Source: an uncultured Planctomycetia bacterium (lineage in GTDB: Bacteria > Omnitrophota > Gorgyraeia > Duberdicusellales > 4484-171). From it: DNA of 64,000 nt. The notes below the pieces were generated by a model that did no database searches, had not been told where the DNA came from, and was given only the letters and a program-made list of their open reading frames with translations. The stretch lies in the NCBI GenBank assembly GCA_964536865.1, contig CAZHYN010000001.1, positions 161,824 to 225,823 of the forward strand, read 5' to 3'. This document shows, in pieces, positions 1-64,000 of the stretch (its first letter is position 1; each line of letters starts with the position of its first letter). A program made the translations under genes and the position numbers.

Positions 1-26
1 CTGTCCCTGCTGGTGTAGTTAGAAAC

Positions 27-482
27 ATGGGGGCTACATTTGTTATTGCTTGCAATGTGATTCGAAAATTGAAGAGAAATAAAAGTATACAAGTTCGTAA
101 AAAGAAAACCTTCGGGTTAATTTCAAAATCTCAAGTTAAAAAAGATGTGAATTCTTTAAATGGCAGAGTTAATAAGATCATTCAAAAAATGAATTTTAAA
201 GATTTTTGGAAAGTTTTTGTTACTCTTCAGGCAAAAGTTCAGAAGAAAGTAAGAAGAATAGACCCAAATACACCAAATATCTTTGAAGTTCTTATTCAAT
301 CAGTTTATCTTATGGAGTATGAGATAGCAAAATTAAAAGCAAAAGAGGCAGATATAGTAATAACACCTGATGTAGGTATTTTAAAGGTTTTAGATTTTTA
401 TCACAGAAAAGAGGCGATAGTAAAAGGTTTTGAAGCAGCAAAAAGAGTGTTACCTAATATACGCAAATTAATAAAATTTTGA
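27..482 (+). CDS. hypothetical basic protein; possibly 5'-partial, since the frame is open back to the window start
   Basis: 151-aa ORF with no recognisable motifs; no in-frame stop between position 3 and the ATG at 27. Confidence 0.3.
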   Translation: MGATFVIACNVIRKLKRNKSIQVRKKKTFGLISKSQVKKDVNSLNGRVNKIIQKMNFKDFWKVFVTLQAKVQKKVRRIDPNTPNIFEVLIQSVYLMEYEIAKLKAKEADIVITPDVGILKVLDFYHRKEAIVKGFEAAKRVLPNIRKLIKF

Positions 483-1663
483 TGAAAAACAAATTTTTAA
501 AAGGGATAGGGCTAAATGTTATTTTTTTAGGATTGACCAGTTTTATAAACGATATCTCAAGTGATATGATTTTTGCTGTTATGCCTTTTTTTATCACCTC
601 TTTAGGTGGAGGAGGTATTGCTGTAGGGTTAATTAGTGGGTTGGGAGATAGTATTTCTGGGATATTGAAAGTTTTCTCAGGGTATTTATCAGATAAATTT
701 GGCAGAAAGATGCCTTTTGTATTTGGAGGGTATTTTATTTCTTCCATTATGAAATTTTTATTTCCCTTTGCAAAGACATGGTCAACTTTAGCATTTTTAA
801 TACCTCTTGAGCGGGTTGGAAAAGGTTTACGCACAGCTCCCAGAGACGCTGTTATAGCTACTTCAGCTTCATCTTTCTCAAAAGGCAAAGCTTTTGGGAT
901 ACACCGTACATTAGATACTTTGGGTGCTTTTTTAGGGGCTTTGGGTGCTTTTTTCTTTTTCTGGTTTTTGAAATTAGAGCTTAAATCAATTTTATTTATA
1001 GCAGCAATAATTGGATTTTTTGCTTTATTACCTTTGTTATTTGTTAAAGAAAATAAGAGTCTCTCTTTAAGTCTATCTTTAAGGATAAGTTTGAAAAGTT
1101 TGTCTTCAGATTTTAAGTGGTATTTAATAGCAGCAACCCTTTTTGCTTTAGGGAATTTTAGTTATATGTTTTTTATTTTAAAATCAAAAATCGTCTTTGA
1201 GGATATATTTAATCCGCGATTAGCTACAGCTTTACCTATTCTTTTTTATGTCTGGTTTAATATTATTTATGCTTTTTCCTCAACCCCTGCAGGTATACTC
1301 TCAGATAAAATAGGTAGAAAGAAGACACTTATTTTAGGTTATCTTATTTATACATTTACCTGCGCAGGATTTACTTTAGCTAACTTTTGGGTTACATTTA
1401 TAATTCTGTTTGCTATGTATGGTTTATCTTTTGGGATAATAGAAGGGGTGAGTCGTGCTTATGCAGCTGATTTTGTATCTGAAAATCTTAAAGGCACAGC
1501 TTTAGGTATATTTCATACCTGTATTAGTTTAGCAGTCTTACCAGGAGGAATAATTGCAGGAATATTCTGGAGTTTTAATTCTAATTTTACATTTATCTAT
1601 GGTGCAGCTTTGGGAGTTTTGTCTATCCTGTTTTTGGCGAGGGTTAACCCTAAGAGGATATAG
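482..1663 (+). CDS. MFS (major facilitator superfamily) transporter
   Basis: About 12 predicted hydrophobic helices and an MFS-like DxxGR(K) loop (SDKFGRK, SDKIGRK); the ATG at 482 overlaps the upstream stop (TGATG). Confidence 0.8.
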   Translation: MKNKFLKGIGLNVIFLGLTSFINDISSDMIFAVMPFFITSLGGGGIAVGLISGLGDSISGILKVFSGYLSDKFGRKMPFVFGGYFISSIMKFLFPFAKTWSTLAFLIPLERVGKGLRTAPRDAVIATSASSFSKGKAFGIHRTLDTLGAFLGALGAFFFFWFLKLELKSILFIAAIIGFFALLPLLFVKENKSLSLSLSLRISLKSLSSDFKWYLIAATLFALGNFSYMFFILKSKIVFEDIFNPRLATALPILFYVWFNIIYAFSSTPAGILSDKIGRKKTLILGYLIYTFTCAGFTLANFWVTFIILFAMYGLSFGIIEGVSRAYAADFVSENLKGTALGIFHTCISLAVLPGGIIAGIFWSFNSNFTFIYGAALGVLSILFLARVNPKRI

Positions 1664-1677
1664 GATTAGGAACAAGA

Positions 1678-2067
1678 ATGGAAATTATTAAGAAACCAAA
1701 AGCACCTTTTGAGAAATATCTTGGGATAAAGATAATTGAAACCAAAGATGGCTATGCTAAAGTAAAGATGCCTTATCAGGAGGAATTTACTAATCCCCAA
1801 GGCTTAATCCATGGAGGAGCTATTGTATCTTTAGCGGATACTGCTATGGCAGTGGCTATTTTCTCTAAATATTTGCATAGTTCTTTTTATACTGTAAAGT
1901 TAGAGATAAAATTCAGGTCACCTTCTAAGAGAGGAGAAATATTTGCCGAAGCAAATATAGTAAATAAGAGAGGGAAGTTTATTTTTGGCAGGGTAGAGGT
2001 AAAAGATAAGGAGGGTAAGCTATTAGCGCAAGTTTCAACTACTTTTTATCTTATTAATAAGGAGTAA
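1678..2067 (+). CDS. PaaI/hotdog-fold acyl-CoA thioesterase
   Basis: HGGAIVSLADTAMAVA motif typical of the PaaI thioesterase family; 129 aa. Confidence 0.8.
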   Translation: MEIIKKPKAPFEKYLGIKIIETKDGYAKVKMPYQEEFTNPQGLIHGGAIVSLADTAMAVAIFSKYLHSSFYTVKLEIKFRSPSKRGEIFAEANIVNKRGKFIFGRVEVKDKEGKLLAQVSTTFYLINKE

Positions 2068-2093
2068 GATAGATATTAGAAATTATATCTAAA

Positions 2094-2390
2094 GATAACC
2101 AGGGCAAAACCATCCCCGATACCAAAACCGCAAAACGCTCCTACCCTCAAGATTCAGCCCAAACTGATATCCAGCTTACTGCCTATAACCTCGCCTATAA
2201 ATACTTAAAAGGCGAAGAACCAGCCTCTTTCTGCTTTGATGTAATGGTCCGCACCAAACAACCCAAAGTCCAAACCCTACAATCTCCACCCACAACTCAA
2301 GCCGAGCTTACTCACTTTCTTAAACTCATTGGTTCAATCGCAAAAGCAATTAAAACCGGTATCTTCCCTCTCCGTCCGAACCTTTAGTGG
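2094..2390 (+). pseudogene. Fragment of a PD-(D/E)XK (RecB/Cas4-like) nuclease gene; no start codon; locally elevated GC
   Basis: Translation ...TDIQLTAYNLAYKYLKGEEPASFCFDVMVRTKQPK... shows a QxxxY-type motif and a Cys-containing C-terminal region; no ORF call; composition differs from the flanks. Confidence 0.4.
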
Positions 2391-2651
2391 AGGAGGATAC
2401 CCTTGCGAGAACCAACAGGTGTGTTTTTGGTGTGGGTATAGGTTTATCCTAAGCCGAACTTGTTCTGGTTTAGGGGAAGTGTGTAAGAGGTGGTGAATTC
2501 TCTTTTGCCCTTCCAGAGGCCCTGTAAAAGGGCAAGGTAAAGCAAATGATAACAGATGTATTAGAATACAGTTTAAACAAGGAATTAGAAGCCATACAGA
2601 GATACTCAAATATATTGTGTCCACTATGTAAGGGAAGCCCTAAGATACATA

Positions 2652-2930
2652 AAAAATAAGAAGTTACTTCCTTCTATAAGAGAGAAGGCCTATAATCTCT
2701 ATAAAGTAAAAACAAAGAACGAATTCCTGAGTAAATTAAATACCTTCAAAAAAGAATACCAGGATAAAGAGCCTAAATTTTTTAATATTTTACTTAAAAA
2801 CATAGACAAAACTTTAACTTTTTATAAATACCCTGCTAAATTTCATTCCTTAATAAAAAGCACCAATTTAATAGAGAGATTCTTAAAAGATTAGAACAAC
2901 TAACCAGGATAGAGGGCAGGATTTAGAGAG
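2652..2930 (+). mobile_element. Decayed C-terminal fragment of an IS256-family (Mutator-like) transposase
   Basis: Translation ...FKKEYQDKEPKFFNILLKNIDKTLTFYKYPAKFHSLIKSTNLIERFLKD* followed out of frame by LEQLTRIEGRI matches the conserved IS256 transposase C-terminus (TTNxIERLN...RRT); frameshifted and truncated. Confidence 0.55.
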
Positions 2931-3046
2931 AAAAAAGTGTCAATAGGGTATTTATTTTTTAGTTGAAAGGTTTAATATGGGAATAGGTGGTTATAGCCTT
3001 TATGAATTTACATACTTTTGTTGACAGAACCAATGTAAGCGTTTTC

Positions 3047-3077
3047 TTGACATTCCCCTTTTTATATGTTATATACT
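3047..3077 (+). promoter_or_regulatory. sigma70-like promoter upstream of cvpA (TTGACA -17- TATATA/TATACT)
   Basis: TTGACA at 3047-3052, 17-nt spacer, TATATA at 3070-3075; about 25 nt before the start at 3099. Confidence 0.3.
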
Positions 3078-3098
3078 AATTAATCCTTTGGTTGAGTA

Positions 3099-3677
3099 AT
3101 GAAAATAATAAAAAGCTTCCTTTTTATAGATTTACTGAGTATATTTCTTATACTAAGGATAATTTATATTGCCTTAAGAGAAGGGTTAATTTCTGAGGGA
3201 ATAAAAGTCATAGGAAGTTGGTGTGCACTCTTTTTTTCACTTCAGTACTACCCCTTACTTTTAGGTGGTTTTAAGAGCGAAGTCTTAAAGAGAGAATATT
3301 TAAATTTTTTCTCGTTCTTTCTCATATTTTTTGGGGTTTTGGCCCTTTTTTCTCTTCTCAGAAAGATGATAACTACTTTTGTTAAGAGAAAGAATAAAAC
3401 TCTGATAGAGAATGCTATCTCTTTTCTACTGGGAGGTGTAAGAGCAGGAATCTTACTAATTGCTTTTGTTTTTTCCTTTTCACTTCTTTCCCCTAAGAAA
3501 AATATTTTTAGAGGAAGTTTATCTTTGAGAGTATTCTATAGGTTTGTTCCTAAAATCTATCTTTACTCTTTTAGGGTATATAAGAAGTTATATCCTCAAG
3601 CAAAGTTAAATAAGGAGGTAAGAAGGAGCTATGAAGTTAAAGGAGATTTATCAAGAAGTAGTGAAGAAAGGAATTGA
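3099..3677 (+). CDS. cvpA: CvpA-family membrane protein (colicin V production protein-like)
   Basis: N-terminal architecture typical of CvpA (MKIIKSFLFIDLLSIFLIL...), 4 TM helices. Confidence 0.5.
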   Translation: MKIIKSFLFIDLLSIFLILRIIYIALREGLISEGIKVIGSWCALFFSLQYYPLLLGGFKSEVLKREYLNFFSFFLIFFGVLALFSLLRKMITTFVKRKNKTLIENAISFLLGGVRAGILLIAFVFSFSLLSPKKNIFRGSLSLRVFYRFVPKIYLYSFRVYKKLYPQAKLNKEVRRSYEVKGDLSRSSEERN

Positions 3678-4590
3678 AGCTGATCCTCGAGGCAAAAAAG
3701 CAATTGAGAACGTTCTAAAAGAAAAGAAGGAAGCTTATCAGAAATTAAATAAAAAAGAAAAAGAATTCTTTGATGCTGATTCTTTGTTTAATCCTTTCGC
3801 TGATACCAGGATCCTATGGGGAGATCCCTCTTCCGAGATAAAGTCTATAATTGTAGGAATAGATGTGGAAGGGCAGGAATTTCTCTTGGTAGATTCCTTA
3901 CGGCGGAAAGGAGTAAGTATTGATTTAATAGTGTCTCATCATCCACAAGGGCGTGCTTATGCTAATTTCTACGAAGTTATGGACTTACAGGTAGACATCT
4001 TTAAGGAGAAAGGAATTTCCTTAAGTAAAGTGGAAGCTCTTTTGGGGGAAAGAAAAGCCCAGGTGGAGAGACGGGTTTCTAGCGCTAATCATCAGAGAGC
4101 CATAGACTTTGCTCGTTTCCTTAATTTGAGTTTCTTCTGTATGCATACGCCTGCAGATAACTTAGCTTACCAGTATATAAAGAAGTTGATGGATAAAGAA
4201 AAACCTAAAAGGATAAAAGATATATTAGATCTCCTTTTAGATATCCCTGAATATCGTGAGGCAGCTAGAAATAATAATCCTCCTAAGATATTTTTAGGTA
4301 ATAAAGAATCTAAAGTTTCTAAAATCCATATAGAGTTTACAGGAGGAACAGAAGGTCCTGAAAGTATCTATGAAAACCTTTCTTCTGCAGGAGTAGATAC
4401 TATCATTGCTATGCATCAGTCTGAGGAGCATTACCGAAAGTGTAAGCAAGCTAATATTAATGTTGTTGTTGCTTCCCATATCGCTAGTGATACTTTAGGA
4501 GTAAATCTTATGCTTGATTACCTGCAAACCAAGGGGAAGTTTAGGATTTTAGAGTTCTCTGGATTTAGAAGATTTTCTCACAGGAAATGA
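3631..4590 (+). CDS. Nif3-family (YqfO/YbgI-like) dinuclear metal-centre protein
   Basis: IDLIVSHHP and FFCMHTPADN motifs correspond to the Nif3 HHP and H-T-x-D metal-binding motifs; a C-terminal GTEG...ASHIASD module. Confidence 0.6.
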   Translation: MKLKEIYQEVVKKGIEADPRGKKAIENVLKEKKEAYQKLNKKEKEFFDADSLFNPFADTRILWGDPSSEIKSIIVGIDVEGQEFLLVDSLRRKGVSIDLIVSHHPQGRAYANFYEVMDLQVDIFKEKGISLSKVEALLGERKAQVERRVSSANHQRAIDFARFLNLSFFCMHTPADNLAYQYIKKLMDKEKPKRIKDILDLLLDIPEYREAARNNNPPKIFLGNKESKVSKIHIEFTGGTEGPESIYENLSSAGVDTIIAMHQSEEHYRKCKQANINVVVASHIASDTLGVNLMLDYLQTKGKFRILEFSGFRRFSHRK

Positions 4591-6335
4591 TACCTCAGCA
4601 GTTTATAGAGGAAGTTCAGGCAAGGACAGATATTGTAGATTTAATTTCTACCTATATACCCTTAAAAAGGACAGGAAGGAATTTTAAAGCTCTTTGCCCT
4701 TTTCATAATGAAAAGACACCCTCTTTCTTTGTCAGTCCTCAAAAGCAGATTTTTCACTGCTTCGGTTGTGGAGAGGGAGGAGGGGTAATTCAGTTTCTTA
4801 TGCTTTTTGAGAAGGTAAGTTTTGTGGAAGCGGTAGAGATTTTAGCTAAAAGATTGGGATTAGAAATTCCTTATCAGAGAACAACCCTTCAAGATAGGTT
4901 AAAGACAGTCCTTTATGAATTAACAGATGAAGCTTCTAAGTTCTTTTTCGCTACACTCTTAACCACTCCTCAAGGAGAGGAGGCACGTAGATACTTCCTT
5001 AAGCGAGGGATAGATAGCGAGACAATAAGGCAGTTTCGTTTAGGTTATGCTCCGGGCAGAAATACTCTTTTAGAATTCATGCGTAAGAAGGGCTACAATT
5101 TAGAGATATTAGAAAAAGCCTCTTTGGTTATTCCTAAAAGAGAAGGGGGCTATCTGGATATGTTTCGAGAGAGGATAATTTTTCCTATCTTTGATGTTAA
5201 AGGCAGAGCAGTAGGATTTGGGGCAAGAGTTCTTCGAGAGAGCAAAGATATCCCTAAATACATAAATTCCTTAGAGAATCCTATTTATGAGAAAAGAAGC
5301 CATCTCTATGGGTTTAACTTCTCTAAAGAAGAAATTTCAAAAAGAGATTGGGTAATTGTTGTAGAAGGGTATTTTGATATGATTACTCTATATCGGGAGG
5401 GGATAAGAAATATAGTCGCCTCTCTGGGGACAGCGTTAACCTTAGAGCAAATTAATCTCCTTAAGAGGTATACTAAGAATATCGTTCTTATTTTCGACTC
5501 TGATAAGGCTGGTCAACTTGCTACCTTACGAGCTCTGGATCTCCTTTTAGAGAATAGTTTAAAGATAGGAATCGTAAAAATGCCTCAAGGGTTCGATCCC
5601 GATTCTTTCGTAAGGAAGAAAGGTAAAGAGAAATTTCAGGAACTTCTTCAAGAGAAGTTAGATTTTTTTGATTATAAAATAAACGTATTGAAAGATACTT
5701 ACGATTTGGATAGTATCGATGGAAAAAGTACGGTAGCAGAGGAGATGCTTCGGACAATAAATAGGATTACTAGAGAGGTAGAAAAGTATGAGTATATAAA
5801 GAGATTAGCTTCTCTTCTTTCGGTAAGAGAAGAAGTGCTTCTTTTGGAACTTAATCGAATGAAAGAACCCGCCTATCCGAAGAGTCCCCTCTCGGTTAAA
5901 AAAAAGATGGAGAAATCGCCTATGCCTATTACTGAGAAGTTACTGATTCAATTTATTCTAGCCAGTAAGAAGGCAGCAAAAGTGATAAAGAGGAATTTAG
6001 ATGTAGAGTGTTTTTCTCATCCTTTAGCAAGGAAAATAATTTCTTTACTTTTTGATAATTTTATAGGAAATGAAAGTTTATCTGTTAATACTCTGTTAGG
6101 TATGATAGAAGACAAAGAGGTAACAAGTTTTATTTCGCAACTTCTTTTGGAAGATAAGGTATCTTTAACTAAAAAGCTCCTTAAAGATTGCATATTGAAA
6201 CTCCGTCAGAGGAGAATTAAAGTTTTAAAAGAGGAGCTAAGAAAGAAAATAAAGGAAGCAGAGTCTAAGAGAGATGGGGAGAAAGTAAAAGAGTTAATTA
6301 GTCGGTATAAAGAGTTAAAAAGCGAGGTAAGATAA
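4587..6335 (+). CDS. dnaG: DNA primase DnaG
   Basis: Zinc-ribbon [11 protein letters not shown]...FHCFGCG, Toprim motif ([15 protein letters not shown]), and a C-terminal helical domain. Confidence 0.92.
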
Positions 6336-6337
6336 CA

Positions 6338-7873
6338 ATGGTGAAACAAAAGATTTTAGAGAGAAATATTGAACAGTTAATTGATTTAGGGAAGAAAAAA
6401 GGATATCTTACCTACGATGAGATAAATCATTTCCTTTCTGAAGAGATAGTGAACGCTAACGACTTGGATGCTATCTTGGAAAGATTAGATGACCAGCGGA
6501 TAAGTGTTCTTGAGACCAGTGAGGTAGGGGAGTGGGAGAAAGTTAAGGAGAAGAAGACAGCGGTCAGCGAAGTTCTCCCTGTGGATGACCCTGTGAAAAT
6601 GTATCTTAAGCAGATGGGGCAAATTCCTCTTCTCTCTCGTGAGGAAGAGATAAAGTTGGCTAGAGAAATAGAGGAGAAGGAGGAGGCTTTAAGGGAGTTA
6701 GTGTATTCCACCTCCTTAGCCAAAGAGGCTTTTTTAGAAATTTCTAAAAAATTATTGGAAGGAGAGTTAAATCCTGATGATTTTGTGAAGGGGGAGATAA
6801 AAAATAAAGATAGAGAGCTTAGACGCATAAGAAATCTGTACTATAAGCTAGCAAGGGTCAAAAGGATTGATACCCAAAAGGGTATTCTAAAGAAGTTTAA
6901 CTTTACCATAAGTGTAGTGGAAATGATTGTGGATCGTATAAACACTATCCTCAAGAAAATAGAGAGATTGGATAGAAAAATAAAAAAGATTACTAGGGAT
7001 AGGGGGAGAAGAATCCAGTTAAAGAGAGAAAGGAATAAGTTAGTAAAGAAGATAGCTTCCAAGGGTGAGGAAGTTAAAGAGAAATTTAGATTAATTTTAG
7101 AGAGACAAACACTTTATAACCATGCTAAGAGGTCCTTGGTAGAAGCTAATTTAAGGTTGGTAGTAAGTATCGCTAAAAAGTATGTAAATAGAGGACTTTC
7201 CTTCTTGGATTTAATTCAAGAAGGAAATATCGGTCTTATAAAGGCAGTAGAGAAGTTTGAATATAAGAGAGGATATAAATTTTCTACCTATGCCACTTGG
7301 TGGATAAGGCAAGCAATAACAAGAGCAATTGCTGATCAGGCTAGAACTATAAGGATTCCTGTGCATATGACTGAGACCATAAATAAGATAATTAGGATTT
7401 CTCGGCTGTATATCCAGGAGAAAGGTAGAGAACCTACTTCTGAGGAGTTAGCCAAAGAGCTCAAAATTCCCATTTCTAAAATAAAAGATATCATAAAAGT
7501 TTCTCAACAACCTATTTCTATCCACACTCCTATAGGTGATGATGGGGATACTTATTTTGGAGACTTTATTGAAGATAAAAAGACTGTTTCTCCTGCAAAC
7601 GCTACTGTGTACTCTATGTTAAGAGAAGAGCTTACTCAGGCTATGGAGAGTTTAACTGAGAGAGAGAAAAAAATTCTTAGTTTAAGATTTGGGTTAGAAG
7701 ATGGCACACCTAAGACTTTAGAAGAAGTAGGAAATATTTTTAAGGTTACTAGGGAAAGAATTCGTCAGATCGAGGCAAAAGCTTTAAAGAAACTCAGACA
7801 TCCTAGTCGGTCTCGCCGTCTTCAGGCGTTTTTAGAGTTGACTTTCTTTAGGGGGAAATATCGATCTGTTTGA
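6338..7873 (+). CDS. rpoD: RNA polymerase sigma factor RpoD (sigma-70)
   Basis: Regions 1.1–4 are present: [17 protein letters not shown] and [27 protein letters not shown], with a region 4 HTH; classic dnaG–rpoD operon. Confidence 0.95.
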
Positions 7874-7944
7874 TTCTAGTTGGACAATTAAAGCTCCTTC
7901 CTTTTTTTAGGTTTTGGTCATAATAAAATTTCTAAATTTTCCTG

Positions 7945-7974
7945 TTGCAATTGTGCCCCTTGTTTAGTTATAAT
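7945..7974 (+). promoter_or_regulatory. candidate sigma70 promoter for gatCAB (TTGCAA -18- TATAAT)
   Basis: TTGCAA at 7945-7950 and TATAAT at 7969-7974 in the rpoD–gatC intergenic region. Confidence 0.35.
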
Positions 7975-8060
7975 TAAACATCTATGGAGAAGTACAAGAT
8001 TATCTTTACCTTTGCATCAAACGATTGTTGGGTTAGAAACTAAGAGGCAGCTTAAGAAGA

Positions 8061-8345
8061 ATGGTCGATAGAAAAACTGTTGAATACATTGCTAATCTAG
8101 CACGAATCAAAGTAAAGGAAGAAGAAATAGAGTATTTAAGAGTCCAGCTTTCAAGAATTTTAGATTATGTAGATAAATTAAAACAACTCAATGTAGATAA
8201 TGTCCCTGTAACTAGAGGAACTTTCTTTACTGAGAATATCTTAAGGGAAGACGAAGTTAAAAATTCTAAACTGAACCAAGAGATTCTTAAAAATTCTCCT
8301 TGCCTCCAAGAGAACCACTTTAAGATTCCCAAGGTAATAGAATGA
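8061..8345 (+). CDS. gatC: Asp/Glu-tRNA amidotransferase subunit C
   Basis: 94 aa; ...[14 protein letters not shown]... typical of GatC; immediately upstream of gatA and gatB. Confidence 0.85.
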
Positions 8346-9775
8346 AGGATTTTTTTAAATTAGGTGGTCATCAGTTAGCAGAATTTATTAAAGATAGTAA
8401 ACTTGATAGAGATAAGCTTCCCTTTCTTTTTCGAGAGAGGGCGCAGAGATTAGACCCCCTAATTAAAAGTTTCGTAGAGATTTACCCTCAACCTATCATA
8501 GGGGAAGGTAACTCCTTCCTTAAGGGGATCCCTATTGCTATTAAAGATAACATCTGTATAAAAGGGAAAAGAATTACCTGCGCTTCTAAAATTCTTAATT
8601 CTCACATCTCTGTTTATGATGCTACAGTGATAGAGAGATTAAAAAGAGCAGGGCTGGTTATTTTAGGTACTACCAATATGGATGAATTTGCTTTTGGTTC
8701 ATCCTGTGAGAATTCCTGTTATGGACCGACGAAGAACCCTTGGGAGCTGGAGAGAGTCCCTGGAGGTTCCTCGGGAGGCTCAGCAGCAGCTGTGGCTGCC
8801 CGTTTGGTACCTTTTGCTTTAGGTTCAGATACCGGAGGCTCCATCCGCCAGCCTGCGAGTTTCTGTGGGGTGGTGGGTTTTAAACCCACCTATGGAAGAG
8901 TTTCCCGCTTTGGATTAGTAGCTTTTGCTTCTAGCCTTGACCAGATAGGGCCGATAACTACTGACTTTGTAGACTGCGCCTACCTTTTAAATATCATCTG
9001 TGGATTTGATAAATTTGATTCTACCTCTGCTAAGGTAGATGTGCCTGATTTTACTCAAGCTTTAACTTTTCAAGTAAGTGATATAAAGATAGGAATTCCT
9101 CAGGAGTATTTCCAAGAAGGTTTAGATAGGGAAGTAGAAGAGAAAGTAATGGGTGTAGCAAAACAATTAGAGAAAAAAGGGGCAAAACTTATAGATATTT
9201 CTTTACCTCACACAGAGTATGCTGTGGCTACATACTACATTATAGCTTGCTCTGAGGCTAGCTCTAATTTGCAGAGGTACGATGGAATAAAGTATGGGTT
9301 AAGAGAGAGTAAAAATAATCTTGTGGAACTCTACAGAGAATCTCGAGGAGAAGGGTTTGGAGAGGAAGCGAAGAGAAGGATTTTTTTAGGTACTTATAGT
9401 CTTTCTAGTGGGTATTATCAAGCGTATTACTTAAGAGCTCTCAAAGTTAGGACTTTAATTAAAGATGATTTTCAAAAGGCATTTGATAAGGTAGATGTGA
9501 TTTTGACTCCTACATCTCCTACATCGGCTTTTAAAATAGGAGAAAAGATAACCGACCCTTTAAGCATGTATCTTTCTGATATTTATACTATTTCTGTTAA
9601 TTTAGCTGGACTTCCTGCAGTTTCTTTTCCTTGTGGATTTAATAAGAATAATTTACCTGTGGGAGCCCAGCTTATTGGGAGAGCTTTTGATGAGCAGACT
9701 TTAATAAGAATAGGATTTAGTTATCAACAAATAACTGATTACCATACTCAAATTCCTCCTTTAGTATATGAGTAA
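8342..9775 (+). CDS. gatA: Asp/Glu-tRNA amidotransferase subunit A (amidase signature family)
   Basis: Amidase signature [13 protein letters not shown]; catalytic Ser-cisSer-Lys context; 477 aa. Confidence 0.95.
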
Positions 9776-11207
9776 AGAGTTAGAGATAGTCATAGGATTG
9801 GAAGTACATGTTCAGTTAGATACGAGATCAAAGATTTTCTGCAGCTGCTCTACTGGTTTCGGCGCTCTTCCTAATACTAATATCTGTCCGGTATGTTGTG
9901 GATATCCTGGAGTTCTCCCTGTGCTGAATAAGAAAGCTTTGTTTTTAGCGTTAAGAGTTTGCTTAGCTTTAAATTGCAAAATAAATAGAAGGATATATTT
10001 TGAAAGGAAAAATTATTTCTATCCAGATTTACCGAAGAATTATCAGATTTCTCAGTATGCCCTTCCCCTTGGTGAGGATGGGATTCTTTTGATTTCTTCA
10101 GGGAAAGAGATAAATATAAAGAGGGTACACTTAGAGGAAGATGCAGGAAAGCTCATCCACAGAAAAGACTACTCATTAGTTGATTTCAATCGTGCTGGTA
10201 TCCCTCTTTTGGAGATAGTAACCTATCCAGATATAAATACTCCCCAAGAAGCATTTGATTACCTAACTCAACTTAAACTTACTCTTCAGTATATAGGAGC
10301 ATCTACTTGCGATATGGAGAAGGGATATCTACGTTGCGATGCTAATATATCTCTAAGAGAGAAAGGAGAAAATAATTTAGGCACAAAGGTCGAGCTTAAA
10401 AATATGAATACGTTTAGAGGAGTAAGAGATGCTTTAGAGTATGAAGTAAAGCGCCAGACAAAAATCATAGAGAAAGGAGAGAAAATTTATCAAGAGACAA
10501 GATTATGGGATCCCTCCCAAGGTAAGACTTTCTCTATGCGAAGGAAAGAGGAGGCACATGACTATAGATATTTTCCTGAGCCTGATTTAGTTGATTTTAA
10601 GATAGAGGAAGAGTGGATAGAGAGAGAACGTTCTTTAATAGGAGAACTTCCCCTGACGAGAAAGAAAAGAATACTTAAGGATTATCAACTCCAAGAGGAA
10701 GAAGTGGATGTAATTGTATCCTCTAGGTGGTTAGCCGATTTTTTCGAGAAAGCCTGTAGTTACTTTAAGGATTATAAGAAGATTGCTAGCTGGTTGATAG
10801 GCCCCTTCTTGGAAATTTTCTATACTGAAGGGAGTGATTGGAGTAAAATAAAAATCACCCCTAAGAGCTTCTCTAAAGTTGTGGAGTATTTCTCTACAGG
10901 AAAATTGAATAACTTAGGAGCAAAAAAAGTTCTTGCTAAGATCTTTACCAATAATGCCGACGTAGATAAAGTTATAGAGGAAGAAGGGTTAGCTCAGGTT
11001 TCTGGTGAGGAAGAGTTAATTAAGTTTGTAGAGGAAGCCATTGTTGCCAATCCCAATCCGGTAAATGACTACCTTAGAGGAAAACAGCAAGCAGTGATGT
11101 TTCTGGTGGGATGGGTAATGAAAAAAAGTAGAGGTAAAGCAAATCCCAAAGTAGTCAGAGAAATGTTAGAGAAGAAATTGAGAGAGAAAGGAGGAGGTAA
11201 TGATTAA
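9768..11207 (+). CDS. gatB: Asp/Glu-tRNA amidotransferase subunit B
   Basis: N-terminal GatB catalytic domain (IGLEVHVQL...) and a C-terminal GatB/YqeY domain. Confidence 0.95.
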
Positions 11208-12441
11208 GAGATTTTTTATTTTTCTACTGATAGGGTTTCTCTGCTTCTCTTGGAATTTGGGTTTCTCTTCTGAGAAAGAGACAAAAAAAGAGACAAAAAA
11301 AGATGCATTGTATAGAGAATTGGATCTATTAGGAGAAGCACTCTCTATCGTGAGCAAAAAGTATGTAGAGGAGAAGTCCTTAAAGGATCTAATCTATGGA
11401 GCAATAGAGGGGTTAGCATCATCCCTAGATTCTTATAGTCAATTTTTAAAGCCTGAAGATTATAAAGAGCTTCTTGTAGAGACAGAAGGAAAGTTTGGAG
11501 GGTTAGGTATAGAAATAACTATAAAAGACGGTTTACTTACTGTTGTCTCTCCCCTGGAAGATACACCTGCATTTAAAGCAGGATTGAGGGCAGGAGATAT
11601 TATTGTAAAGATAAATGGGGAGATAACTAAAGGGATTACCTTAAATGAAGCAGTAAAAAAATTAAGAGGTCAACCAGGTACTCAGGTGAAGTTAACTATT
11701 CTTAAAGAGAAAACAAAACAGATTCAGGAGGTGACTATTACTCGGGATATAATAAAGATTCAGGATGTAAAGAGGGCACTTATCCTTGAAGATGGTATAG
11801 CGTACCTAAAACTTAGTGAGTTTCGGGAAGATACTGCTAAAGAGTTGGCTCAAGCTTTAAGGGATTTGGAAAGGAAAGGGATGAAAGCTTTAATTTTAGA
11901 TTTGAGGAATAACCCAGGAGGTCTCCTTGTTTCTGCAGTAGAAGTGGCAAGTAGATTTTTGCCTAAGGATAAGGTTATCGTTTCTACCAAGTCCCGTAAC
12001 GCTGAAACTTTAGTCTATAAGTCACTTTCTTCTTCACCAAAATATTTAGATATGCCTATGGTAGTTCTGATAAATAGAGGAAGTGCCTCGGGAAGTGAAA
12101 TAGTAGCTGCTGCCTTGAGAGAAAACAAGAGAGCTGTCCTTCTAGGAGAGAAGAGTTTCGGTAAGGCCAGTGTACAGAGCGTATTACCTCTTAGTGATGG
12201 TTCTGCTTTAAGAATTACTACAGCAAAGTACTATACCCCTGAAGGGAAAAGTATTCATCAAAATGGAGTTGAGCCAGATATTGTAGTTACTAAAGAAGTA
12301 AGTGATCAGCCTGAGCAAGAGAATGTTTTTGAAAGGATTAAAGAAGAGAGAAGTAGAGAGTTTGATTATAAGAAAGATTATCAACTTTTAAGAGCAATAG
12401 ATTTAGTGAAAGGGCTCTTGGTACTTTCTCAAAAAAAATAA
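11200..12441 (+). CDS. ctpA: C-terminal processing (S41, tail-specific) peptidase with a PDZ domain
   Basis: Signal peptide, PDZ domain (GLRAGDIIVKING), S41 catalytic region (NRGSASGSEI, GEKSFGKASVQ). Confidence 0.85.
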   Translation: MIKRFFIFLLIGFLCFSWNLGFSSEKETKKETKKDALYRELDLLGEALSIVSKKYVEEKSLKDLIYGAIEGLASSLDSYSQFLKPEDYKELLVETEGKFGGLGIEITIKDGLLTVVSPLEDTPAFKAGLRAGDIIVKINGEITKGITLNEAVKKLRGQPGTQVKLTILKEKTKQIQEVTITRDIIKIQDVKRALILEDGIAYLKLSEFREDTAKELAQALRDLERKGMKALILDLRNNPGGLLVSAVEVASRFLPKDKVIVSTKSRNAETLVYKSLSSSPKYLDMPMVVLINRGSASGSEIVAAALRENKRAVLLGEKSFGKASVQSVLPLSDGSALRITTAKYYTPEGKSIHQNGVEPDIVVTKEVSDQPEQENVFERIKEERSREFDYKKDYQLLRAIDLVKGLLVLSQKK

Positions 12442-12443
12442 GA

Positions 12444-13433
12444 ATGTATGCTTTAGGGATAGAGACCTCTTGTGATGAAACTTCCTGTGCAGTTGTAAGG
12501 AACAGAGAAGTTCTTACTAATTTTACTGTTTCCTCTCTAAGGTATCATAGAAAATATGGAGGTATAGTTCCAGAAATTGCCACCCGTAATCATCTAAAAT
12601 TCATAGATAAAGTCTTTCTTCTAGCAATTAGGAAGGCAAAGGTAGATCTTAAAGATATAAAAGTTATAGGAGTAACTTATAAACCGGGTCTTTTAGGATC
12701 TCTTCTAGTAGGAGTAAATTTTGCCAAAGCTCTCAGCTTAGCTTTAGATAAGCCATTTTTGGGGATAAATCATCTTCATGCTCATCTCTTTTCTCCTTTT
12801 CTGAATAATCAAATACCATTTCCTCTACCTTTTGTAGGACTGGTGGCTAGTGGAGGACACACAGAAATTTTTTTAGTAAAAGATTTTTCCCAGATAAAAC
12901 TGTTAGGTAGTACCACCGATGATGCTTGCGGAGAGGTTTTTGATAAGGTAGCAAGAGCTTTTGGGTTAGGATATCCAGGAGGTGTCTACATAGATAAAGT
13001 TTACTCCCCTGATTTCAGAGAGAGTTTCTCCTTTAGATGTGGAAGAAAAGGGTTCAATTTCAGTTTTAGTGGAGTGAAGACAGCAGTAATCTATAAAAAA
13101 AATGAACTAGAGAAGAAACAAAAATTAGACAGAGAGACAAAGATTAAAATTCTTTCTTCTTTTCAGGAGAGTGTAGTAAAAACAATAGTAGAAGGAATCG
13201 AAGAAGCAGCAACAAAGTTAGGAATTAGGAATATTGTGTGTGGTGGAGGAGTTGTAGCTAACCGTCGACTTAGGGAGTTATTGAGAAATTTAGAAAAGAA
13301 GGGATTCAAAATATTCTTACCCTCTTTAGCTTATACCACTGATAATGCCGCTATGGTTGCAGGAATTGCCTTTTACTTGTATAATAGAAAAAGAGAGACA
13401 AGTAATTTTAAATTAGAGGCAGAAGCAAATTAA
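12444..13433 (+). CDS. tsaD: tRNA N6-adenosine threonylcarbamoyltransferase TsaD (Kae1/Gcp)
   Basis: MYALGIETSCDETSCAVV N-terminus; metal-binding HxxH (HLHAHL); 329 aa. Confidence 0.9.
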   Translation: MYALGIETSCDETSCAVVRNREVLTNFTVSSLRYHRKYGGIVPEIATRNHLKFIDKVFLLAIRKAKVDLKDIKVIGVTYKPGLLGSLLVGVNFAKALSLALDKPFLGINHLHAHLFSPFLNNQIPFPLPFVGLVASGGHTEIFLVKDFSQIKLLGSTTDDACGEVFDKVARAFGLGYPGGVYIDKVYSPDFRESFSFRCGRKGFNFSFSGVKTAVIYKKNELEKKQKLDRETKIKILSSFQESVVKTIVEGIEEAATKLGIRNIVCGGGVVANRRLRELLRNLEKKGFKIFLPSLAYTTDNAAMVAGIAFYLYNRKRETSNFKLEAEAN

Positions 13434-13434
13434 A

Positions 13435-13863
13435 ATGTTGAATAACCTTCAAATAATATGCCGTTTAATCTTGGCTTTCTTCTTAGGAAGCGTTATTGGA
13501 TTGGAGAGAGAGAAGAAAGGAAGGAGCGCAGGTCTTCGTACCCATATTCTTGTCTGTACTTCTTCTTGTTTAATTATGCTTGTTTCTCTCTACATGTATG
13601 AGCTTTTTAGAGGAGAGGTTCCTTTAGATCCTGCACGGATAGCTGCGGGTGTGGTAACCGGTATCGGATTTTTAGGAGCAGGTACGATTATTCGTAGTAC
13701 CAAAGCAGTAAGAGGACTTACTAGTGCTGCTAGTGTGTGGGTAAGTGCAGCTATTGGGTTGGCGGTAGGGTGTGGGTTTTATGTAGGGGCAATTTTAACT
13801 ACGGGCTTAGCTTTCTTAACTTTAGCTTTTCTTAAGATTGTTGAAAGTAGGTGGGAGAAGTAA
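13435..13863 (+). CDS. MgtC/SapB-family membrane protein
   Basis: GSVIGLEREKKGRSAGLRTHILV motif characteristic of MgtC; 4 TM helices. Confidence 0.75.
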   Translation: MLNNLQIICRLILAFFLGSVIGLEREKKGRSAGLRTHILVCTSSCLIMLVSLYMYELFRGEVPLDPARIAAGVVTGIGFLGAGTIIRSTKAVRGLTSAASVWVSAAIGLAVGCGFYVGAILTTGLAFLTLAFLKIVESRWEK

Positions 13864-13885
13864 GTTTAAGAGGAGGTGGAGATAG

Positions 13886-14377
13886 ATGGCTAGAAGAAGA
13901 GATGAGGAGAAAGTTTTAGATGTAAATGCTACGATGCAAGGAAGCCTGGTGTTCTCTGATCCTGTAAATTTAAGGATAAATGGGAGATTCGAGGGAAATC
14001 TTAAAACAAAAGGTAACTTGATCATTGGAGAGAGAGCAACTGTGTTTGCAGAGATTGAAGGAGAAAATATTATCATTTCTGGATTAGTAAGAGGGAAGAT
14101 AAAATCTACTCAAATAGTGAGCCTTTCTTCAACTGCTAATGTCTACGCAGATATTCACACACCCAAAATATCTATTGAAGAAGGAGCAACTTTTAATGGT
14201 AAGTGTACAATGATAGGAGAAAAATTATCATTAGAGGAAGTAGCGGATTTCCTTTCTGTGGATAAGGAGAAAGTGATAGAATGGGTAAATAACGGTAGGA
14301 TACCTGCACAAAAGGAAGGTAATGGCTACGTATTTGATAGAAGAGAAGTAGAGTTATGGGTGGAACAGAATCGCTAG
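13886..14377 (+). CDS. Bactofilin (DUF583) domain fused to a C-terminal excisionase/MerR-type HTH domain
   Basis: Beta-helical repeat run (RINGRFEGNLKTKGNLIIGERATVFAEIEGENIIISGLVRGKIKS) typical of bactofilins; the C-terminal LSLEEVADFLSVDKEKVIEWVNNGRIPA resembles an HTH_17 domain. Confidence 0.55.
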   Translation: MARRRDEEKVLDVNATMQGSLVFSDPVNLRINGRFEGNLKTKGNLIIGERATVFAEIEGENIIISGLVRGKIKSTQIVSLSSTANVYADIHTPKISIEEGATFNGKCTMIGEKLSLEEVADFLSVDKEKVIEWVNNGRIPAQKEGNGYVFDRREVELWVEQNR

Positions 14378-14673
14378 AGAAAAAGCTTCTTACTACTAGA
14401 GAAGTCTCTCAAATTTTAGGAATCTTAGAGAAGGAGGTGATAGAGTTAGCTCAGGAAGGTAAGCTTCCTTATTATAAGGTGGCAGGAGAATTTTTACGAT
14501 TCAAAAAAGAAGATATTCTAAAGGTAAAGAAAGGAATTCAGAGAAAGTTTAAAGTAGAGCAGAGGTATCCTTCCTGGAGAGAAAAAGTTAGTGATTTTTT
14601 TTACTTCAATGACTTTTACATCATTTCTGGAGTGATAATTGTAATTCTTCTGTGGTTTATATTCAGGAGTTAA
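14356..14673 (+). CDS. HTH (excisionase-like) domain protein with a C-terminal transmembrane anchor
   Basis: LTTREVSQILGILEKEVIELAQEGKLPYYK HTH similar to the C-terminus of the preceding ORF; C-terminal FYIISGVIIVILLWFIF TM helix; overlaps the upstream gene by 22 nt. Confidence 0.45.
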   Translation: MGGTESLEKKLLTTREVSQILGILEKEVIELAQEGKLPYYKVAGEFLRFKKEDILKVKKGIQRKFKVEQRYPSWREKVSDFFYFNDFYIISGVIIVILLWFIFRS

Positions 14674-14775
14674 TCTATACCCCCAGTAAGACCACCTTCA
14701 ACTTAAGAAAATGATAACTACTCTAAAAATATTTTTCTTTCGTTTTCGGGAGGTTTATTTTAGATTAAGGATAGT

Positions 14776-15204
14776 TTAGAATTTTATTTTAAAGATATAT
14801 TGAACTTTATCGTTACTAAATTCTGGTTTCCCTTTTATTTTAAAGAATTGTACTTTAGCTTTTTCTTTTACCCAGTTTTCTACTTCTTTAGCTTTGAAGT
14901 AAGGATAAAATATATCTACCCCTAACATCTTTTCCCACACTTTCCTTAGTCTTCTTCTTTCCTTATTTTTGTCTATAACTTCTGCATAAGCAGGGGTATT
15001 TACCCAGGTTAGAAAGGAAGAACTTGAAATAGTTTCCTTATGAGTAGGTGAATCTCTTAGAGAGATTTCTTCTAAAGAAAATTTTTTCTTATCTACTATG
15101 GAAGGAGGTTCCTGAGAAAAGCTTCTTCCTCCGGATAGAAAAAACCACCCTATTACTGCTAAAAGGAGTAAAAATCCTATTCTTTTCTTTTTAAGTTTTC
15201 TCAT
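14776..15204 (-). CDS. hypothetical exported protein
   Basis: N-terminal signal peptide (MRKLKKKRIGFLLLLAVIGWFFLSG); no known motif. Confidence 0.4.
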   Translation of the reverse strand: MRKLKKKRIGFLLLLAVIGWFFLSGGRSFSQEPPSIVDKKKFSLEEISLRDSPTHKETISSSSFLTWVNTPAYAEVIDKNKERRRLRKVWEKMLGVDIFYPYFKAKEVENWVKEKAKVQFFKIKGKPEFSNDKVQYIFKIKF

Positions 15205-15301
15205 ACTCCCCCTATTTAATTATACCATATTTTACCACAAAAAATCACCTTGCAAGGAAAAAAGCACATTTGTATCTCTATAGTGTTTAAATAGCTACCT
15301 G

Positions 15302-15682
15302 CTAATCGCTAAAAAAGATGGAGATTAACTCTTTTATAAAATCTGCTCCTGCGATTATACTCTTCTCCAATCCCTCTATAATCCCCTTCACTTCCTCTCC
15401 CGGAGCACGCCAGATAGCAAATAATCTGTAACGCAAAAGACCTCGCTTTTCCGGCTTTTCTCTCCCCCATACTTCATAAGAGTAAGCATTTTTAATATTT
15501 TTTGGTCCCTTAATTAGTGCTCCGTATAAAGGTGAGAAAGTAAATTCTACTAAGTTTTTTCCCATATTTATAAGGTGGCCTCTTACAGAGTAAGAGAAAG
15601 AGGGAGAGGGAGAAAGGAGAAACCACATTATGGATATACCAAGGGATATTTTTTTAATCATATTGGATATTTTTTTAATCAT
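15302..15682 (-). CDS. hypothetical exported protein (the start is duplicated by a 21-bp tandem repeat)
   Basis: MIKKISN-MIKKIS duplicated N-terminus followed by a signal-peptide-like segment; overlaps the upstream phosphatase stop. Confidence 0.4.
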   Translation of the reverse strand: MIKKISNMIKKISLGISIMWFLLSPSPSFSYSVRGHLINMGKNLVEFTFSPLYGALIKGPKNIKNAYSYEVWGREKPEKRGLLRYRLFAIWRAPGEEVKGIIEGLEKSIIAGADFIKELISIFFSD

Positions 15683-15685
15683 ATT
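15644..15685. repeat. Perfect 21-bp tandem duplication (GGATATTTTTTTAATCATATT x2)
   Basis: Copies at 15644-15664 and 15665-15685 read directly from the sequence; spans the gene junction on the minus strand. Confidence 0.85.
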
Positions 15686-16235
15686 CTTCCTTTACCTTTT
15701 CTATAAGTTCCCTCTTATCTTTAAGTTGAAGAATAAATTTTTTAAGCAAAGCTTTACCTCGATAAGGCCAGAACCCAAACTTTTTTGCTTCCTGATATGC
15801 TTCTTTAGGAGTCCAATTATATATTGCTACTCTATAGAGAGCAACCATTGCTCCTGTTCTGTCTCTACCACTCTCGCAGTGGACAAATACTGGCTGGTTT
15901 TCTTTGTTTATAACTACCTTTAAAAATTTGATAATTTGCTCATCAGTAGGTTGACTGTATACGCTCATAGGGATGTGATAGAAGCTCATATCCAGTTTTT
16001 TAGTAAATTCTCTTTCCCATTTTAATTTATCATTTTCCCCCCTTAAGTTGATTATTGTCTTTACTCCCAGAGATTTTAACACTTCTAGACCTTTCTGGGT
16101 AGGTTGACCTCCTCTTAAGACAGCTTGATCTACTCGATGAAAATTAGGAATCGTCAGAAAAGGATCGCTAACATAAGTTAAATAAGCACATCCACAGAAG
16201 AAAAGTAAAGTTATTTTCCAGAGATTTTTCTTCAC
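15675..16235 (-). CDS. Protein-tyrosine/dual-specificity phosphatase, likely a lipoprotein
   Basis: CX5R P-loop (VHCESGRDRTG); lipobox-like N-terminus (LLFFCGCAYL). Confidence 0.8.
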   Translation of the reverse strand: MKKNLWKITLLFFCGCAYLTYVSDPFLTIPNFHRVDQAVLRGGQPTQKGLEVLKSLGVKTIINLRGENDKLKWEREFTKKLDMSFYHIPMSVYSQPTDEQIIKFLKVVINKENQPVFVHCESGRDRTGAMVALYRVAIYNWTPKEAYQEAKKFGFWPYRGKALLKKFILQLKDKRELIEKVKEEYD

Positions 16236-16364
16236 TTTTTTATTATACCACTTTTATTACATAGTGAGGAAATGATTTTTAAAAATATTTTGAGCTTTTT
16301 AGTAAAGAGAAGATATTTTTTCTTGAAGATACAGGAATAAAGGTTAAGATAAGGGTAGAGGAGA

Positions 16365-17216
16365 ATGCTAGCTTCCATCTTTCAAAAATTTATCTTCCAA
16401 ACCCTAATTATTTTTTCTCTTCTGATTATCTTTTTCTTACTATATGTAAAATACTTTGAAAAGAAAGGTATTTTCTATCCTACCTCTGAGATAATAGCTA
16501 CTCCCAAAAGTAAAGGTCTAGACTATCAAGAAATATATCTTTTAACTGAAGATGGAGTAAGATTAAATGCTTGGTTTATTGAGGTAGAAAATCCTTTAGC
16601 TACACTTTTGTTTTGTCATGGGAATGCAGGTAATATTAGTCATAGAGTGGAGATAATAAAGATGTTTCATGATGTTGGTCTTAATGTTTTTATCTTTGAT
16701 TATCGGGGGTATGGAAAAAGTCAAGGAAGACCTTCAGAAAAGGGTCTCTATCAAGATGCCTTATCTAGTTACAAATATCTTCTTCAGGAAAAGAAAATTC
16801 TTCCTCAGAGGATAATAATTTACGGAAAATCTATCGGGGGAAATGTAGCGATTAATTTAGCTTTCCAGATAAAAAACGGTTTTCTCATTTGTGATAGCGC
16901 CTTTACTTCTGCTTTAGATATGGGTAAACACCTTTTTCCTTTTCTTCCTCGATTCTTTTTGAGATCTATTCTAGGAGTAAGATTTGACGCCTTCTCTAAA
17001 ATTAAAGAAATTTCTATCCCCAAGTTGATTATTCATAGTAAAGACGATGAAATTGTTCCTTTTAAGTATGGGGAAAAACTTTTTATTTATGCTTCACCTC
17101 CTAAGGAATTCTATATTTTAAATGGTTCCCATAATGAAGCTGTCTTTCTTCATTCCAGAGAATATATTTCTACAGTTAGGAGATTTGTAGAGAAATATTT
17201 GGAGGGTCAAAAATAG
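16365..17216 (+). CDS. Alpha/beta-hydrolase-fold protein with an N-terminal TM anchor
   Basis: HGNAGN oxyanion region, GKSIGG nucleophile elbow (GxSxG), and a downstream Asp/His. Confidence 0.8.
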   Translation: MLASIFQKFIFQTLIIFSLLIIFFLLYVKYFEKKGIFYPTSEIIATPKSKGLDYQEIYLLTEDGVRLNAWFIEVENPLATLLFCHGNAGNISHRVEIIKMFHDVGLNVFIFDYRGYGKSQGRPSEKGLYQDALSSYKYLLQEKKILPQRIIIYGKSIGGNVAINLAFQIKNGFLICDSAFTSALDMGKHLFPFLPRFFLRSILGVRFDAFSKIKEISIPKLIIHSKDDEIVPFKYGEKLFIYASPPKEFYILNGSHNEAVFLHSREYISTVRRFVEKYLEGQK

Positions 17217-17257
17217 TTTGACTTATTGAAGAATAGTTTTTAAAATTTAATTATTCT

Positions 17258-17331
17258 GGCGGGATAGCTCAGTCTGGTAGAGCGAACGGCTCATACCCGT
17301 TGTGTCAGCGGTTCAAATCCGCTTCCCGCCA
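17258..17331 (+). tRNA. tRNA-Met (anticodon CAU; an elongator-type or tRNA-Ile2 (lysidine) precursor, not the initiator)
   Basis: Cloverleaf folded by hand: acceptor GGCGGGA/TCCCGCC, D-arm GCTC..GAGC, anticodon stem AACGG/CCGTT with loop CTCATAC, T-arm AGCGG-TTCAAAT-CCGCT; the G1–C72 pair argues against an initiator; CCA is not encoded. Confidence 0.85.
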
Positions 17332-17526
17332 TTATTTTAGGATTTGGGAAGGGGGGAAGACGATAGAAGTTGAAGTAAAGCTTCCCACTGCAGTTAATAA
17401 TAAATCTAATAATAATTACTGATGAAGACTTCTTTTTATGTATTAATTGCTTTTTTAGACAAGCGGAGCTTTTGAGTAATCTCTGCAAGCCCTCACTTCC
17501 TAAAAAGGAGAAGTTCTTAAGAGATA

Positions 17527-18042
17527 TTGCTAAATTTAACTCTTTTAAGGAAAAAGGCCAGAAAAGTCTATTTCAAAATTAACCATTTCAAAATTTTTAA
17601 GCAGAAACTAGAGAAATCAAAAGTAGTATTAATTCTAGTAGACAACGTAGGAGAGACTTTTTTTGATAGAATTTTTCTAAAAGAGATTAAGAAATTTAAA
17701 CCTTCTTTGAATTTATTCTATGCTACTCGCTCCTCCCCCATCATTAACGATGCTCAATTAATTGATGCCTATAAAGCAGGTATTGATAAATTCGCTAAGG
17801 TAATCTCTACAGGGTGTGACTACCCGGGAATTGTTTTAGATAAAACCTCTTCTAATTTTAAGAGGATATATAAAAGAACAGATTTAATCGTTGCTAAAGG
17901 ACAAGGTAATTTTGAGTCTTTTTCTTCCAGAAAAGATATCTTCTATCTTTTTCAAGTTAAATGTTCCCCTGTATCTGAAGATTTAAAAGTCTCTTTAGGA
18001 TCTTTTGTTTTTCTTTATAATAAGATACCTTCTCTAAGATAG
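17527..18042 (+). pseudogene. DUF89-like (ARMT1/damage-control phosphatase family) gene, apparently N-terminally disrupted
   Basis: VDNVGETFFD and KGQGNFE resemble the conserved DUF89 motifs (recalled from memory), but the ORF is only 171 aa; possible N-terminal fragments lie in other frames at 17420-17526. Confidence 0.35.
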
Positions 18043-18073
18043 TTTCCTCATTTAAAAGTAATTTTTCGATTTG

Positions 18074-18102
18074 TTTGACAAAAGTATTTCTCAGAGATAA
18101 AA
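18074..18102 (+). promoter_or_regulatory. candidate sigma70 promoter upstream of the ptsN-like gene (TTGACA -17- TAAAAT)
   Basis: TTGACA at about 18074 and TAAAAT about 17 nt downstream, in an AT-rich intergenic region. Confidence 0.25.
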
Positions 18103-18295
18103 TTTATTTAATTTATCTAACAAAAATAAAATGATAATTTTTATAGAAACAAGAAATATGTTTTTCCAGAGAGTGGAGAAAGAGTTGCTCTATAAATAGT
18201 ATAAAAAAACAAAGGGGTCGCTTGTATTGTTTCTCTTCTCCTTCAAACCCTTAGAATTTTGAGGATTTTCATCTACAAGAAAGGAGGAAACGGAT

Positions 18296-18754
18296 ATGAA
18301 AGTAGCCAATTTTTTAAGAAAAGAAAGAATAATTATGAATTTGCAAGCACAAACTAAAGAAGAGGCAATAAGAGAAGTAGCCAACCTTATAAAAGATGCT
18401 CCTGAAGTAATAAATTTTGAGAATTTTCTGAAGGATATCTTTGATAGAGAAGCTTTGGCTACTACAGCCATTGGTAATCAAACTGCTATCCCACACGCTC
18501 GAAGTGATAATGTGAAGAGTTTTATTATAGCTTTTGGACGTTCTAAAGAAGGGATAAACTTTAATGCTCTGGATAATAGGCCGGTAAAGTTGATATTCTT
18601 AATGGGTACCCCCAAAGAGGAAGGAATAAATGACTATCTTAAAATTTTGGCTCACCTTACCCGCCTTCTTCAGAAAGAGACTTTTTGTGAAAGTCTCCTC
18701 AAAGCTAAATCGTCTGAGGAGATTATAGAGGAGTTTGAAAAGGTTGAAAGATAA
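18296..18754 (+). CDS. ptsN: PTS EIIA-Ntr-like (PtsN-type) regulatory protein
   Basis: PTS_EIIA_2 fold with the phosphorylatable His in AIPHARSDNV; 152 aa. Confidence 0.7.
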   Translation: MKVANFLRKERIIMNLQAQTKEEAIREVANLIKDAPEVINFENFLKDIFDREALATTAIGNQTAIPHARSDNVKSFIIAFGRSKEGINFNALDNRPVKLIFLMGTPKEEGINDYLKILAHLTRLLQKETFCESLLKAKSSEEIIEEFEKVER

Positions 18755-18763
18755 TCCCAATTA

Positions 18764-19957
18764 ATGGATGTTTTATTCTTTGTTGGTTTAGCTCTCCTTG
18801 TTGGTTTCTTAGGAGGGAGAGTATCTCACCGTATAAAGTTTCCTGCAGTTGTTGGCTATTTAATAGGGGGACTAATCTTAGGACCTTCTTTTCTGAACAT
18901 CCTCAACTTAAATCTCCTCAATAACTTAGGAGTATTTAACGACATAGCTTTAGCATTGGTGGCATTCGTGATCGGTAGTGAGCTCCATCTCTCTACTCTA
19001 AAAAAAATGGGTAGAAGTATAATTACTATTATACTTTCCGAATCATTTGGTGCTTTTTTATTAGTAGTTTTAGGAGTGTATCTTTTAACGGGGAAGCTAT
19101 ATATAGCTTTAATCTTTGGAGCAATGGCTCCTGCCTCTGCTCCTGCAGGTACAGCAGTAGTACTGCAAGAGTACAAAGCAAAAGGCCCTCTTACTAACGC
19201 TCTTTATGCAGTAGTAGGGTTAGATGACGGATTAGCTATTATTATTTATGCCTTTGCTGCGAGTCTTGCTAAACTTATTCTCACCGGTGAGCCTTTTTCT
19301 TTCTTAGGGTTGCTTCAAGGTCCTTTCAAAGAAATAGTAGGAGCAGTAACCCTAGGTGGGATAGGGGGAGTAGGTTGTGGGTATATACTTAAGAAGCTGA
19401 GAAAAGAAACAGATATCTTAGCCGTATCTTTAGGAGTAATTTTTATTGTCACCGGGTTAGCTAAATACTTCCATTTTTCTTTGATTCTAACCAATCTAAC
19501 TCTAGGATTATTTTTTTCTAATATTTTTTTATTTTTGAGTCGAAGAACTATAGATATAATTAACCGCATTGCTACTCCTATTTATATTATCTTTTTTGTA
19601 ATAGCGGGAGCCCATCTTCAGTTGAGACTTCTCTCTGTAATGGGGATTTTAGGGATTATTTATATAGTGTGCAGAATTTCCGGAAAAATGGGTGGTGCTT
19701 TCTTAGGAGCTATTATGAGTAAACCGCATCCTGCTATCAGAAAGTATCTAGGTTTAGGTATTCTTTCTCAGGCAGGTGTAGCTATAGGTTTAGCTATTTT
19801 AGTTACCAGAGAATTTTCTTCTCTGGGAGAAGTAGGAAAAAATTTATCTTTACTGGTGATAAATACTATAGCAGCTACTACTATTATATTTGAAATTCTT
19901 GGTCCTATAGGGACAAAGATAGCAATTACTAAAGCTGGGGAAGCAAGAAGAGGGTAA
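18764..19957 (+). CDS. Cation/proton antiporter (Na+/H+ exchanger / CPA family), membrane domain only
   Basis: Na_H_exchanger-type helices (GYLIGGLILGP...LALVAFVIGSELHL); no C-terminal KTN domain. Confidence 0.75.
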   Translation: MDVLFFVGLALLVGFLGGRVSHRIKFPAVVGYLIGGLILGPSFLNILNLNLLNNLGVFNDIALALVAFVIGSELHLSTLKKMGRSIITIILSESFGAFLLVVLGVYLLTGKLYIALIFGAMAPASAPAGTAVVLQEYKAKGPLTNALYAVVGLDDGLAIIIYAFAASLAKLILTGEPFSFLGLLQGPFKEIVGAVTLGGIGGVGCGYILKKLRKETDILAVSLGVIFIVTGLAKYFHFSLILTNLTLGLFFSNIFLFLSRRTIDIINRIATPIYIIFFVIAGAHLQLRLLSVMGILGIIYIVCRISGKMGGAFLGAIMSKPHPAIRKYLGLGILSQAGVAIGLAILVTREFSSLGEVGKNLSLLVINTIAATTIIFEILGPIGTKIAITKAGEARRG

Positions 19958-21174
19958 TGGGAGTTAGTAGTTTGTTAATATTTGGAGGAGCTATTCTTTT
20001 TGCTTTTATGGCAGGAAGGGTGGCCGAACGTCTTAGGGCTCCATTAGTGATAGGGTATGTTTTGATAGGAGTTATTTTGGGTAACTCTTTTCTAAACATT
20101 TTTAATCCTGATTTAGTAAATCGTATGGAGATAGTTAATGATTTAGCTCTCGGAATAATTGCTTTTATTATCGGGGGGGAACTTAACTTCTCTCGTTTAA
20201 AGAGATTAGGTAAGACGATTTTCTCTATTGCTATCAGTGAATCTTTAGGAGCTTTCATTTTAGTTAGTTTATCTACTTATTTCTTTACTAAAGATATTAA
20301 GACTTCTCTTATATTGGGAGCAGTCGCTTCAGCTACCGCTCCTGCAGCTACTGTTTCCGTGATTAATCAGTATCGAACAAAGGGGATACTTACTACTACC
20401 ATTTTGGGAGTAGTAGCGATCGATGACGGGATAGCTTTAATAATTTATATTTTTGTTGCAGGATTTGTATCTTCCTTTCTGGCCCTCGGTCATCTTCATT
20501 TTGCCAAACTTATCTTTCTCTCCTTAGGAAAGATTTTATCGTCCTTAGGGTTAGGGTTGATCTTAGGGATAATGATAAGTTATTTGGGGAGAAAAGTTAG
20601 AGAGAAGAGGGCTTTTTTCTCTCTTACCTTAGGAATTTTTCTTTTAGGCGAAGGACTTGCTATAAATTTAGGTCTTTCCGAGTTACTTTTAATTATGAGT
20701 ATGGCGATGATGATGAGCAATTTATCTCCTCATCGTTTTACTTCTATAATGGAGTATTTTGAAGTAGTAGGTTTTCCTATAATTGCTGGTTTCTTCTGTC
20801 TAGCTGGTACAAGGTTAAGTATTAGTTTATTTACCAAGATAGGGTTTTTAGCGATAGTTTACCTATTTGCTCGCTTTTTAGGAAAGTATTTGGGAGCAAG
20901 TTTGGGGGCAAGTCTATCTAAAGCACCAGAGCTGATACGAAAGTATATCGGATTAGCTCTATGGCCTCAGATAGGAGTAGCTTTAGCGTTAGCAATTATG
21001 GTGGAGAGAAATTTTGGTTCTTTAGAAGGAGGAGAATATTTAGCTAGTTTAGCTATTAATGTATTGCTTTTTACCACCATTATTACCGAAACTGTAGGTC
21101 CTTTGGCCACTAAGTATGCTCTCAGTAGAGCAGGAGAGATAAGAAAATTTAGTTTCAAACAAAAGGGGGGGTAA
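19957..21174 (+). CDS. Cation/proton antiporter, tandem paralog of the preceding gene
   Basis: Same helix pattern (GYVLIGVILGNSFLNIF...IIAFIIGGELNFSRL); start overlaps the upstream stop. Confidence 0.75.
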   Translation: MGVSSLLIFGGAILFAFMAGRVAERLRAPLVIGYVLIGVILGNSFLNIFNPDLVNRMEIVNDLALGIIAFIIGGELNFSRLKRLGKTIFSIAISESLGAFILVSLSTYFFTKDIKTSLILGAVASATAPAATVSVINQYRTKGILTTTILGVVAIDDGIALIIYIFVAGFVSSFLALGHLHFAKLIFLSLGKILSSLGLGLILGIMISYLGRKVREKRAFFSLTLGIFLLGEGLAINLGLSELLLIMSMAMMMSNLSPHRFTSIMEYFEVVGFPIIAGFFCLAGTRLSISLFTKIGFLAIVYLFARFLGKYLGASLGASLSKAPELIRKYIGLALWPQIGVALALAIMVERNFGSLEGGEYLASLAINVLLFTTIITETVGPLATKYALSRAGEIRKFSFKQKGG

Positions 21175-21175
21175 G

Positions 21176-21505
21176 ATGGAGCTTTTAATAATTATTCTTA
21201 ATCGAGAGGACTATCTGCAGAAAATACTCTCTCTTCTTGTAGAAGCAGGAGTTAAAGGGGCTACTATTATTCACAGCGAAGGGTTAGGGCATTTTTTAGC
21301 TTATGAGGTTCCTATATTTGCTGGGCTAAGACATCTAATAGGAGAAAGGAAAGGAGCAAACAGAACTATTCTGGCAGTTATTGAAGAGGAGGTTTTCTCT
21401 AAGTTTAAAGAGCTTCTCCATGAGGAGGAGATTGATTTTACTCAGCCTCAGACAGGGATTATTGTGACTCTTCCTATTAAGGAAGTAATAAAACACAAGC
21501 TCTAA
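21176..21505 (+). CDS. PII-like (GlnB-fold) small signalling protein
   Basis: 109 aa; beta-alpha-beta-beta-alpha-beta pattern (LLIIILNREDYLQKILSLLVEAGVKGATIIHSEG) aligns with PII/DUF190-like proteins. Confidence 0.45.
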   Translation: MELLIIILNREDYLQKILSLLVEAGVKGATIIHSEGLGHFLAYEVPIFAGLRHLIGERKGANRTILAVIEEEVFSKFKELLHEEEIDFTQPQTGIIVTLPIKEVIKHKL

Positions 21506-21605
21506 GCTCTAAATGATTATTATGTTGGTACATTACAAGATCAATATTAGAAGAGCAATAATTGATTATGTATCCGCAGTTCTCTTTTACCTTCCCTAAA
21601 GAAAT

Positions 21606-22823
21606 ATGACAGCTAATATTATCCTGTTAGTCTTATTTATTTTTCTTTCTGCTTTTTTCTCCGCTTCCGAGACAGCAATCTTTTCTCTTAGTAAAGCAAG
21701 ATTTAGAAGATTGAAGGAAAGACATCCTTCGGCAAAAAGATTGAATCCTCTTTTTAGGAGTCCAAGTCTTACTCTTTCCACAATCGTATTTGGGAATATA
21801 TGGGTGAATATAGGTTTGGCTTCTCTCACTACCTCGGTGTTAGTAAGTATTTTCGGTCAGAGGGGTATAGTAGTCTCTATAATTTTCTCTGGAGTTATTA
21901 TCCTTTTCCTAGGAGAAGTTCTTCCTAAGAGTTTTGCTGTTTATGCCCCTGAGAGAATATCTTTATTTTCTGCCCCCCTCCTTTTACTTATTATGAGATT
22001 TTTTTATCCTATATTAACCTTGACACAGAAGATAGTAGATAGTACTTCTTACCTTTTCTTTAGGAGAGAAAAAGAAGAGAAGTTGTTCTCTGAAGATGAA
22101 TTAAGAGAGGCTCTCTTTTTTGGGAAAAAACATGGGGATATAACTCCAGTGGAAGAGGAGATGATTAGCTACGTACTAGAGTTTAAAGATACCTGTGTAA
22201 GTGAGGTTATGACTCCCCGGGTGGAGATTCAGGGTATTGAGATAAATTTATCCCATCAGAGTGTAATGGATAGTTTAAAGAGTATAAGACATTCCAAACT
22301 CCCCGTGTATAGAGAATCTCTAGATAATATCGTAGGTATTCTCTACGCTAAGGATATTTTCTTGAATCCTCATCAGGATTGGAAAAAATTCTTAAGGTCT
22401 CCTCTCTTTGTTCCCGAAAGTAAAAAAATAGATGATCTTCTTAGAGAATTTCTCAGTAAAAATGAACACATCGCTATCGTTTTAGATGAATATGGAGGTA
22501 CTTCCGGTTTAGCCACTTTAGAAGATATCGAAGAGGAGATTTTTGGGGAAATCTATGATGAGTTTGAGATTCCTTATAAGATGATTGAGCAGATTGAAGA
22601 AAGGAAATGGCGAGTATATGGAAAAGTCCCTCTTAAGACATTAAATTTAGAGTTAGATTTAAATCTTCCTGAGGAGGAAGATACAGTAGCCGGGCTTATT
22701 CTCTCTAAACTGGAAAGAATTCCCCATACTCAAGAGAGATTAAAAATAGGGGAAGTAGAGTTTGTTATAGAGAGAGCTACTGCTCGTCGAATAATAAGTG
22801 TAATTTTAAACATTGAAAAATGA
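21606..22823 (+). CDS. CNNM/DUF21–CBS pair–CorC_HlyC transporter-associated protein (HlyC/CorC family)
   Basis: N-terminal DUF21 TM domain, tandem CBS domains and a C-terminal CorC_HlyC domain. Confidence 0.85.
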   Translation: MTANIILLVLFIFLSAFFSASETAIFSLSKARFRRLKERHPSAKRLNPLFRSPSLTLSTIVFGNIWVNIGLASLTTSVLVSIFGQRGIVVSIIFSGVIILFLGEVLPKSFAVYAPERISLFSAPLLLLIMRFFYPILTLTQKIVDSTSYLFFRREKEEKLFSEDELREALFFGKKHGDITPVEEEMISYVLEFKDTCVSEVMTPRVEIQGIEINLSHQSVMDSLKSIRHSKLPVYRESLDNIVGILYAKDIFLNPHQDWKKFLRSPLFVPESKKIDDLLREFLSKNEHIAIVLDEYGGTSGLATLEDIEEEIFGEIYDEFEIPYKMIEQIEERKWRVYGKVPLKTLNLELDLNLPEEEDTVAGLILSKLERIPHTQERLKIGEVEFVIERATARRIISVILNIEK

Positions 22824-23767
22824 TCTATCTATTAGGTGCTCTGGCATTCTTTCTTCTCCAAGGATTTTTTTCCGCCAGTGAGATGAGCTTTATCTCTTCC
22901 AGTCTCCTTAAACTTGCCCATCGGCAACATAAGGATAGAAGGGCAAGATTAGTTTACCAGCTTATCTCTAATCCTGAGCGGTTTCTTGCTACCACTTTGG
23001 TAGGAACAAATTTATCCGTAGTAGTAAGTTCTACTTTAGCTACCTACTTTCTCATAGAGTTAGGTATCGCTAATAGTAATCTGTGGATTACTTTTCTATT
23101 TACTCCGGTAGTAGTGATTTTTGCTGAGTTAGTTCCTAAGAACATCGGTCGAAGTTATCGGGAAGAGTTAGCTACTTATTTAGCAAGACCATTTACTTTC
23201 TTCCAGACTCTTTTTTCACCCTTTGTTTACGCTATAGAGAAAGTGTCTGTTTCCTTAACAGAGTTCTTCTTAAGTAAGGAGAAGAAGAGATCCTTATTTG
23301 TTACTAAGGAGGAGATAAAAGCTTTAATAGCTGAAGGAGAGAAAGAAGGAGTGTTAGAGAAGGGAGAGAAGGAGGCCATTGAAGACGTCTTCCAGTTTAG
23401 AGAGACTAAATTGAAAGATGTATGTATTCCTCTGAAAGAGGTAAAAGTTTTAGATTACAATTATTCTGTAGAGAAAGTAAAAGAGATAGCAAAGATTTAT
23501 AAATTCACCCGCTATCCTGTTGTTAAAAATAAAGTGATAGTAGGATATCTTAATATCTTCGATTTATTCTACCGAGAAGGTAAAGATTGGCATACCCTTA
23601 TCCGTCCTATTACTCATTTAGGAGGAAGTCAAAGATTGTATCAAGCTTTTTACATACTTAAGGCTAAGAGAGAAACTATGGCTATAGTAATGAAAGGAAA
23701 GAAAAGTTTAGGAATCGTTACTTTAGAAAGTCTTATGAGAGAGATCTTAAACTCTATCGCTAAGTAA
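22820..23767 (+). CDS. DUF21–CBS domain protein, tandem paralog lacking a clear CorC C-terminus
   Basis: Similar DUF21 TM region and a CBS pair; start overlaps the upstream stop. Confidence 0.7.
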   Translation: MIYLLGALAFFLLQGFFSASEMSFISSSLLKLAHRQHKDRRARLVYQLISNPERFLATTLVGTNLSVVVSSTLATYFLIELGIANSNLWITFLFTPVVVIFAELVPKNIGRSYREELATYLARPFTFFQTLFSPFVYAIEKVSVSLTEFFLSKEKKRSLFVTKEEIKALIAEGEKEGVLEKGEKEAIEDVFQFRETKLKDVCIPLKEVKVLDYNYSVEKVKEIAKIYKFTRYPVVKNKVIVGYLNIFDLFYREGKDWHTLIRPITHLGGSQRLYQAFYILKAKRETMAIVMKGKKSLGIVTLESLMREILNSIAK

Positions 23768-23768
23768 C

Positions 23769-24341
23769 TTAGTTAGTTAAAAGGTTTTTTAATTCCTCTG
23801 CAGAGATGCAAATTATCCCTAATTTCTGTGCCCACTTTATTACTCCCTTATCAGAAGTAGCTAGATAGGCAGACAATTCTTTAGAAAGAAGGATTAGGTC
23901 AAAATCCTCTTTACTGTCAATAATTCCTTCTCTTAAAGCAAATCGATATTCATTTCTCAAATTTTTAATAATTTCTTCCTCTTTAGCTCCTCTTAGTCCT
24001 TTTCGAGAGTGTTTCTCTGCCACTCTCAGACCCTTGTTTATTCGTGTTCTTATTTCCTCAATGAATTCGTAGAGCAGAATAGCAGGAATAGGAATTTCAT
24101 ACTTAGAGGGAGGCTTTCTATCTATAAGAGAAAGTCTTGGGGATACTTTCTTAATCTCCACAAAATTTAGTAGTTCATTAAAAACTGAAGGAGGCATAAA
24201 ACAAGTAACATTGCTTTTTTTCTCCAAGAGATGCAAAAAATTATTTATCGCTTCTTCAATAGATTTACCGAAGAGAAATCGAGTATCAGGGTTTATAAAA
24301 ATATTAGCATCCAGAACTACCTTTATTTCTTTTCTCTTCAT
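23769..24341 (-). CDS. PIN-domain (predicted nuclease) protein
   Basis: VVLDANIFI N-terminal acidic motif and C-terminal ATSDKGVIKWAQKLGI, typical of the PIN fold; 190 aa, no adjacent antitoxin-like ORF. Confidence 0.5.
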   Translation of the reverse strand: MKRKEIKVVLDANIFINPDTRFLFGKSIEEAINNFLHLLEKKSNVTCFMPPSVFNELLNFVEIKKVSPRLSLIDRKPPSKYEIPIPAILLYEFIEEIRTRINKGLRVAEKHSRKGLRGAKEEEIIKNLRNEYRFALREGIIDSKEDFDLILLSKELSAYLATSDKGVIKWAQKLGIICISAEELKNLLTN

Positions 24342-24454
24342 TAGGAAATATTTTAAGGCTAATTCTTACTTTCTTCAATACATTTCTGGAGTAGAAACAT
24401 TTTTCAAAGAGGAGGTTTGCAAATATTCTTGGGGTTGATAAAATAGTTATATCT

Positions 24455-25495
24455 ATGAAGGAAGGATACAATCTTTCCAATTTTGGATATACCTTTCCTT
24501 CTTACTTAATTGCTCAAAGACCTTTAGAAGAAAGGGATCAGGCTCGTCTTCTTGTTGTGGACCGTAAGTTAGGCACTTTTAAAGAAGGTGTTTTTAAAGA
24601 TATAACCAATTTTTTAAAGGAAGGGGAAGTGTTAGTTTTAAATAATACCAAGGTTGTAAGGGCGAAAATATTTGGGAGAAAATCTACGGGAGCAAGGCTG
24701 GAGTTTCTTCTTCTAAAGGAGATAGAAGGTAAAGGGAGGTGGGAAGCCTTAATTAAGAAGCGTAGGCGCCTTAAGTTAGGAGAGGAAGTAGTTTTTGAGG
24801 GAGGGTTTAAGGCAAAGCTGGTAGAGAAAACCTCCCAGGGTACAGCAATATTAGAGTTTTCTCCTCCTTCGATCGGTTCTTTCATAGAAAAATATGGAGA
24901 GATACCTCTTCCTCCTTACATTAAAGAAGAGTTAAAAGAGCCCAGTTACTATCAGACAGTTTTTGCTAAAAAAGAAGGAGCAGTAGCTGCTCCTACTGCA
25001 GGACTTCACTTTACTCCTTCTCTTCTCAAAGAGATTCAATGCAAAGGAGTGAAAGTTGTTTATCTTACCCTTCATTGTGGATTAGCTACTTTCCGACCTG
25101 TGAAGACTCAGGATATAAGAGAACATCTTATGGAGGAGGAATATTTCTGTATTCCTAAAGAGACTGCTTCAGTTATTAATGAAGCAAAACTTCACAATAG
25201 GAGAATTATCGCTGTAGGGACTACGGTAGTGAGAGCTCTGGAGAGTTGTGCTCAAGAAAAAGGAGAGAAACCTACAGTTATTCCAGGAGAGGGAAGGACT
25301 TCTCTCTATATCTTTCCTGGATATAAGTTCAAGATAGTTGATGCCCTAATTACTAATTTTCACACTCCTTATTCTACAAATCTAATCTTAGTATCTACCT
25401 TCTGTGGATTAGAGTTAACTAAGAGAGCTTACCTCTATGCAATTAAAAGAGAGTTTAGATTCTTCAGTTTTGGTGATACGATGTTTATCGGCTAA
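24455..25495 (+). CDS. queA: S-adenosylmethionine:tRNA ribosyltransferase-isomerase
   Basis: YxLPxxLIAQRP..ERDxxRLLV N-terminus and overall QueA length and architecture. Confidence 0.9.
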   Translation: MKEGYNLSNFGYTFPSYLIAQRPLEERDQARLLVVDRKLGTFKEGVFKDITNFLKEGEVLVLNNTKVVRAKIFGRKSTGARLEFLLLKEIEGKGRWEALIKKRRRLKLGEEVVFEGGFKAKLVEKTSQGTAILEFSPPSIGSFIEKYGEIPLPPYIKEELKEPSYYQTVFAKKEGAVAAPTAGLHFTPSLLKEIQCKGVKVVYLTLHCGLATFRPVKTQDIREHLMEEEYFCIPKETASVINEAKLHNRRIIAVGTTVVRALESCAQEKGEKPTVIPGEGRTSLYIFPGYKFKIVDALITNFHTPYSTNLILVSTFCGLELTKRAYLYAIKREFRFFSFGDTMFIG

Positions 25496-25542
25496 AGTTC
25501 TTCACATAACATACTGATTATCAATATATTATATAAAAATTG

Positions 25543-25571
25543 TTGACGTAAGAGATTATTTTTAATATAAT
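25543..25571 (+). promoter_or_regulatory. sigma70-like promoter (TTGACG -17- TATAAT) for the EF-G paralog operon
   Basis: TTGACG at 25543-25548 and TATAAT at 25566-25571; AAGGAGA RBS before the ATG at 25596. Confidence 0.45.
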
Positions 25572-25595
25572 AAATCTCTCTTTAAGGAGATTAAG

Positions 25596-27593
25596 ATGCT
25601 TCAAGGTTTAGAGAAAAAGAAGACTTTTCTTCTCTGTGGTCATGCTCAGACAGGAAAGACCTCTCTAGCTGAGGCGATACTTTATCAATGTGGTGTTACT
25701 TCCCGCTTAGGAAAGGTAGAGGAGGGTACAACCGTTAGCGATTATGAGGAGGATGAGAAGGAAAGGAAAAGTTCCATAAACCTTTCGGTAGTTAATGCTC
25801 ACTATAAGGATAGCTATCTCCAATTTATAGATACTCCAGGATACCTAGACTTTGTGGGAGAGTTAGTAGCCTCCGCTCGAGCAGTCAATTTTGCTGTAAT
25901 TGTAGTGAGTGCATCCTCAGGAGTAGAAGTAGGTACAGAAAAGGCTTGGGAGATTGTAAGAAAGGAAAACTTACCTTGTTTATTTTTTATTAATCAACTA
26001 GATAAAGAAAATGCTGATTACACTAAAGTTGTTGAGCAGATTCAGAAGAATTTAGCTAAAAAAGCTACTTCCTTTGCTGTTTTTGAAAAAAATACTGTAA
26101 CTGATGTTTTAAAAAATAAAGACAGAGCGCCTTCTCTCTATAACGAGATTGTTGAGAAGGTAGCAGAAAGTGACGATGCCTTATTAGAGAAGTATTTAGA
26201 TAAAGGAGAGTTGGAAGAGAAGGAATTAATTCTTGCTTTAAAGAGAGCGATTGTAAATTCTCAGATTTTCCCAGTAATAGGTGGAATAGCTACTCAGCAG
26301 TTAGGAGTAGAGCTACTCTTAGATTTGATTAATGAGATTATGCCTTCCGCAGGGGATTGCTTACCTAAGAAGGCTAAGGATGCTCAATCCAACCCGTTAG
26401 AGATAAATCCTACAGATTCCTTCTTTACTGCTCAGGTTTTTAAAACTGTGGTAGATCCTTACGTAGGCCAGCTTAGTATCTTTAGAGTTTTTTCTGGTTC
26501 TATTACTTCTAACAGTGAAGTTTATAATGCCACCCGGCGAATCAAGGAGAAGGTTGGCCAACTTTATACTCTTCAAGGTAAACAGCAGAGTCCTGTGGAT
26601 AGACTCTCTTCTGGGCAGATCGGTGCAGTAGCAAAGCTAAAAGATACTCATACCCAGGATACGTTGACAGAGGCTTCCAAGATCTTAGAATTCCCTCCTA
26701 TTGAATTTCCTTCTCCTGTATACTCAGCTTCAGTAAAGCCTAAGACCCGTCAGGATGAAGAGAAGATCTCTACTGCTTTAGGCCGCCTTGCTAGTGAGGA
26801 CCCCACTTTTAAAGTATCTAGAGATGTTCAGACAAAGGAATTAATTATCTCTGGTATGGGAGAGTTACATCTGAATGTGATTATTGAAAGGATGAGGAGG
26901 AAGTATTCTGCTAATGTGGAGTTAGGTACTCCTAAGGTTCCCTATAAGGAAACGGTGACTAAATCTGTGAAAGTTCAAGGTAAGTATAAAAAACAGACGG
27001 GAGGTAGAGGTCAATACGGAGATGTATGGATTGAAGTGGAGCCTCTGGAGAGGGGAAAGGAGTTTGAATTTGTAGATAAGATTGTAGGAGGAGCCATTCC
27101 TAGAAATTTTATCCCTTCAGTGGAGAAAGGGATAAGAAAGGCTATGGAAGAGGGAATCTTAGCCGGTTATCCAGTAACCGACATTAGAGTCACTCTCTAC
27201 GACGGTTCTTATCATCCTGTAGATTCTTCAGATATCGCTTTCCAAATTGCTGGATCCATGGCTCTTAAACAGGCTTTAGAACAAGCTAATAGTGTGCTTC
27301 TAGAGCCAATTATGAATGTAGAGATAATAGTTCCTGAGGAATTTATGGGACAGATTACAGGAGATATAAATGCTCGTAGAGGTAGGGTGTTGGGAATGGA
27401 GATAAAAGGAAGGAACCAAGTGGTGAGGGCCCAGATTCCCTTAGGAGAAATGTTCAAATATGCCTCAGATCTACGTTCAGTCACCGGAGGAAGAGGTACC
27501 TACTCTATGAGTTTTTCCCACTATGAAATAGTCCCCGCAAGGTTATCTCAGAGCATAATCGAGATGGCTAAAAGAGAGAAGAAAGAAGGCTAG
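25596..27593 (+). CDS. Elongation factor G-family GTPase paralog (EF-G2-like) with divergent G1/G2 motifs
   Basis: G1 GHAQTGKTS, G3 DTPGYLDF, G4 NQLD; domains II–V in EF-G order; the G2 region RKSSIN diverges from canonical RGITI. Confidence 0.85.
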   Translation: MLQGLEKKKTFLLCGHAQTGKTSLAEAILYQCGVTSRLGKVEEGTTVSDYEEDEKERKSSINLSVVNAHYKDSYLQFIDTPGYLDFVGELVASARAVNFAVIVVSASSGVEVGTEKAWEIVRKENLPCLFFINQLDKENADYTKVVEQIQKNLAKKATSFAVFEKNTVTDVLKNKDRAPSLYNEIVEKVAESDDALLEKYLDKGELEEKELILALKRAIVNSQIFPVIGGIATQQLGVELLLDLINEIMPSAGDCLPKKAKDAQSNPLEINPTDSFFTAQVFKTVVDPYVGQLSIFRVFSGSITSNSEVYNATRRIKEKVGQLYTLQGKQQSPVDRLSSGQIGAVAKLKDTHTQDTLTEASKILEFPPIEFPSPVYSASVKPKTRQDEEKISTALGRLASEDPTFKVSRDVQTKELIISGMGELHLNVIIERMRRKYSANVELGTPKVPYKETVTKSVKVQGKYKKQTGGRGQYGDVWIEVEPLERGKEFEFVDKIVGGAIPRNFIPSVEKGIRKAMEEGILAGYPVTDIRVTLYDGSYHPVDSSDIAFQIAGSMALKQALEQANSVLLEPIMNVEIIVPEEFMGQITGDINARRGRVLGMEIKGRNQVVRAQIPLGEMFKYASDLRSVTGGRGTYSMSFSHYEIVPARLSQSIIEMAKREKKEG

Positions 27594-28261
27594 TGAAAAT
27601 TTTTACTCCCCAAGAGCAACTTTTAGGGAAGAAGATTTATCGAGATAAAAGTCTTAAGAAGTTAGAGGAAAAATTTAAGCCTAAAAAGGTCACTTACTTC
27701 AGTGGAGAGTTTATTTCTACTAAAGAAAGCTGTGATGTGATTCTTCTGGATGAGAAAACACTTTTAGATTTTGTTGTGGAAGATATGGAAAAGTTAGAGG
27801 GACTTCTAGGTAAAGAAAAAGAAGAGTTAGTGAAGAAAGCTTTGAGAGTTTTAGATAAGGGTAAACCTTTATTTACAGAATTAGATGAAAAAGAGAGAGA
27901 TGAGCTTAAAGATTATAACCTTATCACTTTAAAGCCAGTGGTTTTCCTAGAAGGAGACCAAGATTTAGATACCCTATGGGAGAGGATTTTTGAAACAGCA
28001 GGAGTTATCTTTTTTTATACTGTCAATAAGAATGAAGCTAGAAGCTACCCTACTAAAGAGGGAACCGACATTGTTTCTTGCGCAGGAAAAGTCCATAGTG
28101 ATCTAGCAAGAGGTTTTATAAGAGCAGAGGTTTTCAACATTAAAGATATAGATAGCTTTCATAATTTAGAAGAAGCAAGGCAGAGAAGGTTCCTGAAGGT
28201 AGTGGGTAAAGATTATATCGTAGTTCATGGAGATGTAATTAACATAAAATTTAGCGTTTAG
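27593..28261 (+). CDS. YchF/Ola1 C-terminal-like protein (helical domain plus TGS domain) lacking the N-terminal P-loop GTPase domain
   Basis: LITLKPVVFL...IFFYTVNKNEARSYPTKEGTDIVSCAGKVHSDLARGFIRAEVFN...GKDYIVVHGDVINIKF aligns with the YchF C-terminal half (GFIRAEV, DGDV..F); there are no G1–G3 motifs; the GTG start overlaps the EF-G stop. Confidence 0.6.
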   Translation: MKIFTPQEQLLGKKIYRDKSLKKLEEKFKPKKVTYFSGEFISTKESCDVILLDEKTLLDFVVEDMEKLEGLLGKEKEELVKKALRVLDKGKPLFTELDEKERDELKDYNLITLKPVVFLEGDQDLDTLWERIFETAGVIFFYTVNKNEARSYPTKEGTDIVSCAGKVHSDLARGFIRAEVFNIKDIDSFHNLEEARQRRFLKVVGKDYIVVHGDVINIKFSV

Positions 28262-28263
28262 AT

Positions 28264-29778
28264 ATGCTAAAGATACGTAGAGCCTTAATCAGCGTGTGGG
28301 ATAAAAGAGGAATAATAGATTTTGCTAAGAAGTTGAAGAGCTTAAATATAGAGATAATCTCTACCGGTAAGACAGCCTCACTGTTGAGGAGAAGTAAGAT
28401 AGATGTAAAGACTGTCTATTCTATCACTTCCTTCCCGGAGATTCTTTCTGGGAGAGTGAAGACTCTCCATCCTCGAGTATTTGGAGCAATTTTAGCTAAT
28501 AAAAAACACCCTTTACATATGGAAGATTTAAAGAATTTAGGTATAGAACCTATCGATATGGTAGTAGTTAATTTCTATCCTTTCCCCAAAATGGTTAAGG
28601 AGAAAGTAAGTTTTGACCAGATGTTAGAGTATATTGATATTGGGGGACCAGCGATGCTTAGAGCAGCAGCCAAAAATTTTAAAAACGTAGCTTGTGTAAG
28701 TTCTCCTCAACAGTATAGGAGGATTATTGAGGAATTAGAGAAGAATAGAGGAATGTTAAAGGAAGAGGCTCTAAGAGAACTCGCCTGTGAAGTTTTTCGT
28801 ATTACTAAAGATTACGATACTGCTATCTATGGTTTTTTAAAGAAGAGAGAGGTTTTAGTATGGGATTTAGAGAAGATTTCTCATTTACGCTACGGAGAGA
28901 ATCCCCACCAGAAAGGGGAACTATTCAAACTTTCTACTGAGGAGGGAGTAGGTTTCCGTCAGATTCAAGGAAAACACCTTTCTTTTAATAATCTCCTTGA
29001 CTTAGATACTGCCTTAAGTTTAGTGAAAGATTTTAACGAACCTACAGTTACAATTATAAAGCATGCTTCTCCTTGTGGAGTAGCTCAGGACAAAAAACTT
29101 TTCCGTGCTTTCCTTAAAGCTCATCAGGCTGATCCTGTTTCTAGCTTTGGAGGAATAGTGGGATTAAACAGGAAGGTTGATGGCAAAACTGCCAAGGAGG
29201 TATTGAAAAGTGACTTTAAAGAATGCATAATTGCTCCCAGTTATTCTAAAGAGGCATTGAGACTTTTTTCTTCCAAAAGAAATCTGCGCATAATAGAAGG
29301 GAACTTTGTTAAGTCTACTAAATACAAAGACATAAGAAGGATAGTATTTGGATACCTTCTTCAGGATCCCGATGAAGTTACTTGTGAAAAGAACCTCCTT
29401 AAGGTAGTTACCAAAAAGAAACCTACTGACAAAGAGTGGAAAGATTTACTTTTTGCCTGGAGAGTAGTTAAGTTCGTAAAATCTAATGCCATTGTAATAG
29501 CTAAAAATAGAATTACTCTGGGCATAGGAGGAGGACAGCCTTCTCGAGTGGGAGCAGTGGAGCTTGCTATTAAGAGAGCTTATAAATCTCCTAAAGGGGC
29601 AGTGTTGGCTAGCGATGGCTTCTTTCCTAAAACAGATTCTATAAAATTAATGAAGAAGTATGGTATAAGGTCCATTATCCAACCGGGAGGTTCCATTAGG
29701 GATAAAGAGATTATAGAAATTTGCAATAAATTAAACATCTCTATGGTTTTCACAGGTATCCGCCACTTCCGCCATTAA
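28264..29778 (+). CDS. purH: Bifunctional AICAR transformylase / IMP cyclohydrolase
   Basis: N-terminal MGS-like domain (RALISVWDKRGI) and a C-terminal AICARFT domain; 504 aa. Confidence 0.9.
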   Translation: MLKIRRALISVWDKRGIIDFAKKLKSLNIEIISTGKTASLLRRSKIDVKTVYSITSFPEILSGRVKTLHPRVFGAILANKKHPLHMEDLKNLGIEPIDMVVVNFYPFPKMVKEKVSFDQMLEYIDIGGPAMLRAAAKNFKNVACVSSPQQYRRIIEELEKNRGMLKEEALRELACEVFRITKDYDTAIYGFLKKREVLVWDLEKISHLRYGENPHQKGELFKLSTEEGVGFRQIQGKHLSFNNLLDLDTALSLVKDFNEPTVTIIKHASPCGVAQDKKLFRAFLKAHQADPVSSFGGIVGLNRKVDGKTAKEVLKSDFKECIIAPSYSKEALRLFSSKRNLRIIEGNFVKSTKYKDIRRIVFGYLLQDPDEVTCEKNLLKVVTKKKPTDKEWKDLLFAWRVVKFVKSNAIVIAKNRITLGIGGGQPSRVGAVELAIKRAYKSPKGAVLASDGFFPKTDSIKLMKKYGIRSIIQPGGSIRDKEIIEICNKLNISMVFTGIRHFRH

Positions 29779-29804
29779 TTAACTCATTTTTAGTTGTTCA
29801 CTTT

Positions 29805-31130
29805 ATGTCCACCTACAAAGAAATAGAAAGTTATCTCGATACATTTATTAACTATGAGAAGAAGATTTTTTTCTCTTATCGAAAGTCTTTAAAACTAGGA
29901 AGAGTAAGACACCTTCTCGAGGTCTTAAGAATTCCCTATCAGGAACTAGATGTAATACATATTGCTGGAACTAAAGGCAAAGGTTCAGTAGCTACTTTTT
30001 TAGCTTACCTCTTAGCTTCTTCTCGTTACAAGATAGGACTGTATACTTCTCCCCATTTTTATAATTTTAGAGAGAGAATAAAGATAGTAGAAAAGATAAA
30101 CTCTCAAATTAAGGAAACTCTTATTTCTAAAAGAGGAGTAGTAACTATTGTAGAGAAGTTTAAACCTTATCTAGAAATTTTGCGTTATAACCCTCAATGG
30201 GGTAAACTTACCTTCTTTGAGGTTTACACTGCTTTAGCTTTCTATTTTTTTTGTCAGCAAAATTTAGATTTCACAATTTTAGAAGTAGGATTGGGAGGTA
30301 GATTAGATGCTACTAATATAGTAACCCCTTTGGTCTCAGTAATTACTCATATTGGTTATGATCATACGCAAAAGTTAGGCAAGAGATTAAAAGATATCGC
30401 TTACGAGAAAGCAGGAATAATAAAAGAGGGTATACCCGTAGTAAGTTCTTGGCAGCGTCCTACAGTTTTAGAGGTAATCAAGAGGAGAGCAAAAACTTTA
30501 AATGCCCCTCTTTATATTCTAGGAAAAGATTTTGAGTTTAATAGGGTGAGAGTAAAGTCAAACTATACCCTTTTTGATTTTTGGTTTAATAAAACAAAGA
30601 TTTCTAACCTTAAGATAGCTCTTAAAGGTTTACATCAGGTAGAAAATGCTTCTCTAGCTTTAGCAACACTTTTGCTCCTCTTGGAGAAAAAAGAAGTAAA
30701 ATACTTAACAATTAAAGAAGCGTTATCAACTACTTTTCTTGAAGGTAGATTTGAGAGAATAAAAATGCAACCTCTTATAATTTTAGATATTGCTCATAAT
30801 CCTTCCTCTTTTGCTGCCTTGGCTTCCACTCTAGAAAAATATTTTCCCACCAGAGAGATTATTTTAATTTTTGCTGTCTCTAAAGACAAAGATGTTAAAA
30901 ATATGCTAAACAAGATAAAGTTCAAAAAGATAATTCTTACTACCTTCTCTAATCCTCGTAGCCTTCATCCTGACAAGATCGCAAGATTAGCATGCTTAAA
31001 AGAACCTATTTTAACTAGTAAGCCAAGAGAGGCTTTAAAAGTAGCGTTAAGGTTGTACAATAGAGATTCCTTGATTTTAGTTAGTGGTTCCTTATTTCTA
31101 GTAGCGGAGGTAAAAAAGTTGCTATTATGA
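29805..31130 (+). CDS. folC: Folylpolyglutamate synthase / dihydrofolate synthase (Mur ligase family)
   Basis: P-loop HIAGTKGKGS; Mur ligase middle and C-terminal domains. Confidence 0.85.
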   Translation: MSTYKEIESYLDTFINYEKKIFFSYRKSLKLGRVRHLLEVLRIPYQELDVIHIAGTKGKGSVATFLAYLLASSRYKIGLYTSPHFYNFRERIKIVEKINSQIKETLISKRGVVTIVEKFKPYLEILRYNPQWGKLTFFEVYTALAFYFFCQQNLDFTILEVGLGGRLDATNIVTPLVSVITHIGYDHTQKLGKRLKDIAYEKAGIIKEGIPVVSSWQRPTVLEVIKRRAKTLNAPLYILGKDFEFNRVRVKSNYTLFDFWFNKTKISNLKIALKGLHQVENASLALATLLLLLEKKEVKYLTIKEALSTTFLEGRFERIKMQPLIILDIAHNPSSFAALASTLEKYFPTREIILIFAVSKDKDVKNMLNKIKFKKIILTTFSNPRSLHPDKIARLACLKEPILTSKPREALKVALRLYNRDSLILVSGSLFLVAEVKKLLL

Positions 31131-32548
31131 GTACCTCTTTTCTTAAAGAATATAGCCTTAACGATACCATCGCTGCTATCGCCACCTACCCTGCTAAGAG
31201 TGCCTTAGGAGTAATTAAGATATCAGGGAAGAAAGCTTTAGAGATTCTTTCTAAGATATTTATCTCCAAGGGAAGAAAAGACATAAAGAAGTTACCTACC
31301 TATACTCTTCATTACGGATGGGTTATAGAAAAGAAGTCTCACTCAGAGAAGGGTGAAAGGGAAGAAGTTTTAGATGAGGTACTAGTAAGTGTAATGAGAG
31401 CTCCTTGCTCCTATACTAGAGAAGATGTGGTGGAAATTTCCTCTCATGGAGGGATCCTTGTTTTGAATAGAATCTTAGAGTTAGTGTTGAAGAAGGGAGC
31501 AAGGCTAGCTAACCCTGGAGAGTTTAGTTATCGGGCATTTATAAATGGGAGGATAGACTTAGTTCAGGCTCAAAGTATTTTAGATATTGTAGAAGCAAAA
31601 ACAGAGCAGGGGCTTTTAGCTGCTACCACTCATTTGAAAGGGAAAATTTCTAAGAAGATAGAAGAAATTGAGGAGAAGTTAAGAAATATCTTTTCCCAGA
31701 TAGAAGCTTCTATTCAATTTCCTGAAGAAGAAGTAAATATCTCTTTTGAGGAGATAAAAAGAGATGTTAGAAGGTTGAAAAAAGAGTTAGAAGAGCTAGT
31801 TAAAGCTTCCCGAGAAGGCCAGCTCATAAAAGAGGGGGTAAAGTGTGTAATATGTGGGAGAGCAAACGTAGGTAAGTCTACTCTTTTTAATCGTCTTCTT
31901 CAAGAAGAAAGGGTTATCGTAACTGAAGTTCCTGGGACTACTAGAGACGTAATTGAGGAGAATATAAACATAAAAGGTATTCCTTTAAGAATAGCTGATA
32001 CTGCAGGAATACTGGAACCTAAGGACTTGATAGATAAAGTAGCGTTAGAGAAGAGTTTGAAAAAGATTGCAGAAGCAGATTTAGTTTTATTTCTCTTAGA
32101 TTACTCTCAACCCTTAAGTAGAGAAGACTATCTCCTCTTAGATAAAATAAAAGATAAAAACGTTATTCTTGTAATCAATAAGATAGATTTAAAAAAAGGT
32201 TTAGATTTAAATGAGGTTAGAAAGTTTAACAAACCTAGGGTTAAATTGAGTGCTTTGAGAGGAGAGGGATTTTCTAATTTAGAGAAGGTAATCTTTAAGA
32301 ACCTACTGGGGAGGACAACTTTAAGGGGTTATGATTTAGTATTCTTAGCTCATAGACAGAAGGAGTTGCTTTCTCAGGCTTTTTCTAGCTTATCTCAAGG
32401 TATAGAGTATTGTGAGCAAGGTTACTCTCTAGATATTATAGGGCTTCTGTTAAAAGAAGCTTTAGATAGTCTTGCTAAACTTACTGGTAAGGTGGTAGAG
32501 GAAGAGGTTTTAAAGGAGATATTTTCTCGTTTCTGTATTGGTAAGTAA
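31127..32548 (+). CDS. mnmE: tRNA uridine-5-carboxymethylaminomethyl modification GTPase MnmE (TrmE)
   Basis: G domain (GRANVGKSTLFN, DTAG, NKID) and the C-terminal CIGK motif. Confidence 0.92.
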   Translation: MSTSFLKEYSLNDTIAAIATYPAKSALGVIKISGKKALEILSKIFISKGRKDIKKLPTYTLHYGWVIEKKSHSEKGEREEVLDEVLVSVMRAPCSYTREDVVEISSHGGILVLNRILELVLKKGARLANPGEFSYRAFINGRIDLVQAQSILDIVEAKTEQGLLAATTHLKGKISKKIEEIEEKLRNIFSQIEASIQFPEEEVNISFEEIKRDVRRLKKELEELVKASREGQLIKEGVKCVICGRANVGKSTLFNRLLQEERVIVTEVPGTTRDVIEENINIKGIPLRIADTAGILEPKDLIDKVALEKSLKKIAEADLVLFLLDYSQPLSREDYLLLDKIKDKNVILVINKIDLKKGLDLNEVRKFNKPRVKLSALRGEGFSNLEKVIFKNLLGRTTLRGYDLVFLAHRQKELLSQAFSSLSQGIEYCEQGYSLDIIGLLLKEALDSLAKLTGKVVEEEVLKEIFSRFCIGK

Positions 32549-32559
32549 CCAGGAAAGGA

Positions 32560-33123
32560 GTGGAGATGGATAGAAAAAAGATTGAGAAGGCAGTTAAGAT
32601 GATTATAGAGGCAGTAGGAGCTAACCTCAATAAGAAGGACTTGCTTGCTACTCCCCGTAGAGTAGCTCAGATGTATGAGGAGATACTAAAGGGAGAAAAG
32701 AGATCGCCCGAGAAAGAGCTGGATGTAATTTTAGAGCAGAAACACGATGAGATAATTCTTCTAAAAGACATACCTTTATATTCTCTCTGTGAGCATCATC
32801 TCCTTCCCTTTGCAGGAAAGGTTCATATTGCTTATATTCCCGACAAGCGGATTACAGGGCTAAGTAAAATAGTTAGAGTAGTGGAGATCTTATCCTCTAG
32901 ACTTCAAGTTCAAGAGAGGTTAACTACCCAGATTGCTGATGTGATTATGAAGAAATTGAAACCAAAGGGAGTAATGGTGGTAATTGAGGCAGAACATCTA
33001 TGTATGTCTATGCGGGGAGTTAAAAAACCTGGTGTTAAAGCGGTAACTAGTGTAGTAAGAGGAATTTTTCGTAAAAATCAGAAAACCCGTCAGGAAGGTT
33101 TAAGTCTAATATTTTCTAAGTAA
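32560..33123 (+). CDS. folE: GTP cyclohydrolase I
   Basis: SLCEHHLLPF catalytic motif; 187 aa. Confidence 0.92.
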   Translation: MEMDRKKIEKAVKMIIEAVGANLNKKDLLATPRRVAQMYEEILKGEKRSPEKELDVILEQKHDEIILLKDIPLYSLCEHHLLPFAGKVHIAYIPDKRITGLSKIVRVVEILSSRLQVQERLTTQIADVIMKKLKPKGVMVVIEAEHLCMSMRGVKKPGVKAVTSVVRGIFRKNQKTRQEGLSLIFSK

Positions 33124-33124
33124 C

Positions 33125-33661
33125 TCACTCTTTAGTTTCTTCTTTCTGAGAGATTTCCTTTTTCTCTTCTGATGAAACCTGCTGTTCAATCTTCCTTACA
33201 TGCTCTATTTCTTCTACAGAGAGTATAGCAGCTAAGTCAATAAGAATTAGTAACCGATCTTCAAGCTTACCTACGCCTGTGATATACCTTTGACTAATTT
33301 CTGACTCTATAATTTGAGGAGTTTTTTCTACTTTACTAGTAGGGATACGTAATACTTCGCTTACTTCATCTACAATCATTCCCACAACGTTATCTTCTAA
33401 CTCTACTACTACAATCCTTGTTTTTTCGGAACGAGGCTTAGAAGGAACATCTAATCTTTTTGCTAAGTCCATTACTGCGAGGATTTGACCTCTTAAGTTC
33501 ACTACCCCCTCAATGAACTCAGGAGCTCTAGGTATAGGGGTAATGGGTACCAACCTTACAATTTCTCTTACCTGATGGATATTAACTCCGAATTCTTCCT
33601 CTCCTAATCTAAATACTACCAACTGTACTTCTTCCTGTTTTTCCATTCTAACATCAGGCAT
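33125..33661 (-). CDS. cheW: Chemotaxis coupling protein CheW (orphan; no che operon in the window)
   Basis: CheW domain (LVVFRLGEEEFGVNIHQVREIV...). Confidence 0.85.
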   Translation of the reverse strand: MPDVRMEKQEEVQLVVFRLGEEEFGVNIHQVREIVRLVPITPIPRAPEFIEGVVNLRGQILAVMDLAKRLDVPSKPRSEKTRIVVVELEDNVVGMIVDEVSEVLRIPTSKVEKTPQIIESEISQRYITGVGKLEDRLLILIDLAAILSVEEIEHVRKIEQQVSSEEKKEISQKEETKE

Positions 33662-34179
33662 AATCCATTCCTCCTTCTTACCTAAATTATATCGATATTG
33701 AATTTTTCACAGACCTTACATTAAATTTATAATACCTCTGTATTGAAAAGTCAAGAATTTATTTCCTACTGGAGTTTTCCCAAAATTTTTAAGTCAGTAA
33801 GGGGAAGAGGGAAAGCTATTTTTCGTTACCTTACGATTTTCTTTTCTTCCAGGGCTATCTCTATTTTGTATTAAACAGAATTCTGAATATCCCTCAGGCT
33901 AAGCAATAATATTTGAAAAGTGGTCTCTGAAAGAATCTTTTTGTTTTCTCATAACTCTTTTTAAGAAGAATGTTAAATTTCATTTTTCTTTCCAAATGTA
34001 CACTGAATTTCTCAGTTGGTAAGTAAGATAATAAGTGAGATAGATAAATCTGTGAATTTAGTAGTTAGTGAAAGACAGCAAGCGGGGGAGGGAAGATAGA
34101 TTGTGGAAACTACTCTTTTCTCTCAATTAAACTTTTTCCTCCTTCTTTTCGTCTAAATTAATGGAAGAAGGAGGTAGAT

Positions 34180-34869
34180 ATGAATAAAGTAAAGATATTA
34201 ACCTTAGCGATAACAGCTAATTTGTTATTCTTTGGGACTAGTTTAGCTCAGTCTTCTCAAGAAATTTCTTCTCCTCCAGAGGTAGATTTGAAATCATTTC
34301 CTGAGGAAGGCCATCTCTATCTTGATTCTAAAGAAGTAACTTCCGATGTTATCTTTGAAAGCTTACCTAAAGATGATAAAGAGGCTCTTTTGTCTCTTAA
34401 GAAGAAAGATCCTGATGAGTTTGGTAAGGTTATAAAGGAGAAATTGAAAAAGCAGAAAGAGTATTTAAAGAGATTAAGGAGGGAAGATCCAGAAAAGTTC
34501 AATGAGATAGTTAGGAAAGCAAGGAAGAAAATTAGGAAAAGACTTCAACGACTGAGAGAGGCCAACCCGGAGAAATTTAGAGAACTGATGAGAAAAAGAG
34601 CATTTATAAGAAGAAAAAGGTTAAGAGAATTATGTAGGGAGAATCCTGAGAAATGTAAAGAAGTAATAGCGAGAAGGAGAGAGGTTCTCAGGAAGAGACT
34701 TCAGGAGCTTAAACAAGAAGATCCTCAAAGATATGAGAAGATGAAGGATAGATTGAAGAAGTTAAGAGAGAGAAAAGCTCATTGGGGTTGGGAGAGAGGT
34801 AAACACAAAGGTTGGTTTAATCCTCGTAATCCTAAAAGAGGGAGAGCTCCTCATCACTTTGGAAGATAG
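34180..34869 (+). CDS. Exported, highly basic repeat protein (about 26-aa DPEKF.. repeats) upstream of an ECF sigma factor
   Basis: Signal peptide, then four repeats DPE(K/E)F-x-E-h-hRK-R-x-x-hRKRL-x-x-LRE; no known domain. Confidence 0.5.
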   Translation: MNKVKILTLAITANLLFFGTSLAQSSQEISSPPEVDLKSFPEEGHLYLDSKEVTSDVIFESLPKDDKEALLSLKKKDPDEFGKVIKEKLKKQKEYLKRLRREDPEKFNEIVRKARKKIRKRLQRLREANPEKFRELMRKRAFIRRKRLRELCRENPEKCKEVIARRREVLRKRLQELKQEDPQRYEKMKDRLKKLRERKAHWGWERGKHKGWFNPRNPKRGRAPHHFGR

Positions 34870-34904
34870 GCGATTAATAGCCTGTCTCTTTCATTATCAA
34901 GGAA

Positions 34905-35480
34905 TTGACGCTCTTTGATTCAAGAGATAAAATAGCCGAGATGATACTCTCTAAGGAAGAATTAGTCTCCAACTTAATAGAAAAATTTTTAGAAGGAGAT
35001 AAATCTTGCTTTGTAAAAATTTTAAAACTAATATCTTCGGATGTAATAAACTTAGCTTACTGTTATACTCACAACTTAGAAGATGCTAAGGATATTTTTC
35101 AAGAAGTATCTATTAAAATATTTAAATACCTCAAATTCTTTAAGAAAAAAGCAAAGTTTACTACTTGGGTATATAGAATTGCGGTAAATACCTGTATAGA
35201 TTTTTTAAGGAAAAAGAAAAAGACTATGGTGATGAAAGAAGAGATTATGAAAGATGAAAATTTCTCTCGTGAAGAGTTAGAGAATAGAGAGAGGTTAAAG
35301 ATGATCAGAGAAACTTTAAATAACCTCCCTCCTAAGGCTAAGACTGTATTTATCTTAAGACATTATCAGGGGCTTAAGATTGTAGAGATTAGCAGAATTT
35401 TAGGTTGCTCGGAAAGTAGCGTAAAGACGCACTTAGTCCGAGCGATAGCAATAATTAGAAAAAATTTGGAGGAAAGATGA
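34905..35480 (+). CDS. ECF-type RNA polymerase sigma factor (sigma-70 regions 2 and 4)
   Basis: Region 2 (FQEVSIKIFKYL...WVYRIAVNTCIDFLRKKKK) and region 4 HTH (VFILRHYQGLKIVEISRILGCSESSVKTHLVRAI); the ORF start at TTG 34905 could instead be the ATG at 34941. Confidence 0.8.
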   Translation: MTLFDSRDKIAEMILSKEELVSNLIEKFLEGDKSCFVKILKLISSDVINLAYCYTHNLEDAKDIFQEVSIKIFKYLKFFKKKAKFTTWVYRIAVNTCIDFLRKKKKTMVMKEEIMKDENFSREELENRERLKMIRETLNNLPPKAKTVFILRHYQGLKIVEISRILGCSESSVKTHLVRAIAIIRKNLEER

Positions 35481-36001
35481 AACATTTATCATTAAAAGAT
35501 TTAGCTTCCCTCTGTTATGTCGATTCTGATACTCAAGTCAATTCTAAACTAGTGCATCATCTTAGAGTGTGTCCAAAGTGTTTAAAAGAGTACCAAAAAC
35601 TCAAAACTTTACTCTCTGATTTAACTGTTAAACTGCCGCAGATAAAAGAAGAGGAAGTAGAAAAACTGATAGAGAAAGTTAAAGAGAAAATCCTGGAGCC
35701 TAATTTTTTAGAAAGAGTAAAATATAGATGGGATTACTTAATCGTCCATTTAAGATGGAGGTTAGCTCCCCAACTTTTAATTGCCACTGTAGCTGTTATA
35801 TTAGCTTTGATTATTCTTCCTTGGTGGAGGAGCTACAATATAGATAGAGAGTTTAATATTCTTCGGTTAGAAGCAGAACTTTCCTTAGAGGATTTAAATA
35901 ATATCTCCCCCTTTGATTTCTGGGAGGATACTATAAATTCTGATAATTTTCTACCGTCCACTCCTCAAAACAACTTCGGTCGAGCTCATAAAGAAACATA
36001 G
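35477..36001 (+). CDS. Anti-sigma factor (zf-HC2 type) with a single TM helix
   Basis: HLRVCPKCLKEY zinc-finger motif (HxxxCxxC), TM segment LLIATVAVILALIILPWW; overlaps the sigma gene stop. Confidence 0.65.
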   Translation: MKHLSLKDLASLCYVDSDTQVNSKLVHHLRVCPKCLKEYQKLKTLLSDLTVKLPQIKEEEVEKLIEKVKEKILEPNFLERVKYRWDYLIVHLRWRLAPQLLIATVAVILALIILPWWRSYNIDREFNILRLEAELSLEDLNNISPFDFWEDTINSDNFLPSTPQNNFGRAHKET

Positions 36002-37886
36002 AGGCTCTAGAGATTATTAAGCCATTTTTTAGAGTGTAGCGATGCTGAGGATAAACAATATAAAGTTCTTCTTTACTCCGCGTAGTAGCTACATAAAAAA
36101 GTCTTCTTTCTTCCTCTAAAGCCTCAGAGTTATTTAAAGCTTTAGGATGTGGAAACTCATAGTCACAGAATCCAATTATAAATACTATTTCCCACTCTAA
36201 TCCCTTGGCTTGATGAATGGTAGAGAGGATCAATAAATCTTCTTTACTGTAACCAGAAAGGAGAGTTTCTCCCTTAAACTCTTCATAAGAGCTTACTTCA
36301 TATAAAAATCTTCTTATAGTGGGATAGTTTTTTGCCATCTTAGCTAATTCTTCTAAATCTAAAATTCTATCCTCAGGATTATCAAAGGAGAGGTAACAGT
36401 AATCTTTATAACTCGATATAATTTCCCTTATAGCTTTTTCGCATCCTGAAGTCTTCTTTATTTTCCTGATTAAGTTCATAAATTCTTTGAATCCTTCCTT
36501 CTGTCTAGCAGGTAGTTTTTTATAGATTTTTTCTATATCCATTCTTTCAGTAATAAGATCTTTCCATATTTTATTAGCAAATCCTCTCCCAATTCCTTTA
36601 TGGAGAGATACTGCCCTTTTAAAAGAGAGTTCATCTTTAGGATTAGCTACAAACTTTAGGTAAGAGAGGATATCCTTTATATGAGCTTGCTCAAAGAATC
36701 TTAATCCCCCTCTTACTAAATAGGGGATATTTCTTTTCATCAGCTCCACTTCTAATTCCAATGCTTGATACCGAGATCTAAAGAGAACCGCTATTTCCTT
36801 TAGAGGAATTCCTTCTCCTACTATTTCTAAAATTCTTTGTGAGACAAAACGGGCCTGCATGTATACATCTTCAGTTTTCACTACAACAGGAATCTTGCCT
36901 TTACTTTTGATTGCTCTTAATTGCTTGGGAAATTGATTGATATTATGTTTTATAATATTGTTAGCTAAGTTGAGGATGGGAGGGCGAGAGCGATAGTTTA
37001 TCTCCAATTTGAATATTTTAGTTCCTTTAAAGGTAGTGGGAAAATCTAGAAGATTGTTTATTTCCGCTCCTCGAAAGGAGTATATCGATTGAGCATCATC
37101 CCCTACTACCAGTATATTTCTATGGTGGCTAGAGATCTTTTCTAGAATTTTAAATTGAATGCGATTGGTATCCTGATACTCATCCACAAGAATATATTGA
37201 AATATTCGAGAGTATCTGTTTCTTATTTCTTCTATTTTTAAAAGGTTTAACCAATTAAGAAGCAGGTCATCGAAGTCCATAATATTTGCTTCTTTCTTTT
37301 TCCTGTTATAGAAGTCCAAGAGTCTCTTTATCTGAGGAATAAACTCTTCAATATGAGGATAGAAATTTAACACGATTTCCTCTATTTCTTTTAAGGAGTT
37401 AACCGCTAAGGACCAGATATGAGAAATGATATCCTTTTTAGGAAAAAGTTTTTTCTCTGATAATTTTAATTCTTCGATACAATCATCAATTAGATCTTTG
37501 GAATCTTCCTTGTCAATGATAGTGAAGTTAGATGAATAGCCTAAGTTGGAAGCCTCTTTCCTTAAAATAATATTTCCTATATGATGGAAAGTGCCTGCCC
37601 ACAGATTAGTTAGATTTCTCTTCAAGAGGCTCTCAGCTCTATGAATCATTTCTGCTGCCGCTTTGTTGGTGAAGGTTACTAAGAGGATATTTCTAGGGTT
37701 TATACCTTTCTCTAAGAGGTAGGCTAACCTGTAGATTAAGACTCTGGTTTTACCACTCCCTGCACCAGCCAGTACCAAAGAGGGACCATCTGCCTTTTCT
37801 ACAACTTCAAGTTGTTGAGGATTTAAATTTTCTTTATAGTTAATAATATTTTTTGCATTGAAAGATTTCAGTCTATATCTTTTCAC
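35931..37886 (-). CDS. UvrD/Rep/PcrA-family ATP-dependent DNA helicase
   Basis: Walker A AGAGSGKT, helicase motifs (TFTNKAA, VDEYQDTN, C-terminal VATTRSK). Confidence 0.85.
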   Translation of the reverse strand: MKRYRLKSFNAKNIINYKENLNPQQLEVVEKADGPSLVLAGAGSGKTRVLIYRLAYLLEKGINPRNILLVTFTNKAAAEMIHRAESLLKRNLTNLWAGTFHHIGNIILRKEASNLGYSSNFTIIDKEDSKDLIDDCIEELKLSEKKLFPKKDIISHIWSLAVNSLKEIEEIVLNFYPHIEEFIPQIKRLLDFYNRKKKEANIMDFDDLLLNWLNLLKIEEIRNRYSRIFQYILVDEYQDTNRIQFKILEKISSHHRNILVVGDDAQSIYSFRGAEINNLLDFPTTFKGTKIFKLEINYRSRPPILNLANNIIKHNINQFPKQLRAIKSKGKIPVVVKTEDVYMQARFVSQRILEIVGEGIPLKEIAVLFRSRYQALELEVELMKRNIPYLVRGGLRFFEQAHIKDILSYLKFVANPKDELSFKRAVSLHKGIGRGFANKIWKDLITERMDIEKIYKKLPARQKEGFKEFMNLIRKIKKTSGCEKAIREIISSYKDYCYLSFDNPEDRILDLEELAKMAKNYPTIRRFLYEVSSYEEFKGETLLSGYSKEDLLILSTIHQAKGLEWEIVFIIGFCDYEFPHPKALNNSEALEEERRLFYVATTRSKEELYIVYPQHRYTLKNGLIISRASMFLYELDRSCFEEWTVENYQNL

Positions 37887-38619
37887 TTTTTAGTAACTCC
37901 TTGAGTTGTAATGCATTTTTTATCGCAAAGCCGTATGCATCGTTGTTAAAGAAAACGAATACTTTCTTTATTTTAAATAGATATTTTTTTATTTTTCTTA
38001 CCCACTCCTTTAACTCGAGAAGTGAGTATTCCGAACCATAGAGAACTTTTCCCCCATGGAACCTCAAATATAAAAAATCCGAAGTTATAATTTCTTTAAG
38101 AGGATAGTTAGGGGAATCAGGGAAACAAAGATTAAAATTATTCTCTTTAAGGATTTTATAGGTTAGATTATTGAACCAAGTTTTATTCCTAAACTCAAAG
38201 CTGTGTAGACACCAGCTGTAATTTTCTCTAAGAATATTAGCAAATTTTTCTAAGCGCCCGCAGTCAAACTTCAAAGATGGAGGGAGTTGCCACAGCACAC
38301 ATATTAACTTTTCTTTTAAGAGGGAAGCACTATCAAAGAAAACTTTAAGAGGATGCTGGCAATCCGATAATCTTTTTATGTGAGTTATAAACCTCGATCC
38401 TTTAAGTACAAACTTAAAATTATGAGGAGTTTTTCTATACCAGGCCTGAAACGTTCTCTTTTGAGGAAGACGATAGAAAGTTACATTTAACTCCACACTA
38501 TTAAAGTATCGAACATAGAACTCCAGCCACTCTTTAGGATTAAGGTTGGCAGGGTAGAATACTTCTCGCCAGTGTGGATAGTTATATCCACTCGTGCCTA
38601 CAAATATTTGTTTTTTCAT
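37873..38619 (-). CDS. DUF72 (YecE-like) family protein
   Basis: GTSGYNYPHWREVFYP N-terminal signature of DUF72; 14-nt overlap with the downstream helicase gene. Confidence 0.8.
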   Translation of the reverse strand: MKKQIFVGTSGYNYPHWREVFYPANLNPKEWLEFYVRYFNSVELNVTFYRLPQKRTFQAWYRKTPHNFKFVLKGSRFITHIKRLSDCQHPLKVFFDSASLLKEKLICVLWQLPPSLKFDCGRLEKFANILRENYSWCLHSFEFRNKTWFNNLTYKILKENNFNLCFPDSPNYPLKEIITSDFLYLRFHGGKVLYGSEYSLLELKEWVRKIKKYLFKIKKVFVFFNNDAYGFAIKNALQLKELLKSEKI

Positions 38620-38677
38620 CTTTGCTATTTTACCATAGGTATATTTGTTTTAAAAGGAGGGGGTAAATTTCTAGTTT

Positions 38678-39067
38678 TTAAGTGTCAATACACTTAATGA
38701 GAGATTGTATAGCTTTTTTATCTTCCTTCTTTATTTGCCAAAATTTTATACCTACTTCAAATAAAGAATTATTTTTATAAAGTAGTTCTTTTTGTTCTAC
38801 CCATACCACTTTACCCTTACAAATGATGGGATGATTTTTTACTGCATAAATCTCTAGGTTCACAAGAGAATGGTTTGTTAGTTTCTTATGAATGACTACT
38901 CTCACTCCTCCCGCACCAATATCTTCAGTATACCCATAGATTAGTGTTTTAGAAGCAGTTATAGTAATTTGACAGGGAAGTTTTATCCTTGCGAATTGTC
39001 TTTTTTCTCCTTTTAGAGTGTTCATATACTCATTTAAAATATAACATATAAACCGTTCTGTTTTCAA
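38678..39067 (-). CDS. PilZ-domain (c-di-GMP-binding) protein
   Basis: RxxxR (RQFAR) and D/NxSxGG (DIGAGGVRV) PilZ motifs. Confidence 0.65.
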   Translation of the reverse strand: MKTERFICYILNEYMNTLKGEKRQFARIKLPCQITITASKTLIYGYTEDIGAGGVRVVIHKKLTNHSLVNLEIYAVKNHPIICKGKVVWVEQKELLYKNNSLFEVGIKFWQIKKEDKKAIQSLIKCIDT

Positions 39068-39121
39068 ATCACCCCAAAAATTTTATTTTGATGAGGAAAT
39101 AAGTTCTGATAAAATTGAAAT

Positions 39122-40651
39122 ATGGTTTCTAAAGTTTACTCTTTAGCTTACCAAGGGTTAGAGGTTTACCCCATAGAGGTAGAGGTGGATATTCATCGAG
39201 GGCTTCCTGCTATTTCCTTAGTAGGTCTTCTAGATACTGCGGTAAAGGAGAGTAAAGATAGAGTACGGGCAGGAATAAAAAATAGTGGCTACCAGTTTCC
39301 TTCTCAAAGAGTAACTATAAGTTTAGCACCGGGTAATGTAAAAAAGGAAGGTACCCACTTTGATCTTGCTATTGCTTTAGGGATTCTTAAGGCTACCTCT
39401 CAAATAGATTGCGATTTCTCTTCTTACTTTATCGTAGGAGAGCTTTCTTTAGAGGGAAGAATAAGAGAAGTTAAAGGTATCTTCCCTATGGCTCTTATGG
39501 CTAAGAAGTTAGGGAAAAAACTCATTCTTCCCTTACCTAATGCTAAAGAGGCCGCTTTAGCTAAAGATTTAGAAATTTTCCCTGTTTCTTACTTACAAGA
39601 AGTCGTAGGTTTTCTCTCGGGAGTAATAAATAAACAGCCTTTTCGAATAGATTTAAAAGAAATTCTCTCTACTCTTCCCAACTATGATGTAGATTTCAGT
39701 GATGTTAAAGGACAGGTGTTAGCTAAGAGAGCCTTAGAAGTTGCCGTAGCCGGAATGCATAATGTTCTTTTAATTGGACCTCCTGGAGTAGGCAAGACCA
39801 TGCTTGCAAAAAGACTTCCTACTATATTACCAGATATGGAGTATGAGGAAATTTTAGAAACTACCAAAATCTACAGTATAGCAGGTCTTCTTAATAAAGA
39901 TTTTCCTTTAGTAAAAGAGAGACCATTTAGGAGCCCTCATCATACTGCTTCTAGTGTAGCTTTGGTAGGAGGAGGGACAACTATAAAACCAGGAGAAGTT
40001 ACTTTAGCTCATAATGGAGTTCTATTCTTAGATGAGCTTCCCGAATTTAACCGTGATGCCTTAGAGGGACTAAGACAGCCATTAGAAGACGGATTTGTAA
40101 GTATATCTCGGGCGGCTAGACACTTAAGGTTTCCGTCCCGTTTCTTGTTAGTTACTGCTATGAATCCTTGTCCCTGTGGATATTTTGGGTCTCAGGAGAG
40201 AACTTGCCATTGTTCCAGCTATCAGATTCAGAAGTATAGGAACAAAATTTCTGGCCCCCTCCTTGACAGAATAGATATTCATGTAGAGTTACAAAATATA
40301 AAAGTAGATAGCCTGCTTAAGGAGAATATCTCTTGGGAGAGTTCCCAGGATATAAAGAGAAGAGTAGAGATAGCTAGAGGGATTCAAAAGGAAAGATTTA
40401 AAAATGAAAGAAATCTCTTTAATTCTCAGATGAATCATCGACAGATTAAAAAATACTGCACCTTAACTAAAGGCTCAAAATCTCTTATTGAAATTGCTAT
40501 GAAAGAATTTGGATTCAGTGTGAGAGCTTACGACAAGATACTGAAAGTCTCTCGCACCATTGCTGATTTAGCTAACTCTTCATTAATAGAAGAAGAACAC
40601 ATCTCTCAAGCTATCAATTATCGGAGTTTGGATAAAAGTATATGGGTGTAG
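39122..40651 (+). CDS. YifB/ComM-family Mg-chelatase-like AAA+ ATPase
   Basis: N-terminal Lon-like domain, Walker A GPPGVGKT, Walker B LFLDELPEF, C-terminal Mg_chelatase_C. Confidence 0.9.
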   Translation: MVSKVYSLAYQGLEVYPIEVEVDIHRGLPAISLVGLLDTAVKESKDRVRAGIKNSGYQFPSQRVTISLAPGNVKKEGTHFDLAIALGILKATSQIDCDFSSYFIVGELSLEGRIREVKGIFPMALMAKKLGKKLILPLPNAKEAALAKDLEIFPVSYLQEVVGFLSGVINKQPFRIDLKEILSTLPNYDVDFSDVKGQVLAKRALEVAVAGMHNVLLIGPPGVGKTMLAKRLPTILPDMEYEEILETTKIYSIAGLLNKDFPLVKERPFRSPHHTASSVALVGGGTTIKPGEVTLAHNGVLFLDELPEFNRDALEGLRQPLEDGFVSISRAARHLRFPSRFLLVTAMNPCPCGYFGSQERTCHCSSYQIQKYRNKISGPLLDRIDIHVELQNIKVDSLLKENISWESSQDIKRRVEIARGIQKERFKNERNLFNSQMNHRQIKKYCTLTKGSKSLIEIAMKEFGFSVRAYDKILKVSRTIADLANSSLIEEEHISQAINYRSLDKSIWV

Positions 40652-40653
40652 GT

Positions 40654-41058
40654 TTACTCCTCTTTCTGAAGTTTTTTATGCCTTCTTAATACCGACTCTA
40701 GCAGAGCCAACCCTTCTTCTAAGGTTCTCCCTTTGTAAAATACACCAGAGATGTGGTAAGGTTCTGCCTCCTTCATCTTTATAGGGTCTATATAAGCACT
40801 TACAATTATAGCAGGAAGGTTTTTATTGAATTCTCTGATTTTTTTGAGGGTTTGAATTCCATCCATTCCAGGTATATTTAAATCCAAAAATATAATGTCA
40901 GGGTTTTCTTCCTTCACTTTCTGGATAGCTTCTTCGCCACTGGTAGCGGTAACGGTAGAGTAACCCTTTGACTGAAACCAAAATGCCATAGGTTGAAGAA
41001 AATCTGCTTCGTCGTCCACCAAAAGGATTTTAATTTCTTTTTCCATATCAACCTCCAT
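40654..41058 (-). CDS. Stand-alone response-regulator receiver domain (CheY-like)
   Basis: ILLVDDE...IFLDLNIPGMDG...IIVSAY; no output domain; overlaps the upstream histidine kinase. Confidence 0.8.
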   Translation of the reverse strand: MEVDMEKEIKILLVDDEADFLQPMAFWFQSKGYSTVTATSGEEAIQKVKEENPDIIFLDLNIPGMDGIQTLKKIREFNKNLPAIIVSAYIDPIKMKEAEPYHISGVFYKGRTLEEGLALLESVLRRHKKLQKEE

Positions 41059-42484
41059 GTCTTTGTCGTTTTAAAGGAATAGTAAAAGTAAATTTAGCTC
41101 CCTCACCCTTCTCACTCTCCGCCCATATTCTTCCTCCGTGGAGATTTACAATTTCTTTAGCAATAGAGAGTCCCAAACCTGTACCAGTTATATCGGTAGG
41201 AGAACGTTCACTCCCTTGATAGAATTTATCAAAAATCTTAGGTAAGTCCTCTTTAGCTATACCTACACCAGTATCTTTTACACTGACTTCTATTTCTCTT
41301 TTATCCTTAGTCACATTAGCCTCTACAGTAACAGTTCCTCCCGAAGGAGTAAATTTGATAGCATTCCCTATAAGATTATTAAGCACCTGTGCAATTCTCT
41401 GAGGATCAATCTCTACTTGGGGGAGTCCAGAGCTAATATTTTTCTCAATCTTGATAGATTTTGTATTTGCCCACCCCCTAAATGATTCTAAGGATTCATC
41501 GATTACCTTGTCTATATGGGAGAGTTCAAATTGCATCCGCATCTTCCCCGCTTCTAGCTTGGACAAATCTAAGAGGTCGTTAATTAATGTACTGAGCCTT
41601 TTGAGATTACGGTCTGCAATAGAAAGGAATTGTTGTTGGGTTTCATTCAAAGGGCCTGTACTCTTATTGAGGAGAAGGGAGATAGCTTTCTCAATTGCCA
41701 CTAAGGGGGTTCTTAACTCGTGAGATACGCTGGCAATAAAGTTAGATTTCATCCTGTCTAGTTCTTTTTGCTTAGTAATATCAGTAAGTACAGAAACCAT
41801 TCCTACTGTTTGACCATTTTCGTTTTCTATGATTGCAGTACTTGCTCTTACTACTTTTTTTGTATCATCGGAGGCGCTCACCAACTCTATCTCTTTTTCT
41901 TTGCCCTCCGGAGTCCCTTTAACTAAGGATACCAGTTGAGTCTCTGATAGGTTTTCTAACAGAGGTTTACCTATCTTCTCTTTGGTAGAAGCTTCCAAAA
42001 GTTTTTCAGCAGCAGGATTCATCATAATGATCTTACCGTGTTTATCTATCACCACTAGGCCTTCAGCAATACTTCTTATCACTGCTTCGGTATTTTTCTT
42101 CTCTGCAGATATTTTCCTGTATTTCTGTAAGGCTATTTCTTCATTACGTTCCTTTTCTTTAATAATTAACTCGTACTTCTTAGTTAATTGCTCCGTACTC
42201 ATACTCACTCTTTTTTCTACCTCCTGATTGAGAATCTGAGAGAGTCTTTTACTTAATCTTTTTCCTTCTTCTTCAGAGTCTACTACGTTTCCTATCTCTT
42301 GGAATATCACTTTTCCTAATTCTTCTTCAGAAGAAAGGGTAGAAGGCGGTTTTCTCTTTCTCTGACTTAAACGAGTTTGTACTTTTGGTTGAGTAGTTAG
42401 TCCTGAGAGATAGATTAGTATTAAAGCAAAAATTATACTTACAACACCAGCAGTTATATATACACTTACAGGTAAAGGAGTCAT
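41048..42484 (-). CDS. Sensor histidine kinase with an N-terminal TM segment and a PAS domain
   Basis: HisKA H-box SHELRTPL, HATPase N/G boxes (NLIGNAIKFT, DTGVGI, GTGLGLSI), PAS-like region. Confidence 0.85.
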   Translation of the reverse strand: MTPLPVSVYITAGVVSIIFALILIYLSGLTTQPKVQTRLSQRKRKPPSTLSSEEELGKVIFQEIGNVVDSEEEGKRLSKRLSQILNQEVEKRVSMSTEQLTKKYELIIKEKERNEEIALQKYRKISAEKKNTEAVIRSIAEGLVVIDKHGKIIMMNPAAEKLLEASTKEKIGKPLLENLSETQLVSLVKGTPEGKEKEIELVSASDDTKKVVRASTAIIENENGQTVGMVSVLTDITKQKELDRMKSNFIASVSHELRTPLVAIEKAISLLLNKSTGPLNETQQQFLSIADRNLKRLSTLINDLLDLSKLEAGKMRMQFELSHIDKVIDESLESFRGWANTKSIKIEKNISSGLPQVEIDPQRIAQVLNNLIGNAIKFTPSGGTVTVEANVTKDKREIEVSVKDTGVGIAKEDLPKIFDKFYQGSERSPTDITGTGLGLSIAKEIVNLHGGRIWAESEKGEGAKFTFTIPLKRQRHGG

Positions 42485-42651
42485 CCACTTTTTAATTTAA
42501 TTCTATAAAAATTCTATCGCCTAAAGTATACTTTTTCAATTATTTTTTACTTTCCTGAGATTTTATAGTATAATTTTCTGTGGCAAAATTAAAAGTTAGT
42601 AAGAAAAGGATTTATCCTTGATATGATTTTATTTCATTTTATAATAAAAAT

Positions 42652-43101
42652 ATGAGTAGTTGTCTTGGAATCATTTTTAAAAACACCCCTTTTTTTCTTA
42701 CTATTTTAAGTTGGCTGGTAGCTCAAGGAATTAAAATTACTTTAGGATTATTACGTGAGAAGCGATTTAATTTCTTTTGGCTATTGAGAACAGGTGGTAT
42801 GCCTTCTGCTCATAGTGCTGCAGTGGTAGCTTTGGCTTTCTCTATTGGCAAAGAGACAGGGTTCTACTCTCCTTTATTTGCTCTGGCTTCTATTTTTGCT
42901 CTTATCACTATGTTTGATGCTCAGACTTGGCGACGTTCTATTGGAGCACAGGCAAGAATTCTTAATCGTATTATGGAAGATATCCACCAAAAGAAGCGTA
43001 TAGAAGAGGAGCAGCTGAGAGAACTAGTAGGTCATACCCCTGTAGAAGTTTTTGTAGGAGCTTTAATTGGAATAGTTATTCCCCTTATTTTCTATAAGTA
43101 A
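42652..43101 (+). CDS. DUF212 / divergent PAP2 (acid phosphatase–haloperoxidase-related) membrane protein
   Basis: GGMPSAHSAAVVALA motif characteristic of the YuiD/DUF212 family. Confidence 0.75.
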   Translation: MSSCLGIIFKNTPFFLTILSWLVAQGIKITLGLLREKRFNFFWLLRTGGMPSAHSAAVVALAFSIGKETGFYSPLFALASIFALITMFDAQTWRRSIGAQARILNRIMEDIHQKKRIEEEQLRELVGHTPVEVFVGALIGIVIPLIFYK

Positions 43102-43113
43102 AAGGAGGGTGTT

Positions 43114-43923
43114 TTGAAGAGATGGGGAGTTATTGTACTTACCGTGGGGTTGATTTTTACGGGAGGACTGTCCATTTGCCTAATAGGTAAGAGAAGTCTT
43201 CAAGTTAGTCAAACAAAAAGAGAAGACGTTTCTTCACTAACCAGAGAAGCAGAGGAAGCTCTCAATAAAGGAGATTTTATCGAGGCGAGGAAAATTTTTA
43301 AAAGGATTTTGGAAGAGGTAACAGATATTAAGAAGATTGAAGAGGTGCGAAAAAAACTCGAAGAGATAAATATGAAAATTTTATTTTCTTCTATTATAGA
43401 TGAGTGTAGTAAGGAGTATGTAGTAAAACCCAATGATACTCTGATAAAAATTGCCAAGAGGTTTAATACTACGGTAGAACTGATAAAGAGAGCAAATGGA
43501 TTAACTTCTGATATAATAAAACCTGCTCAGAGACTAAAGGTAAATGTGTGCAAGTTTTCTCTAGTAATAGATAAATCTCAAAACCTTCTCTTCTTAAAAA
43601 GAAATAACGAGGTAATAAAAACCTATATTGTAGCTACAGGAAAGGGTAATTCTACTCCCACAGGAAAATTTAAAATTGTCAACAAGATTAAAAATCCTAC
43701 TTGGTTTAAAACAGGAGCGGTAATTCCTCCTGATAGTCCGCAGAATATTCTAGGTTCCCGATGGTTGGGTTTAGATATCAAAGGTTATGGAATTCATGGC
43801 ACAAAAGAACCAGACAATTTAGGCAAGCAGATCACTTTAGGATGTATTCGCATGACCAATCAAGATGTAGAAGAACTTTATGATATTTTACCCCTAGGTA
43901 CGGAAGTGATAATTGTAGAGTAA
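43114..43923 (+). CDS. LysM domain-containing L,D-transpeptidase (YkuD family)
   Basis: LysM (YVVKPNDTLIKIAKRFNTTVELIKRANGL), YkuD catalytic HGT...GCIRM. Confidence 0.85.
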   Translation: MKRWGVIVLTVGLIFTGGLSICLIGKRSLQVSQTKREDVSSLTREAEEALNKGDFIEARKIFKRILEEVTDIKKIEEVRKKLEEINMKILFSSIIDECSKEYVVKPNDTLIKIAKRFNTTVELIKRANGLTSDIIKPAQRLKVNVCKFSLVIDKSQNLLFLKRNNEVIKTYIVATGKGNSTPTGKFKIVNKIKNPTWFKTGAVIPPDSPQNILGSRWLGLDIKGYGIHGTKEPDNLGKQITLGCIRMTNQDVEELYDILPLGTEVIIVE

Positions 43924-43927
43924 AATT

Positions 43928-44878
43928 ATGCAATACTGGGATTTTGAGAAGCCAATAGTGGAGCTGGAGAATAAGATAAAGGAGTTAGTAGATTTCTCTA
44001 CAGCTAAGCAGATAGATTTGTCTTCAGAAATAGAGAGATTAAAGGAAAAATTAAAAAGTTTAAAAAAAAATATCTATTCTAACCTCACTCCTTGGCAGAA
44101 AGTTCAGATTGCTCGCCATTCTCAGAGACCTACAACTTTAGACTATATAGGGCTTCTGATGGAAGATTTTCTGGAGTTACATGGAGATAGACTTTATGGA
44201 GATGATAAAGCTATCGTCTGTGGTTTAGCTTCCTTAGATAAATTTAGAGTTGTAGTGGTGGGACATCAGAAGGGAAAGGATACTAAAGAGAACATCGAGA
44301 GGAACTTTGGCTGTGCTCACCCTGAGGGGTATCGTAAGGCAATGAGAGTAATGAAGTTAGGAGAGAAGTTTTCTCTTCCTATAATTTGCTTTATTGATAC
44401 CCCAGGAGCTTACCCAGGGATAGGAGCTGAAGAACGTGGTCAGGCCCAGGCTATAGCTGAGAATATTCGAGAGATGTTTACCTTGAATACCCCTATAGTG
44501 ATAGCAGTAATTGGCGAAGGAGGTAGTGGTGGTGCTTTGGGAATCGGGGTAGGAGATAAGGTATTGATTATGGAATATGCTTACTACTCAGTTATTTCTC
44601 CTGAAGGATGCGCAGCAATTCTATGGAAAGATTCTAAAAAGGCTCCCCAGGCAGCAGAAACTTTACGACTTACCGCCCAAGATCTTATAAGGTTTAAAAT
44701 AGTAGATGAGATTATCCCTGAGCCTGAGGGAGGAGCGCATCGTAATTATCAAGAGGCAGCAGATAACTTGAAGGAAACTCTCATAAGAAATCTTGTCTTC
44801 CTTACTGAGATGGATCTAGATACCCTTCTAAAAAATAGGTACGATAAATATCGAAGAATAGGAATCTTTAAAGAATGA
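43928..44878 (+). CDS. accA: Acetyl-CoA carboxylase carboxyltransferase subunit alpha
   Basis: AccA architecture; GGSGGALG oxyanion motif. Confidence 0.9.
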   Translation: MQYWDFEKPIVELENKIKELVDFSTAKQIDLSSEIERLKEKLKSLKKNIYSNLTPWQKVQIARHSQRPTTLDYIGLLMEDFLELHGDRLYGDDKAIVCGLASLDKFRVVVVGHQKGKDTKENIERNFGCAHPEGYRKAMRVMKLGEKFSLPIICFIDTPGAYPGIGAEERGQAQAIAENIREMFTLNTPIVIAVIGEGGSGGALGIGVGDKVLIMEYAYYSVISPEGCAAILWKDSKKAPQAAETLRLTAQDLIRFKIVDEIIPEPEGGAHRNYQEAADNLKETLIRNLVFLTEMDLDTLLKNRYDKYRRIGIFKE

Positions 44879-45399
44879 TTCAGAAACTTGTTATTTTAGG
44901 CCTCCTTAAAAAGAGACCTTCCTCAGGTTACGATATTAAAAAATTTATAGAAAAAGACCTAAAAATATTTACCGATTTGGACACTCATTCCATCTACTAT
45001 CCTTTAAAGAAAATGGAAAAAGAGGGATTCATAAAGAAGAAGATGCTAAAAGGAGAAAAACAGCTTAGAAAATATGTTTACTTTATCACTCCTAAGGGAG
45101 AGAAAGAATTTTTAGCTCTCTGTAGAGAAACTTTATTGTCTCAGAAACGCCCCTTTATCGATTTAGATATCTCTCTCTATTTTCTACCTTTCCTCAGTAA
45201 GGAAGAAATTAAACTTCTCCTTCGTGTAAGGTTGAGGTTTTTAGAGAGGGTAAGGAAGTGGCTTATGAAGAAAAAGAACGAATTTAAAAAGGCTCCTAAA
45301 AATTTACTTCTTCTTATTCAGCATCATTTAAAATTAGCAGGGGCGGAAAAAGAGTTTCTCAAAGATATGATAAGGGCAATAAAGGAAGGGGAGGTATAG
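44875..45399 (+). CDS. PadR-family transcriptional regulator
   Basis: Winged-HTH with a GYDI...YYPLKKMEKEGFI PadR signature; C-terminal helical extension. Confidence 0.75.
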   Translation: MIQKLVILGLLKKRPSSGYDIKKFIEKDLKIFTDLDTHSIYYPLKKMEKEGFIKKKMLKGEKQLRKYVYFITPKGEKEFLALCRETLLSQKRPFIDLDISLYFLPFLSKEEIKLLLRVRLRFLERVRKWLMKKKNEFKKAPKNLLLLIQHHLKLAGAEKEFLKDMIRAIKEGEV

Positions 45400-45405
45400 A
45401 GAAGA

Positions 45406-46731
45406 ATGGATAGGAAGTTATCGTTAAAAGGGGTAAACCTAAAACGACGTATCGCTATAGCAGTTATTTTAATTACTGTTATTCCCTCTCTGGTGTTTGT
45501 ATGTTATATCTATAACTACTACATCTCTAGAGCCGTTCTTCTTATTCTGGGGTTGATTGTATTTCTGGGATGGATGATAGCGTTGGAAGTTTTGTTTTCA
45601 ATCTTGAGAATTCATTCCGAGTCTCAATTAGCTTTAAAGGAATTGGGAGAAGAAAGATTGGCTAAGGATTTAGCAGTTAGAGATGAAGTAGAAGGTTTAG
45701 AGGCTGTATTTAAGCTCATTTCCTCAAAAGTTAAAAGTAGCTTAGAAGAACTTAAAGATCTAAGTAGCAGAATTGAAACATTAAATAAAGAGCTAGCAAA
45801 AAAGATAAATATTCTCTCCACGATTACCCAGATACACTCCTTTATCTCACGAGGAGAACATAGACAGGCGTTCGGTGTTGTTTTAGAGAGATTAAGAGAA
45901 GCTCTAAAGTTAAGTAAAGCAAATCTCTTATTTACAAAGGAGGAAAAACAAGGTTGGGATCTAGAGTACTTTTTTGAGTATGATGAGAGCTTAGAGATTT
46001 TTAAGAAAAAATACAAGGATTTCTTTACTGCTAAAAGTCTCCTTCTTTTAGATGAAGAGCATCGTCAAGAAAGTATTCTATTCTTAAGAGAGAGCTTAGG
46101 ATTGAGGAACCTTTTTGTTTTCCCCCTTCAGTTTAAGGGAGAAGTTGTAGGTGTTCTTGTAGGAGGAAATAACCTTTATGGATTTTCTTTCTCCTCTGAA
46201 GATATAGAATTGATAGAAACACTCTCTAAAAGTATGGTTCTAATATGGGAACATCGGAGGCTTTATAGGATAGTTGAAGATCTGGAGATTTACGATCCTT
46301 TAACAGGCCTTTACAATAAAAAGTACCTTCAAATAAGACTGGATGAAGAAATTAGAAGAGCCACTACCTACCAAAGACCTTGCGGACTGCTTCTTGTAAA
46401 GATAACTAACTACAGAGAAATCCAAGGTAATTTTGGAGTGTTAGAAGGAGAGAGGATATTAAAGAAGATAGGAGAAGTACTTAAGGAGAGTTTAAGACCC
46501 ATAGATATTCCTACACGGGTAGAGGAAGATACTTTAGGTGCTATCCTCATAGAGAGAAATAAGAGACAATCTCAGTATACAGGAATGAATATCATAGAAA
46601 GGTTAAACAGTTATTTCAAAGAAGATAAGTTGAAACCTAAATTTTCATTCTCTGTAGCAGAGAATCCTGTAGATGGAGATGGGGCCCAGAAGCTTATTAG
46701 TTATGCTTTTAGTCACTTAGAAGATAGATGA
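45406..46731 (+). CDS. Membrane-anchored coiled-coil–GAF–degenerate GGDEF domain protein (probable c-di-GMP receptor, not an active cyclase)
   Basis: 2 TM helices; GAF-like region; GGDEF-domain start YDPLTGLYNKKYL; signature is RVEEDTL in place of R-x-GG(D/E)EF; an RxxD (RPID) is retained upstream. Confidence 0.7.
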   Translation: MDRKLSLKGVNLKRRIAIAVILITVIPSLVFVCYIYNYYISRAVLLILGLIVFLGWMIALEVLFSILRIHSESQLALKELGEERLAKDLAVRDEVEGLEAVFKLISSKVKSSLEELKDLSSRIETLNKELAKKINILSTITQIHSFISRGEHRQAFGVVLERLREALKLSKANLLFTKEEKQGWDLEYFFEYDESLEIFKKKYKDFFTAKSLLLLDEEHRQESILFLRESLGLRNLFVFPLQFKGEVVGVLVGGNNLYGFSFSSEDIELIETLSKSMVLIWEHRRLYRIVEDLEIYDPLTGLYNKKYLQIRLDEEIRRATTYQRPCGLLLVKITNYREIQGNFGVLEGERILKKIGEVLKESLRPIDIPTRVEEDTLGAILIERNKRQSQYTGMNIIERLNSYFKEDKLKPKFSFSVAENPVDGDGAQKLISYAFSHLEDR

Positions 46732-47171
46732 GGATAGGTAAGAAGATAAACAAACTCTTAGGAGAAATTCTTGTAGAGAAGAGAATTATTACTAAAGAAC
46801 AGCTTAACGAGGCTTTAAAAGTTCAGGCTCAAGATGGAGGTTTGATTGGAGAGATAATTGTAAAGTTAGGTTTTGCTAGTGAAGAAGAGATTGCCCAATG
46901 TTTGTCTTATCAGTATGGCTTTGCCTACTTACCTTTAGATAGTTATGAGATTTCTCAAGAAGTAATAAGACTCGTTCCTAAGAATATTGTCTCTCATTAT
47001 TGTCTTATTCCATTAGATAGAATAGGAGATACACTTACAGTAGTAATGGCAAATCCCTTAAACTTGGAGGCAATAGAAGATATAGAAGACCTTACTCATC
47101 TAGAGGTGCAAGCTTTTATAAGTACTCCCACAGACATAAGAAATGCTATAAAGAAATACTATGGAGAGTGA
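46728..47171 (+). CDS. Stand-alone MshEN / T2SSE_N domain protein (predicted c-di-GMP binding)
   Basis: Two tandem 24-aa motifs matching the MshEN consensus RLGxxLLxxGxIxxxQLxxALxxQ: KLLGEILVEKRIITKEQLNEALKVQ and LIGEIIVKLGFASEEEIAQCLSYQ; translationally coupled on both sides. Confidence 0.7.
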   Translation: MRIGKKINKLLGEILVEKRIITKEQLNEALKVQAQDGGLIGEIIVKLGFASEEEIAQCLSYQYGFAYLPLDSYEISQEVIRLVPKNIVSHYCLIPLDRIGDTLTVVMANPLNLEAIEDIEDLTHLEVQAFISTPTDIRNAIKKYYGE

Positions 47172-48870
47172 GAAGTTAAAAAAAAGTTTTCCTCAAGTTC
47201 TTTTGGAGAAAGGAGAAATTACTCAAAAACAACTAAAGGAGGCTATAAGGTTTCAAAAGGAGAAGGGATGTTCTTTAAACGAAGCCTTTTTAAGTCTTGG
47301 ATACATAGATGAAAAGAAACTTTTGCTCCTTCTTTCCGCATATCTTTCTACACCCCCTATAAAAGTTCTGAATTTAAACATCCCCCCCCAAGTATTAAAA
47401 CTTATTCCTCAAGAAGTTGCTGTAAAGTATCAGTTAATTCCTATTGGAAGGATAGGGAATGTTCTCTCTGTAGCTATGGCTGATCCTTTAAATGTGGTAG
47501 CTTTAGATGATGTAGAGAGGATTACTAAGTGTCAGATAAATCCTGTGGTAGCACTAAGAAGTGAAATTAAGGAAGCAATAGATAATAACTACAGAAAATC
47601 CCTTGTTGATACGGTAGAAGAGATAATAAAGAACACTGAAATTGGTTCTATAGAGGTAATAAAGGAAGAGAAGGAAGCAGTAAAAGATGAGGAGATTTTG
47701 CGTTCTTTAGAAGAAGCGCCAGTAATTAAATTTTCCAACTATATTTTAAAGAGAGCGGTAGAAGAGAAAGCCTCCGATGTTCTTATAGAACCTTTATCTA
47801 AAAGTTCTCGCATACGCTTTAGAGTAGATGGGGTGTTAAGAGAGATAGAGTCTTTCTCCCGAAAGATGCATGAGTTTGTTGTTTCTCGAATAAAGGTTAT
47901 AGCCAATTTGAATATTACTGAACATCGCCTTCCTCAGGATGGAAGGTTCCGGATGAATATTTTGGGTAGAGAGGTAGATTTTCGTGTTTCTATTCTTCCT
48001 TCAGTTTTGGGAGAGAAAGTTGTTCTTCGTGTTTTAGATAAATCTCAAGGGTTATTGGACTTAGATAGCTTAGGATTTGAAGAAAGTTTAATCTCTCAGT
48101 TGAAGATTGATTCCGCCTCTTCTTGTGGAATGATTTTAGTATGTGGTCCTACTGGGTGCGGTAAAACCACCACTCTTTACTCTATTTTAAGGTACATCTA
48201 TACTCCAGAAAAAAATATTATTACCGTAGAAGACCCTATAGAGTATCAACTTCTTGGGATAAATCAGGTCAATGTTAACTATGAGGTAGGGCTCACCTTT
48301 GCTAATGCTCTCCGTTCTATACTAAGACAGGATCCCGATGTAATAATGGTAGGAGAGATTAGAGATTTTGATACTGTAGATATTGCTATAAAGGCAGCGT
48401 TAACAGGACATCTAGTTATATCTACTCTTCATACCACTACCGCAGTTGGTTCAGTAACTCGTCTTATAAATATGGGAGTTGAACCTTTTCTTTTGTCTTC
48501 CACTCTTATCGGTGTTCTTGCTCAGAGGTTAATAAGAAAGTTATGCCCTCATTGTCGAGAGGAAAGCAAGCTTAGCAGTTCCTTGAAAGAGAAGTATAAG
48601 ATTTCTCCCGATGCTACTATTTACAAACCTAAGGGATGTAAGTTTTGTTTTCACCAGGGATATAGAGGAAGATTAGCTTTAGGAGAGTATTTGCATGTAG
48701 ATTCTCAAATCAAGAGGTTGATAAGTATTTCTGCTGATGAGCATACTCTTAAGAAAGAGGCAAGAAAAGGAGGGATGAAAACTTTGCGAGATAATGGGAT
48801 ACAAAAAGTAGAAAAAGGATTAACTAGTTTAGAAGAAGTCCTAAAAGCTACTGGAGAAGAGATTGAGTAA
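47161..48870 (+). CDS. pilB: Type IV pilus / T2SS assembly ATPase (PilB/GspE/MshE family)
   Basis: N-terminal T2SSE_N domain, Walker A GPTGCGKTTT, Asp/His boxes, tetracysteine CPHC...CKFC. Confidence 0.9.
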   Translation: MESEKLKKSFPQVLLEKGEITQKQLKEAIRFQKEKGCSLNEAFLSLGYIDEKKLLLLLSAYLSTPPIKVLNLNIPPQVLKLIPQEVAVKYQLIPIGRIGNVLSVAMADPLNVVALDDVERITKCQINPVVALRSEIKEAIDNNYRKSLVDTVEEIIKNTEIGSIEVIKEEKEAVKDEEILRSLEEAPVIKFSNYILKRAVEEKASDVLIEPLSKSSRIRFRVDGVLREIESFSRKMHEFVVSRIKVIANLNITEHRLPQDGRFRMNILGREVDFRVSILPSVLGEKVVLRVLDKSQGLLDLDSLGFEESLISQLKIDSASSCGMILVCGPTGCGKTTTLYSILRYIYTPEKNIITVEDPIEYQLLGINQVNVNYEVGLTFANALRSILRQDPDVIMVGEIRDFDTVDIAIKAALTGHLVISTLHTTTAVGSVTRLINMGVEPFLLSSTLIGVLAQRLIRKLCPHCREESKLSSSLKEKYKISPDATIYKPKGCKFCFHQGYRGRLALGEYLHVDSQIKRLISISADEHTLKKEARKGGMKTLRDNGIQKVEKGLTSLEEVLKATGEEIE

Positions 48871-48887
48871 GGCCTAAGAGGTAACTT

Positions 48888-50576
48888 ATGGAGTCTTTAA
48901 GAGAAAGAATACTTAAGGATGTTGTAGAAAGAAAAGGGGTAGATAAGAGTATTCTAGATAGGATTAATAAAGAATCAAAGAATATCTATCAACTGAAAGA
49001 GAATCTCATTAAGAATAACATAGTCAGCGAAGAAGAGATTTTACTTATTTTCTCTAAGGAGCTTAAGATTCCCTTTTTTGATTTGGGGAAATATAAGGTT
49101 TCTTCAGAAAATAAGGAGATAATACCCAAAGAGTTAGCCTTTAAATATAAAGTATTTCCCATATCTAAGATAGGAGAGGTATTAACCTTAGCTACAGCTA
49201 ATCCTCTAGATGTTGTAGCCATTGATGATATAAAGATGGTTTGCTCCTTAAACAGAGTGGAGCTAGTATTGGCGAAGGAGGAGGAGATTATAAGATTCCT
49301 AGATGAGCTTTATTCTCAAGAAAAGATTTTTCCTCTTTTAGAGGAGGCTCCGCAAGATGCAGAGGTTCAAGAGGTCTCTTATAAGGGAGAGGAGAGTTTA
49401 GAGAAAGTTATTAAGGAAAGTAATCTCCCCCCTATTATAAGAGTGGTGGATTTGATTATCTACGAAGGATTAAAGAGGAGGGCTTCCGATATCCATATAG
49501 AGCCTACAGAAAAAGATTTATCTATAAGGTATAGGATAGATGGAGTTCTTCATCATGGTTTGAGTCTTCCTAAGATTAATCAAAATGCTATTTTGGCGAG
49601 ACTGAAGATTATGTCTTCTTTAAATATTACTGAGTTCAGGGTTCCTCAGGATGGAAGATTTAAAATAAAATTTGAAAATAGGGAGATAGATTTTAGAGTT
49701 TCGTCTCTTCCCACTGATTTTGGAGAGAAGATAGTGTTAAGGGTTTTAGATAAAGAGAGCCTCTCCTTAGGGCTCAAAAACTTAGGTTTTTCTCCCAGAC
49801 CTTTAAAGTTATTTGAAGAAGCCTTAAAAGCCCCCTTTGGCATAATTCTTGTTACTGGCCCTACGGGCAGTGGTAAGTCTACCACCCTTTACTCAGTAAT
49901 CACCCAACTAAATACTCCGGACAAAAGTATTATCACTATAGAGGATCCTGTAGAGTATCAAATAGAGGGCATTACTCAAATTCAAGTAAATCCTGAAATC
50001 GGCCTTACCTTTGCTTCCTGTTTAAGGAGTGTATTGCGTCAGTCTCCTGATATAATAATGGTAGGAGAAATTCGAGACTCAGAAACTGCTGATATTGCTA
50101 TTAAAGCTTCTCTTACAGGAGAATTAATATTTTCTACCTTGCATACCAATAACTCTGTGGGAGCAATTACTCGGTTAGTGGATATGGGAGTGGAGCCATT
50201 TTTGGTGGCTTCTTCTTTAATCGCTTCTACTGCTCAGAGGCTAACAAGAAGAGTCTGCCCCAAGTGTAAGGAGGAGTATAAACCCGATAAGGAGCTATTA
50301 AAGAGAATTAACTTTCCTCCTTTTTCAGGGAAGTTATATAAGGGTAAGGGCTGTGAGTTCTGTCATTATACTGGCTATAGGGGGAGGACAGCACTTTTAG
50401 AAGTTTTTTCCTTAGATGATAGTTTAAGAGAGATGGTGGCAAAGAGAGCTAGTGAAGAGGAGTTAACTAATTATGCCCGCAAGCATCGCGATTTTAGCTC
50501 ACTAAAAGAAGATGGGTTTATAAAATGTATTGAGGGGGTATCGAGTTTAGAGGAAGTTTTAAGGGTAGCAGGTTAG
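48888..50576 (+). CDS. Second PilB/GspE-family assembly ATPase, a paralog
   Basis: Walker A GPTGSGKSTT, CPKC...CEFC zinc motif; about 50% identical to the upstream ATPase in the core. Confidence 0.9.
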   Translation: MESLRERILKDVVERKGVDKSILDRINKESKNIYQLKENLIKNNIVSEEEILLIFSKELKIPFFDLGKYKVSSENKEIIPKELAFKYKVFPISKIGEVLTLATANPLDVVAIDDIKMVCSLNRVELVLAKEEEIIRFLDELYSQEKIFPLLEEAPQDAEVQEVSYKGEESLEKVIKESNLPPIIRVVDLIIYEGLKRRASDIHIEPTEKDLSIRYRIDGVLHHGLSLPKINQNAILARLKIMSSLNITEFRVPQDGRFKIKFENREIDFRVSSLPTDFGEKIVLRVLDKESLSLGLKNLGFSPRPLKLFEEALKAPFGIILVTGPTGSGKSTTLYSVITQLNTPDKSIITIEDPVEYQIEGITQIQVNPEIGLTFASCLRSVLRQSPDIIMVGEIRDSETADIAIKASLTGELIFSTLHTNNSVGAITRLVDMGVEPFLVASSLIASTAQRLTRRVCPKCKEEYKPDKELLKRINFPPFSGKLYKGKGCEFCHYTGYRGRTALLEVFSLDDSLREMVAKRASEEELTNYARKHRDFSSLKEDGFIKCIEGVSSLEEVLRVAG

Positions 50577-50583
50577 GAGGAGT

Positions 50584-51789
50584 ATGGTTTTTTTCTCTTA
50601 TACAGTAAGGACAAAGGAGGGTAAAACTGTAAGGGGGAGTTTAGAAGCGGAATCTAAAGAGAAGGCTTTAGAATACCTTCACTCTCAGGGTAATATCATT
50701 TTATCCCTTAAAGAAGAAAAGAAAAAAGTTACCCCGAAAAAAAGAGGAGGGAGAGTTAAAGTTGATGAATTGGTGGTCTTTTCTCGACAGCTTACTACTT
50801 TGATAGAGAGCGGTATTCCTGTGGTAGGAGCTTTAGATATTCTTTGGCAACAAACTACTAATCCTTATTTTAAGGCAGTCTTGGAGGATATTCTGAAGGA
50901 GTTAAGGGAGGGAGCGTCCTTAGCTTCCAGTTTAGCAAAACATCCTAAGGTGTTTCCTGAAATTTATGTAAGCATGGTAGAGGCTGCAGAGACTTCAGGG
51001 AACTTACCTCAGATACTGAATAGATTATCTCTGTATTTAGAGAAGGCGAATGCCTTAAGAAAAAAGATTATTTCCAGTTTAACCTACCCTGCTATTGTAG
51101 TAATAATGGCTATAGGGATAAGTAGTTTCCTTATCTTTAAAATTATCCCTACCTTTAAGGGAATATTTGATACTTTAGGAGGAGATTTACCTCTTCCTAC
51201 TCAGCTCCTGATTGGTTTTGCTGAGTTAGTGAGAAAAAATGTTCTCTACTTGATAGGAGTTTTTATTATTGCACTGGTTGCTTTCTACAGATACATCTCT
51301 ACTCCTAAGGGAAAGAAAATGTATCATAAATTTCTTTTAAATCTTCCTATCTTAGGAGATATAGTAAGAAAGATTAGTATTGCTAAATTTTCTCGCACCT
51401 TTGCTACTCTGATGAAAAGTGGAGTAAATATTACTACTACTCTGAATATCGTAGGCAAAACCAGTGGAAATAAAATTATTGAGGAGGCAGTAGCTAATTC
51501 TAAAAAAGCGATTCAAGAAGGCATTCCTATTTCTAAACCTCTGGAAGAAAGCGGAGTTTTTCCTCCTATGGTGATACGGATGATTGCTGTAGGAGAAAAG
51601 AGTGGGAAGTTGGAGGAGATGCTTTCTAAGATTGCTCAGTTCTATGAGGAGCAGACTGATGCGGTAATTTCCGGGCTTACTAGTTTAATCGAACCTATTG
51701 TTATAGCGTTCTTGGGGATAGTTATCGGAGGTATTGTAGTTGCTCTATTTTTACCCATTATAAAGATAACTCAACTTTTAGGAAGATGA
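50584..51789 (+). CDS. pilC: Type IV pilus / T2SS inner-membrane platform protein (PilC/GspF)
   Basis: Duplicated T2SSF domains, 3 TM segments, typical length. Confidence 0.9.
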   Translation: MVFFSYTVRTKEGKTVRGSLEAESKEKALEYLHSQGNIILSLKEEKKKVTPKKRGGRVKVDELVVFSRQLTTLIESGIPVVGALDILWQQTTNPYFKAVLEDILKELREGASLASSLAKHPKVFPEIYVSMVEAAETSGNLPQILNRLSLYLEKANALRKKIISSLTYPAIVVIMAIGISSFLIFKIIPTFKGIFDTLGGDLPLPTQLLIGFAELVRKNVLYLIGVFIIALVAFYRYISTPKGKKMYHKFLLNLPILGDIVRKISIAKFSRTFATLMKSGVNITTTLNIVGKTSGNKIIEEAVANSKKAIQEGIPISKPLEESGVFPPMVIRMIAVGEKSGKLEEMLSKIAQFYEEQTDAVISGLTSLIEPIVIAFLGIVIGGIVVALFLPIIKITQLLGR

Positions 51790-51798
51790 CTTTAAAAG

Positions 51799-52239
51799 AT
51801 GAAGGATAATTTTACTCTGGTAGAAGTTATGATTGTGGTAGGGATTTTGGTACTTTTAACTGTTCTAGTAGTTCCTAATATTTTAAGAGCCCGCATTACT
51901 GCTAACGAAGTAGGAGCAATTACTTCCTTAAAAACTGTCTTTTCCTCTGCTCAAATTTATAAAAATATCAACTCTGTCTACCCTTCCTCTTTAGGAGATT
52001 TAGGAGATGCTAATCCCCCTTATATTGAGGAAGAGTTAAGCTGTAATGACCAACCTTGTCCCAAACAAGGGTACAATTTCACTCTTACTGGCTCGGAGTA
52101 CTCTTTCTATGCGGTAGCCTCTCCTCAGATTTTTGGCTTCACCGGGATAAGAAGTTTCTACATAGACGAAAATGGCCTAGTTAAGTACTGTGATACCGCT
52201 GATTGTGATCCTTCCCAGGGGATAATCCTTCAAGAGTAG
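51799..52239 (+). CDS. Type IV (pseudo)pilin with a class III signal peptide
   Basis: MKDNFTLVEVMIVVGILVLL: G|FTLVE cleavage and N-methylation motif with Glu5; C-terminal Cys pair. Confidence 0.8.
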   Translation: MKDNFTLVEVMIVVGILVLLTVLVVPNILRARITANEVGAITSLKTVFSSAQIYKNINSVYPSSLGDLGDANPPYIEEELSCNDQPCPKQGYNFTLTGSEYSFYAVASPQIFGFTGIRSFYIDENGLVKYCDTADCDPSQGIILQE

Positions 52240-52256
52240 AGGAGAATTTCTAGCCA

Positions 52257-52285
52257 TTGAAAAATACCTCCAGGTATGCTATATT
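52257..52285 (+). promoter_or_regulatory. sigma70-like promoter (TTGAAA -17- TATATT) immediately after the first pilin gene, driving the structured RNA
   Basis: TTGAAA at 52257-52262, 17-nt spacer, TATATT at 52280-52285. Confidence 0.4.
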
Positions 52286-52291
52286 TTAGGT

Positions 52292-52552
52292 AGACAATCT
52301 TGGGAACGAGAAAGGCAAACTCAGGGTAACCTGGGGACCCGCGAAAGCGGCTATTTACCTAACTGGGTAAATAGGCAAAGCCGTGCGTCCCGCTCTTTCT
52401 AAAACCCAGATTAACAGGGGTTTGAAGTTAAAGTGCATAAGGGATGCAGAGGCAGGTAAACTGCAGGATTTAACTAGAAATATGAAAAGGGCGGGATAGG
52501 CAGGTTGCCGAATTCCTAAAAATACCCAGGTAGGTTATTACCTGGGTTTTTT
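52292..52552 (+). ncRNA. Candidate structured RNA with GEMM-I (c-di-GMP-I riboswitch)-like core motifs, ending in an intrinsic terminator
   Basis: GC-rich island in AT-rich DNA; AGGCAAAC–[TCAGG-GTAA-CCTGG GNRA hairpin]–GGGAC...GCGAAAGCGG (GAAA hairpin)...9-bp hairpin CTATTTACC/GGTAAATAG...GGCAAAGCC; this resembles the GGCAAAC–P2(GNRA)–GGGAC–GCAAAGC core of GEMM-I as I recall the consensus; bounded by the promoter at 52257 and the terminator at 52524-52552. Confidence 0.4.
52524..52552 (+). terminator. Rho-independent terminator (8–9-bp stem CCCAGGTA/TACCTGGG followed by T6)
   Basis: Stem 52525-52532 / 52539-52546, loop GGTTAT, then TTTTTT. Confidence 0.6.
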
Positions 52553-52573
52553 AATAGAGAGGGGGGGTAAATA

Positions 52574-52601
52574 TTGACATTTCTTCAGATTGTGGTATAG
52601 T
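52574..52601 (+). promoter_or_regulatory. sigma70-like promoter (TTGACA -16- TATAGT) upstream of the second pilin
   Basis: TTGACA at 52574-52579 and TATAGT at 52596-52601; RBS AAGGGGGTGAGG before the ATG at 52637. Confidence 0.4.
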
Positions 52602-52636
52602 TAAAAATGGTTTATCAAGAAGAAAGGGGGTGAGGA

Positions 52637-53032
52637 ATGAGGAAAGGTTTTACTTTGGTAGAAATTATGATTGTTGTAGCAATCATCGCCCTTTTGGCAG
52701 CTATTGCTATTCCTAACCTGCTAAGAGCTCGTATCACCGCTAATGAAAGTGCTGCTCAGGCAAACTTAAGAACTATCTCTACTGCTTTAGAAAATTATGC
52801 AGCTGCTAACAACGGAAGTTATGCCACTGACGAGAGTCAACTTACCGATGCTACTCCTCCTTACTTGAATCAATCCTTCTGTGGCAATACTATTCAAGGG
52901 TATACTTACTCTTGTACCCTTGCTGCTACTGGATACACAGTAACCGCTACTCCTGCATCCTGTGGGACGAGTGGAACAAAGACTTATACTATAACAACTG
53001 GTGGTGTTTTATCTTCAGCGGATTGCTCTTAA
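52637..53032 (+). CDS. pilA: Type IV major pilin (PilA-like), a paralog of the 51799 gene
   Basis: MRKGFTLVEIMIVVAIIALLAAIAIPNLLRARITANE class III signal; C-terminal disulfide-loop cysteines; followed by a strong terminator. Confidence 0.85.
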   Translation: MRKGFTLVEIMIVVAIIALLAAIAIPNLLRARITANESAAQANLRTISTALENYAAANNGSYATDESQLTDATPPYLNQSFCGNTIQGYTYSCTLAATGYTVTATPASCGTSGTKTYTITTGGVLSSADCS

Positions 53033-53056
53033 CGAATCAAGGTAGGATATCTTTAG

Positions 53057-53092
53057 CCCCCTCTCTTCGAAAAGAGAGGGGGTATTTTATTT
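53057..53092 (+). terminator. Rho-independent terminator (11-bp GC-rich stem CCCCCTCTCTT/AAGAGAGGGGG followed by a T-run)
   Basis: Stem 53057-53067 / 53072-53082, 4-nt loop, then TATTTTATTT. Confidence 0.7.
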
Positions 53093-53102
53093 AAGAGGAA
53101 AG

Positions 53103-53453
53103 ATGTTAGTTAAAGCTTATACTCTAGGAGAAGTATTGGTGGCAGGAGCAATTATTTTAATTTGTGTAGCTGGTCTTCTTTTTCTCTTTGTTACTTGTAG
53201 ATTTTTAAATGATTTCAACAGTAACCTTGTTACTGCTGCCTCTGATGCGCAAACAGTGCTAGAGCAGATAAAAGATCTTAGCTATTCTCAGATAGGAAGT
53301 TATACTCCTCCTCAGTTTAATCACTTACCTGAGGAAAATGTTACTCTTACAACCTCCTCACAAAATAGATTGACGGAGGTGACGGTAAATGTCAACTGGA
53401 CAGAGAGAGGTCAGAAGAGAACTTTCACACTCAAGACATATTTTTCTCCCTAA
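53103..53453 (+). CDS. Minor pilin / pseudopilin-like protein with an atypical prepilin motif (Ala at -1)
   Basis: MLVKA|YTLGEVLVAGAIILICVAGLL: Glu at +5 and a hydrophobic helix as in class III signals, but Ala replaces the usual Gly at -1. Confidence 0.5.
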   Translation: MLVKAYTLGEVLVAGAIILICVAGLLFLFVTCRFLNDFNSNLVTAASDAQTVLEQIKDLSYSQIGSYTPPQFNHLPEENVTLTTSSQNRLTEVTVNVNWTERGQKRTFTLKTYFSP

Positions 53454-53967
53454 ACTAAAGGGGGTTACTCTAGTGGAAGTTCTCATCGTTACGGCAGTTA
53501 TGTCAACAATTTTTGCTAGTTTATTTTATGTGCTTACACAGGGGTACCTCTCTAATGAAATTGGGTTAGCAAAGCTAAAACTTCAAGAGGAAGCAAGGAG
53601 GGCGATAGAGGTTATAGGAAAGGATGTTCGTCAGACTACGGTAAGTGAAATCAAAAGTAATAATCCTTCCAGCTCTCACCTTAAGTTTCGTATTTATCAA
53701 GATTACTCTGGAGGTAATCCTCAATGGAGTAGTAACTATATCGAGTATACTTATGATGCCAATTCTTATAAACTTCAACGTACCGATTATAACTCAAATA
53801 TTACCACCTACTTTTATAACATAGCTAGCCCCCCTTTTGATGTTGAAGAGTTAATTAACAATAACGAAAATAAAATAAGTATCGATTTAAATATGCAAGA
53901 GACAGTGAAAGGTTCTTTACCGATAAATTTTTCTTTAACAGGAGAGGTGACCATACGCAATGAGTAA
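53389..53967 (+). CDS. Minor pilin-like protein; start uncertain (either a long 25-aa leader from the ATG at 53389 or a non-canonical start near 53440)
   Basis: ...PKLKG|VTLVEVLIVTAVMSTIFASL prepilin motif with Gly -1 and Glu +5; no ATG/GTG/TTG lies between the upstream stop and the motif; the ORF from the ATG at 53389 overlaps the previous gene by 65 nt. Confidence 0.45.
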   Translation: MSTGQREVRRELSHSRHIFLPKLKGVTLVEVLIVTAVMSTIFASLFYVLTQGYLSNEIGLAKLKLQEEARRAIEVIGKDVRQTTVSEIKSNNPSSSHLKFRIYQDYSGGNPQWSSNYIEYTYDANSYKLQRTDYNSNITTYFYNIASPPFDVEELINNNENKISIDLNMQETVKGSLPINFSLTGEVTIRNE

Positions 53968-54862
53968 AAAGGGAGTAGCTCTTCTTTTAGCCCTTTTGAT
54001 TCTAGCAGTTCTAGGTATTCTAGGAAGTTCACTTTTTATAAGTAGTTTAACAGAGAGCAACCTAACGAAGAGAGATATAAGAGGGAAAAGAGCCTTTTGG
54101 GCAGCGGAGTCAGGAATTTCTAAAGGGATAGAAAAGTTAAAAGAATGTGTACAAAGTGGTGATTGCCAGGTAAGCGGGACTATAGATTATGAAAATGAGA
54201 GTTATTCCTATTCTGCTACTATTTCCGTATTAGATAGCCTAAATTATCGTATAGATTCCTCAGGTTCTTTAGGTCAGATAACTAAGAATATTTCTGCAGT
54301 TGTAAGGTTGAGAGATATCGATGCTAATAATTTTCCTTATGCTATAGAAACTGAGGGTCTTTTGGAGATCGGAGGAAATGCTCAGATAACTCCTTCTGAT
54401 AGCACCAAAGAGCAATCATCTTTAGATTTTAATAGTCTGTTTACTTTTACTAAGGAAGAATTAAAGTCTTACGCTGATTACACCTATACGGATCCTCCCA
54501 ATAATATCACTCCTTGTGAGGGCATCACTTGGGTAGATGTATCTCCTGAGGATGAGTTTAGAATAACTTCAGATAGTTGGGAAGGTAGTGGTATTCTTGT
54601 GATTGAAGGCAATGTTAAAATAACTGGAGGGAGATTCCGAGGGATAATATATATTATTGGGGGGCAGTTAGAGGTACCTTTAGAGGTAGCAGCAGGTAAC
54701 CCCATCATAGAGGGAGCTATCCTAGTGGAATGCATACCCACTAGTACTACTCGCATAAGAGGAGATTTTACTTTGAATTATGATCTCGATGCTATCAACG
54801 AAGCTTTGGATAATTTAAGATTTATTGCTCCTCGAATAGTAGCGTGGTGGGAAGGTAGTTAA
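53960..54862 (+). CDS. PilX-like minor pilin / pilus assembly protein (PilX_N-type N-terminus)
   Basis: MSKKGVALLLALLILAVLGILGSSLF resembles the PilX N-terminal domain (RGxALxxALxxLxxLxxLG); large variable C-terminal domain. Confidence 0.55.
   Translation: MSKKGVALLLALLILAVLGILGSSLFISSLTESNLTKRDIRGKRAFWAAESGISKGIEKLKECVQSGDCQVSGTIDYENESYSYSATISVLDSLNYRIDSSGSLGQITKNISAVVRLRDIDANNFPYAIETEGLLEIGGNAQITPSDSTKEQSSLDFNSLFTFTKEELKSYADYTYTDPPNNITPCEGITWVDVSPEDEFRITSDSWEGSGILVIEGNVKITGGRFRGIIYIIGGQLEVPLEVAAGNPIIEGAILVECIPTSTTRIRGDFTLNYDLDAINEALDNLRFIAPRIVAWWEGS
54088..54348. repeat. 261-bp segment 100% identical to 55010-55270 (copy 1, inside the first PilX-like gene)
   Basis: Read base by base; identity begins at AAGAGCC... 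and ends at ...GCTATAGA; the flanks diverge. Confidence 0.9.
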
Positions 54863-54884
54863 AAGAGTTTGGGGTGAATAAAGG

Positions 54885-55769
54885 ATGAGAAAAGCCATCG
54901 CCTTAATTTTTAGCCTTTTAGTAATGGCAGTTCTATTTATAATTGGGCAGTCCTTTTTCACTCAGACCTTAAATGGAAGTAACTTAGTGAAAAGATATGT
55001 AACCTCCTTAAGAGCCTTTTGGGCAGCGGAGTCAGGAATTTCTAAAGGGATAGAAAAGTTAAAAGAATGTGTACAAAGTGGTGATTGCCAGGTAAGCGGG
55101 ACTATAGATTATGAAAATGAGAGTTATTCCTATTCTGCTACTATTTCCGTATTAGATAGCCTAAATTATCGTATAGATTCCTCAGGTTCTTTAGGTCAGA
55201 TAACTAAGAATATTTCTGCAGTTGTAAGGTTGAGAGATATCGATGCTAATAATTTTCCTTATGCTATAGAGAGTCAGGGAGCGATTGAGGTAAAGGGAAG
55301 TGCTCAGATAACTCCTTCTGATAGTAAAAAGGAGAATAGCGATTTAGATTTTAAAAGTTTATTTGGTTTTACTAAGGATGAACTAAAGAGTTATGCTACC
55401 TACTATTACCAGGATCCTCCCAATAATGTGGAGCCGGTTGAGGATATAACTTGGGTGGAGCTCTCTGAAGGAAAAGAACTTAGGATTACTTCTAACAATT
55501 GGGAAGGTAGTGGCATTCTGATAATTAATGGGGATGCTAAAATAACAGGTGGGGAGTTTGAAGGAATAATTTATGTGATTGGAGAGTTGGAAGTGCCTGC
55601 AGGCAATCCTACGGTAGAGGGGACCATTTTGGTAGAAGGAGACCCTTCAGAGACTACAAGTTTGAGAGGTAATTTTGAGTTAGACTACGATACAGAGGCA
55701 ATAGATGAAGCCTTGAATAACTTAAGATATGTGGCTCCTCAAACTGTAGCTTGGTGGCAAACTTATTAG
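54885..55769 (+). CDS. PilX-like protein, tandem paralog
   Basis: MRKAIALIFSLLVMAVLFIIGQSF; the C-terminal half is about 60% identical to the upstream paralog, and an internal 87-aa block is 100% identical. Confidence 0.55.
   Translation: MRKAIALIFSLLVMAVLFIIGQSFFTQTLNGSNLVKRYVTSLRAFWAAESGISKGIEKLKECVQSGDCQVSGTIDYENESYSYSATISVLDSLNYRIDSSGSLGQITKNISAVVRLRDIDANNFPYAIESQGAIEVKGSAQITPSDSKKENSDLDFKSLFGFTKDELKSYATYYYQDPPNNVEPVEDITWVELSEGKELRITSNNWEGSGILIINGDAKITGGEFEGIIYVIGELEVPAGNPTVEGTILVEGDPSETTSLRGNFELDYDTEAIDEALNNLRYVAPQTVAWWQTY
55010..55270. repeat. 261-bp segment 100% identical to 54088-54348 (copy 2, inside the second PilX-like gene)
   Basis: As above. Confidence 0.9.
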
Positions 55770-55811
55770 TACCAGGGGATTAAATTGACTTTTTTCTTAA
55801 TTAATGTAAGA

Positions 55812-55845
55812 TAGTTTAAAGGTGAAATTAGTTTAAAGGTGAAAT
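55812..55845. repeat. 17-bp perfect tandem duplication (TAGTTTAAAGGTGAAAT x2) containing the RBS and GTG start of pilM
   Basis: Copies at 55812-55828 and 55829-55845; the first copy's GTG runs into an immediate TAA. Confidence 0.85.
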
Positions 55846-56849
55846 TAGCTCAGTTACTAAAAAAGAAAATTAGTGAATGGAACGAAAAGACCAAAAGGCT
55901 ATTTGCCTATGAAGAGAAAGATTTTGTTTCTCTTGACTTAGGAGCTAGGTACTTAAAGGGAGCTTTAGTTAAGGATGGTAAGATTGGGGAGTTATTTATA
56001 GAAAAAAAAGGAGAGTCAGCTTCAGCGATTGACTTTTTGAAGAGCAAAGGAGTCCTTTCTAAAGAAGTTAAATTTGCCATAAAAGGGCCTGAAACCCTTA
56101 TAAGATATATTCCCTTCCCTAAAGTAGAGAAAGGTAAGTTAAAAGAGGTTTTTGGCTACGAACTATCAAAGTACATCCCTTTTTCTCCTGAGGATGTATA
56201 CTTTGATATTTCTATCCTCGATGAGAATTATTCTAAAGATGAGTTTTTGATACTTCTTGCTGTAGCAAAGAAAGAGTTTATTGATTCTCTCCTTTCTCCT
56301 TTTCGAGAAAGAAAAGTGGAGGTTAAAGAGATTTCTCTGAGTAATTTAGCTCTCTTGAATCTTTTTTTTCACTGTAAAGAAAAAAAAGCTTCTAACACTG
56401 CTATAATAGATTTAGGGTTTTCTTCCACCCTTCTTAATCTAGTAAAGGGAGAAATGCCTTATTTAAGTAGAGAGATTAAAGTCGGTTGTTTTCACCTTAT
56501 AGAGAAGATATCTTTAGTTAAGAATTTATCTCATGATAAGGCGGAGGAGTGGTTAGTTACCTCCTCCCAAGTTGACGAACTTCTTAAGATAGGAGAAGAG
56601 CCACTATGGGAACTTTCTCGAGAGGTAAAAAGTTCTCTCGATTACTTTGAGATGAATGTAGGAGAGAATGTAGAGGAGTTTTATCTTACGGGAGGAGCCT
56701 CTTCTGTAGAAAGTGTTAGAGAAGTGATTAGTAAGTCTTTAGGAGTTAAGTTAATTCTTTGGGATGTGGCAAAGACTTTAGATATAAAAGTTAAGAGCTT
56801 CTCTTTTCCTCTTCAAATGTTTTCTCCAGTGATAGGTTTAAGCCTATGA
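55839..56849 (+). CDS. pilM: Type IV pilus assembly protein PilM-like (actin/FtsA-like fold)
   Basis: Position and size in the pilMNOPQ order; N-terminal LDLGARYLKGALV resembles a PilM/FtsA phosphate-1 motif; GTG start. Confidence 0.6.
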   Translation: MKLAQLLKKKISEWNEKTKRLFAYEEKDFVSLDLGARYLKGALVKDGKIGELFIEKKGESASAIDFLKSKGVLSKEVKFAIKGPETLIRYIPFPKVEKGKLKEVFGYELSKYIPFSPEDVYFDISILDENYSKDEFLILLAVAKKEFIDSLLSPFRERKVEVKEISLSNLALLNLFFHCKEKKASNTAIIDLGFSSTLLNLVKGEMPYLSREIKVGCFHLIEKISLVKNLSHDKAEEWLVTSSQVDELLKIGEEPLWELSREVKSSLDYFEMNVGENVEEFYLTGGASSVESVREVISKSLGVKLILWDVAKTLDIKVKSFSFPLQMFSPVIGLSL

Positions 56850-57409
56850 AGAAGATATTTATTAATCTTTGTCCTGAGGGAGGAAAGAGAGAAAATAAAA
56901 TACTCCTTTCTGCCCAAAAATACGCCTCTTTTGCCCTTCTGTTATTAATTTTATGTATAGGCATAAATGTTATATTTTTTGTGTTGGGAGCTTTTCTTCA
57001 GCTTCCCTATAGGAAATTAAGTGCTCGTTGGCAGCAACTAACTCCTCAAGTTAACTCTATTCTTTCCCTAAGGAAAGAAGTGCAAGCTCTAACTAAAGAG
57101 AGAGAGGAGTATAAGACTTTATTCCAAGAAAGTATTTCTCTCTCTAGAGTGTTTGCCGAAGTATATGAGTCACTTCCTAAAAATATTTGGTTTGAGACAA
57201 TAAAGTTTAAAGGCGATGCTATTGAGTTTGTAGGATATGTAGTAAAGTGGAAAGAAGATTATTTTGATTCTCTAAATAAATTTATTAAGAATTTAAAAAA
57301 TAAGACTTACTTTAGTACTGTCTTTAAGAAAATTAATCTAAAAAACTCTCGCAAAGGCAGGATAGCTAGTAGAGAAATTTTAAAATTTGAAGTAGAATGC
57401 AAAAAATGA
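56846..57409 (+). CDS. pilN: PilN-like bitopic inner-membrane pilus assembly protein
   Basis: Single N-terminal TM helix followed by a coiled-coil; synteny. Confidence 0.5.
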   Translation: MKKIFINLCPEGGKRENKILLSAQKYASFALLLLILCIGINVIFFVLGAFLQLPYRKLSARWQQLTPQVNSILSLRKEVQALTKEREEYKTLFQESISLSRVFAEVYESLPKNIWFETIKFKGDAIEFVGYVVKWKEDYFDSLNKFIKNLKNKTYFSTVFKKINLKNSRKGRIASREILKFEVECKK

Positions 57410-57942
57410 AGCTTGACAAACGCATTCTTATTGTTATTGTTTACGTTGCACTATTTCTAGAAATAATTTGGTTTACTCCTTTTCAAATAAAGAAATTTAT
57501 TCACCTTTCTTCCGAAGTTGGAAGATTGAGAAAGAATATAGTTCAGTTTAGTAACCAAAAAAATTATCAGCAGAACCTTTTGTCTCGCAAGAAGGAAATA
57601 AGTAGGGAGATTATAGAGCTTAAAAGTAAAATCATTGCCCCTCAAGATGTCTCTGTCTTGCAAGCTTACCTTTCTCGAAAAGCAAAAGAGAATAGGTTAG
57701 ATATAGAGGAGATAAGTCCTAGCTCACCTCGGGAATATAAGATTACCTCCCAAGGCAAGTTTTTAGCTTTACCTATTGATATAATTTTAGAGGCTGACTT
57801 CCATAGTCTAGCTAGATTTCTCGATGACTTAGAAAAAGGAGACTACTTTTTAGCTCCTAAAGAAATGGAGGTAATAGGAGCAAAACCTTATCACAGAGTA
57901 AATTTAGAACTTTACGCTCTTATCAAGGAGGGAGGGTGGTAA
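57397..57942 (+). CDS. pilO: PilO-like pilus assembly protein
   Basis: Single TM helix and a coiled-coil (QQNLLSRKKEISREIIELKSKI); synteny. Confidence 0.45.
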   Translation: MQKMKLDKRILIVIVYVALFLEIIWFTPFQIKKFIHLSSEVGRLRKNIVQFSNQKNYQQNLLSRKKEISREIIELKSKIIAPQDVSVLQAYLSRKAKENRLDIEEISPSSPREYKITSQGKFLALPIDIILEADFHSLARFLDDLEKGDYFLAPKEMEVIGAKPYHRVNLELYALIKEGGW

Positions 57943-58274
57943 AAGTAGCAGTGTTTTTTTTAATTCTTATTCTTACCATAGGAGCTTATGCTCAGGAGTT
58001 TAAATACCCTTATAATCCGCTTACTGAAAGAGATCCCTTGCGTCCTCTTATAGATGAGGAAGGTAACATCTTAATAAAAGAGAAAAAAGAAGGTAGCTCT
58101 TTTATCCTCCAGGGAATAATTTATTCTCCACAAGGCAGTGTAGTAATAATAAATAACGAACTTTTCCATGAAGGAGATATACTAATGGAGCAATTTAAGG
58201 TAAAGAAAATAGAAAGTAATGGAGTAGTTTTAGAAAAAGATGGGGAAGAATATTTTTTAAAATGGGAGGGATAA
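57936..58274 (+). CDS. PilP/GspB-C-terminal-like small exported protein
   Basis: Signal peptide; C-terminal LQGIIYSPQGSVVIINNELFHEGD motif shared with the 60429 ORF and reminiscent of PilP/GspB C-terminal domains. Confidence 0.45.
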   Translation: MVKVAVFFLILILTIGAYAQEFKYPYNPLTERDPLRPLIDEEGNILIKEKKEGSSFILQGIIYSPQGSVVIINNELFHEGDILMEQFKVKKIESNGVVLEKDGEEYFLKWEG

Positions 58275-58275
58275 G

Positions 58276-59628
58276 ATGAAAAAAGAAGTCATTTTAATTT
58301 TTACGATAATGTTTAGTATATTATTTTTAAACCTTTTTGTTTTTGCTCAGGAAGGGAGGATTTCTTCCTTAAAGTTTAGAGATGCTGATATTCGGGTGGT
58401 TCTTCAGGCGATTACCCAGAAAGCAGTAAAGAATGGGGTTAAAGTAAACATTATTATCTCCCCTCAAGTAAAAGGCCCGGTTACAGTTGACCTAGAGAAT
58501 GTAGATTGGCAAACTGCTTTAGATGCAGTATTGAAAACCTATGACTATGGATACGAGTGGGTAGGCAAGAACATAATTCTAGTAGATACTTTGGATAATT
58601 TAGCTAAAAGAAGAAAGAAAGTTCAGGAGGCTCAGGTTGCCGAACCCTTAGCTACCAGAGTTTTTACTCTTAATTTTGCTAAGGTTGAGGAGATAAAGGA
58701 TACTCTGGAGAAATTATTAACTCCTAAAGGTAAGTTAACTTATGATAAAAGAACAAATACTTTGGTGGTAACTGATACCCAGTCTAGCTTTTACGCCTTA
58801 GAAGAGACCATTAAGGCTTTAGATGAAATAACTCCTCAGGTTTTAATTGAGGCAAAGATTTTAGAAACCGATTTAGATGTTACTAACAAGTTAGGGATAA
58901 ACTGGAACATTCAAGGTACTATCTCAGGAAGTAAACGGGTTCACACCTGGCCCTTTACTAAGCATTCAGAGAATAAATATTTAAGGGGAGATGATATTCC
59001 TAGCGTTTCCAGTGTACACTCAACCCTTTCTGATGTATTTGCTTTCGGTACTTTAGATACTTCTTCATTGTCGGCAGTATTAGAGATTATTTTTAATGAT
59101 ACCAGTACTAAAATACTGTCTACACCCAAAATTACTACCATGGATAACCATACCGCTACTATTGATGTTATAACCGAAGACCCTGTACCTAATTATACTT
59201 ATAACTCTGAAAGAGGAAGCTGGGAGATATCTGGTTACGAATGGGTAAAGTATGGGGTATCTTTAGAGGTGACCCCTCAGATAAATAAAGAAGGATTCGT
59301 TACTTTAGCGATAAAACCCAGGGTGAGTGAGAATCTTGGTGATAAAGAGTTTACTTCTTCTTCTGGAGCTGTGGCTCAGATACCTAGGCTTTACACTCAG
59401 ACCACTTCCACGAGAGTAATGATAAAAGATGGAGAGACTTTAGTAATTGGAGGATTGGTCAGAGATAAAGTAGTAGATACTGTTAACAAAATTCCCCTCT
59501 TAGGGGATATTCCTATTCTTGGGTATTTCTTTAAACACAGAAGTAAAACCACAGAGAAAAAGAATCTTTTGATCTTTATTACTCCCAGGATAGTTACTCC
59601 TCAGAAAGAGACAGCCAGTGCTAAATAA
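58276..59628 (+). CDS. pilQ: Type IV pilus secretin PilQ (short form)
   Basis: Secretin_N-like domains and a C-terminal secretin domain (LVIGGLVRD...IPLLGDIPILGYFFK...NLLIFITPRIV). Confidence 0.85.
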   Translation: MKKEVILIFTIMFSILFLNLFVFAQEGRISSLKFRDADIRVVLQAITQKAVKNGVKVNIIISPQVKGPVTVDLENVDWQTALDAVLKTYDYGYEWVGKNIILVDTLDNLAKRRKKVQEAQVAEPLATRVFTLNFAKVEEIKDTLEKLLTPKGKLTYDKRTNTLVVTDTQSSFYALEETIKALDEITPQVLIEAKILETDLDVTNKLGINWNIQGTISGSKRVHTWPFTKHSENKYLRGDDIPSVSSVHSTLSDVFAFGTLDTSSLSAVLEIIFNDTSTKILSTPKITTMDNHTATIDVITEDPVPNYTYNSERGSWEISGYEWVKYGVSLEVTPQINKEGFVTLAIKPRVSENLGDKEFTSSSGAVAQIPRLYTQTTSTRVMIKDGETLVIGGLVRDKVVDTVNKIPLLGDIPILGYFFKHRSKTTEKKNLLIFITPRIVTPQKETASAK

Positions 59629-59634
59629 GATATT

Positions 59635-60432
59635 ATGTATCTTGATTTCTATGGCTTAAAGCAGGTCCCTTTCAGTATTACTTCTGATCCTCAATTTTTC
59701 TTTGAGAGTTCTTCTCATCGAGAAGCTTTAGCTACTCTCCTTTATGGAATAAGAGAGAAGAAAGGGATAATTTTAATTACAGGAGAGGTAGGAACAGGCA
59801 AAACCACTCTTTGTAAGGCTCTTCTTGATAAGTTAGATCATAATATAAAAACTTCTTTGATTTTAAATCCTTTCTTCAGCTCTGTGCAACTCATTCAGGC
59901 TATAATTGAGGATTTCGGTATACATCCGGATAAGAAAAGTAAGTTAGCTCTTATAAATAATTTAAATAGTTTTCTTATAGATATTACTCTTAAAGGAGGA
60001 GGGGCGGTTGTTATAGTTGATGAGGCTCAAAATTTAACTCCCAATCAGCTTGAGCAAATAAGACTACTTTCTAATTTAGAGACATCTAAAGAAAAACTTT
60101 TACAGATAGTTTTGGTAGGTCAACCTGAGATTATAGAAAAACTTAACCAGCCTCGGTTAAGACAGATACGTCAGAGGATTTTTGTAAAGTATAGTCTTTC
60201 TCCTTTAAGAGAGGAAGAGATAGCTGAGTACGTAAATTTTAGACTCAAAAAAGCAGGGCAGGCAGATGTTAAAATTTTACCCCAAAGTTATAAAATTATC
60301 TATCAGTTCTCAAAAGGAATCCCCCGGCTTATCAATATCCTCTGTGATAGAGCCTTGCTTTTCGGATTTGCTAAAGAAAAAAAAGTCCTAGATGAAGAGG
60401 TGTTCAGAATCTGTGTAGAGGAGCTTATATGA
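59635..60432 (+). CDS. ExeA/GspA/MshM-like AAA ATPase (secretin-assembly associated)
   Basis: Walker A GEVGTGKTTL, Walker B VVIVDEAQNL; 265 aa, no C-terminal peptidoglycan-binding domain. Confidence 0.8.
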   Translation: MYLDFYGLKQVPFSITSDPQFFFESSSHREALATLLYGIREKKGIILITGEVGTGKTTLCKALLDKLDHNIKTSLILNPFFSSVQLIQAIIEDFGIHPDKKSKLALINNLNSFLIDITLKGGGAVVIVDEAQNLTPNQLEQIRLLSNLETSKEKLLQIVLVGQPEIIEKLNQPRLRQIRQRIFVKYSLSPLREEEIAEYVNFRLKKAGQADVKILPQSYKIIYQFSKGIPRLINILCDRALLFGFAKEKKVLDEEVFRICVEELI

Positions 60433-60845
60433 GTATAATCTATGATGCTTTAAAAAAAATAGAAAAGAAGCACTTCCAGAGTTCTCCTGTAAAGTTCAAA
60501 AAAAAGTTAGTTATTTTTCTCTCTGGTTTGGGTGTTGTATGTTTAGTTTTCCTAGCAGTTTATTTAAAGATTAATCATTCTAAATTGACTAAGGATTCTG
60601 TAAAAAAAATGACAAATAGTAAAACAGTTCTTTCTAGGAAAATTTCCCAAAAAAGAAAAAGGCAGGAGAAAACTTATATTCTGGAAGGTATTATCTATGA
60701 TGAAAAGGCCCCTCTAGCGATGATTAATGGGAGGATGGTAAAAGAAAAGGATAAGATAGGTAACTTAGAAGTAATGGAAATCTCTCCAAATTCTGTGAAA
60801 TTACTTAACTTAGAAGATAAAACTATTTTTACCCTTTCTTTTTAA
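60429..60845 (+). CDS. GspB/ExeB-like bitopic membrane protein (partner of the ExeA-like ATPase)
   Basis: One TM helix; C-terminal LEGIIYDEKAPLAMINGRMVKEKD motif similar to the GspB C-terminal domain and to the 57936 ORF. Confidence 0.45.
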   Translation: MSIIYDALKKIEKKHFQSSPVKFKKKLVIFLSGLGVVCLVFLAVYLKINHSKLTKDSVKKMTNSKTVLSRKISQKRKRQEKTYILEGIIYDEKAPLAMINGRMVKEKDKIGNLEVMEISPNSVKLLNLEDKTIFTLSF

Positions 60846-60919
60846 TTCAAATCTTAGAATTTTACCTTCTCATTCCTCAAATAATTTTTGATTTATGTAT
60901 TGACTTTTTTTCTTGGTAA

Positions 60920-60935
60920 TAGTAAAATTTTACTA
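60920..60935. promoter_or_regulatory. Perfect 16-bp palindrome TAGTAAAATTTTACTA (plus an extra half-site AAATTTTACTA at 60939-60949) overlapping a TTGACT-17-TAAAAT promoter upstream of the acyl-CoA ligase gene
   Basis: The palindrome's reverse complement is identical to itself; TTGACT at about 60901 and TAAAAT within the palindrome; candidate repressor operator. Confidence 0.35.
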
Positions 60936-61024
60936 ATTAAATTTTACTATTTTATGGTTAAGATATATAACAATATATAAGAGAGGTAAATCTTCATGAA
61001 AATGACTGGGGAGGTGTCTAAGAG

Positions 61025-62557
61025 TTGAATATTCACCAAGCTCTGATAGAGCAGGCAAGAGATTATCCTCAAAAGCCTGCCATTATTTTCAAAGATGAGA
61101 AGATAAATTTCTGTCAGTTGAAGGATAACTCTTTTAAGGTAGCGAACTATCTTCGTAGTTTAGGCATAGAAAGTAATAAAAAAGTTGCTATTTTTCTTCC
61201 TAATGCCCTTGAAGCAGTCTATAGTTATCTTGGTGTTTTAATCCTTGGTGCAGTTTTGGTTCCCTTCGATTTTATGCTTACTGAGGAGGAGTTAATTCAT
61301 CTTATTAACCATGCTGAGGCAGAAATTTTAATTACCCAGATTAAAAAGGATATAGATTTAAAAAATGTGAAAAAGAGTTGCCCTAACCTAAAAAGAATAA
61401 TTCTTTGTAAAGAAAAAATAGATGGGTTTTACCTCTGGCAAGATATCTTAAAAAAATCTTCTTCCAAAGAGCCCCCTTTTTTTTATGAACCTGCCCAAAC
61501 CGCCTGTATTCTGTATACATCTGGCTCAACCGGACACCCTAAGGGAGTAGAACTTACCTTTAATCATTTAAATGTTCCTCTAAAGACTGTAGATTATTTT
61601 TTAAAACTTTCTTCCTCAGATATACTTCTCTGTGGAGGAGTCCCCTTTTCTCACTTAGGAGGGCTGGATTATATACTTGTTATGGTTGCAAGAGCCTCTA
61701 CCCTTATTTTAATGGAAAGGTTTAAGCCTTATCAATTTCTTTTAAATGCACAAGAATATAAAGTTACTGCTTTCTGGGTTGTTCCTTCTATGTATACAGC
61801 AATTTTATCTTTAAAAGAATATGAGAAATTTAATTTACCTCATCTAAGGTATGCAGTTGTCTTTGGCGCATCCTCTTCTCCTCATCTTTTAAAAAAATTT
61901 CACAGAATTGCACCAAATGCTTTTCTTTTAAATGGATGGGGAATGACCGAGACCTCAGCTCCTAACTGTGTTGTGCCTCCCGGGATAGATAAAATTGAAA
62001 GTATAGGAAAGTTTTTTAATATGGAGGCAAAAATAGTTGATGAGGAAGGAAGGGCGTTAGGAGCTAATGAGAAAGGTGAGTTATGGGTAAGGGGTGAAGG
62101 GGTTATGAAAGGATATTTTAAAGAACCTCTTCTTACTCAAGAAGTTTTAACTTGCGATGGATGGCTTAAGACAGGAGATATTGCTTATTATGATAGCCAA
62201 GGCTTTTTTTATATTGTGGGAAGGAAAAAAGATATGATTAAAGTAGGAGGGGAAGTTGTTTTTTCCTCTGAGGTGGAAGAAAAGATTTTGCTTCATCCTG
62301 AAGTAAAAGAGGCAGCAGTAATCGGGGTTCCTGATAGATTAAGGGGTGAGGTTCCCAAAGCATTTGTTGTATTAAAAAAGAATGAGAAATTGCCTCAAGC
62401 AGAATTAAAAGAATTTTTAAAAAAACATTTAGCCCATTTTAAAATCCCTCATTATATTGAATTCAGAAAAAAGCTTCCTAAGACACGTTCAGGTAAAATT
62501 GATAAAAAAAGACTAAAAGATGAAGAAAGTTCATCTCACACCAGAAATTATCTTTAA
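61025..62557 (+). CDS. AMP-dependent synthetase/ligase (acyl-CoA ligase family)
   Basis: AMP-binding motifs YTSGSTGHPKGV, GWGMTE, TGD, and GRKKDMIK(V)GG; TTG start. Confidence 0.85.
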   Translation: MNIHQALIEQARDYPQKPAIIFKDEKINFCQLKDNSFKVANYLRSLGIESNKKVAIFLPNALEAVYSYLGVLILGAVLVPFDFMLTEEELIHLINHAEAEILITQIKKDIDLKNVKKSCPNLKRIILCKEKIDGFYLWQDILKKSSSKEPPFFYEPAQTACILYTSGSTGHPKGVELTFNHLNVPLKTVDYFLKLSSSDILLCGGVPFSHLGGLDYILVMVARASTLILMERFKPYQFLLNAQEYKVTAFWVVPSMYTAILSLKEYEKFNLPHLRYAVVFGASSSPHLLKKFHRIAPNAFLLNGWGMTETSAPNCVVPPGIDKIESIGKFFNMEAKIVDEEGRALGANEKGELWVRGEGVMKGYFKEPLLTQEVLTCDGWLKTGDIAYYDSQGFFYIVGRKKDMIKVGGEVVFSSEVEEKILLHPEVKEAAVIGVPDRLRGEVPKAFVVLKKNEKLPQAELKEFLKKHLAHFKIPHYIEFRKKLPKTRSGKIDKKRLKDEESSSHTRNYL

Positions 62558-63227
62558 ACTTTATAATATAAAGAAACCTGAAAAGATAGACTTTGCTTTT
62601 AGTTTTGATTATAAAAACTTGGCTTTAAAATCCTTGACTTGTTTTAAAAATCCTGAAAAAATTATAAATTTCTCTGGATTGGTCTTCTGGCAGGCAGATT
62701 ATAAAGATAAAAAAATTATTATCTCTTATGGAGGAAGTTACGCTCCTGATACCGCTATAGGAACTGAACTTTTATGTTTTTTGGAAGCAGGAAAGATTTT
62801 ACGTATCGGTTTATGTGGAGGATTAAAAAAGGAGATGGAAATAGGAGATTTAATTGTTGCTGATTCTATTTTAGATTATACAGGAGTTACTAAGTTTTAT
62901 CCGGCAAAATTAAAAATTAGCTTTTCATTAAACGAGAGAATAAAAAAGATTTTTAAAGAATATAAAATTTATTGTGGAAAAGTCTGCTCTACCGATGCTT
63001 TATTTAGAGAGACAAAAGATTTTATAAAAAAAATAAAAGATAAAAGTTGTATAGCGATTGAGATGGCATTATCAAGTTTTTTTAAAGTAGCTAGTTTCTA
63101 TAAGAAAGAAGCAAGTTCTCTTTTGGTGATAAGTGATAATTTAATTACACAAAATTTAGGATTTAGAGAAAAAAAACTTTTTGAAAGATTAAATATAGTT
63201 ATAAAAAAGATACCCCAGTTTCTATGA
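62520..63227 (+). CDS. PNP_UDP_1-family nucleoside phosphorylase/nucleosidase-like protein (MTA nucleosidase- or futalosine hydrolase-like)
   Basis: IISYGGSYAPDTAIGTELL...IGLCGGL...IGDLIV pattern resembles the MTAN/PNP phosphate-binding and catalytic regions; overlaps the upstream gene by 38 nt. Confidence 0.45.
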   Translation: MKKVHLTPEIIFKLYNIKKPEKIDFAFSFDYKNLALKSLTCFKNPEKIINFSGLVFWQADYKDKKIIISYGGSYAPDTAIGTELLCFLEAGKILRIGLCGGLKKEMEIGDLIVADSILDYTGVTKFYPAKLKISFSLNERIKKIFKEYKIYCGKVCSTDALFRETKDFIKKIKDKSCIAIEMALSSFFKVASFYKKEASSLLVISDNLITQNLGFREKKLFERLNIVIKKIPQFL

Positions 63228-63799
63228 GTTTTAAGAAAGAAAAAGACCAGATAATTTTTTGGGCTCACCAGCTTTATGAGAAGAATTTAACAAAAGCTAA
63301 AAGTGGAAATATTTCTTTAAAAGTAGAAAAAGACAAAATTCTTATTACTGCTCATGATACTTTTTTAGGATATTTAGAAAAACAGGATATTATTTTGATG
63401 GATTTGGAGGGAAATATTTTAGAAGGAGAAAAAGAGGTAACCAGTGAGAAACCAGTTCATTTAAGTATTCATAAAAAATTTCCTCAAAAAAAAGCAGTGC
63501 TTCATGCCCATCCTTCCTTTGCGGTAGCCTTTTTTCATTATTTTAAAAAATTAGATAATATTTTTTTGGAAAGCAAATACTATTTAAAAAATATAAAAGT
63601 TATTACTCAAAAGACAATTAATATTACAAAAATTGGCCCGGTTTTATCTGCTTTAGCTGAATCCAGTATAGTGATGATAAAAGACCATGGGGTAATTAGT
63701 ATAGGAGATAATTTCAAGGAAGCTTTTGGTTTGATAGAGTTACTTGAGGAGCAGGCAAAAATAAATTTTTTTATGAAATTGCTAAATAAAGATGGATAA
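63224..63799 (+). CDS. Class II aldolase/adducin-family protein (MtnB/FucA-like)
   Basis: SGNISLK...HAHP metal-binding His motifs typical of class II aldolases. Confidence 0.65.
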   Translation: MSFKKEKDQIIFWAHQLYEKNLTKAKSGNISLKVEKDKILITAHDTFLGYLEKQDIILMDLEGNILEGEKEVTSEKPVHLSIHKKFPQKKAVLHAHPSFAVAFFHYFKKLDNIFLESKYYLKNIKVITQKTINITKIGPVLSALAESSIVMIKDHGVISIGDNFKEAFGLIELLEEQAKINFFMKLLNKDG

Positions 63800-64000
63800 A
63801 GAGTCTCGCGTTTTTAAATTAGCACGCACAATTATTCACTTAAGAATTTATGTCATACTTTCAGGAATAATTATCTCTCTTTTTTTCATTAATGTTTTAA
63901 AAGATATAAAAATTGAGACTCATCTTGAAGATTTCTTACCACAAAGACATCCTTTTATTAAAGTTCAGTATAGATTGACCCAGATTTTTGGAGGGCTTAA
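63792..64000 (+). CDS. 3'-truncated ORF; N-terminus resembles MMPL/RND-type exporter proteins
   Basis: MDKESRVFKLARTIIHLRIYVILSGIIISLFFINVLKDIKIETHLEDFLPQRHPFIKVQYRLTQIFGG: a TM helix followed by a periplasmic-loop start, as in MMPL N-termini; runs off the window. Confidence 0.4.
   Translation, partial: MDKESRVFKLARTIIHLRIYVILSGIIISLFFINVLKDIKIETHLEDFLPQRHPFIKVQYRLTQIFGGL

Follow-up and report, generated by a model that had tools for sequence, protein, structure and literature searches.

The 64-kb stretch of DNA analysed here (the window) encodes a 222-aa protein, termed mini-YchF, which is derived from the ribosome-associated ATPase YchF/OLA1 and has lost its nucleotide-binding motifs. The gene (27593..28261, + strand, GTG start) most likely represents the ychF ortholog of the window's lineage, in situ, rather than an extra fragment, because a 337-aa P-loop YchF fills the same slot upstream of purH in other Omnitrophota. 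Directly upstream lies a gene for an EF-G2-type GTPase (25596..27593, + strand, 665 aa), and the reading we favour, with some reserve, is that mini-YchF is an ATPase-less ychF ortholog which would be co-transcribed and translationally coupled with EF-G2 and would serve as a passive ribosome factor.

Architecture of mini-YchF

The YchF origin of the protein was established by both profile and structure comparisons. PF06071 (YchF-GTPase_C) matches residues 139-220 with an E value of 6e-23 and 81 bits (Pfam cut-off 27), spanning profile positions 2-83 of 84, and TIGR00092 gives 83 bits, under its cut-off of 279.2. The TGS profile PF02824 reaches 18.7 bits (cut-off 22.2), and a precomputed PF02824 match is recorded for many members of the family. 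An hhalign comparison with an alignment of full-length YchF returned a probability of 100 (E 4e-65) over YchF residues ~38-365 with four internal deletions, while the HMM matches fall collinearly on 1JAL residues 34-72, 133-210, and 265-363. The AF2 model (pLDDT 93.6, pTM 0.85) found YchF/OLA1 structures in all of its best 15 Foldseek matches in the PDB, with a query TM of up to 0.84 and a TM of 0.84 against Thermus YchF; isolated TGS domains were weak matches (3hvz, E 4e-3).

Residues 1-52 (27593..27748, +) form a vestigial G-domain sheet, composed of strands 2-4, 12-16, 32-41, and 49-52 and a helix at 19-28; this part has lost the P-loop, helix a1, switch I, G3, and switch II. The N-terminus MKIFTPQEQLLGKKIY fits the pattern of the family, in which helix a1 is absent and G-x5/6-GK is succeeded by K, V or E, and K2, G12, K13, and D18 are invariant in this part. 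The helical hairpin of residues 54-108 (27752..27916, +) corresponds to the a4-a5 coiled-coil domain of YchF; its helices 54-69 and 77-88 match 1JAL 133-210 with a tip about 10 residues shorter, and two short helices follow. Residues 109-137 (27917..28003, +) comprise the strand LITLKPVVF, located at the YchF G4 position, and the last G-domain helix, where NxxE is lost and the strand passes directly into the helix, with ~55 YchF residues, G5 among them, missing in between. The remainder, residues 138-222 with the stop codon (28004..28261, +), is the YchF-type TGS-like domain of PF06071, in which GFIRAEV and GKDYIVVHGDVINIKF line up with the YchF consensus and H168, D170, G174, F175, and E179 are invariant (HSDLARGFIRAEV). 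In all, 11 residues of mini-YchF are invariant.

Four deletions were mapped in the alignments. The first took out the P-loop with a1 and switch I, the second G3 with switch II, the third the coiled-coil tip, and the fourth the G4-G5 segment. According to the model, the small beta-sheet that remains keeps hairpin and TGS-like domain positioned relative to each other as they are in YchF. No P-loop, DxxG or NxxE was found in mini-YchF, which reads EFIST-KES where YchF has DxxGL and FLEGDQD where YchF has VxNxxE, and a P-loop is present in 0/53 metagenomic copies. Since the P-loop, switch, and G-motif segments are deleted, the protein should be unable to bind or hydrolyse ATP, and ATPase activity is excluded on sequence grounds.

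The initial annotation had taken the 222-aa protein for a plain helical plus TGS module of YchF that lacks nucleotide-binding motifs and aligns only to the C-terminal two-thirds of its parent. Its YchF derivation, the loss of G1, G3, and G4, and the coiled-coil insertion were all borne out, and the TGS assignment stood with PF06071 but fell below the cut-off with PF02824. The boundaries had to be redrawn, since the hhalign match begins at YchF residue ~38 and strand remnants of the G domain are therefore retained.

The upstream EF-G2 gene and its junction

The upstream gene displays the five-domain architecture of EF-G, with PF00009, PF22042/PF03144, PF14492, PF03764, and PF00679 all above their cut-offs. 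Its motifs are G1 GHAQTGKTS, G2 ERKSSI (for ERGITI), G3 DTPGYLDF, and G4 NQLD; domains II-V are intact, and the G' subdomain is shortened in that residues 158-183 align to Thermus EF-G 162-214, with ~25 residues missing. The EFG II subfamily is recognized by a G1 of the form GhxxxGKT with Gly at position 16 and by a G2 in which RGITI is relaxed to xxxSx (Margus 2011, PMC3150367), and the window protein has the five domains, the Gly at position 16, the relaxed G2, and the G' deletion. The earlier description of a divergent EF-G paralog was accurate, and the deviations in G1 and G2 on which it dwelt are real, but they constitute the known EFG II/EF-G2 signature. NCBIfam NF009381 (PRK12740.1-5) scores 878 bits against a cut-off of 583, and the G-domain core matches T. 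thermophilus EF-G2 (1wdt) best, with 107 bits versus 90-94 for canonical EF-G. The whole protein gives 600 bits against canonical Thermus EF-G versus 453 against 1wdt, narrowly passes the EF-G equivalog TIGR00484 (665.9 against 659.4), and lies below the EF-G2 cut-off of NF009377 (598 against 890).

In the window EF-G2, DTPGH has Tyr in place of its catalytic His. Tyr occupies this position in 8/8 EF-G2 orthologs that stand beside mini-YchF, and every metagenomic relative that is readable there has Tyr or Phe. The EF-G2 of M. smegmatis, which bears the same substitution, shows very little GTPase activity that depends on the ribosome, and H88Y nearly abolishes the GTPase of EF-G1 (bioRxiv 10.64898/2026.05.25.727771); the exchange does not prove loss of GTPase activity in the window protein. 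No second EF-G was found within the 64-kb window, and the papers searched describe translational coupling to a YchF derivative for no EF-G2.

The two genes meet in the overlap TAGTG (27591..27595, +), as initially annotated, where the G of the EF-G2 stop TAG is base 1 of the mini-YchF start GTG (GGCTAGTGAAA) and a purine-rich AAGAAGG precedes. This junction is a predicted translational coupling signal, and equivalent junctions (TAGTG, GTGA, ATGA or an abutting TAA-GTG) were found in seven other loci and 21 metagenomic loci. The GTG start is considered correct because homologs start with MKI(F/G) at the same position. An alternative upstream start was ruled out by the stop-bounded reading frame, which recurs as stop-bounded ORFs of 229-234 aa in many genomes, and by the conserved N-terminus.

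Genomic context, recurrence and descent

A promoter-like site, TTGACG-17-TATAAT (25543..25571, +; 11/12 consensus match), in the 100 nt that separate queA from the EF-G2 gene is a candidate start of the transcription unit, in a region where the number of such sites is not above that in shuffles, and it represents a consensus match only. No terminator-like site was found on the + strand between 25596 and 31438. On the same strand, purH (AICARFT/IMPCHase; 28264..29778, +) begins 2 nt after the mini-YchF stop and is followed by folC (29805-31130, +), mnmE (31127-32548, +), and folE (32560-33123, +), an array that is conserved downstream of mini-YchF; purH is likewise the conserved downstream neighbour of the 337-aa Omnitrophota YchF. 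Two such loci have the order RNR, YchF (337 aa, P-loop), purH, folC, mnmE, folE, and a third has YchF (339 aa), a 191-aa ORF, folC, mnmE. In the window and two other loci, queA stands upstream of the EF-G2/mini-YchF unit. The two-gene module of the initial annotation needs correction in that the pair is embedded in the larger conserved purH-folC-mnmE-folE array, with equally tight spacing to purH.

The pair occurs in other genomes, in agreement with the initial annotation, and neither outcome that would have overturned that annotation was seen. EF-G2 lies directly upstream of mini-YchF in 12/14 informative syntenic loci (the window and 11 other distinct loci), and in a search seeded with EF-G2, mini-YchF comes next in 53/72 metagenomic loci with enough downstream sequence; 21 of these 53 (~40%) show a stop/start overlap of 1 or 4 nt. 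The co-occurrence is wide but not strict: mini-YchF is found without EF-G2 in two syntenic loci and without any EF-G in at least 21 MAG loci labelled as other phyla, and in two loci EF-G2 runs directly into purH with no mini-YchF between. None of four loci with a P-loop YchF of 337-339 aa has EF-G2 beside it. A further seemingly EF-G-free locus (CP070807.1) was dropped as uninformative because of an N run directly upstream and a 5'-truncated gene. The other-phyla loci, which are a sample of genome contigs and not a census, revealed no conserved neighbours among those listed, except that 2 loci have an EttA-like ABC-F gene upstream.

The mini forms fall into one clade in a neighbour-joining tree based on distances only (152/200 bootstraps), with the 316-335-aa Omnitrophota forms as their nearest sister under weak support and forms from other phyla nested within the mini clade. 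Omnitrophota-labelled MAGs with a P-loop YchF exist. The Omnitrophota proteins of 316-339 aa frequently go by the name 'DUF933 domain-containing protein' or 'redox-regulated ATPase YchF'. Among the matches listed, neither a 338-aa YchF on the 1.82-Mb mini-bearing chromosome nor a mini-YchF on the 1.43-Mb chromosome with a 339-aa YchF was found, a weak observation in each case as most contigs are fragments. The family comprises 47 clusters at 90% identity among the matches listed, and ~31 complete representatives at 50% identity among 8740 YchF-like representatives. The papers searched on natural truncated or G-domain-less YchF contained nothing about it.

A gene 140 aa shorter than YchF, with a GTG start overlapping another gene and a score of only 83 bits on a profile whose cut-off is 279, might be suspected to be what a rearranged ychF has left behind, decaying or already a pseudogene, or else a mis-called ORF. 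This suspicion is refuted on several sides and is left with hardly any probability. The dN/dS ratio of mini-YchF is 0.13 (EF-G 0.08, purH 0.05), the same deletions are shared by ~80 sequences with a conserved N-terminus, the model is confident at the pLDDT given above, and the reading frame is stop-bounded in many genomes. That the gene might be split, its G domain lying elsewhere in the vicinity, was also rejected, for three full-length YchFs compared with the window by tblastn matched only the mini-YchF ORF, with no second ychF-like sequence and no G-domain fragment in the 64 kb. Mini-YchF accordingly appears to be a functional protein under purifying selection. The initial suggestion of a ychF remnant fails as far as a pseudogene was meant, and is right in the evolutionary sense, because mini-YchF occupies the ychF slot upstream of purH.

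Proposed role and relation to known systems

E. coli YchF binds the 50S subunit at uL14/bL19/H62, a contact for which the helical domain is chiefly responsible, and the variant H114A, which is dead as an ATPase, is trapped on the 50S (PMC11814078). We propose on this basis that mini-YchF binds the large ribosomal subunit through its hairpin and TGS-like domain and that, deprived of the nucleotide switch, it would be a passive factor which blocks subunit joining or parks ribosomes. Co-transcription and translational coupling of the two genes would keep it at a set ratio to EF-G2, which would itself be impaired in hydrolysis and with which it may cooperate. Two features speak against binding in the E. 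coli manner, however, in that the positively charged, H62-contacting tip of the E. coli protein (K149/K152/K156/K159) is shortened to LLGKEKEE and the contact of the ATPase-domain helix a7 falls in a deleted segment. The pairing with EF-G2 may also be a matter of operon packing only, because mini-YchF lies just as close to purH (2 nt) and this neighbourhood predates the one with EF-G2.

A closer partnership, the main reading of the initial annotation, can be imagined, in which EF-G2 is the ribosome-targeting GTPase body and mini-YchF its dedicated cofactor within a physical complex, the two forming an obligate machine. The pair is kept down to ~50% identity in EF-G2 and ~30% in mini-YchF and recurs in most of the EF-G2-seeded and informative syntenic loci counted above; the upstream flank of EF-G2 varies while the junction stays, EF-G2 adjoins only the P-loop-less form, and the stop/start overlaps in 21/53 pair loci favour stoichiometric co-production. 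These arguments are offset by the loci in which either gene stands alone, by the other-phyla copies of mini-YchF that have neither EF-G nor any conserved neighbour, and by the difference between the known YchF site (uL14/bL19/H62) and the EF-G site. Moreover, purH, folC, mnmE, and folE are equally conserved, and therefore adjacency alone does not single out EF-G2; an obligate complex is a possibility to be held in mind, at perhaps one chance among several, rather than the expected outcome.

Less probable still is a mini-YchF that exists as an extra paralog beside a normal YchF and acts at the same ribosomal site as a dominant-negative, nucleotide-independent competitor or regulator. Outside the CPR, 99.4% of bacterial genomes contain YchF/OLA1, which is also one of the bac120 markers (PMC12641178), and because of this near-universality the other-phyla hosts of mini-YchF (Acidobacteriota, Desulfobacterota, and others) probably keep one; the nesting of their forms inside a single mini clade fits horizontal spread as an accessory gene, and P-loop YchF does occur in Omnitrophota-labelled MAGs. 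In the window's lineage, by contrast, mini-YchF holds the ancestral slot upstream of purH, no second ychF-like sequence lies in the window, and among the matches listed neither of the two chromosomes named above carries both forms. The supplements of PMC12641178 held no Omnitrophota-specific data on ychF presence. A non-ribosomal role with the folate, purine, and tRNA-modification genes, for instance through binding of RNA or a ligand by the TGS-like domain on behalf of purH, folC, mnmE, and folE, could appeal to the junction with this array, which is kept for the 337-aa and the mini forms and is older than the EF-G2 adjacency, and to the recurrent queA upstream. Such a role seems distinctly improbable given that YchF has no known biochemical link to PurH, FolC, MnmE or FolE, that the other-phyla loci listed are devoid of these neighbours, and that the structural homologs of mini-YchF are all ribosome-associated Obg-family proteins. 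The passive ribosome factor continues to be the preferred reading.

The function of YchF is still debated, and its models centre on the ATPase cycle. Purifying selection on a hairpin, a TGS-like domain, and a sheet stub argues that the scaffold has a selectable nucleotide-free function, which suggests an ATP-free job for the ribosome-binding scaffold of YchF, and mini-YchF offers a natural separation-of-function variant with which the contribution of the ATPase can be tested. In practical terms, pipelines built on TIGR00092/K06942 will miss mini-YchF or mislabel it as an ATPase, and completeness estimates of Omnitrophota relying on the YchF marker may be biased, while the recurrent coupling to a His-less EF-G2 offers a testable way into EFG II, a subfamily that is poorly understood. 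On a bolder and rather unlikely extension, mini-YchF, an ortholog devoid of any nucleotide-binding site, replaced the near-universal YchF in situ across a broad Omnitrophota clade, would form together with the translationally coupled, His-less EF-G2 a hydrolysis-free device for parking ribosomes or slowing translation, and later spread horizontally to at least 10 other phyla. If that were true, the device would be an energy-sparing adaptation of ultra-small, energy-limited cells, and the spread copies would be nucleotide-independent ribosome regulators in other phyla.

RsfS and eIF6 are nucleotide-independent proteins that bind uL14 and block subunit joining. They are put forward as a functional analogy, namely a small non-NTPase protein on the uL14 face that blocks subunit joining; their folds are unrelated to that of mini-YchF, and the analogy would follow only from the YchF-50S structure. 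The EFG II/EF-G2 paralogs (T. thermophilus 1WDT; M. smegmatis 9K0Z/9K10) share with the window EF-G2 the five-domain body, the GHxxxGKT G1, the relaxed G2 with Ser at the fourth position, the G' deletion, and the DxPGYxDFVGE motif with its His-to-Tyr exchange, whereas domains II-V of the window copy are nearer to those of canonical EF-G than to those of Thermus EF-G2, and its G4 is NQLD. YchF/OLA1 (TIGR00092; PDB 1JAL, 2DBY/2DWQ, 2OHF, 8KIE) has in common with mini-YchF the hairpin, the PF06071 domain, the fold arrangement, and the motifs HSDLxRGFIRAEV and GKDYIVxDGDV; mini-YchF differs in having no G1-G5, ~140 residues fewer, neither P-loop helix nor switch II, and a shorter hairpin tip. The 316-339-aa YchFs of nine Omnitrophota loci have switch regions that are already shortened, and their 337-aa form occupies the same slot upstream of purH-folC-mnmE-folE, but unlike mini-YchF they possess a Walker A P-loop (GLSGCGKST, GYSGSGKTA) and DxxG, together with NxxE in the 338-aa form.

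Architecture and maintenance of mini-YchF

Mini-YchF, the 222-aa product of the gene at 27593..28261 (+ strand), was described in the initial annotation as a C-terminal module of YchF devoid of the GTPase domain; the relationship to YchF stands, but the alignment extends well beyond a bare C-terminal module, and the protein is an entire YchF minus its nucleotide-binding elements. Of the two Pfam families expected, YchF-GTPase_C (PF06071) matches residues 139-220 (E 6e-23, 81 bits vs a cut-off of 27), while TGS (PF02824) falls slightly under threshold; the NCBIfam YchF equivalog TIGR00092 reaches 83 bits where 279 are required. Comparison by hhalign with 25 full-length YchFs (probability 100, E 4e-65) covers YchF residues 38-365, and the profile of an alignment of 22 short homologs shows three collinear matches to solved YchF structures, its positions 5-43, 63-131 and 132-230 corresponding to residues 34-72, 133-210 and 265-363 of 1JAL. 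The absence of G motifs noticed at the outset is borne out by the mapped deletions, which comprise YchF residues 1-37 (part of strand b1, the P-loop, helix a1 and switch I), some 40 at G3 and switch II, about 10 at the coiled-coil tip, and about 55 from the LTxKP strand (G4) to the last G-domain helix. The AlphaFold2 model built from the 22-homolog alignment (pLDDT 93.6, pTM 0.85) predicts a small sheet (strands 2-4, 12-16, 32-41, 49-52 and 116-118), a helical hairpin (54-69 and 77-88) and a TGS-like domain (138-220), and the best 15 Foldseek matches to it in the PDB are YchF/OLA1 without exception (query-normalised TM up to 0.84).

An identical protein occurs in assemblies from NCBI, ENA and Logan, with contigs reaching 245 kb. 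A word-indexed search ranked 47 clusters of short homologs (195-234 aa, a few of them partial) above the full-length YchFs. Of 1.84 billion representatives at 50% identity, searched exhaustively with HMMER, 8740 are YchF-like, and complete mini forms (225-235 aa, a single collinear stretch) make up only about 31 of these. Eleven residues (K2, G12, K13, D18, D64, F141, H168, D170, G174, F175 and E179) are invariant among the 22 aligned homologs, and dN/dS relative to the ortholog in comparison locus L095 (86% identical) is 0.13 for mini-YchF, 0.08 for the EF-G gene and 0.05 for purH. By the dN/dS value, the invariant residues and the complete representatives, a decaying remnant of a rearranged ychF, the alternative initially offered, is ruled out in favor of a maintained family; tblastn with three full-length YchF queries found no YchF G-domain fragment anywhere in the window. 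There is no family-specific model in Pfam or NCBIfam, and no publication on the family was found in the literature searched. Databases list these proteins as 'DUF933 domain-containing protein' or misname them 'ribosome-binding ATPase YchF', a 90%-identity cluster member being termed 'DUF933 domain-containing protein [Candidatus Omnitrophota bacterium]'.

The ychF slot and shortened YchFs

The main argument for descent comes from gene order. In the window (GC ~35%), EF-G, mini-YchF, purH, folC, mnmE and folE follow one another, with purH starting 2 nt past the mini-YchF stop; in two other Omnitrophota loci (L086 and L087), a ribonucleotide reductase gene precedes a 337-aa YchF, which is followed by the same purH, folC, mnmE and folE array. 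Mini-YchF thus occupies the ychF slot and is therefore most likely the in-situ ortholog. In L085 (CP070780.1, 1.43 Mb), a 339-aa YchF is followed by a 191-aa ORF, folC and mnmE. The identity and the evolutionary reading of mini-YchF, taken together, are held with high confidence.

Shortened Omnitrophota YchFs form a graded set (L030:9881-10831, L041:4163-5176, L085-L091). The P-loop-bearing forms of 337-339 aa, at least about 55 clusters among the matches listed, keep the P-loop, DxxG and NxxE, with short switch regions and a weak or faint Pfam MMR_HSR1 match; in a second, smaller P-loop group of 316-335 aa, which includes L030 and L041, the G5 region is additionally gone. The gradation suggests that the ATPase domain eroded step by step toward the mini form of 220-234 aa, in a reductive series of roughly 361, 338, ~320 and ~230 aa. 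In a shallow, distance-based NJ tree (132 sequences, 229 shared columns, 200 bootstraps), all 80 mini forms constitute one clade (152/200), to which the 316-335-aa forms are weakly sister (50/200). Among the matches listed, no 338-type YchF lies on a contig as long as the 1.82-Mb chromosome bearing a mini form and no mini form on the 1.43-Mb chromosome carrying the 339-aa form, a weak hint that mini-bearing genomes may lack a P-loop YchF. Near the 337-339-aa ychF, ORFs of 63-67 aa matching the magnetosome protein MamI (Pfam) lie upstream of the ribonucleotide reductase gene (L085:4015-4209, L086:5136-5339, L087:920-1123, L088:5270-5461), and giant ORFs of 3834 and 4284 aa with almost no Pfam matches also occur close to ychF on Omnitrophota contigs (L086:1-2930, L088:10295-17020).

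A contig scan (at least 600 matches listed) also retrieved stop-bounded mini forms of 229-234 aa from MAGs of other phyla, labeled among the listed matches as Desulfobacterota/Syntrophobacterales, Elusimicrobiota, Lentisphaerota, Fibrobacterota, Marinimicrobia, Hydrogenedentes, Poribacteria, Latescibacteria, SAR324, Acidobacteriota (4.2-Mb contig) and Verrucomicrobiota, with a locus GC of 36 to 68%. In the NJ tree they nest within the mini clade, which fits horizontal spread with modest support. Across at least 21 other-phylum loci among the matches listed, no conserved neighbor, EF-G or purH stands beside mini-YchF. In two of the other-phylum loci (L013:8273-9958, L025:32-1216), a gene assigned by eye as an EttA-like ABC-F translational ATPase, another ribosome-factor neighbor, adjoins mini-YchF upstream at gaps of 30 and 279 nt.

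EF-G2 and its recurrence beside mini-YchF

The upstream gene (25596..27593, + strand) encodes a 665-aa EF-G paralog with EF-G2 hallmarks, here called EF-G2, with the full five-domain architecture (Pfam), scoring 878 bits against NF009381 (PRK12740.1-5; NCBIfam cut-off 583). Its initial designation as a divergent EF-G paralog with deviating G1 and G2 proved correct; it shows the EFG II features of Gly in G1, a relaxed RGITI with Ser in fourth position and the G' deletion (Margus et al. 2011, PMC3150367). EFG II is reported always to occur alongside another EF-G (PMC3150367). The catalytic His of DTPGH is replaced by Tyr in EF-G2 and in 8/8 orthologs beside mini-YchF, and by Tyr or Phe in all readable metagenomic relatives. 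In Mycobacterium smegmatis, EF-G2 with the same replacement has minimal ribosome-dependent GTPase, and H88Y almost abolishes the GTPase of EF-G1 (bioRxiv 10.64898/2026.05.25.727771). Loss of GTPase activity in the window's EF-G2 is likely but not certain, because Thermus EF-G2 carries Tyr too, yet is reported active in that preprint. G4 (26008-26019) reads NQLD; since all seven orthologs compared keep NK(I/M/T)D, the Lys was lost only in the window's close lineage.

At the junction (GGCTAGTGAAA), the G of the EF-G2 TAG stop is the first base of the mini-YchF GTG start, closely preceded by the purine-rich AAGAAGG. The GTG is the true start because homologs begin with MKI(F/G) at the same position, and the overlap originally proposed is thereby upheld. 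A candidate promoter-like match lies at 25543-25571 (TTGACG-17-TATAAT), and the + strand beyond it shows no terminator-like site up to 31438, as would fit a single transcript. The order in 21606-25495, with two CNNM/CorC-type genes, an opposite-strand PIN_5 ribonuclease and queA before EF-G2, is shared with L092. Elsewhere in the window (47161-50576), two genes for PilB/GspE-type secretion ATPases of 569 and 562 aa stand in tandem, each with T2SSE and MshEN.

EF-G2 lies immediately upstream of mini-YchF in the window and in L002, L003 (the same place as L004), L007, L019, L024, L026, L044, L065, L092, L093 (grouped with L094) and L095. L028, at a contig edge, and L001 were left out of this count; in the latter, the 'complete' Omnitrophota chromosome CP070807.1, a 100-nt N run directly upstream of mini-YchF (L001:7901-8000) accounts for its annotation as a 195-aa 'partial' protein and masks any EF-G2 gene before it. 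An EF-G2-seeded metagenome scan returned 80 loci, 72 with enough downstream sequence, and in 53 of these 72 a P-loop-less mini-YchF (218-234 aa) follows immediately, then purH; the junctions overlap by 1 or 4 nt in 21 and leave a gap of 1-6 nt in 11. The pair is thus conserved and often translationally coupled, and the refuting case named in the initial annotation, a pair never found together elsewhere, is not what is seen. The adjacency probably arose once, and the loci are consequently not independent events. The region upstream of EF-G varies (queA, rpoD, DJ-1, KilA-N); the EF-G/mini-YchF/purH junctions persist. In two of the 72 loci (L120 and L121), EF-G2 runs straight into purH at +4 nt with no YchF-like gene, and in L104 the YchF-like ORF is cut to 62 aa, which suggests that mini-YchF was secondarily lost or disrupted there. 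The 17 loci in other contexts all show <=54% identity to the window's EF-G. L029 and L032 hold mini-YchF without EF-G2, with flanking ATP-grasp and radical-SAM genes kept, and none of four loci has EF-G2 adjoining a 337-339-aa YchF. In L024 (8349-9968), EF-G2 is split into ORFs of 165 and 496 aa upstream of an intact mini-YchF, reflecting either a frameshift/pseudogene or an assembly error.

Possible role and relation to known factors

In Escherichia coli, YchF docks onto the 50S on its intersubunit face (uL14, bL19, H62), mainly through the a4-a5 helical domain, with the ATPase domain as a further contact and the TGS domain proposed to reach the 30S; it promotes subunit splitting and prevents re-association, and the ATPase-deficient H114A served to trap the YchF-50S complex (PMC11814078). 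With the hairpin and TGS-like domain kept in YchF geometry and the nucleotide switch gone, mini-YchF would be expected to bind the ribosome passively, its occupancy being set by a concentration that translational coupling may tie to EF-G2. However, in the window's subgroup a short LLGKEKEE is all that is left of the lysine-rich tip, and the a7 contact falls in a deleted segment, both counting against binding; nucleotide-independent ribosome binding might be judged an evenly balanced prospect. A specific functional partnership with EF-G2 appears rather doubtful; the conservation of purH-folC-mnmE-folE equals that of the pair, and each protein is found without the other.

For translation-factor specialists, a YchF ortholog that occurs naturally with no nucleotide site would be surprising and useful; its functional side is inferred throughout. 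The recurrent coupling is undescribed in the literature searched. The G-domain core of EF-G2 scores best with Thermus thermophilus EF-G2 (1wdt), sharing GHAxxGKT, G(R/K)VEEGTT, DxPGYxDFVGE and xxLDK, whereas domains II-V are nearer canonical EF-G (whole-protein 600 bits vs 453 for 1wdt). EF-G2 is probably a further member of the already known EFG II kind, and the ATPase-less form is a variant of the already known YchF.

Follow-up and report, generated by a model that had tools for sequence, protein, structure and literature searches.

A free-standing MshEN protein as a probable trans-acting c-di-GMP receptor in a type IV pilus operon of Candidatus Omnitrophota

The window, a 64-kb stretch of DNA analysed as a whole, comes from a bacterium of Candidatus Omnitrophota and contains a type IV pilus operon. 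Four open reading frames listed on the forward strand, encoding a GGDEF protein, a 147-aa protein and two PilB paralogues, correspond to those of the initial annotation and are followed by further pilus genes:

45406–46731, forward strand: degenerate GGDEF protein, membrane-anchored (ORF of 441 aa; Pfam GGDEF and GAF)
46728–47171, forward strand: free-standing MshEN protein without an ATPase domain (ORF of 147 aa; Pfam MshEN and NF053729)
47161–48870, forward strand: PilB1, full-length PilB/GspE-type extension ATPase (ORF of 569 aa; T2SSE and MshEN)
48888–50576, forward strand: PilB2, second full-length PilB/GspE-type ATPase (ORF of 562 aa; T2SSE and MshEN)
50584–51789, forward strand: PilC platform protein, next gene of the same operon (Pfam T2SSF, E=2.2e-61)
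51799–60432, forward strand: remaining pilus cluster (Pfam matches; pilin-type N-termini from translations)
within 51799–60432, forward strand: pilin-like genes (pilin-type N-termini in translations)
55839–56849, forward strand: PilM (Pfam)
56846–57409, forward strand: PilN (Pfam)
57397–57942, forward strand: PilO (Pfam)
58276–59628, forward strand: secretin (Pfam)
59635–60432, forward strand: ExeA/MshM-like AAA_22 ATPase (Pfam)

Two overlaps described earlier could be read directly in the sequence, namely the ATGA stop/start overlap between the GGDEF gene and the 147-aa gene (46728–46731) and an 11 nt overlap, in different frames, between the 147-aa gene and the start of PilB1 (47161–47171). 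The GGDEF gene had been described as the first of the pilus locus, but it is probably not the first of the transcription unit: a PadR gene stops 6 nt ahead of it, and the promoter-like site judged best lies at 42618–42645. No active cyclase or phosphodiesterase was seen in the window, and no EAL or PilZ component is encoded in the pilus operon.

The TM–coiled-coil–GAF–GGDEF layout proposed for the first of these proteins was borne out, with two N-terminal hydrophobic helices, a long coiled-coil helix, a GAF domain (22.6 bits, barely over the Pfam cutoff of 22.4) and a GGDEF domain (Pfam, E=6.4e-22, residues 295–434). An AF2 model (pLDDT 82) placed helices at residues 12–35, 42–79 and 94–148, the GAF domain at approximately 152–293 and the GGDEF domain at 297–440. 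Alignment to the solved domain 6D9M located the two functional sites:

46495–46506, forward strand: I-site RPID, residues 364–367
46522–46536, forward strand: A-site EEDTL, residues 373–377

As had been claimed, EEDTL falls on GG(D/E)EF and RPID on the RxxD I-site. Along the protein RPID is followed by IPTRV and then EEDTL, which places RxxD five residues before the former A-site. In the same alignment, K332 and T334 occupy both aspartate positions of the D-x-D metal site, and the protein thus lacks both the A-site and the metal-binding aspartates of an active diguanylate cyclase. The GG[DE]EF motif was found in none of 65 orthologues, among which the A-site is hypervariable, and [RK]xxD was kept in 56. 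The reverse combination, GGDEF kept and RxxD absent, occurred in 4 of 40 locus orthologues, and sister clades have an intact GGDEF motif in the same operon-head gene. A dead A-site with a retained I-site is confirmed. Judged from its sequence, the protein is derived from a diguanylate cyclase that has lost its catalytic site, and the drift of the A-site alongside conservation of RxxD is consistent with function having passed to the I-site. By analogy with PelD, which is membrane-anchored, we infer that it acts at the membrane, to which it is anchored, as a scaffold or as a receptor for c-di-GMP.

That the protein has no part in c-di-GMP reception, and persists as a decayed enzyme serving as a scaffold at the membrane or as a sensor through its GAF domain, with RPID conserved for structure, is an unlikely alternative that nevertheless carries some weight. 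The second I-site arginine (PelD R402, PleD R390) was not confidently placed: basic residues stand nearby, with R or K at alignment position 397 in 25 of 40 orthologues and R399 in the window protein. There was no match to the PelD Pfam family, and the 50 Foldseek matches listed were all ordinary GAF/PHY-GGDEF cyclases, with PelD absent among them. In one clade the gene is wholly missing and rodA lies upstream instead. A decayed enzyme is harder to reconcile with the orthologues themselves, since the same sequences that vary freely at the five A-site residues mostly keep RxxD, while those that retain GGDEF lack it.

The 147-aa protein was confirmed to be a complete MshEN domain (Pfam MshEN, PF05157, E=2.7e-20, residues 63–146), and the NCBIfam model NF053729 'c-di-GMP_motif' matched residues 11–62 with 64.9 bits (cutoff 38 bits). 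The structure prediction suggested in the initial annotation was run (AF2, pLDDT 91) and gave four helices and, after them, a beta/alpha subdomain, which is the MshEN receptor fold of an MshEN_N bundle of four helices plus a T2SSE_N1 alpha/beta subdomain. The top Foldseek match was 5HTL, MshE with c-di-GMP (TM 0.82–0.86). A concern had been raised that this ORF was the N-terminus of PilB, detached from it through a sequencing frameshift at 47161–47171; a frameshift of the assembly was considered as well. The overlap of the two ORFs in different frames would allow such an artefact, and some ATPases do carry MshEN domains in tandem. However, 225 homologues of the 147-aa protein were found (135–204 aa among the 120 listed), the free gene was called separately in 88 independent loci, and the spacing between it and PilB1 differs among them, from overlap of the two ORFs up to 398 nt. 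PilB1 is moreover already full length, with a complete N-domain of its own that is only 32 % identical to the free protein. The gene is thus real and the frameshift was rejected with near certainty.

Tandem 24-residue motifs lie at residues 10–33 and 39–62 of the protein, separated by the five-residue spacer AQDGG. L2, G3, L17, L21 and Q24 are present in both halves, so that all ten core motif positions are occupied, with a conservative I for L at residues 40 and 55. The claim that both MshEN motifs are present holds for the tandem arrangement; the match is partial, at five of six key residues in each, and the first motif as originally quoted had 25 residues, the true 24-residue motif beginning at L10. 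The consensus residue absent from both is the arginine at position 1, which is replaced by leucine (L10 and L39) in an alignment to PilB and PilF reference sequences. Members of the free MshEN family have Q, P, L or K at position 10, and 85 of 90 orthologues have leucine at position 39. All ten core c-di-GMP contact positions are kept in 87 of the 90, and both G3 positions are glycine in every one. In Vibrio MshEN the G11L variant had no c-di-GMP binding detectable by ITC, and in G11L and G40I the melting temperature was not shifted by c-di-GMP, which fits poor or no binding (PMC5013675 and its supplement). The GSPII-B domain of Thermus PilF has lysine and leucine at motif position 1 yet binds with a KD of 6 nM (PMC11731258), which indicates that the arginine is not strictly required. 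By this analogy the missing arginines of the free MshEN protein may not matter, and it is predicted to bind one c-di-GMP in its four-helix bundle.

The two PilB paralogues were confirmed by strong T2SSE matches (E=7.3e-135 for PilB1 and 9.7e-132 for PilB2), are 43 % identical to each other and both carry an MshEN N-domain (Pfam, E=3.4e-20 and 1.4e-19, respectively). Scores against TIGR02538 (PilB) and TIGR02533 (GspE) were approximately 585–591 bits; because these are under the equivalog cutoffs of both models, the PilB or GspE subtype was left unassigned. Walker A, Asp box, Walker B, His box and tetracysteine motifs are all present in both window proteins, Walker A and the Asp box were found in all 46 PilB1 and 36 PilB2 orthologues, and the other motifs in most. 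From these motifs, both ATPases look active. Their N-domains differ from the free protein at the ligand contacts. The earlier observation that the PilB1 N-domain fits the motif only partly was upheld (NF053729, 35.5 bits, under the cutoff); PilB2 had no match to this model and its N-terminal helical bundle is more degenerate. In PilB1, G3 is replaced by P in motif 1 and by N in motif 2, and Q24 by Y in motif 2; in PilB2 the two G3 positions are L and K. Neither ATPase therefore has an intact tandem motif in its own N-domain. Among PilB1 orthologues, G3 is glycine in 4 of 46 for motif 1 and 1 of 46 for motif 2, and none of the 46 retains Q24 in motif 2. Motif 1 G3 is glycine in 0 of 36 PilB2 orthologues, and both essential glycines are kept in none of the 82 PilB1 and PilB2 N-domains. 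NF053729 still matches many of these N-domains at E≤1e-9 (39 of 46 for PilB1 and 15 of 35 for PilB2), indicating that the helical bundle is retained. Residual or weak c-di-GMP binding by some PilB1 or other ATPases may occur, as far as sequence can tell; the motif-glycine replacements reported in the available part of PMC5013675 are bulky (G11L, G40I), with no Gly-to-Ser or Gly-to-Thr variants among them.

For comparison, 88 related loci were used, all from Omnitrophota or metagenome contigs and selected for their resemblance to the free MshEN protein. PilB1 lies directly downstream of the free MshEN gene in 67 of 71 informative loci, at least 58 of 74 have a GGDEF gene upstream, either directly or past a PilT-like gene, and PilC follows PilB2. 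Tight coupling is not universal, given the range of distances between the free MshEN and PilB1 ORF calls. Some loci have a second free MshEN gene adjoining PilC. The free MshEN protein is more conserved than both ATPases in 31 of 33 loci, a figure inflated by the similarity-based choice of loci. Free-standing MshEN proteins of 145–190 aa made up 34 of the best 150 cluster representatives at 50 % identity and are common in metagenomes. The arrangement had been called unusual. This is so in relation to model organisms and to the 2016 list of MshEN architectures, from which it is absent (PMC5013675 supplement), and no description of it was found in the literature searched; within Omnitrophota it is the norm for the pilus operon.

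Taken together, the domain calls, the dead A-site with its kept I-site and the reality of the small gene uphold the earlier interpretation in part, to which the phylum-wide pattern of contact residues is now added. Sequence comparisons suggest that the free MshEN protein probably serves the PilB1/PilB2 motor as a c-di-GMP receptor acting in trans, alongside a membrane-anchored I-site receptor, and that control of the pilus by the second messenger has passed to a detachable subunit. Sensing of c-di-GMP would have moved off the extension ATPases, which still have their full set of ATPase motifs and an N-domain of the MshEN fold, with neither retaining both ligand-contacting glycines, onto two dedicated receptors encoded just upstream. 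The 147-aa protein, in its liganded or unliganded form, would dock on the PilB1/PilB2 motor or on the PilM/PilC platform and so gate pilus extension, by activation or by inhibition. The upstream GGDEF protein with its RxxD would serve as receptor or scaffold at the membrane, and in sister clades the operon-head protein with intact GGDEF would act as a local source of c-di-GMP. The fuller proposal of a dedicated relay, in which a diffusible, arginine-free, high-affinity MshEN protein is common to two active, non-sensing ATPases and is joined by an I-site receptor evolved from the operon's own cyclase, is more tentative, and we lean slightly against it in this complete form.

The 147-aa protein could instead work without ligand, as a subunit for structure or assembly, for example by providing in trans one more N-domain like the additional copies in (MshEN)2-3-T2SSE ATPases, with motif residues that only hold the four-helix bundle together. 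PilB N-domains do hold the fold and match the motif model without the glycines, multi-MshEN ATPases with non-binding copies exist, such as PilF with GSPII-A (PMC11731258), and the T2SSE_N1 half of the free MshEN family is also highly conserved. However, the positions that distinguish the free protein from the PilB N-domains are ligand contacts (both G3 and Q24 of motif 2) rather than the fold-determining core, and these hardly vary across the 90 orthologues but have disappeared from paralogous domains with the same fold, which makes a structural role improbable. There is likewise only a small chance that the protein binds c-di-GMP and acts as a decoy or competitive inhibitor at the site where PilB N-domains dock on PilM/PilC, or as a c-di-GMP buffer, and not as an activating adaptor of the ATPases. 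Its N1 subdomain is the same as in the ATPases, the homologous N1 domain of GspE is the portion found together with GspL in solved complexes (2BH1, 4PHT), and the second free MshEN found in some loci lies beside PilC, all of which would suit a decoy, whereas buffering would not account for the strict adjacency to PilB1. A decoy is a variant of the trans-acting receptor, from which it differs only in what is acted on and in which direction, and there is no direct counter-evidence to it.

To our knowledge, only two receptor domains for c-di-GMP are broadly spread across bacteria, of which MshEN is one, and MshEN has been studied within larger proteins, apart from the little-studied PA3740. A free MshEN protein conserved phylum-wide in the pilus operon, where it is the sole component with all ligand contacts, would amount to a trans-acting adaptor. 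If this is correct, it would fill the role that single-domain PilZ proteins have elsewhere, and free-standing MshEN proteins, abundant in Omnitrophota, would form a general class of trans-acting c-di-GMP adaptors. Within one orthologous gene, at the head of the operon, a cyclase linked to the operon (GGDEF without RxxD) has given way to what is probably a receptor working through its I-site (conserved RxxD with a dead A-site). Omnitrophota are uncultured, often have very small cells and have been suggested to have host-dependent lifestyles; how they control their pili is thus relevant to their ecology. Being small, soluble proteins, the components lend themselves to direct tests of the hypothesis in vitro.

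Among known systems, MshE of Vibrio cholerae (5HTL) is closest in fold, with the same two subdomains (TM 0.82–0.86), tandem 24-residue motifs, a five-residue spacer and the L, G, L, L and Q contacts, and it also belongs to a type IV pilus system. Its domain is fused to the ATPase, whereas here it is a separate 147-aa protein with approximately 27 % identity to MshE and leucine in place of the position-1 arginine in both halves. GSPII-B of Thermus thermophilus PilF (8PDK; PMC11731258) is an MshEN-type domain that also lacks the position-1 arginine (Lys, Leu) and binds at 6 nM, and it shares the leucine at position 1 of motif 2 with the free MshEN family. PilF brings together, on a single motor, MshEN copies that bind and copies that do not (PMC11731258), but its three domains and ATPase form one polypeptide, whereas here the predicted binding copy has its own gene and there are two ATPase paralogues. 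PA3740 of Pseudomonas aeruginosa, likened here by its description, is the only entry in the supplementary table of PMC5013675 to consist of MshEN_N and a divergent N1 alone. It is listed there with experimentally established c-di-GMP binding and a role in swarming motility, and differs in having an N1 subdomain that is called highly divergent.

Two further systems were counted as precedents for receptors acting in trans. PelD of P. aeruginosa and Bacillus cereus (PMC7112168) combines GAF and degenerate GGDEF domains, as here, binds c-di-GMP at the RxxD I-site and controls a neighbouring envelope machine post-translationally; it governs polysaccharide synthesis and not a pilus, and its likeness to the GGDEF protein is functional and architectural only, homology beyond the common domains not having been detected. 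In the FimX-PilZ-PilB relay of Xanthomonas and Pseudomonas (PMC8389850, PMC5595344), the c-di-GMP signal reaches PilB through a separate receptor and adaptor, and the Xanthomonas structures 7LKM and 7LKO place PilZ on the N-terminal domain of PilB. FimX and the PilZ-domain adaptor are unrelated to the free MshEN protein, but the passage of the signal to PilB through separate proteins is as proposed here.

At the head of the pilus locus, the initial annotation had placed four consecutive ORFs, and all four were recovered on the forward strand at the following positions:

45406–46731, +, membrane-anchored GAF–GGDEF protein (GGDEF protein), 441 aa
46728–47171, +, free-standing MshEN protein (free MshEN), 147 aa
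47161–48870, +, first PilB/GspE-type extension ATPase (PilB1), 569 aa
48888–50576, +, second PilB/GspE-type extension ATPase (PilB2), 562 aa

The ATGA stop/start overlap proposed between the GGDEF gene and the 147-aa ORF was likewise read from the sequence. The 147-aa ORF overlaps PilB1 by 11 nt; both its stop codon and the start codon of PilB1 lie in ATGGAGAGTGA. PilC starts at 50584, and downstream lie pilin genes, PilM, PilN, PilO, a secretin and an ExeA/MshM-like ATPase. The G+C content of the window is approximately 35 %, and its proteins are 92–99 % identical to those of L001, a Candidatus Omnitrophota MAG from Guaymas Basin.

The possibility that the 147-aa ORF is an N-terminus of PilB split off by a frameshift was ruled out. 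A protein search returned 225 homologues, and the 120 of these that were listed are 135–204 aa in length and carry PF05157 only; listed homologues bearing an organism name belong to Omnitrophota. The ORF has its own gene call in 88 independent loci, and PilB1 retains a complete N-domain of its own with only 32 % identity to the 147-aa protein. The four-gene arrangement is thus confirmed and an artefact excluded.

The 88 loci were gathered from genome and metagenome collections (89, with one deltaproteobacterial locus left out) and annotated by comparison with the window proteins. Of the 71 loci with enough sequence, 67 have PilB1 directly 3' of free MshEN, followed by PilB2 and PilC. The genes for free MshEN and PilB1 overlap in some loci and are as much as 398 nt apart in others; translational coupling is thus frequent without being general. 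On the upstream side, the GGDEF gene is directly adjacent in 37 loci, while in 21 a 354-aa PilT-like ATPase gene intervenes; a further nine have the PilT-like gene and then the contig end, and seven have other genes, in one clade mreD–pbp2–rodA. The PilT-like ATPase (T2SSE, 4.6e-47) between the GGDEF and free MshEN genes marks one subclade (for example, L045:6918-7982, L037:2212-3276 and L052:6921-7985), and no PilT homologue was found in the 64-kb window. Four loci have a second free MshEN gene with an intact tandem motif between PilB2 and PilC (L004:11949-12416, L005:12010-12474, L008:11992-12444 and L077:14116-14577). There is none in the window, since PilC starts 8 nt past PilB2.

The assignment of the 147-aa protein to MshEN/T2SSE_N was borne out by Pfam (PF05157, residues 63–146, 2.7e-20), and the NCBIfam model of a 53-residue c-di-GMP-binding motif (NF053729) matched residues 11–62, scoring 64.9 bits where the curated cutoff is 38 bits. 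An AlphaFold2 model built with 34 family members as input (pLDDT 91) has four helices and, after them, a beta/alpha subdomain. Its best PDB match was 5HTL, Vibrio MshE with c-di-GMP (TM 0.82–0.86), with the GSPII domains of Thermus PilF and the N-domain of Xanthomonas PilB next. Motif 1 occupies residues 10–33 and motif 2 residues 39–62, separated by the spacer AQDGG. Wang et al. give six key residues per 24-residue motif: R1, L2, G3, L17, L21 and Q24 (PMC5013675). The claim that both tandem motifs are present holds for L2, G3, L17, L21 and Q24 in both halves, whereas R1 is replaced by Leu in both. The absence of R1 is probably of no consequence for c-di-GMP binding, by analogy with Thermus PilF GSPII-B, which has Lys and Leu at the two R1 positions, binds c-di-GMP at 6 nM and was described as the first c-di-GMP-binding domain independent of arginine (PMC11731258).

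PilB1 and PilB2 each have an MshEN-fold N-domain. The NCBIfam motif model was tried as a separator of sensor from non-sensor domains, and at E≤1e-9 it matched 34 of 34 free MshEN, 39 of 46 PilB1 and 15 of 35 PilB2 N-domains. Since most PilB1 and some PilB2 domains also match, it discriminates poorly. Therefore, all N-domains were aligned to the free-family profile and residues were counted at ligand-contact positions.

Conservation of ligand-contact residues in free MshEN proteins and PilB N-domains
Free MshEN (n=90): G3 of motif 1, 90/90; G3 of motif 2, 90/90; Q24 of motif 2, 90/90; all ten core residues, 87/90
PilB1 (n=46): G3 of motif 1, 4/46 (mostly Thr); G3 of motif 2, 1/46 (mostly Ser or Val); Q24 of motif 2, 0/46; all ten core residues, none
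PilB2 (n=36): G3 of motif 1, 0/36; G3 of motif 2, 11/36; Q24 of motif 2, 7/36; all ten core residues, none

The two glycines occur together in no PilB N-domain. For Vibrio MshEN, the published mutant data report that G11L abolished detectable binding by ITC, and that the melting temperatures of G11L and G40I were unshifted by c-di-GMP, consistent with poor or no binding (PMC5013675). As the matches to the motif model indicate, the PilB N-domains retain the helical bundle, and some may still bind c-di-GMP weakly. Both ATPases are predicted to be active because the catalytic motifs are kept, with Walker A and the Asp box in every PilB1 and PilB2 orthologue and Walker B, the His box and the tetracysteine motif in most. 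In 31 of 33 loci, conservation was higher for free MshEN than for either ATPase (median identity 58 % versus 52–53 %). This figure, like the gene-order counts, is biased by the choice of loci via the free MshEN protein.

The GGDEF domain call was upheld by Pfam (6.4e-22), while the match to GAF was marginal. In an AF2 model (pLDDT 82), two hydrophobic helices at the N-terminus and a long helix (94–148) precede the GAF and GGDEF domains. The proposal of a dead catalytic site with a kept RxxD agreed with alignment to 6D9M, in which EEDTL (373–377) falls on GGDEF, RPID (364–367) on RxxD, and K332 and T334 on the two metal-binding Asp residues. Among 65 orthologues from the protein database, GG[DE]EF occurs in none and the five residues of the A-site are hypervariable (EEDTL, QENQL, GPNKL, GLNRL and others), with [RK]xxD kept in 56, mostly as RPID. 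In four of 40 locus orthologues (L002:1484-2776, L045:5484-6899, L051:2334-3809 and L083:1589-3010), GGDEF and the D-x-D site are intact and RxxD is absent; all four belong to the clade with the PilT-like gene. This suggests that the gene at the operon head has switched, within one orthologous group, from an operon-linked cyclase to an I-site receptor. Membership of the PelD family was ruled out: there was no PelD profile match, and the 50 listed Foldseek matches were ordinary GAF/PHY–GGDEF cyclases, none of them a PelD entry.

No c-di-GMP riboswitch or other regulatory RNA was found in the window, where the sole Rfam match was a tRNA. In a promoter and terminator scan, promoter-like sites were as numerous as expected by chance, and the scan thus gives only weak hints on operon boundaries. 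The 131-aa pilin gene (52637–53032) has its own strong promoter-like site (52574–52601, 11/12, extended -10 TG) and a terminator-like hairpin with a 12-bp stem on its 3' side (53056–53083), a pattern that fits a major pilin expressed on its own and at a high level; a further such hairpin lies at 52524–52547. Two copies of a 300-nt direct repeat, 95 % identical (54088–54387 and 55010–55309), sit within tandem paralogous genes (53960–54862 and 54885–55769) that encode pilin-like signal sequences and share approximately 90 identical aa. This looks like a recent duplication or gene conversion. The ExeA/MshM-like AAA_22 ATPase gene (59635–60432, +) lies immediately 3' of the secretin gene; such accessory ATPase genes are typical of MSHA-type pilus loci and some type II secretion loci.

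Genes 5' of the GGDEF gene (43114–45399) include a PadR regulator (Pfam 4.5e-12), a protein that we take from its translation alone to be LysM/L,D-transpeptidase-like, and one that is presumably AccA, so labelled from its sequence. The three are packed tightly against the GGDEF gene, and the set recurs upstream, whole or in part, in L001, L015, L019, L021, L030 and L035; PadR may thus share a transcript with the pilus genes or regulate them. A few kilobases upstream, a free-standing PilZ-domain protein (7.8e-16, RQFAR and DIGAGG motifs) neighbours a receiver-domain protein and a PAS histidine kinase (the trio at 38678–39067, 40654–41058 and 41048–42484, all −), further evidence for the use of c-di-GMP by the organism.

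When 1.84 billion cluster representatives were searched exhaustively, 20 931 relatives of MshEN were recovered at E≤0.001. Of the 150 best, 34 were single-domain proteins of 145–190 aa, nearly all with a recognizable motif, and many others were tandem arrays. Named hits in a profile search seeded with more distant free forms were nearly all Omnitrophota. The same search returned relatives from outside the window in the form of PilZ–MshEN fusions (~285 aa), which join two types of c-di-GMP receptor domain in one chain, and an MshEN–REC protein (P0359, P0364, P0366 and P0381). A 2016 table of MshEN architectures contains many fusions, with PA3740 as its sole near-stand-alone form. Searches of the available literature turned up no account of an MshEN encoded on its own within a pilus operon, and nothing specific on pilus regulation in Omnitrophota.

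The best-supported reading is that the 147-aa protein would serve the PilB1/PilB2 motor in trans as its c-di-GMP receptor, alongside the GGDEF protein as a putative membrane-anchored I-site receptor; here we infer ligand binding, partner and sign of effect alike. The main alternatives are that the 147-aa protein is an assembly subunit acting independently of ligand, or that it competes as a decoy for the platform. The trans-acting receptor interpretation is strengthened, short of proof, by the comparative evidence, and it is directly testable. The likeness of the GGDEF protein to PelD (PMC7112168) would be one of functional analogy and not family membership. The FimX–PilZ–PilB relay (PMC8389850) and the extra GSPII domains of PilF follow a logic analogous to that proposed for the Omnitrophota locus, but with different parts.

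What the first reader, a model, noticed from the sequence alone, without database searches (positions are those of the whole stretch)
52257..52636. Promoter- and terminator-bounded GC-rich structured RNA between two pilin paralogs, with a GEMM-I (c-di-GMP-I riboswitch)-like core
The 400-nt gap between the two pilin genes is not empty. It contains a TTGAAA-17-TATATT promoter at 52257-52285. Downstream is a roughly 230-nt stretch that is far more GC-rich than the surrounding genome. It ends in a textbook intrinsic terminator at 52524-52552. Inside, three stable hairpins can be folded by hand: TCAGG-GTAA-CCTGG (a GNRA tetraloop), CCGC-GAAA-GCGG (a GNRA tetraloop), and the 9-bp CTATTTACC/GGTAAATAG stem. 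The first hairpin is flanked by AGGCAAAC on the 5' side and GGGAC on the 3' side, followed by GCGAAAGC. This is the same order as the GGCAAAC–P2(GNRA)–GGGAC–GCAAAGC core of GEMM-I aptamers such as Vibrio Vc2, as I recall it. A second GGCAAAGCC follows the third hairpin. The genomic context fits a c-di-GMP-responsive element. It lies inside a type IV pilus locus that also encodes a degenerate GGDEF receptor, a standalone MshEN domain and a PilB with an MshEN N-terminus, with a PilZ protein elsewhere in the window. It sits directly 5' of a major pilin gene, which is the classic position of GEMM riboswitches. Two possibilities remain. It could be a terminator-type riboswitch for the downstream pilin, in which case the second promoter at 52574 may be spurious or constitutive. 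Alternatively it could be an independent small RNA. If it is neither, it would be a novel structured RNA class.
Basis: partly seen in the sequence, partly recalled or inferred. Interest (0 to 1): 0.75.

Follow-up and report, generated by a model that had tools for sequence, protein, structure and literature searches.

The report
Insertion-laden c-di-GMP riboswitch before pilin gene
The gap between the two pilin genes holds a c-di-GMP class I (GEMM-I) riboswitch with its own promoter and terminator: a well-known kind of RNA sensor that the standard database search missed here because two extra pieces of RNA are inserted into it.

Summary
Window 52302-52516 is a c-di-GMP-I (GEMM-I) aptamer. Promoter 1 lies at 52257-52285 and an intrinsic terminator at 52524-52552. 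A second near-consensus promoter (52574-52601) sits just before the pilin gene (ATG 52637).

Rfam misses the window at its gathering score. The best match is RF03167 at 26.4 bits. The reason is two insertions:
- a 36-nt two-hairpin insertion (52339-52374) between GGGAC and the true J2/3 GCAAAGCC;
- an 87-nt extension of the tip of P3 (52399-52485).

Relatives show the homology:
- A compact relative (L002, Omnitrophota) scores 66 bits.
- Near-identical relatives that lack only the P3 extension (L081, L139) pass RF01051.
- A model built from 62 metagenomic relatives, without the window, hits the window once (48 bits, E about 8e-14).

P1 and P2 covary strongly. G20, A47, C92 and the C44/G83 equivalents are all present.

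The mechanism is inferred, not shown. c-di-GMP probably favours termination (an OFF switch), because aptamer segments, including inserted hairpin b, are complementary to the terminator's 5' half.

This is a new member of a known class with an unusual but peripheral architecture. Interest is modest.

The parts
52257..52285 (+). Promoter 1 (TTGAAA-17-TATATT, TG-extended -10). The predicted transcription start is about 52292, roughly 10 nt before P1.
   Evidence: Found by the scan. The same promoter sits at the same distance in L002, L081-L083, L139, L104, L134 and L118, in different gene contexts. Promoter activity is inferred.
52302..52516 (+). Complete c-di-GMP-I (GEMM-I) aptamer, including its two insertions.
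   Evidence: R2, a model built without the window, hits 52299-52520 at 48.4 bits, E = 7.7e-14, and this is the only hit in 64 kb. R1 gives 60.1 bits. Rfam gives only a sub-threshold RF03167 match of 26.4 bits over 52305-52363.
52302..52308 (+). P1 5' strand (GGGAACG). It pairs with 52509-52516 (CGAAUUCC): C52307-G52510, G52308-C52509, and GGAA with UUCC, leaving AA 52511-52512 bulged.
   Evidence: Seen in the fold. P1 covaries across the family (helix 1: 3 of 3 pairs change on both sides). Window GGAA/UUCC corresponds to L002 GGAG/CUCC.
52309..52319 (+). J1/2 and the base of P2: AGAAAGGCAAA. G52314 is the G20 equivalent. G52315-C52376 and C52316-G52375 are the G21-C46 and C22-G45 pairs. A52317-A52319 are A23-A25.
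   Evidence: Alignment to the Rfam consensus and to relatives. The list of conserved nucleotides is from PMC3764141.
52320..52338 (+). P2 hairpin CUCAGG-GUAA-CCUGGG (GNRA loop at 52326-52329), followed by G52336 A52337 C52338, the equivalents of G42 A43 C44.
   Evidence: P2 covaries in 5 of 6 pairs across 56 distinct relatives.
52339..52374 (+). 36-nt insertion between C44 and G45. Hairpin a is CCGC-GAAA-GCGG (52339-52350). Hairpin b is CUAUUUACC-UAACUG-GGUAAAUAG (52351-52374). Within hairpin b, 52357-52369 (ACCUAACUGGGUA) matches the complement of the terminator's 5' half at 12 of 13 positions.
   Evidence: Absent from the compact relatives L002 and L089. Identical in L081-L083, L139 and L155. 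The duplex with 52523-52535 is -18.2 kcal/mol; 7 of 1000 shuffles reach that value.
52375..52379 (+). G45 and C46 equivalents plus J2/3. A52377, A52378 and A52379 are A47, A48 and A49.
   Evidence: GCAAAGCC aligns with the J2/3 of every relative.
52379..52398 (+). P3 5' strand (AGCC-G-UGC-GUCCCGCUCUUU). It pairs with 52486-52506.
   Evidence: Seen in the folds. There is a compensatory change relative to L081 and L155: window U52388-A52496 corresponds to C-G.
52399..52485 (+). 87-nt extension at the tip of P3, specific to this strain. It contains three small hairpins, including AAACCC/GGGUUU at 52402-52423. AAAACCCAG at 52401-52409 is complementary to CUGGGUUUU in the terminator's 3' half.
   Evidence: Absent from L081-L083, L139 and L155, whose pilins are 94-99% identical to the window's. 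It is not repeated elsewhere in the window or the fetched loci.
52486..52508 (+). P3 3' strand (AAAGGGCGGGAU-AG-GCAGGUU) and J3/1 (G52507, C52508). Bulged G52499 is the G83 equivalent. C52508 is the C92 equivalent.
   Evidence: The roles of these nucleotides are from PMC3764141 and PMC5888326.
52524..52552 (+). Intrinsic terminator: stem ACCCAGGUAG / UUACCUGGGU, loop GUUA, then a U-run (52548-52552).
   Evidence: The hairpin is -15.8 kcal/mol. It is conserved in L081-L083 and L155. A terminator in the same position occurs in most family members.
52574..52601 (+). Promoter 2 (TTGACA-16-TATAGT), between the terminator and the pilin gene.
   Evidence: It is conserved in L081-L083, L155 and L002. 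A TTGACA box also follows the terminator in L089, L112 and L147. Promoter activity is inferred.
52637..53032 (+). Downstream type IV pilin gene (131 aa, N_methyl motif), the presumed regulated gene. The ribosome-binding site GGGGGUGAGG lies just upstream.
51799..52239 (+). Upstream pilin-like paralogue (146 aa, pilin-type N-terminus, no Pfam hit). It ends 18 nt before promoter 1.
   Evidence: It is absent in L002, where the riboswitch directly follows pilC.

Best explanation
The element is a class I c-di-GMP riboswitch (GEMM-I) in a Candidatus Omnitrophota genome.

Layout: it is transcribed from its own promoter (start near 52292). The aptamer (52302-52516) has the canonical three-helix junction and the canonical ligand-contacting nucleotides: the G20, A47 and C92 equivalents are G52314, A52377 and C52508. 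It also carries two peripheral insertions: two hairpins between C44 and G45, and a long extension of the P3 tip. An intrinsic terminator (52524-52552) follows directly and serves as the expression platform.

Inferred mechanism:
- Without ligand, aptamer segments can pair with the terminator's 5' half while it is being transcribed. The main candidate is inserted hairpin b (52357-52369), together with G45/C46/A47 pairing with the C92 region. The P2 3' strand is a second candidate. This pairing lets the polymerase read through into the pilin gene.
- Bound c-di-GMP locks those segments into the aptamer. The terminator then forms and transcription stops. This is an OFF switch.
- The pilin gene also has its own promoter downstream of the terminator. 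The riboswitch would therefore modulate an additional, c-di-GMP-sensitive share of pilin transcription from promoter 1 and from the upstream pilBC operon, on top of a basal level.

What is shown: homology, fold, covariation, conserved binding-site nucleotides, and the terminator.
What is inferred: ligand binding, cis action and the direction of the switch.
For: Identity:
- L002 (Omnitrophota, PilC 77% identical) has the same promoter-aptamer-terminator-promoter-pilin layout in compact form. It scores 66.2 bits (gathering score 59) in the c-di-GMP-I clan.
- L081 and L139, which are the window element minus the P3 extension, pass RF01051 at 35.5 and 37.7 bits (gathering score 35).
- R2, built from 62 metagenomic relatives without the window, gives one hit in the window at 52299-52520: 48.4 bits, E = 7.7e-14.

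Fold:
- 95.6% of cells are paired against 82.5% in shuffles and 26-48% in slid controls. There are 183 double-sided changes against 64 in shuffles. P2 covaries in 5 of 6 pairs and P1 in 3 of 3.
- GAAA loops co-occur with an 11-nt-receptor-like P3 in 11 of 17 cases. Other GNRA loops do so in 0 of 29.
- All nucleotides that PMC3764141 lists as conserved or ligand-contacting are present (sequence).

Expression platform:
- The terminator lies 8 nt after P1.
- Hairpin b is complementary to the terminator's 5' half at 12 of 13 positions: -18.2 kcal/mol against -15.8 for the terminator hairpin, with 7 of 1000 shuffles as good.
- In the transcript that ends before the terminator's 3' half, this alternative fold (-82.1) is isoenergetic with the aptamer fold (-81.5), and it consumes the G45/C46/A47 and C92 equivalents.
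- At family level, the P2 loop plus 3' strand is complementary to the terminator's 5' half or linker (8-9 nt, p < 0.05) in 12 of 24 members, across three different P2 sequence classes.
- The aptamer core AGG(C/U)AAAC is complementary to the terminator loop and 3' half GUUU(G/A)CCU in about 13 members. The base change is compensated in L089 and L112.
- No member has P1 overlapping the terminator, which an ON design would need.

Cis action: in L122, L116, L152 and L153 the ribosome-binding site and start codon follow the terminator directly.

Precedent: class I riboswitches in C. difficile act as OFF switches through termination (PMC6200980).
Against: - The window itself does not reach any Rfam gathering score.
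- The insertion lies right after the C44 equivalent, which makes a tertiary pair with G83. Its effect on folding and ligand binding is unknown.
- In the full-length transcript, the conformer with the terminator is 8-12 kcal/mol more stable than the antiterminator conformer. Any switching must therefore be kinetic.
- The core-to-terminator complementarity seen in relatives is broken in the window: UUACCU instead of UUGCCU.
- The insertion and terminator sequences are identical in all close relatives, so this particular antiterminator has no covariation support.
- A strong, conserved promoter between the terminator and the pilin gene means the pilin does not depend on read-through.
- An OFF switch on a pilin sits oddly beside MshEN-type PilB ATPases, which suggest that c-di-GMP activates the pilus.
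- No transcript or binding data exist.
Confidence: 0.7

Rival explanations
1. Same riboswitch, opposite logic. c-di-GMP binding promotes read-through (an ON switch), which raises pilin transcription when c-di-GMP is high.
For: c-di-GMP up-regulates type IV pili in C. difficile through a riboswitch upstream of pilA1, although that one is class II (PMC6200980). The locus encodes MshEN-PilB ATPases and a stand-alone MshEN domain, which fits c-di-GMP-activated piliation. The thermodynamic default of the full transcript is the terminator, as in many ON designs.
Against: No part of P1 or of the ligand-stabilised core overlaps the terminator stem. P1 can be extended by only about 3 pairs towards it (sequence). 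All the conserved or covarying alternative pairings set aptamer strands against terminator strands, which predicts OFF.
Confidence: 0.15
2. A stand-alone RNA of about 260 nt that binds c-di-GMP, running from promoter to terminator. It would be a riboswitch-derived sRNA or a c-di-GMP sponge. The pilin would be transcribed independently from promoter 2.
For: The element has its own promoter and an efficient-looking terminator, followed by a separate promoter matching 11 of 12 consensus positions. All of these are conserved in L002, L081-L083 and L155. In the window's minimum-free-energy fold the aptamer and the terminator coexist with no competing structure.
Against: Other family members are classical 5' leaders, with the ribosome-binding site and start codon directly after the terminator. 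The element always lies just upstream of a gene and in the same orientation. No candidate target complementarity was looked for or found.
Confidence: 0.1
3. A decaying aptamer in this strain. The two insertions have disabled ligand sensing, leaving only a constitutive terminator or attenuator.
For: The window has one more insertion than any relative. It has also lost the core-to-terminator complementarity through a change that strengthens the terminator. It fails the Rfam thresholds.
Against: Every conserved junction nucleotide is intact. The P3 extension is closed by a 12-bp helix with a compensatory U-A for C-G change. The tip of P3 is a position that tolerates variable length across the family.
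Confidence: 0.08
4. A specificity variant that senses something other than c-di-GMP. The candidates are the 'GGC' variant class RF03167 and the c-AMP-GMP-sensing GEMM-Ib.
For: The best Rfam match for the window, and for several relatives, is RF03167 c-di-GMP-I-GGC.
Against: In the homology-based alignment the position-47 equivalent is A (GC-A-AAGCC) in the window and in all 62 relatives, not G. Position 20 is G, not the A of c-AMP-GMP aptamers. C92 is C. The apparent 'GCG' in the window alignment belongs to inserted hairpin a. Other relatives score best on RF01051.
Confidence: 0.04

Closest known systems
Vc2 (Vibrio cholerae tfoY leader), the structurally solved c-di-GMP-I/GEMM-I aptamer; Rfam RF01051
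   Same: It has the same three-helix junction and the same AAAGGCAAAC ... GGGAC ... GCAAAGCC ... UU(A/G)CCGA core. It has a G20/A47/C92-type pocket, a GNRA loop on P2, a bulged G in P3 opposite the C of GGAC, and a bulged A in P1.
   Different: The window RNA has 36 nt (two hairpins) inserted between the C44 and G45 equivalents, and an 87-nt extension at the tip of P3. It has a GUAA loop with a helical receptor rather than GAAA with an 11-nt-type receptor. Its expression platform is a terminator. It scores below the Rfam cut-off.
Class I c-di-GMP riboswitches of Clostridioides difficile (for example Cdi-1-3 upstream of flgB)
   Same: They are GEMM-I aptamers followed by an intrinsic terminator, and they yield truncated transcripts. 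They act as OFF switches (PMC6200980), which is the logic inferred here.
   Different: They occur in a different phylum and control different target genes (flagella, adhesins, ZmpI). No inserted hairpins or downstream second promoter were noted for them in the passages read.
Cdi-2-4, the class II c-di-GMP riboswitch upstream of pilA1 in C. difficile
   Same: It is a c-di-GMP riboswitch with a terminator platform directly upstream of the major type IV pilin gene.
   Different: It has an unrelated aptamer fold (class II) and is an ON switch. The window gives no class II match even at E <= 10.
Bc1 of Bacillus thuringiensis (c-di-GMP-I with a long, two-terminator expression platform)
   Same: It is a GEMM-I aptamer with a non-minimal expression platform and more than one layer of control (abstract).
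   Different: In Bc1 the extra elements are terminators downstream of the aptamer. In the window the extra RNA lies inside the aptamer and the extra downstream element is a promoter.
Rfam RF03167 c-di-GMP-I-GGC variant
   Same: It is the best-scoring Rfam model for the window (26.4 bits) and for L002 (66.2 bits). The shape of P3 is similar.
   Different: As I understand its name, the variant is defined by G at the A47 position. The window and all its relatives have A there.

Membership tests
c-di-GMP-I riboswitch (GEMM-I, RF01051, clan CL00126) | Covariance-model score at or above Rfam's gathering cut-off. This is an operational detection threshold, not a structural feature. | tested here: not met
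   The window has no clan hit at gathering score. Its best sub-threshold match is RF03167 at 26.4 bits against 59. The failure is explained by the 36-nt and 87-nt insertions. L081 and L139, which are the same element without the P3 extension, pass RF01051 at 35.5 and 37.7 bits against 35. L002 passes RF03167 at 66.2 bits.
c-di-GMP-I riboswitch (GEMM-I, RF01051, clan CL00126) | Three-helix junction (P1, P2, P3) supported by covariation | tested here: met
   Models R1 and R2 align the window end to end. On 56 distinct relatives, 95.6% of cells are paired against 82.5% in shuffles and 48% or less in slid controls. P1 covaries in 3 of 3 pairs and P2 in 5 of 6. The base of P3 is invariant because the search pattern fixed it.
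c-di-GMP-I riboswitch (GEMM-I, RF01051, clan CL00126) | Ligand-pocket nucleotides G20, A47 (plus A48 and A49) and C92 | tested here: met
   G52314, A52377-A52379 and C52508, mapped by alignment to L002 and the Rfam consensus. Their roles are described in PMC5888326 and PMC3764141.
c-di-GMP-I riboswitch (GEMM-I, RF01051, clan CL00126) | Tertiary organisers: a GNRA tetraloop on P2 with a receptor in P3, and the C44-G83 interhelical pair | tested here: met
   This was tested at sequence level only. The window has a GUAA loop at 52326-52329, a C-C/G-G helical segment in P3, C52338 and the bulged G52499. Loop and receptor co-vary across the family. The 36-nt insertion begins right after the C44 equivalent, and its steric effect is unknown.
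c-di-GMP-I riboswitch (GEMM-I, RF01051, clan CL00126) | Selective binding of c-di-GMP | not testable with these tools
   This needs in-line probing or ITC on RNA 52299-52520.
c-di-GMP-I-GGC variant (RF03167) | G at the A47-equivalent position (the G20/G47/C92 signature). This definition is from my own knowledge of the variant's naming. | tested here: not met
   The homologous J2/3 is GC-A-AAGCC (A52377). The 'GCG' that cmscan aligned belongs to inserted hairpin a. The score of 26.4 bits is below the gathering score of 59.
c-AMP-GMP riboswitch (GEMM-Ib) | A at position 20. This is from my own knowledge (Kellenberger 2015; Nelson 2015); those papers could not be read here. | tested here: not met
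   Position 20 is G52314 in the window, and G in all parsed relatives.
c-di-GMP-II riboswitch (RF01786) | Any match to the class II covariance model | tested here: not met
   No such match appears among all families at E <= 10 over 52200-52680.
Transcription-termination expression platform | An intrinsic terminator immediately 3' of the aptamer, plus an alternative pairing that excludes both the terminator and the ligand-bound aptamer | tested here: inconclusive
   The terminator is present. A candidate antiterminator pairs 52357-52377 with 52506-52535. It is isoenergetic with the aptamer fold in the nascent transcript and significant against shuffles (7 of 1000). It is 8-12 kcal/mol less stable than the terminator fold in the full transcript and has no covariation support within the clade.

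The most novel reading that the evidence does not exclude
The two-hairpin insertion between the C44 and G45 equivalents may be more than tolerated junk. It could define a recurrent structural subclass of GEMM-I in which the base of P2 becomes a multi-way junction.

The insertion occurs at the same site, with unrelated sequence, in the window clade and in the Flp-pilin-linked elements L098, L113 and L125. L105 and L118 carry a mirror version on the 5' side of P2.

In the window clade the insertion would carry the antiterminator itself. Part of the expression platform would then be embedded inside the aptamer. The promoter-to-terminator unit placed before an independently promoted pilin gene could additionally act as a free c-di-GMP-binding RNA.
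Probability: 0.2. Interest if true: 0.55.

Novelty: new member of a known kind. Interest (0 to 1): 0.33.

Why it matters
- The finding adds c-di-GMP riboswitch control of pilus genes (type IV, Flp/Tad) to the uncultured phylum Omnitrophota. I found no paper in the held library that links riboswitches to this phylum beyond passing mentions.
- It is a concrete case where a curated covariance-model threshold misses a true family member because of large insertions. This matters for riboswitch censuses in metagenomes.
- The natural series of compact, one-insertion and two-insertion versions of one aptamer would suit a test of how much peripheral RNA the GEMM-I fold tolerates next to its C44-G83 tertiary pair.
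- It does not change what is known about the riboswitch class itself.

Tried and rejected
- nhmmer and simple regular expressions over 80 pilC-linked loci found only L002.
- Models R1 and R2 found no element in 86 other Omnitrophota, Nitrospirota or Elusimicrobiota pil loci, or in pilin-homologue loci. The riboswitch is therefore sporadic and not a fixed part of the pil operon.
- I tested whether the 87-nt P3 extension or the 36-nt insertion is a repeat or mobile element. Neither has another copy in the window or in about 150 fetched loci.
- I considered the cmscan alignment that uses the first GCGAAAG as J2/3, which would make this a 'GGC' variant. I rejected it because compact relatives align the second GCAAAGCC.
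- I considered the R1/R2 alignment that pairs CUCAG with CUGGG at 52363-52367. I regard it as an artefact, since a model cannot represent a branched insertion. That alignment would also lose the conserved GGGAC.
- I looked for an ON-type overlap between P1 and the terminator and found none.
- The core-to-terminator complementarity (AGGCAAAC with GUUUGCCU) that is clear in relatives is not present in the window.
- The paper on Geobacter c-AMP-GMP riboswitches (PMC4418906) is not held.
- Not checked: the 'PilZ elsewhere' claim, and the RF01051 score of the window itself. The tool shows only the best family in a clan.
Full report
**1. Observation**

- Promoter-like site TTGAAA-17-TATATT at 52257-52285.
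- A terminator with a 10-pair stem at 52524-52547 plus a U-run.
- A second, stronger promoter-like site TTGACA-16-TATAGT at 52574-52601.
- The three hand-folded hairpins, which appear in the computed minimum-free-energy fold.

The stretch 52292-52523 is 46.6% GC in a window that averages 35.6%, which puts it in the top 0.5% of windows of that size. The 265-nt transcript folds 5.8 standard deviations better than dinucleotide shuffles.

The gene context is largely as stated. There is a GAF-GGDEF protein with EEDTL in place of GGDEF, a stand-alone MshEN domain, two MshEN-PilB ATPases, PilC, and an N_methyl pilin downstream. The PilZ claim was not checked.

**2. Database result for the window alone**

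At Rfam's gathering scores the only hit in the 64-kb window is a tRNA. A permissive search of 52200-52680 gives one notable match. It is RF03167 (c-di-GMP-I-GGC) at 26.4 bits against a cut-off of 59, with E = 4e-4 for that small search. It covers only 52305-52363, with the P3 half of the model collapsed. No class II match appears.

**3. Relatives settle the identity**

PilC places the window in Candidatus Omnitrophota. It is 99% identical to MAG B7_G16, whose contig ends before the intergenic region.

- **L002.** The next relative (CP070807.1, PilC 77% identical) has the same order directly after pilC: promoter TTGAAA-17-TATATT, structured RNA, terminator, promoter TTGACA-17-TATAGT, pilin. Its RNA is compact: AAAGGCAAAC-UCGUG-GUGA-CGCGA-GGAC-GCAAAGCC-AUGCACCC...GGGUAGGCAGGUUACCGAG. 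It scores 66.2 bits in the c-di-GMP-I clan, above the gathering score.
- **Near-identical relatives.** Contigs encoding pilins 94-99% identical to the window's (L081-L083, L139, L155) carry the window's RNA with the same 36 nt between GGGAC and GCAAAGCC but a short P3 tip. L081 and L139 pass RF01051 at 35.5 and 37.7 bits against a cut-off of 35.
- **Wider family.** One scan of metagenome contigs with a P3-base pattern returned 59 loci with 62 elements. In the 20 loci scanned against Rfam (17 from that scan plus L139, L089 and L081), every element detected passes the gathering score of a c-di-GMP-I clan model.
- **Independent model.** Model R2, built from those 62 sequences without the window, hits the window once at 52299-52520, with 48.4 bits and E = 7.7e-14.

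**4. Anatomy in window coordinates**

| Element | Coordinates and notes |
|---|---|
| P1 | 52302-52308 with 52509-52516 |
| J1/2 | ends in G52314 (G20 equivalent) |
| G21-C46 and C22-G45 equivalents | G52315-C52376 and C52316-G52375 |
| P2 | 52320-52325 with 52330-52335, loop GUAA |
| G42 A43 C44 equivalents | 52336-52338 |
| Insertion | 52339-52374 (hairpin a 52339-52350; hairpin b 52351-52374) |
| A47-A49 equivalents | 52377-52379 |
| P3 | 52379-52398 with 52486-52506; bulged G52483 and the bulged pair A52498 and G52499 (G83 equivalent) |
| Strain-specific P3 tip | 52399-52485 |
| J3/1 | G52507 and C52508 (C92 equivalent) |

Every nucleotide that PMC3764141 lists as highly conserved or ligand-contacting is present (PMC5888326). 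The 'second GGCAAAGCC' is the true J2/3.

**5. Fold support**

On the 56 distinct family sequences, 95.6% of cells pair. The figure is 82.5% in column shuffles and 26-48% when partners are slid. There are 183 double-sided changes against 64 expected. P2 covaries in 5 of 6 pairs and P1 in 3 of 3. The alignment was fitted to the model, and the base of P3 was fixed by the search pattern, so those pairs carry no information.

Between the window and its closest relatives, P3 shows a compensatory U-A to C-G change. GAAA loops go with a CCUAA...UAUGG-type receptor in P3 in 11 of 17 cases. GUAA, GAGA and GUGA loops never do (0 of 29), as expected for a real tetraloop-receptor contact.

**6. The insertions**

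- The 36-nt insertion is identical in all close relatives, so it offers no covariation.
- Its site recurs. L098, L113 and L125, which lie upstream of Flp pilins, have two unrelated hairpins at exactly the same place, between GGAC and GCAAAGCC. L105 and L118 have two hairpins on the other side of the P2 hairpin. Rfam still detects these at 40-45 bits.
- The 87-nt P3 extension is found only in the window. L155, whose pilin is 99% identical, lacks it.
- The extension is not a repeat. It is closed by a 12-bp helix, which argues for a real variant rather than an assembly chimera.
- Contigs of related strains often break in this region, which suggests strain heterogeneity there.

**7. Mechanism (inferred)**

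The terminator starts 8 nt after P1 and does not overlap it. An ON design, in which ligand-stabilised P1 prevents the terminator, is therefore not evident.

Instead, aptamer strands are complementary to terminator strands.
- **In the window.** ACCUAACUGGGUA (52357-52369, hairpin b) matches the complement of the terminator's 5' half (52523-52535) at 12 of 13 positions. The duplex is -18.2 kcal/mol against -15.8 for the terminator hairpin, and 7 of 1000 shuffles do as well.
- **Nascent transcript.** In the transcript that ends before the terminator's 3' half, the fold using this pairing (-82.1) equals the aptamer fold (-81.5). It also pairs the G45/C46/A47 equivalents with the C92 region, so it excludes ligand binding.
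- **P2 3' strand.** This strand can also pair with the terminator's 5' half, at -14.3 kcal/mol.
- **Across the family, P2.** The P2 loop plus 3' strand is complementary to the terminator's 5' half or linker in 12 of 24 members, across three unrelated P2 sequences.
- **Across the family, core.** The core AGG(C/U)AAAC is complementary to the terminator loop and 3' half, with a compensated C-to-U and G-to-A change in L089 and L112. For L002 and L089 the unconstrained minimum-free-energy fold is this long-range antiterminator.

All of this predicts that ligand binding frees the terminator, giving an OFF switch. Class I riboswitches of C. difficile were found to behave this way (PMC6200980).

Caveats:
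- In the full transcript the terminator fold is 8-12 kcal/mol more stable, so control would have to be kinetic.
- The window has lost the core-to-terminator complementarity.

**8. The second promoter**

Promoter 2 is conserved in L002, L081-L083 and L155. A TTGACA box also follows the terminator in other pilin-linked members: L089, L112 and L147. The pilin therefore probably has a riboswitch-independent basal promoter. The riboswitch would gate only the transcription that arrives from promoter 1 and from the upstream pilB-pilC-pilin operon.

A stand-alone RNA of about 260 nt remains possible. However, family members in which the ribosome-binding site and start codon follow the terminator directly (L122, L116, L152, L153) show that the family works as an ordinary cis leader.

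**9. Comparison and verdict**

The RNA works like, and by every sequence-level criterion is, a c-di-GMP-I (GEMM-I) riboswitch.
- It is not the 'GGC' variant, because the position-47 equivalent is A.
- It is not a c-AMP-GMP variant, because position 20 is G.
- It is not class II.

It fails only Rfam's score threshold, for a reason that is now understood. It is a new member of a known class in a little-studied phylum, with an unusual branched P2 base and a long P3 tip. Ligand binding, cis action and the direction of the switch remain untested. Interest is modest.

Noticed in passing
L102, L104, L108, L119, L131, L142, L110, L120, L105, L118 and others (downstream of the aptamer): Many relatives of this riboswitch precede a protein of about 377 aa that starts MPRLPRVYIEGA. 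It has an IS200-like Y1_Tnp domain (PF01797, E = 2.5e-12) followed by what looks like a transmembrane segment (not tested) and an uncharacterised C-terminal part. That is an odd target for c-di-GMP control. In these loci a conserved palindromic box, AAAGUGCCAG(A/G)CA(U/C)AA, lies between the terminator and the start codon.
   Followed up: partly
L113, L125, L127, L143, L149, L129, L095: These contigs carry two GEMM-I elements about 1.8 kb apart. In L113, L125 and L127 they lie upstream of Flp pilin (PF04964) or TadE-like (PF07811) genes. In L113 and L125 the second copy has the two-hairpin insertion at the GGAC/GCAAAGCC site.
   Followed up: partly
Alignment A3 (62 family members): GAAA loops on P2 co-occur with a CCUAA...UAUGG 11-nt-receptor-like P3 in 11 of 17 cases. 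GUAA, GAGA and GUGA loops always have a plain helical P3 (0 of 29). This is a clean loop-receptor co-variation.
   Followed up: yes
window 53960-54862 and 54885-55769: Two adjacent ORFs (300 and 294 aa), each with a hydrophobic N-terminal segment, share a long identical internal stretch (RAFWAAESGISKGIEKLKECVQSGDCQVSG...NNFPYAIE). This suggests a recent tandem duplication downstream of the pilin genes.
   Followed up: no
window 45406-47168: The GAF-GGDEF protein has EEDTL where the GGDEF motif should be, so it is probably not an active cyclase. It is followed by a stand-alone 147-aa MshEN-domain protein and then two complete MshEN-PilB paralogues.
   Followed up: partly
L001 (end), L154, L156, L157 (starts): Independent assemblies of close relatives break within or next to this intergenic region. 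L001 ends 87 nt after pilC. L154 starts inside the terminator, and L156 and L157 start just before it. This fits strain-level presence or absence of the insertions.
   Followed up: partly
L004, L006, L010, L014 and others (genome contigs record titles): These records encode PilC 61-69% identical to this Omnitrophota PilC, yet they are titled 'uncultured Planctomycetia' or 'Methanosarcinales archaeon'. The taxonomic labels or the binning are probably unreliable.
   Followed up: no
window 52401-52423 against 52521-52552: The first hairpin of the strain-specific P3 extension (AAAACCCAG-AUUAACA-GGGGUUU) resembles a degenerate copy of the terminator (AAUACCCAGG...CCUGGGUUUU). Its 5' arm is complementary to the terminator's 3' arm plus U-run over 9 nt. 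The extension may have arisen by duplication of the terminator (sequence).
   Followed up: no
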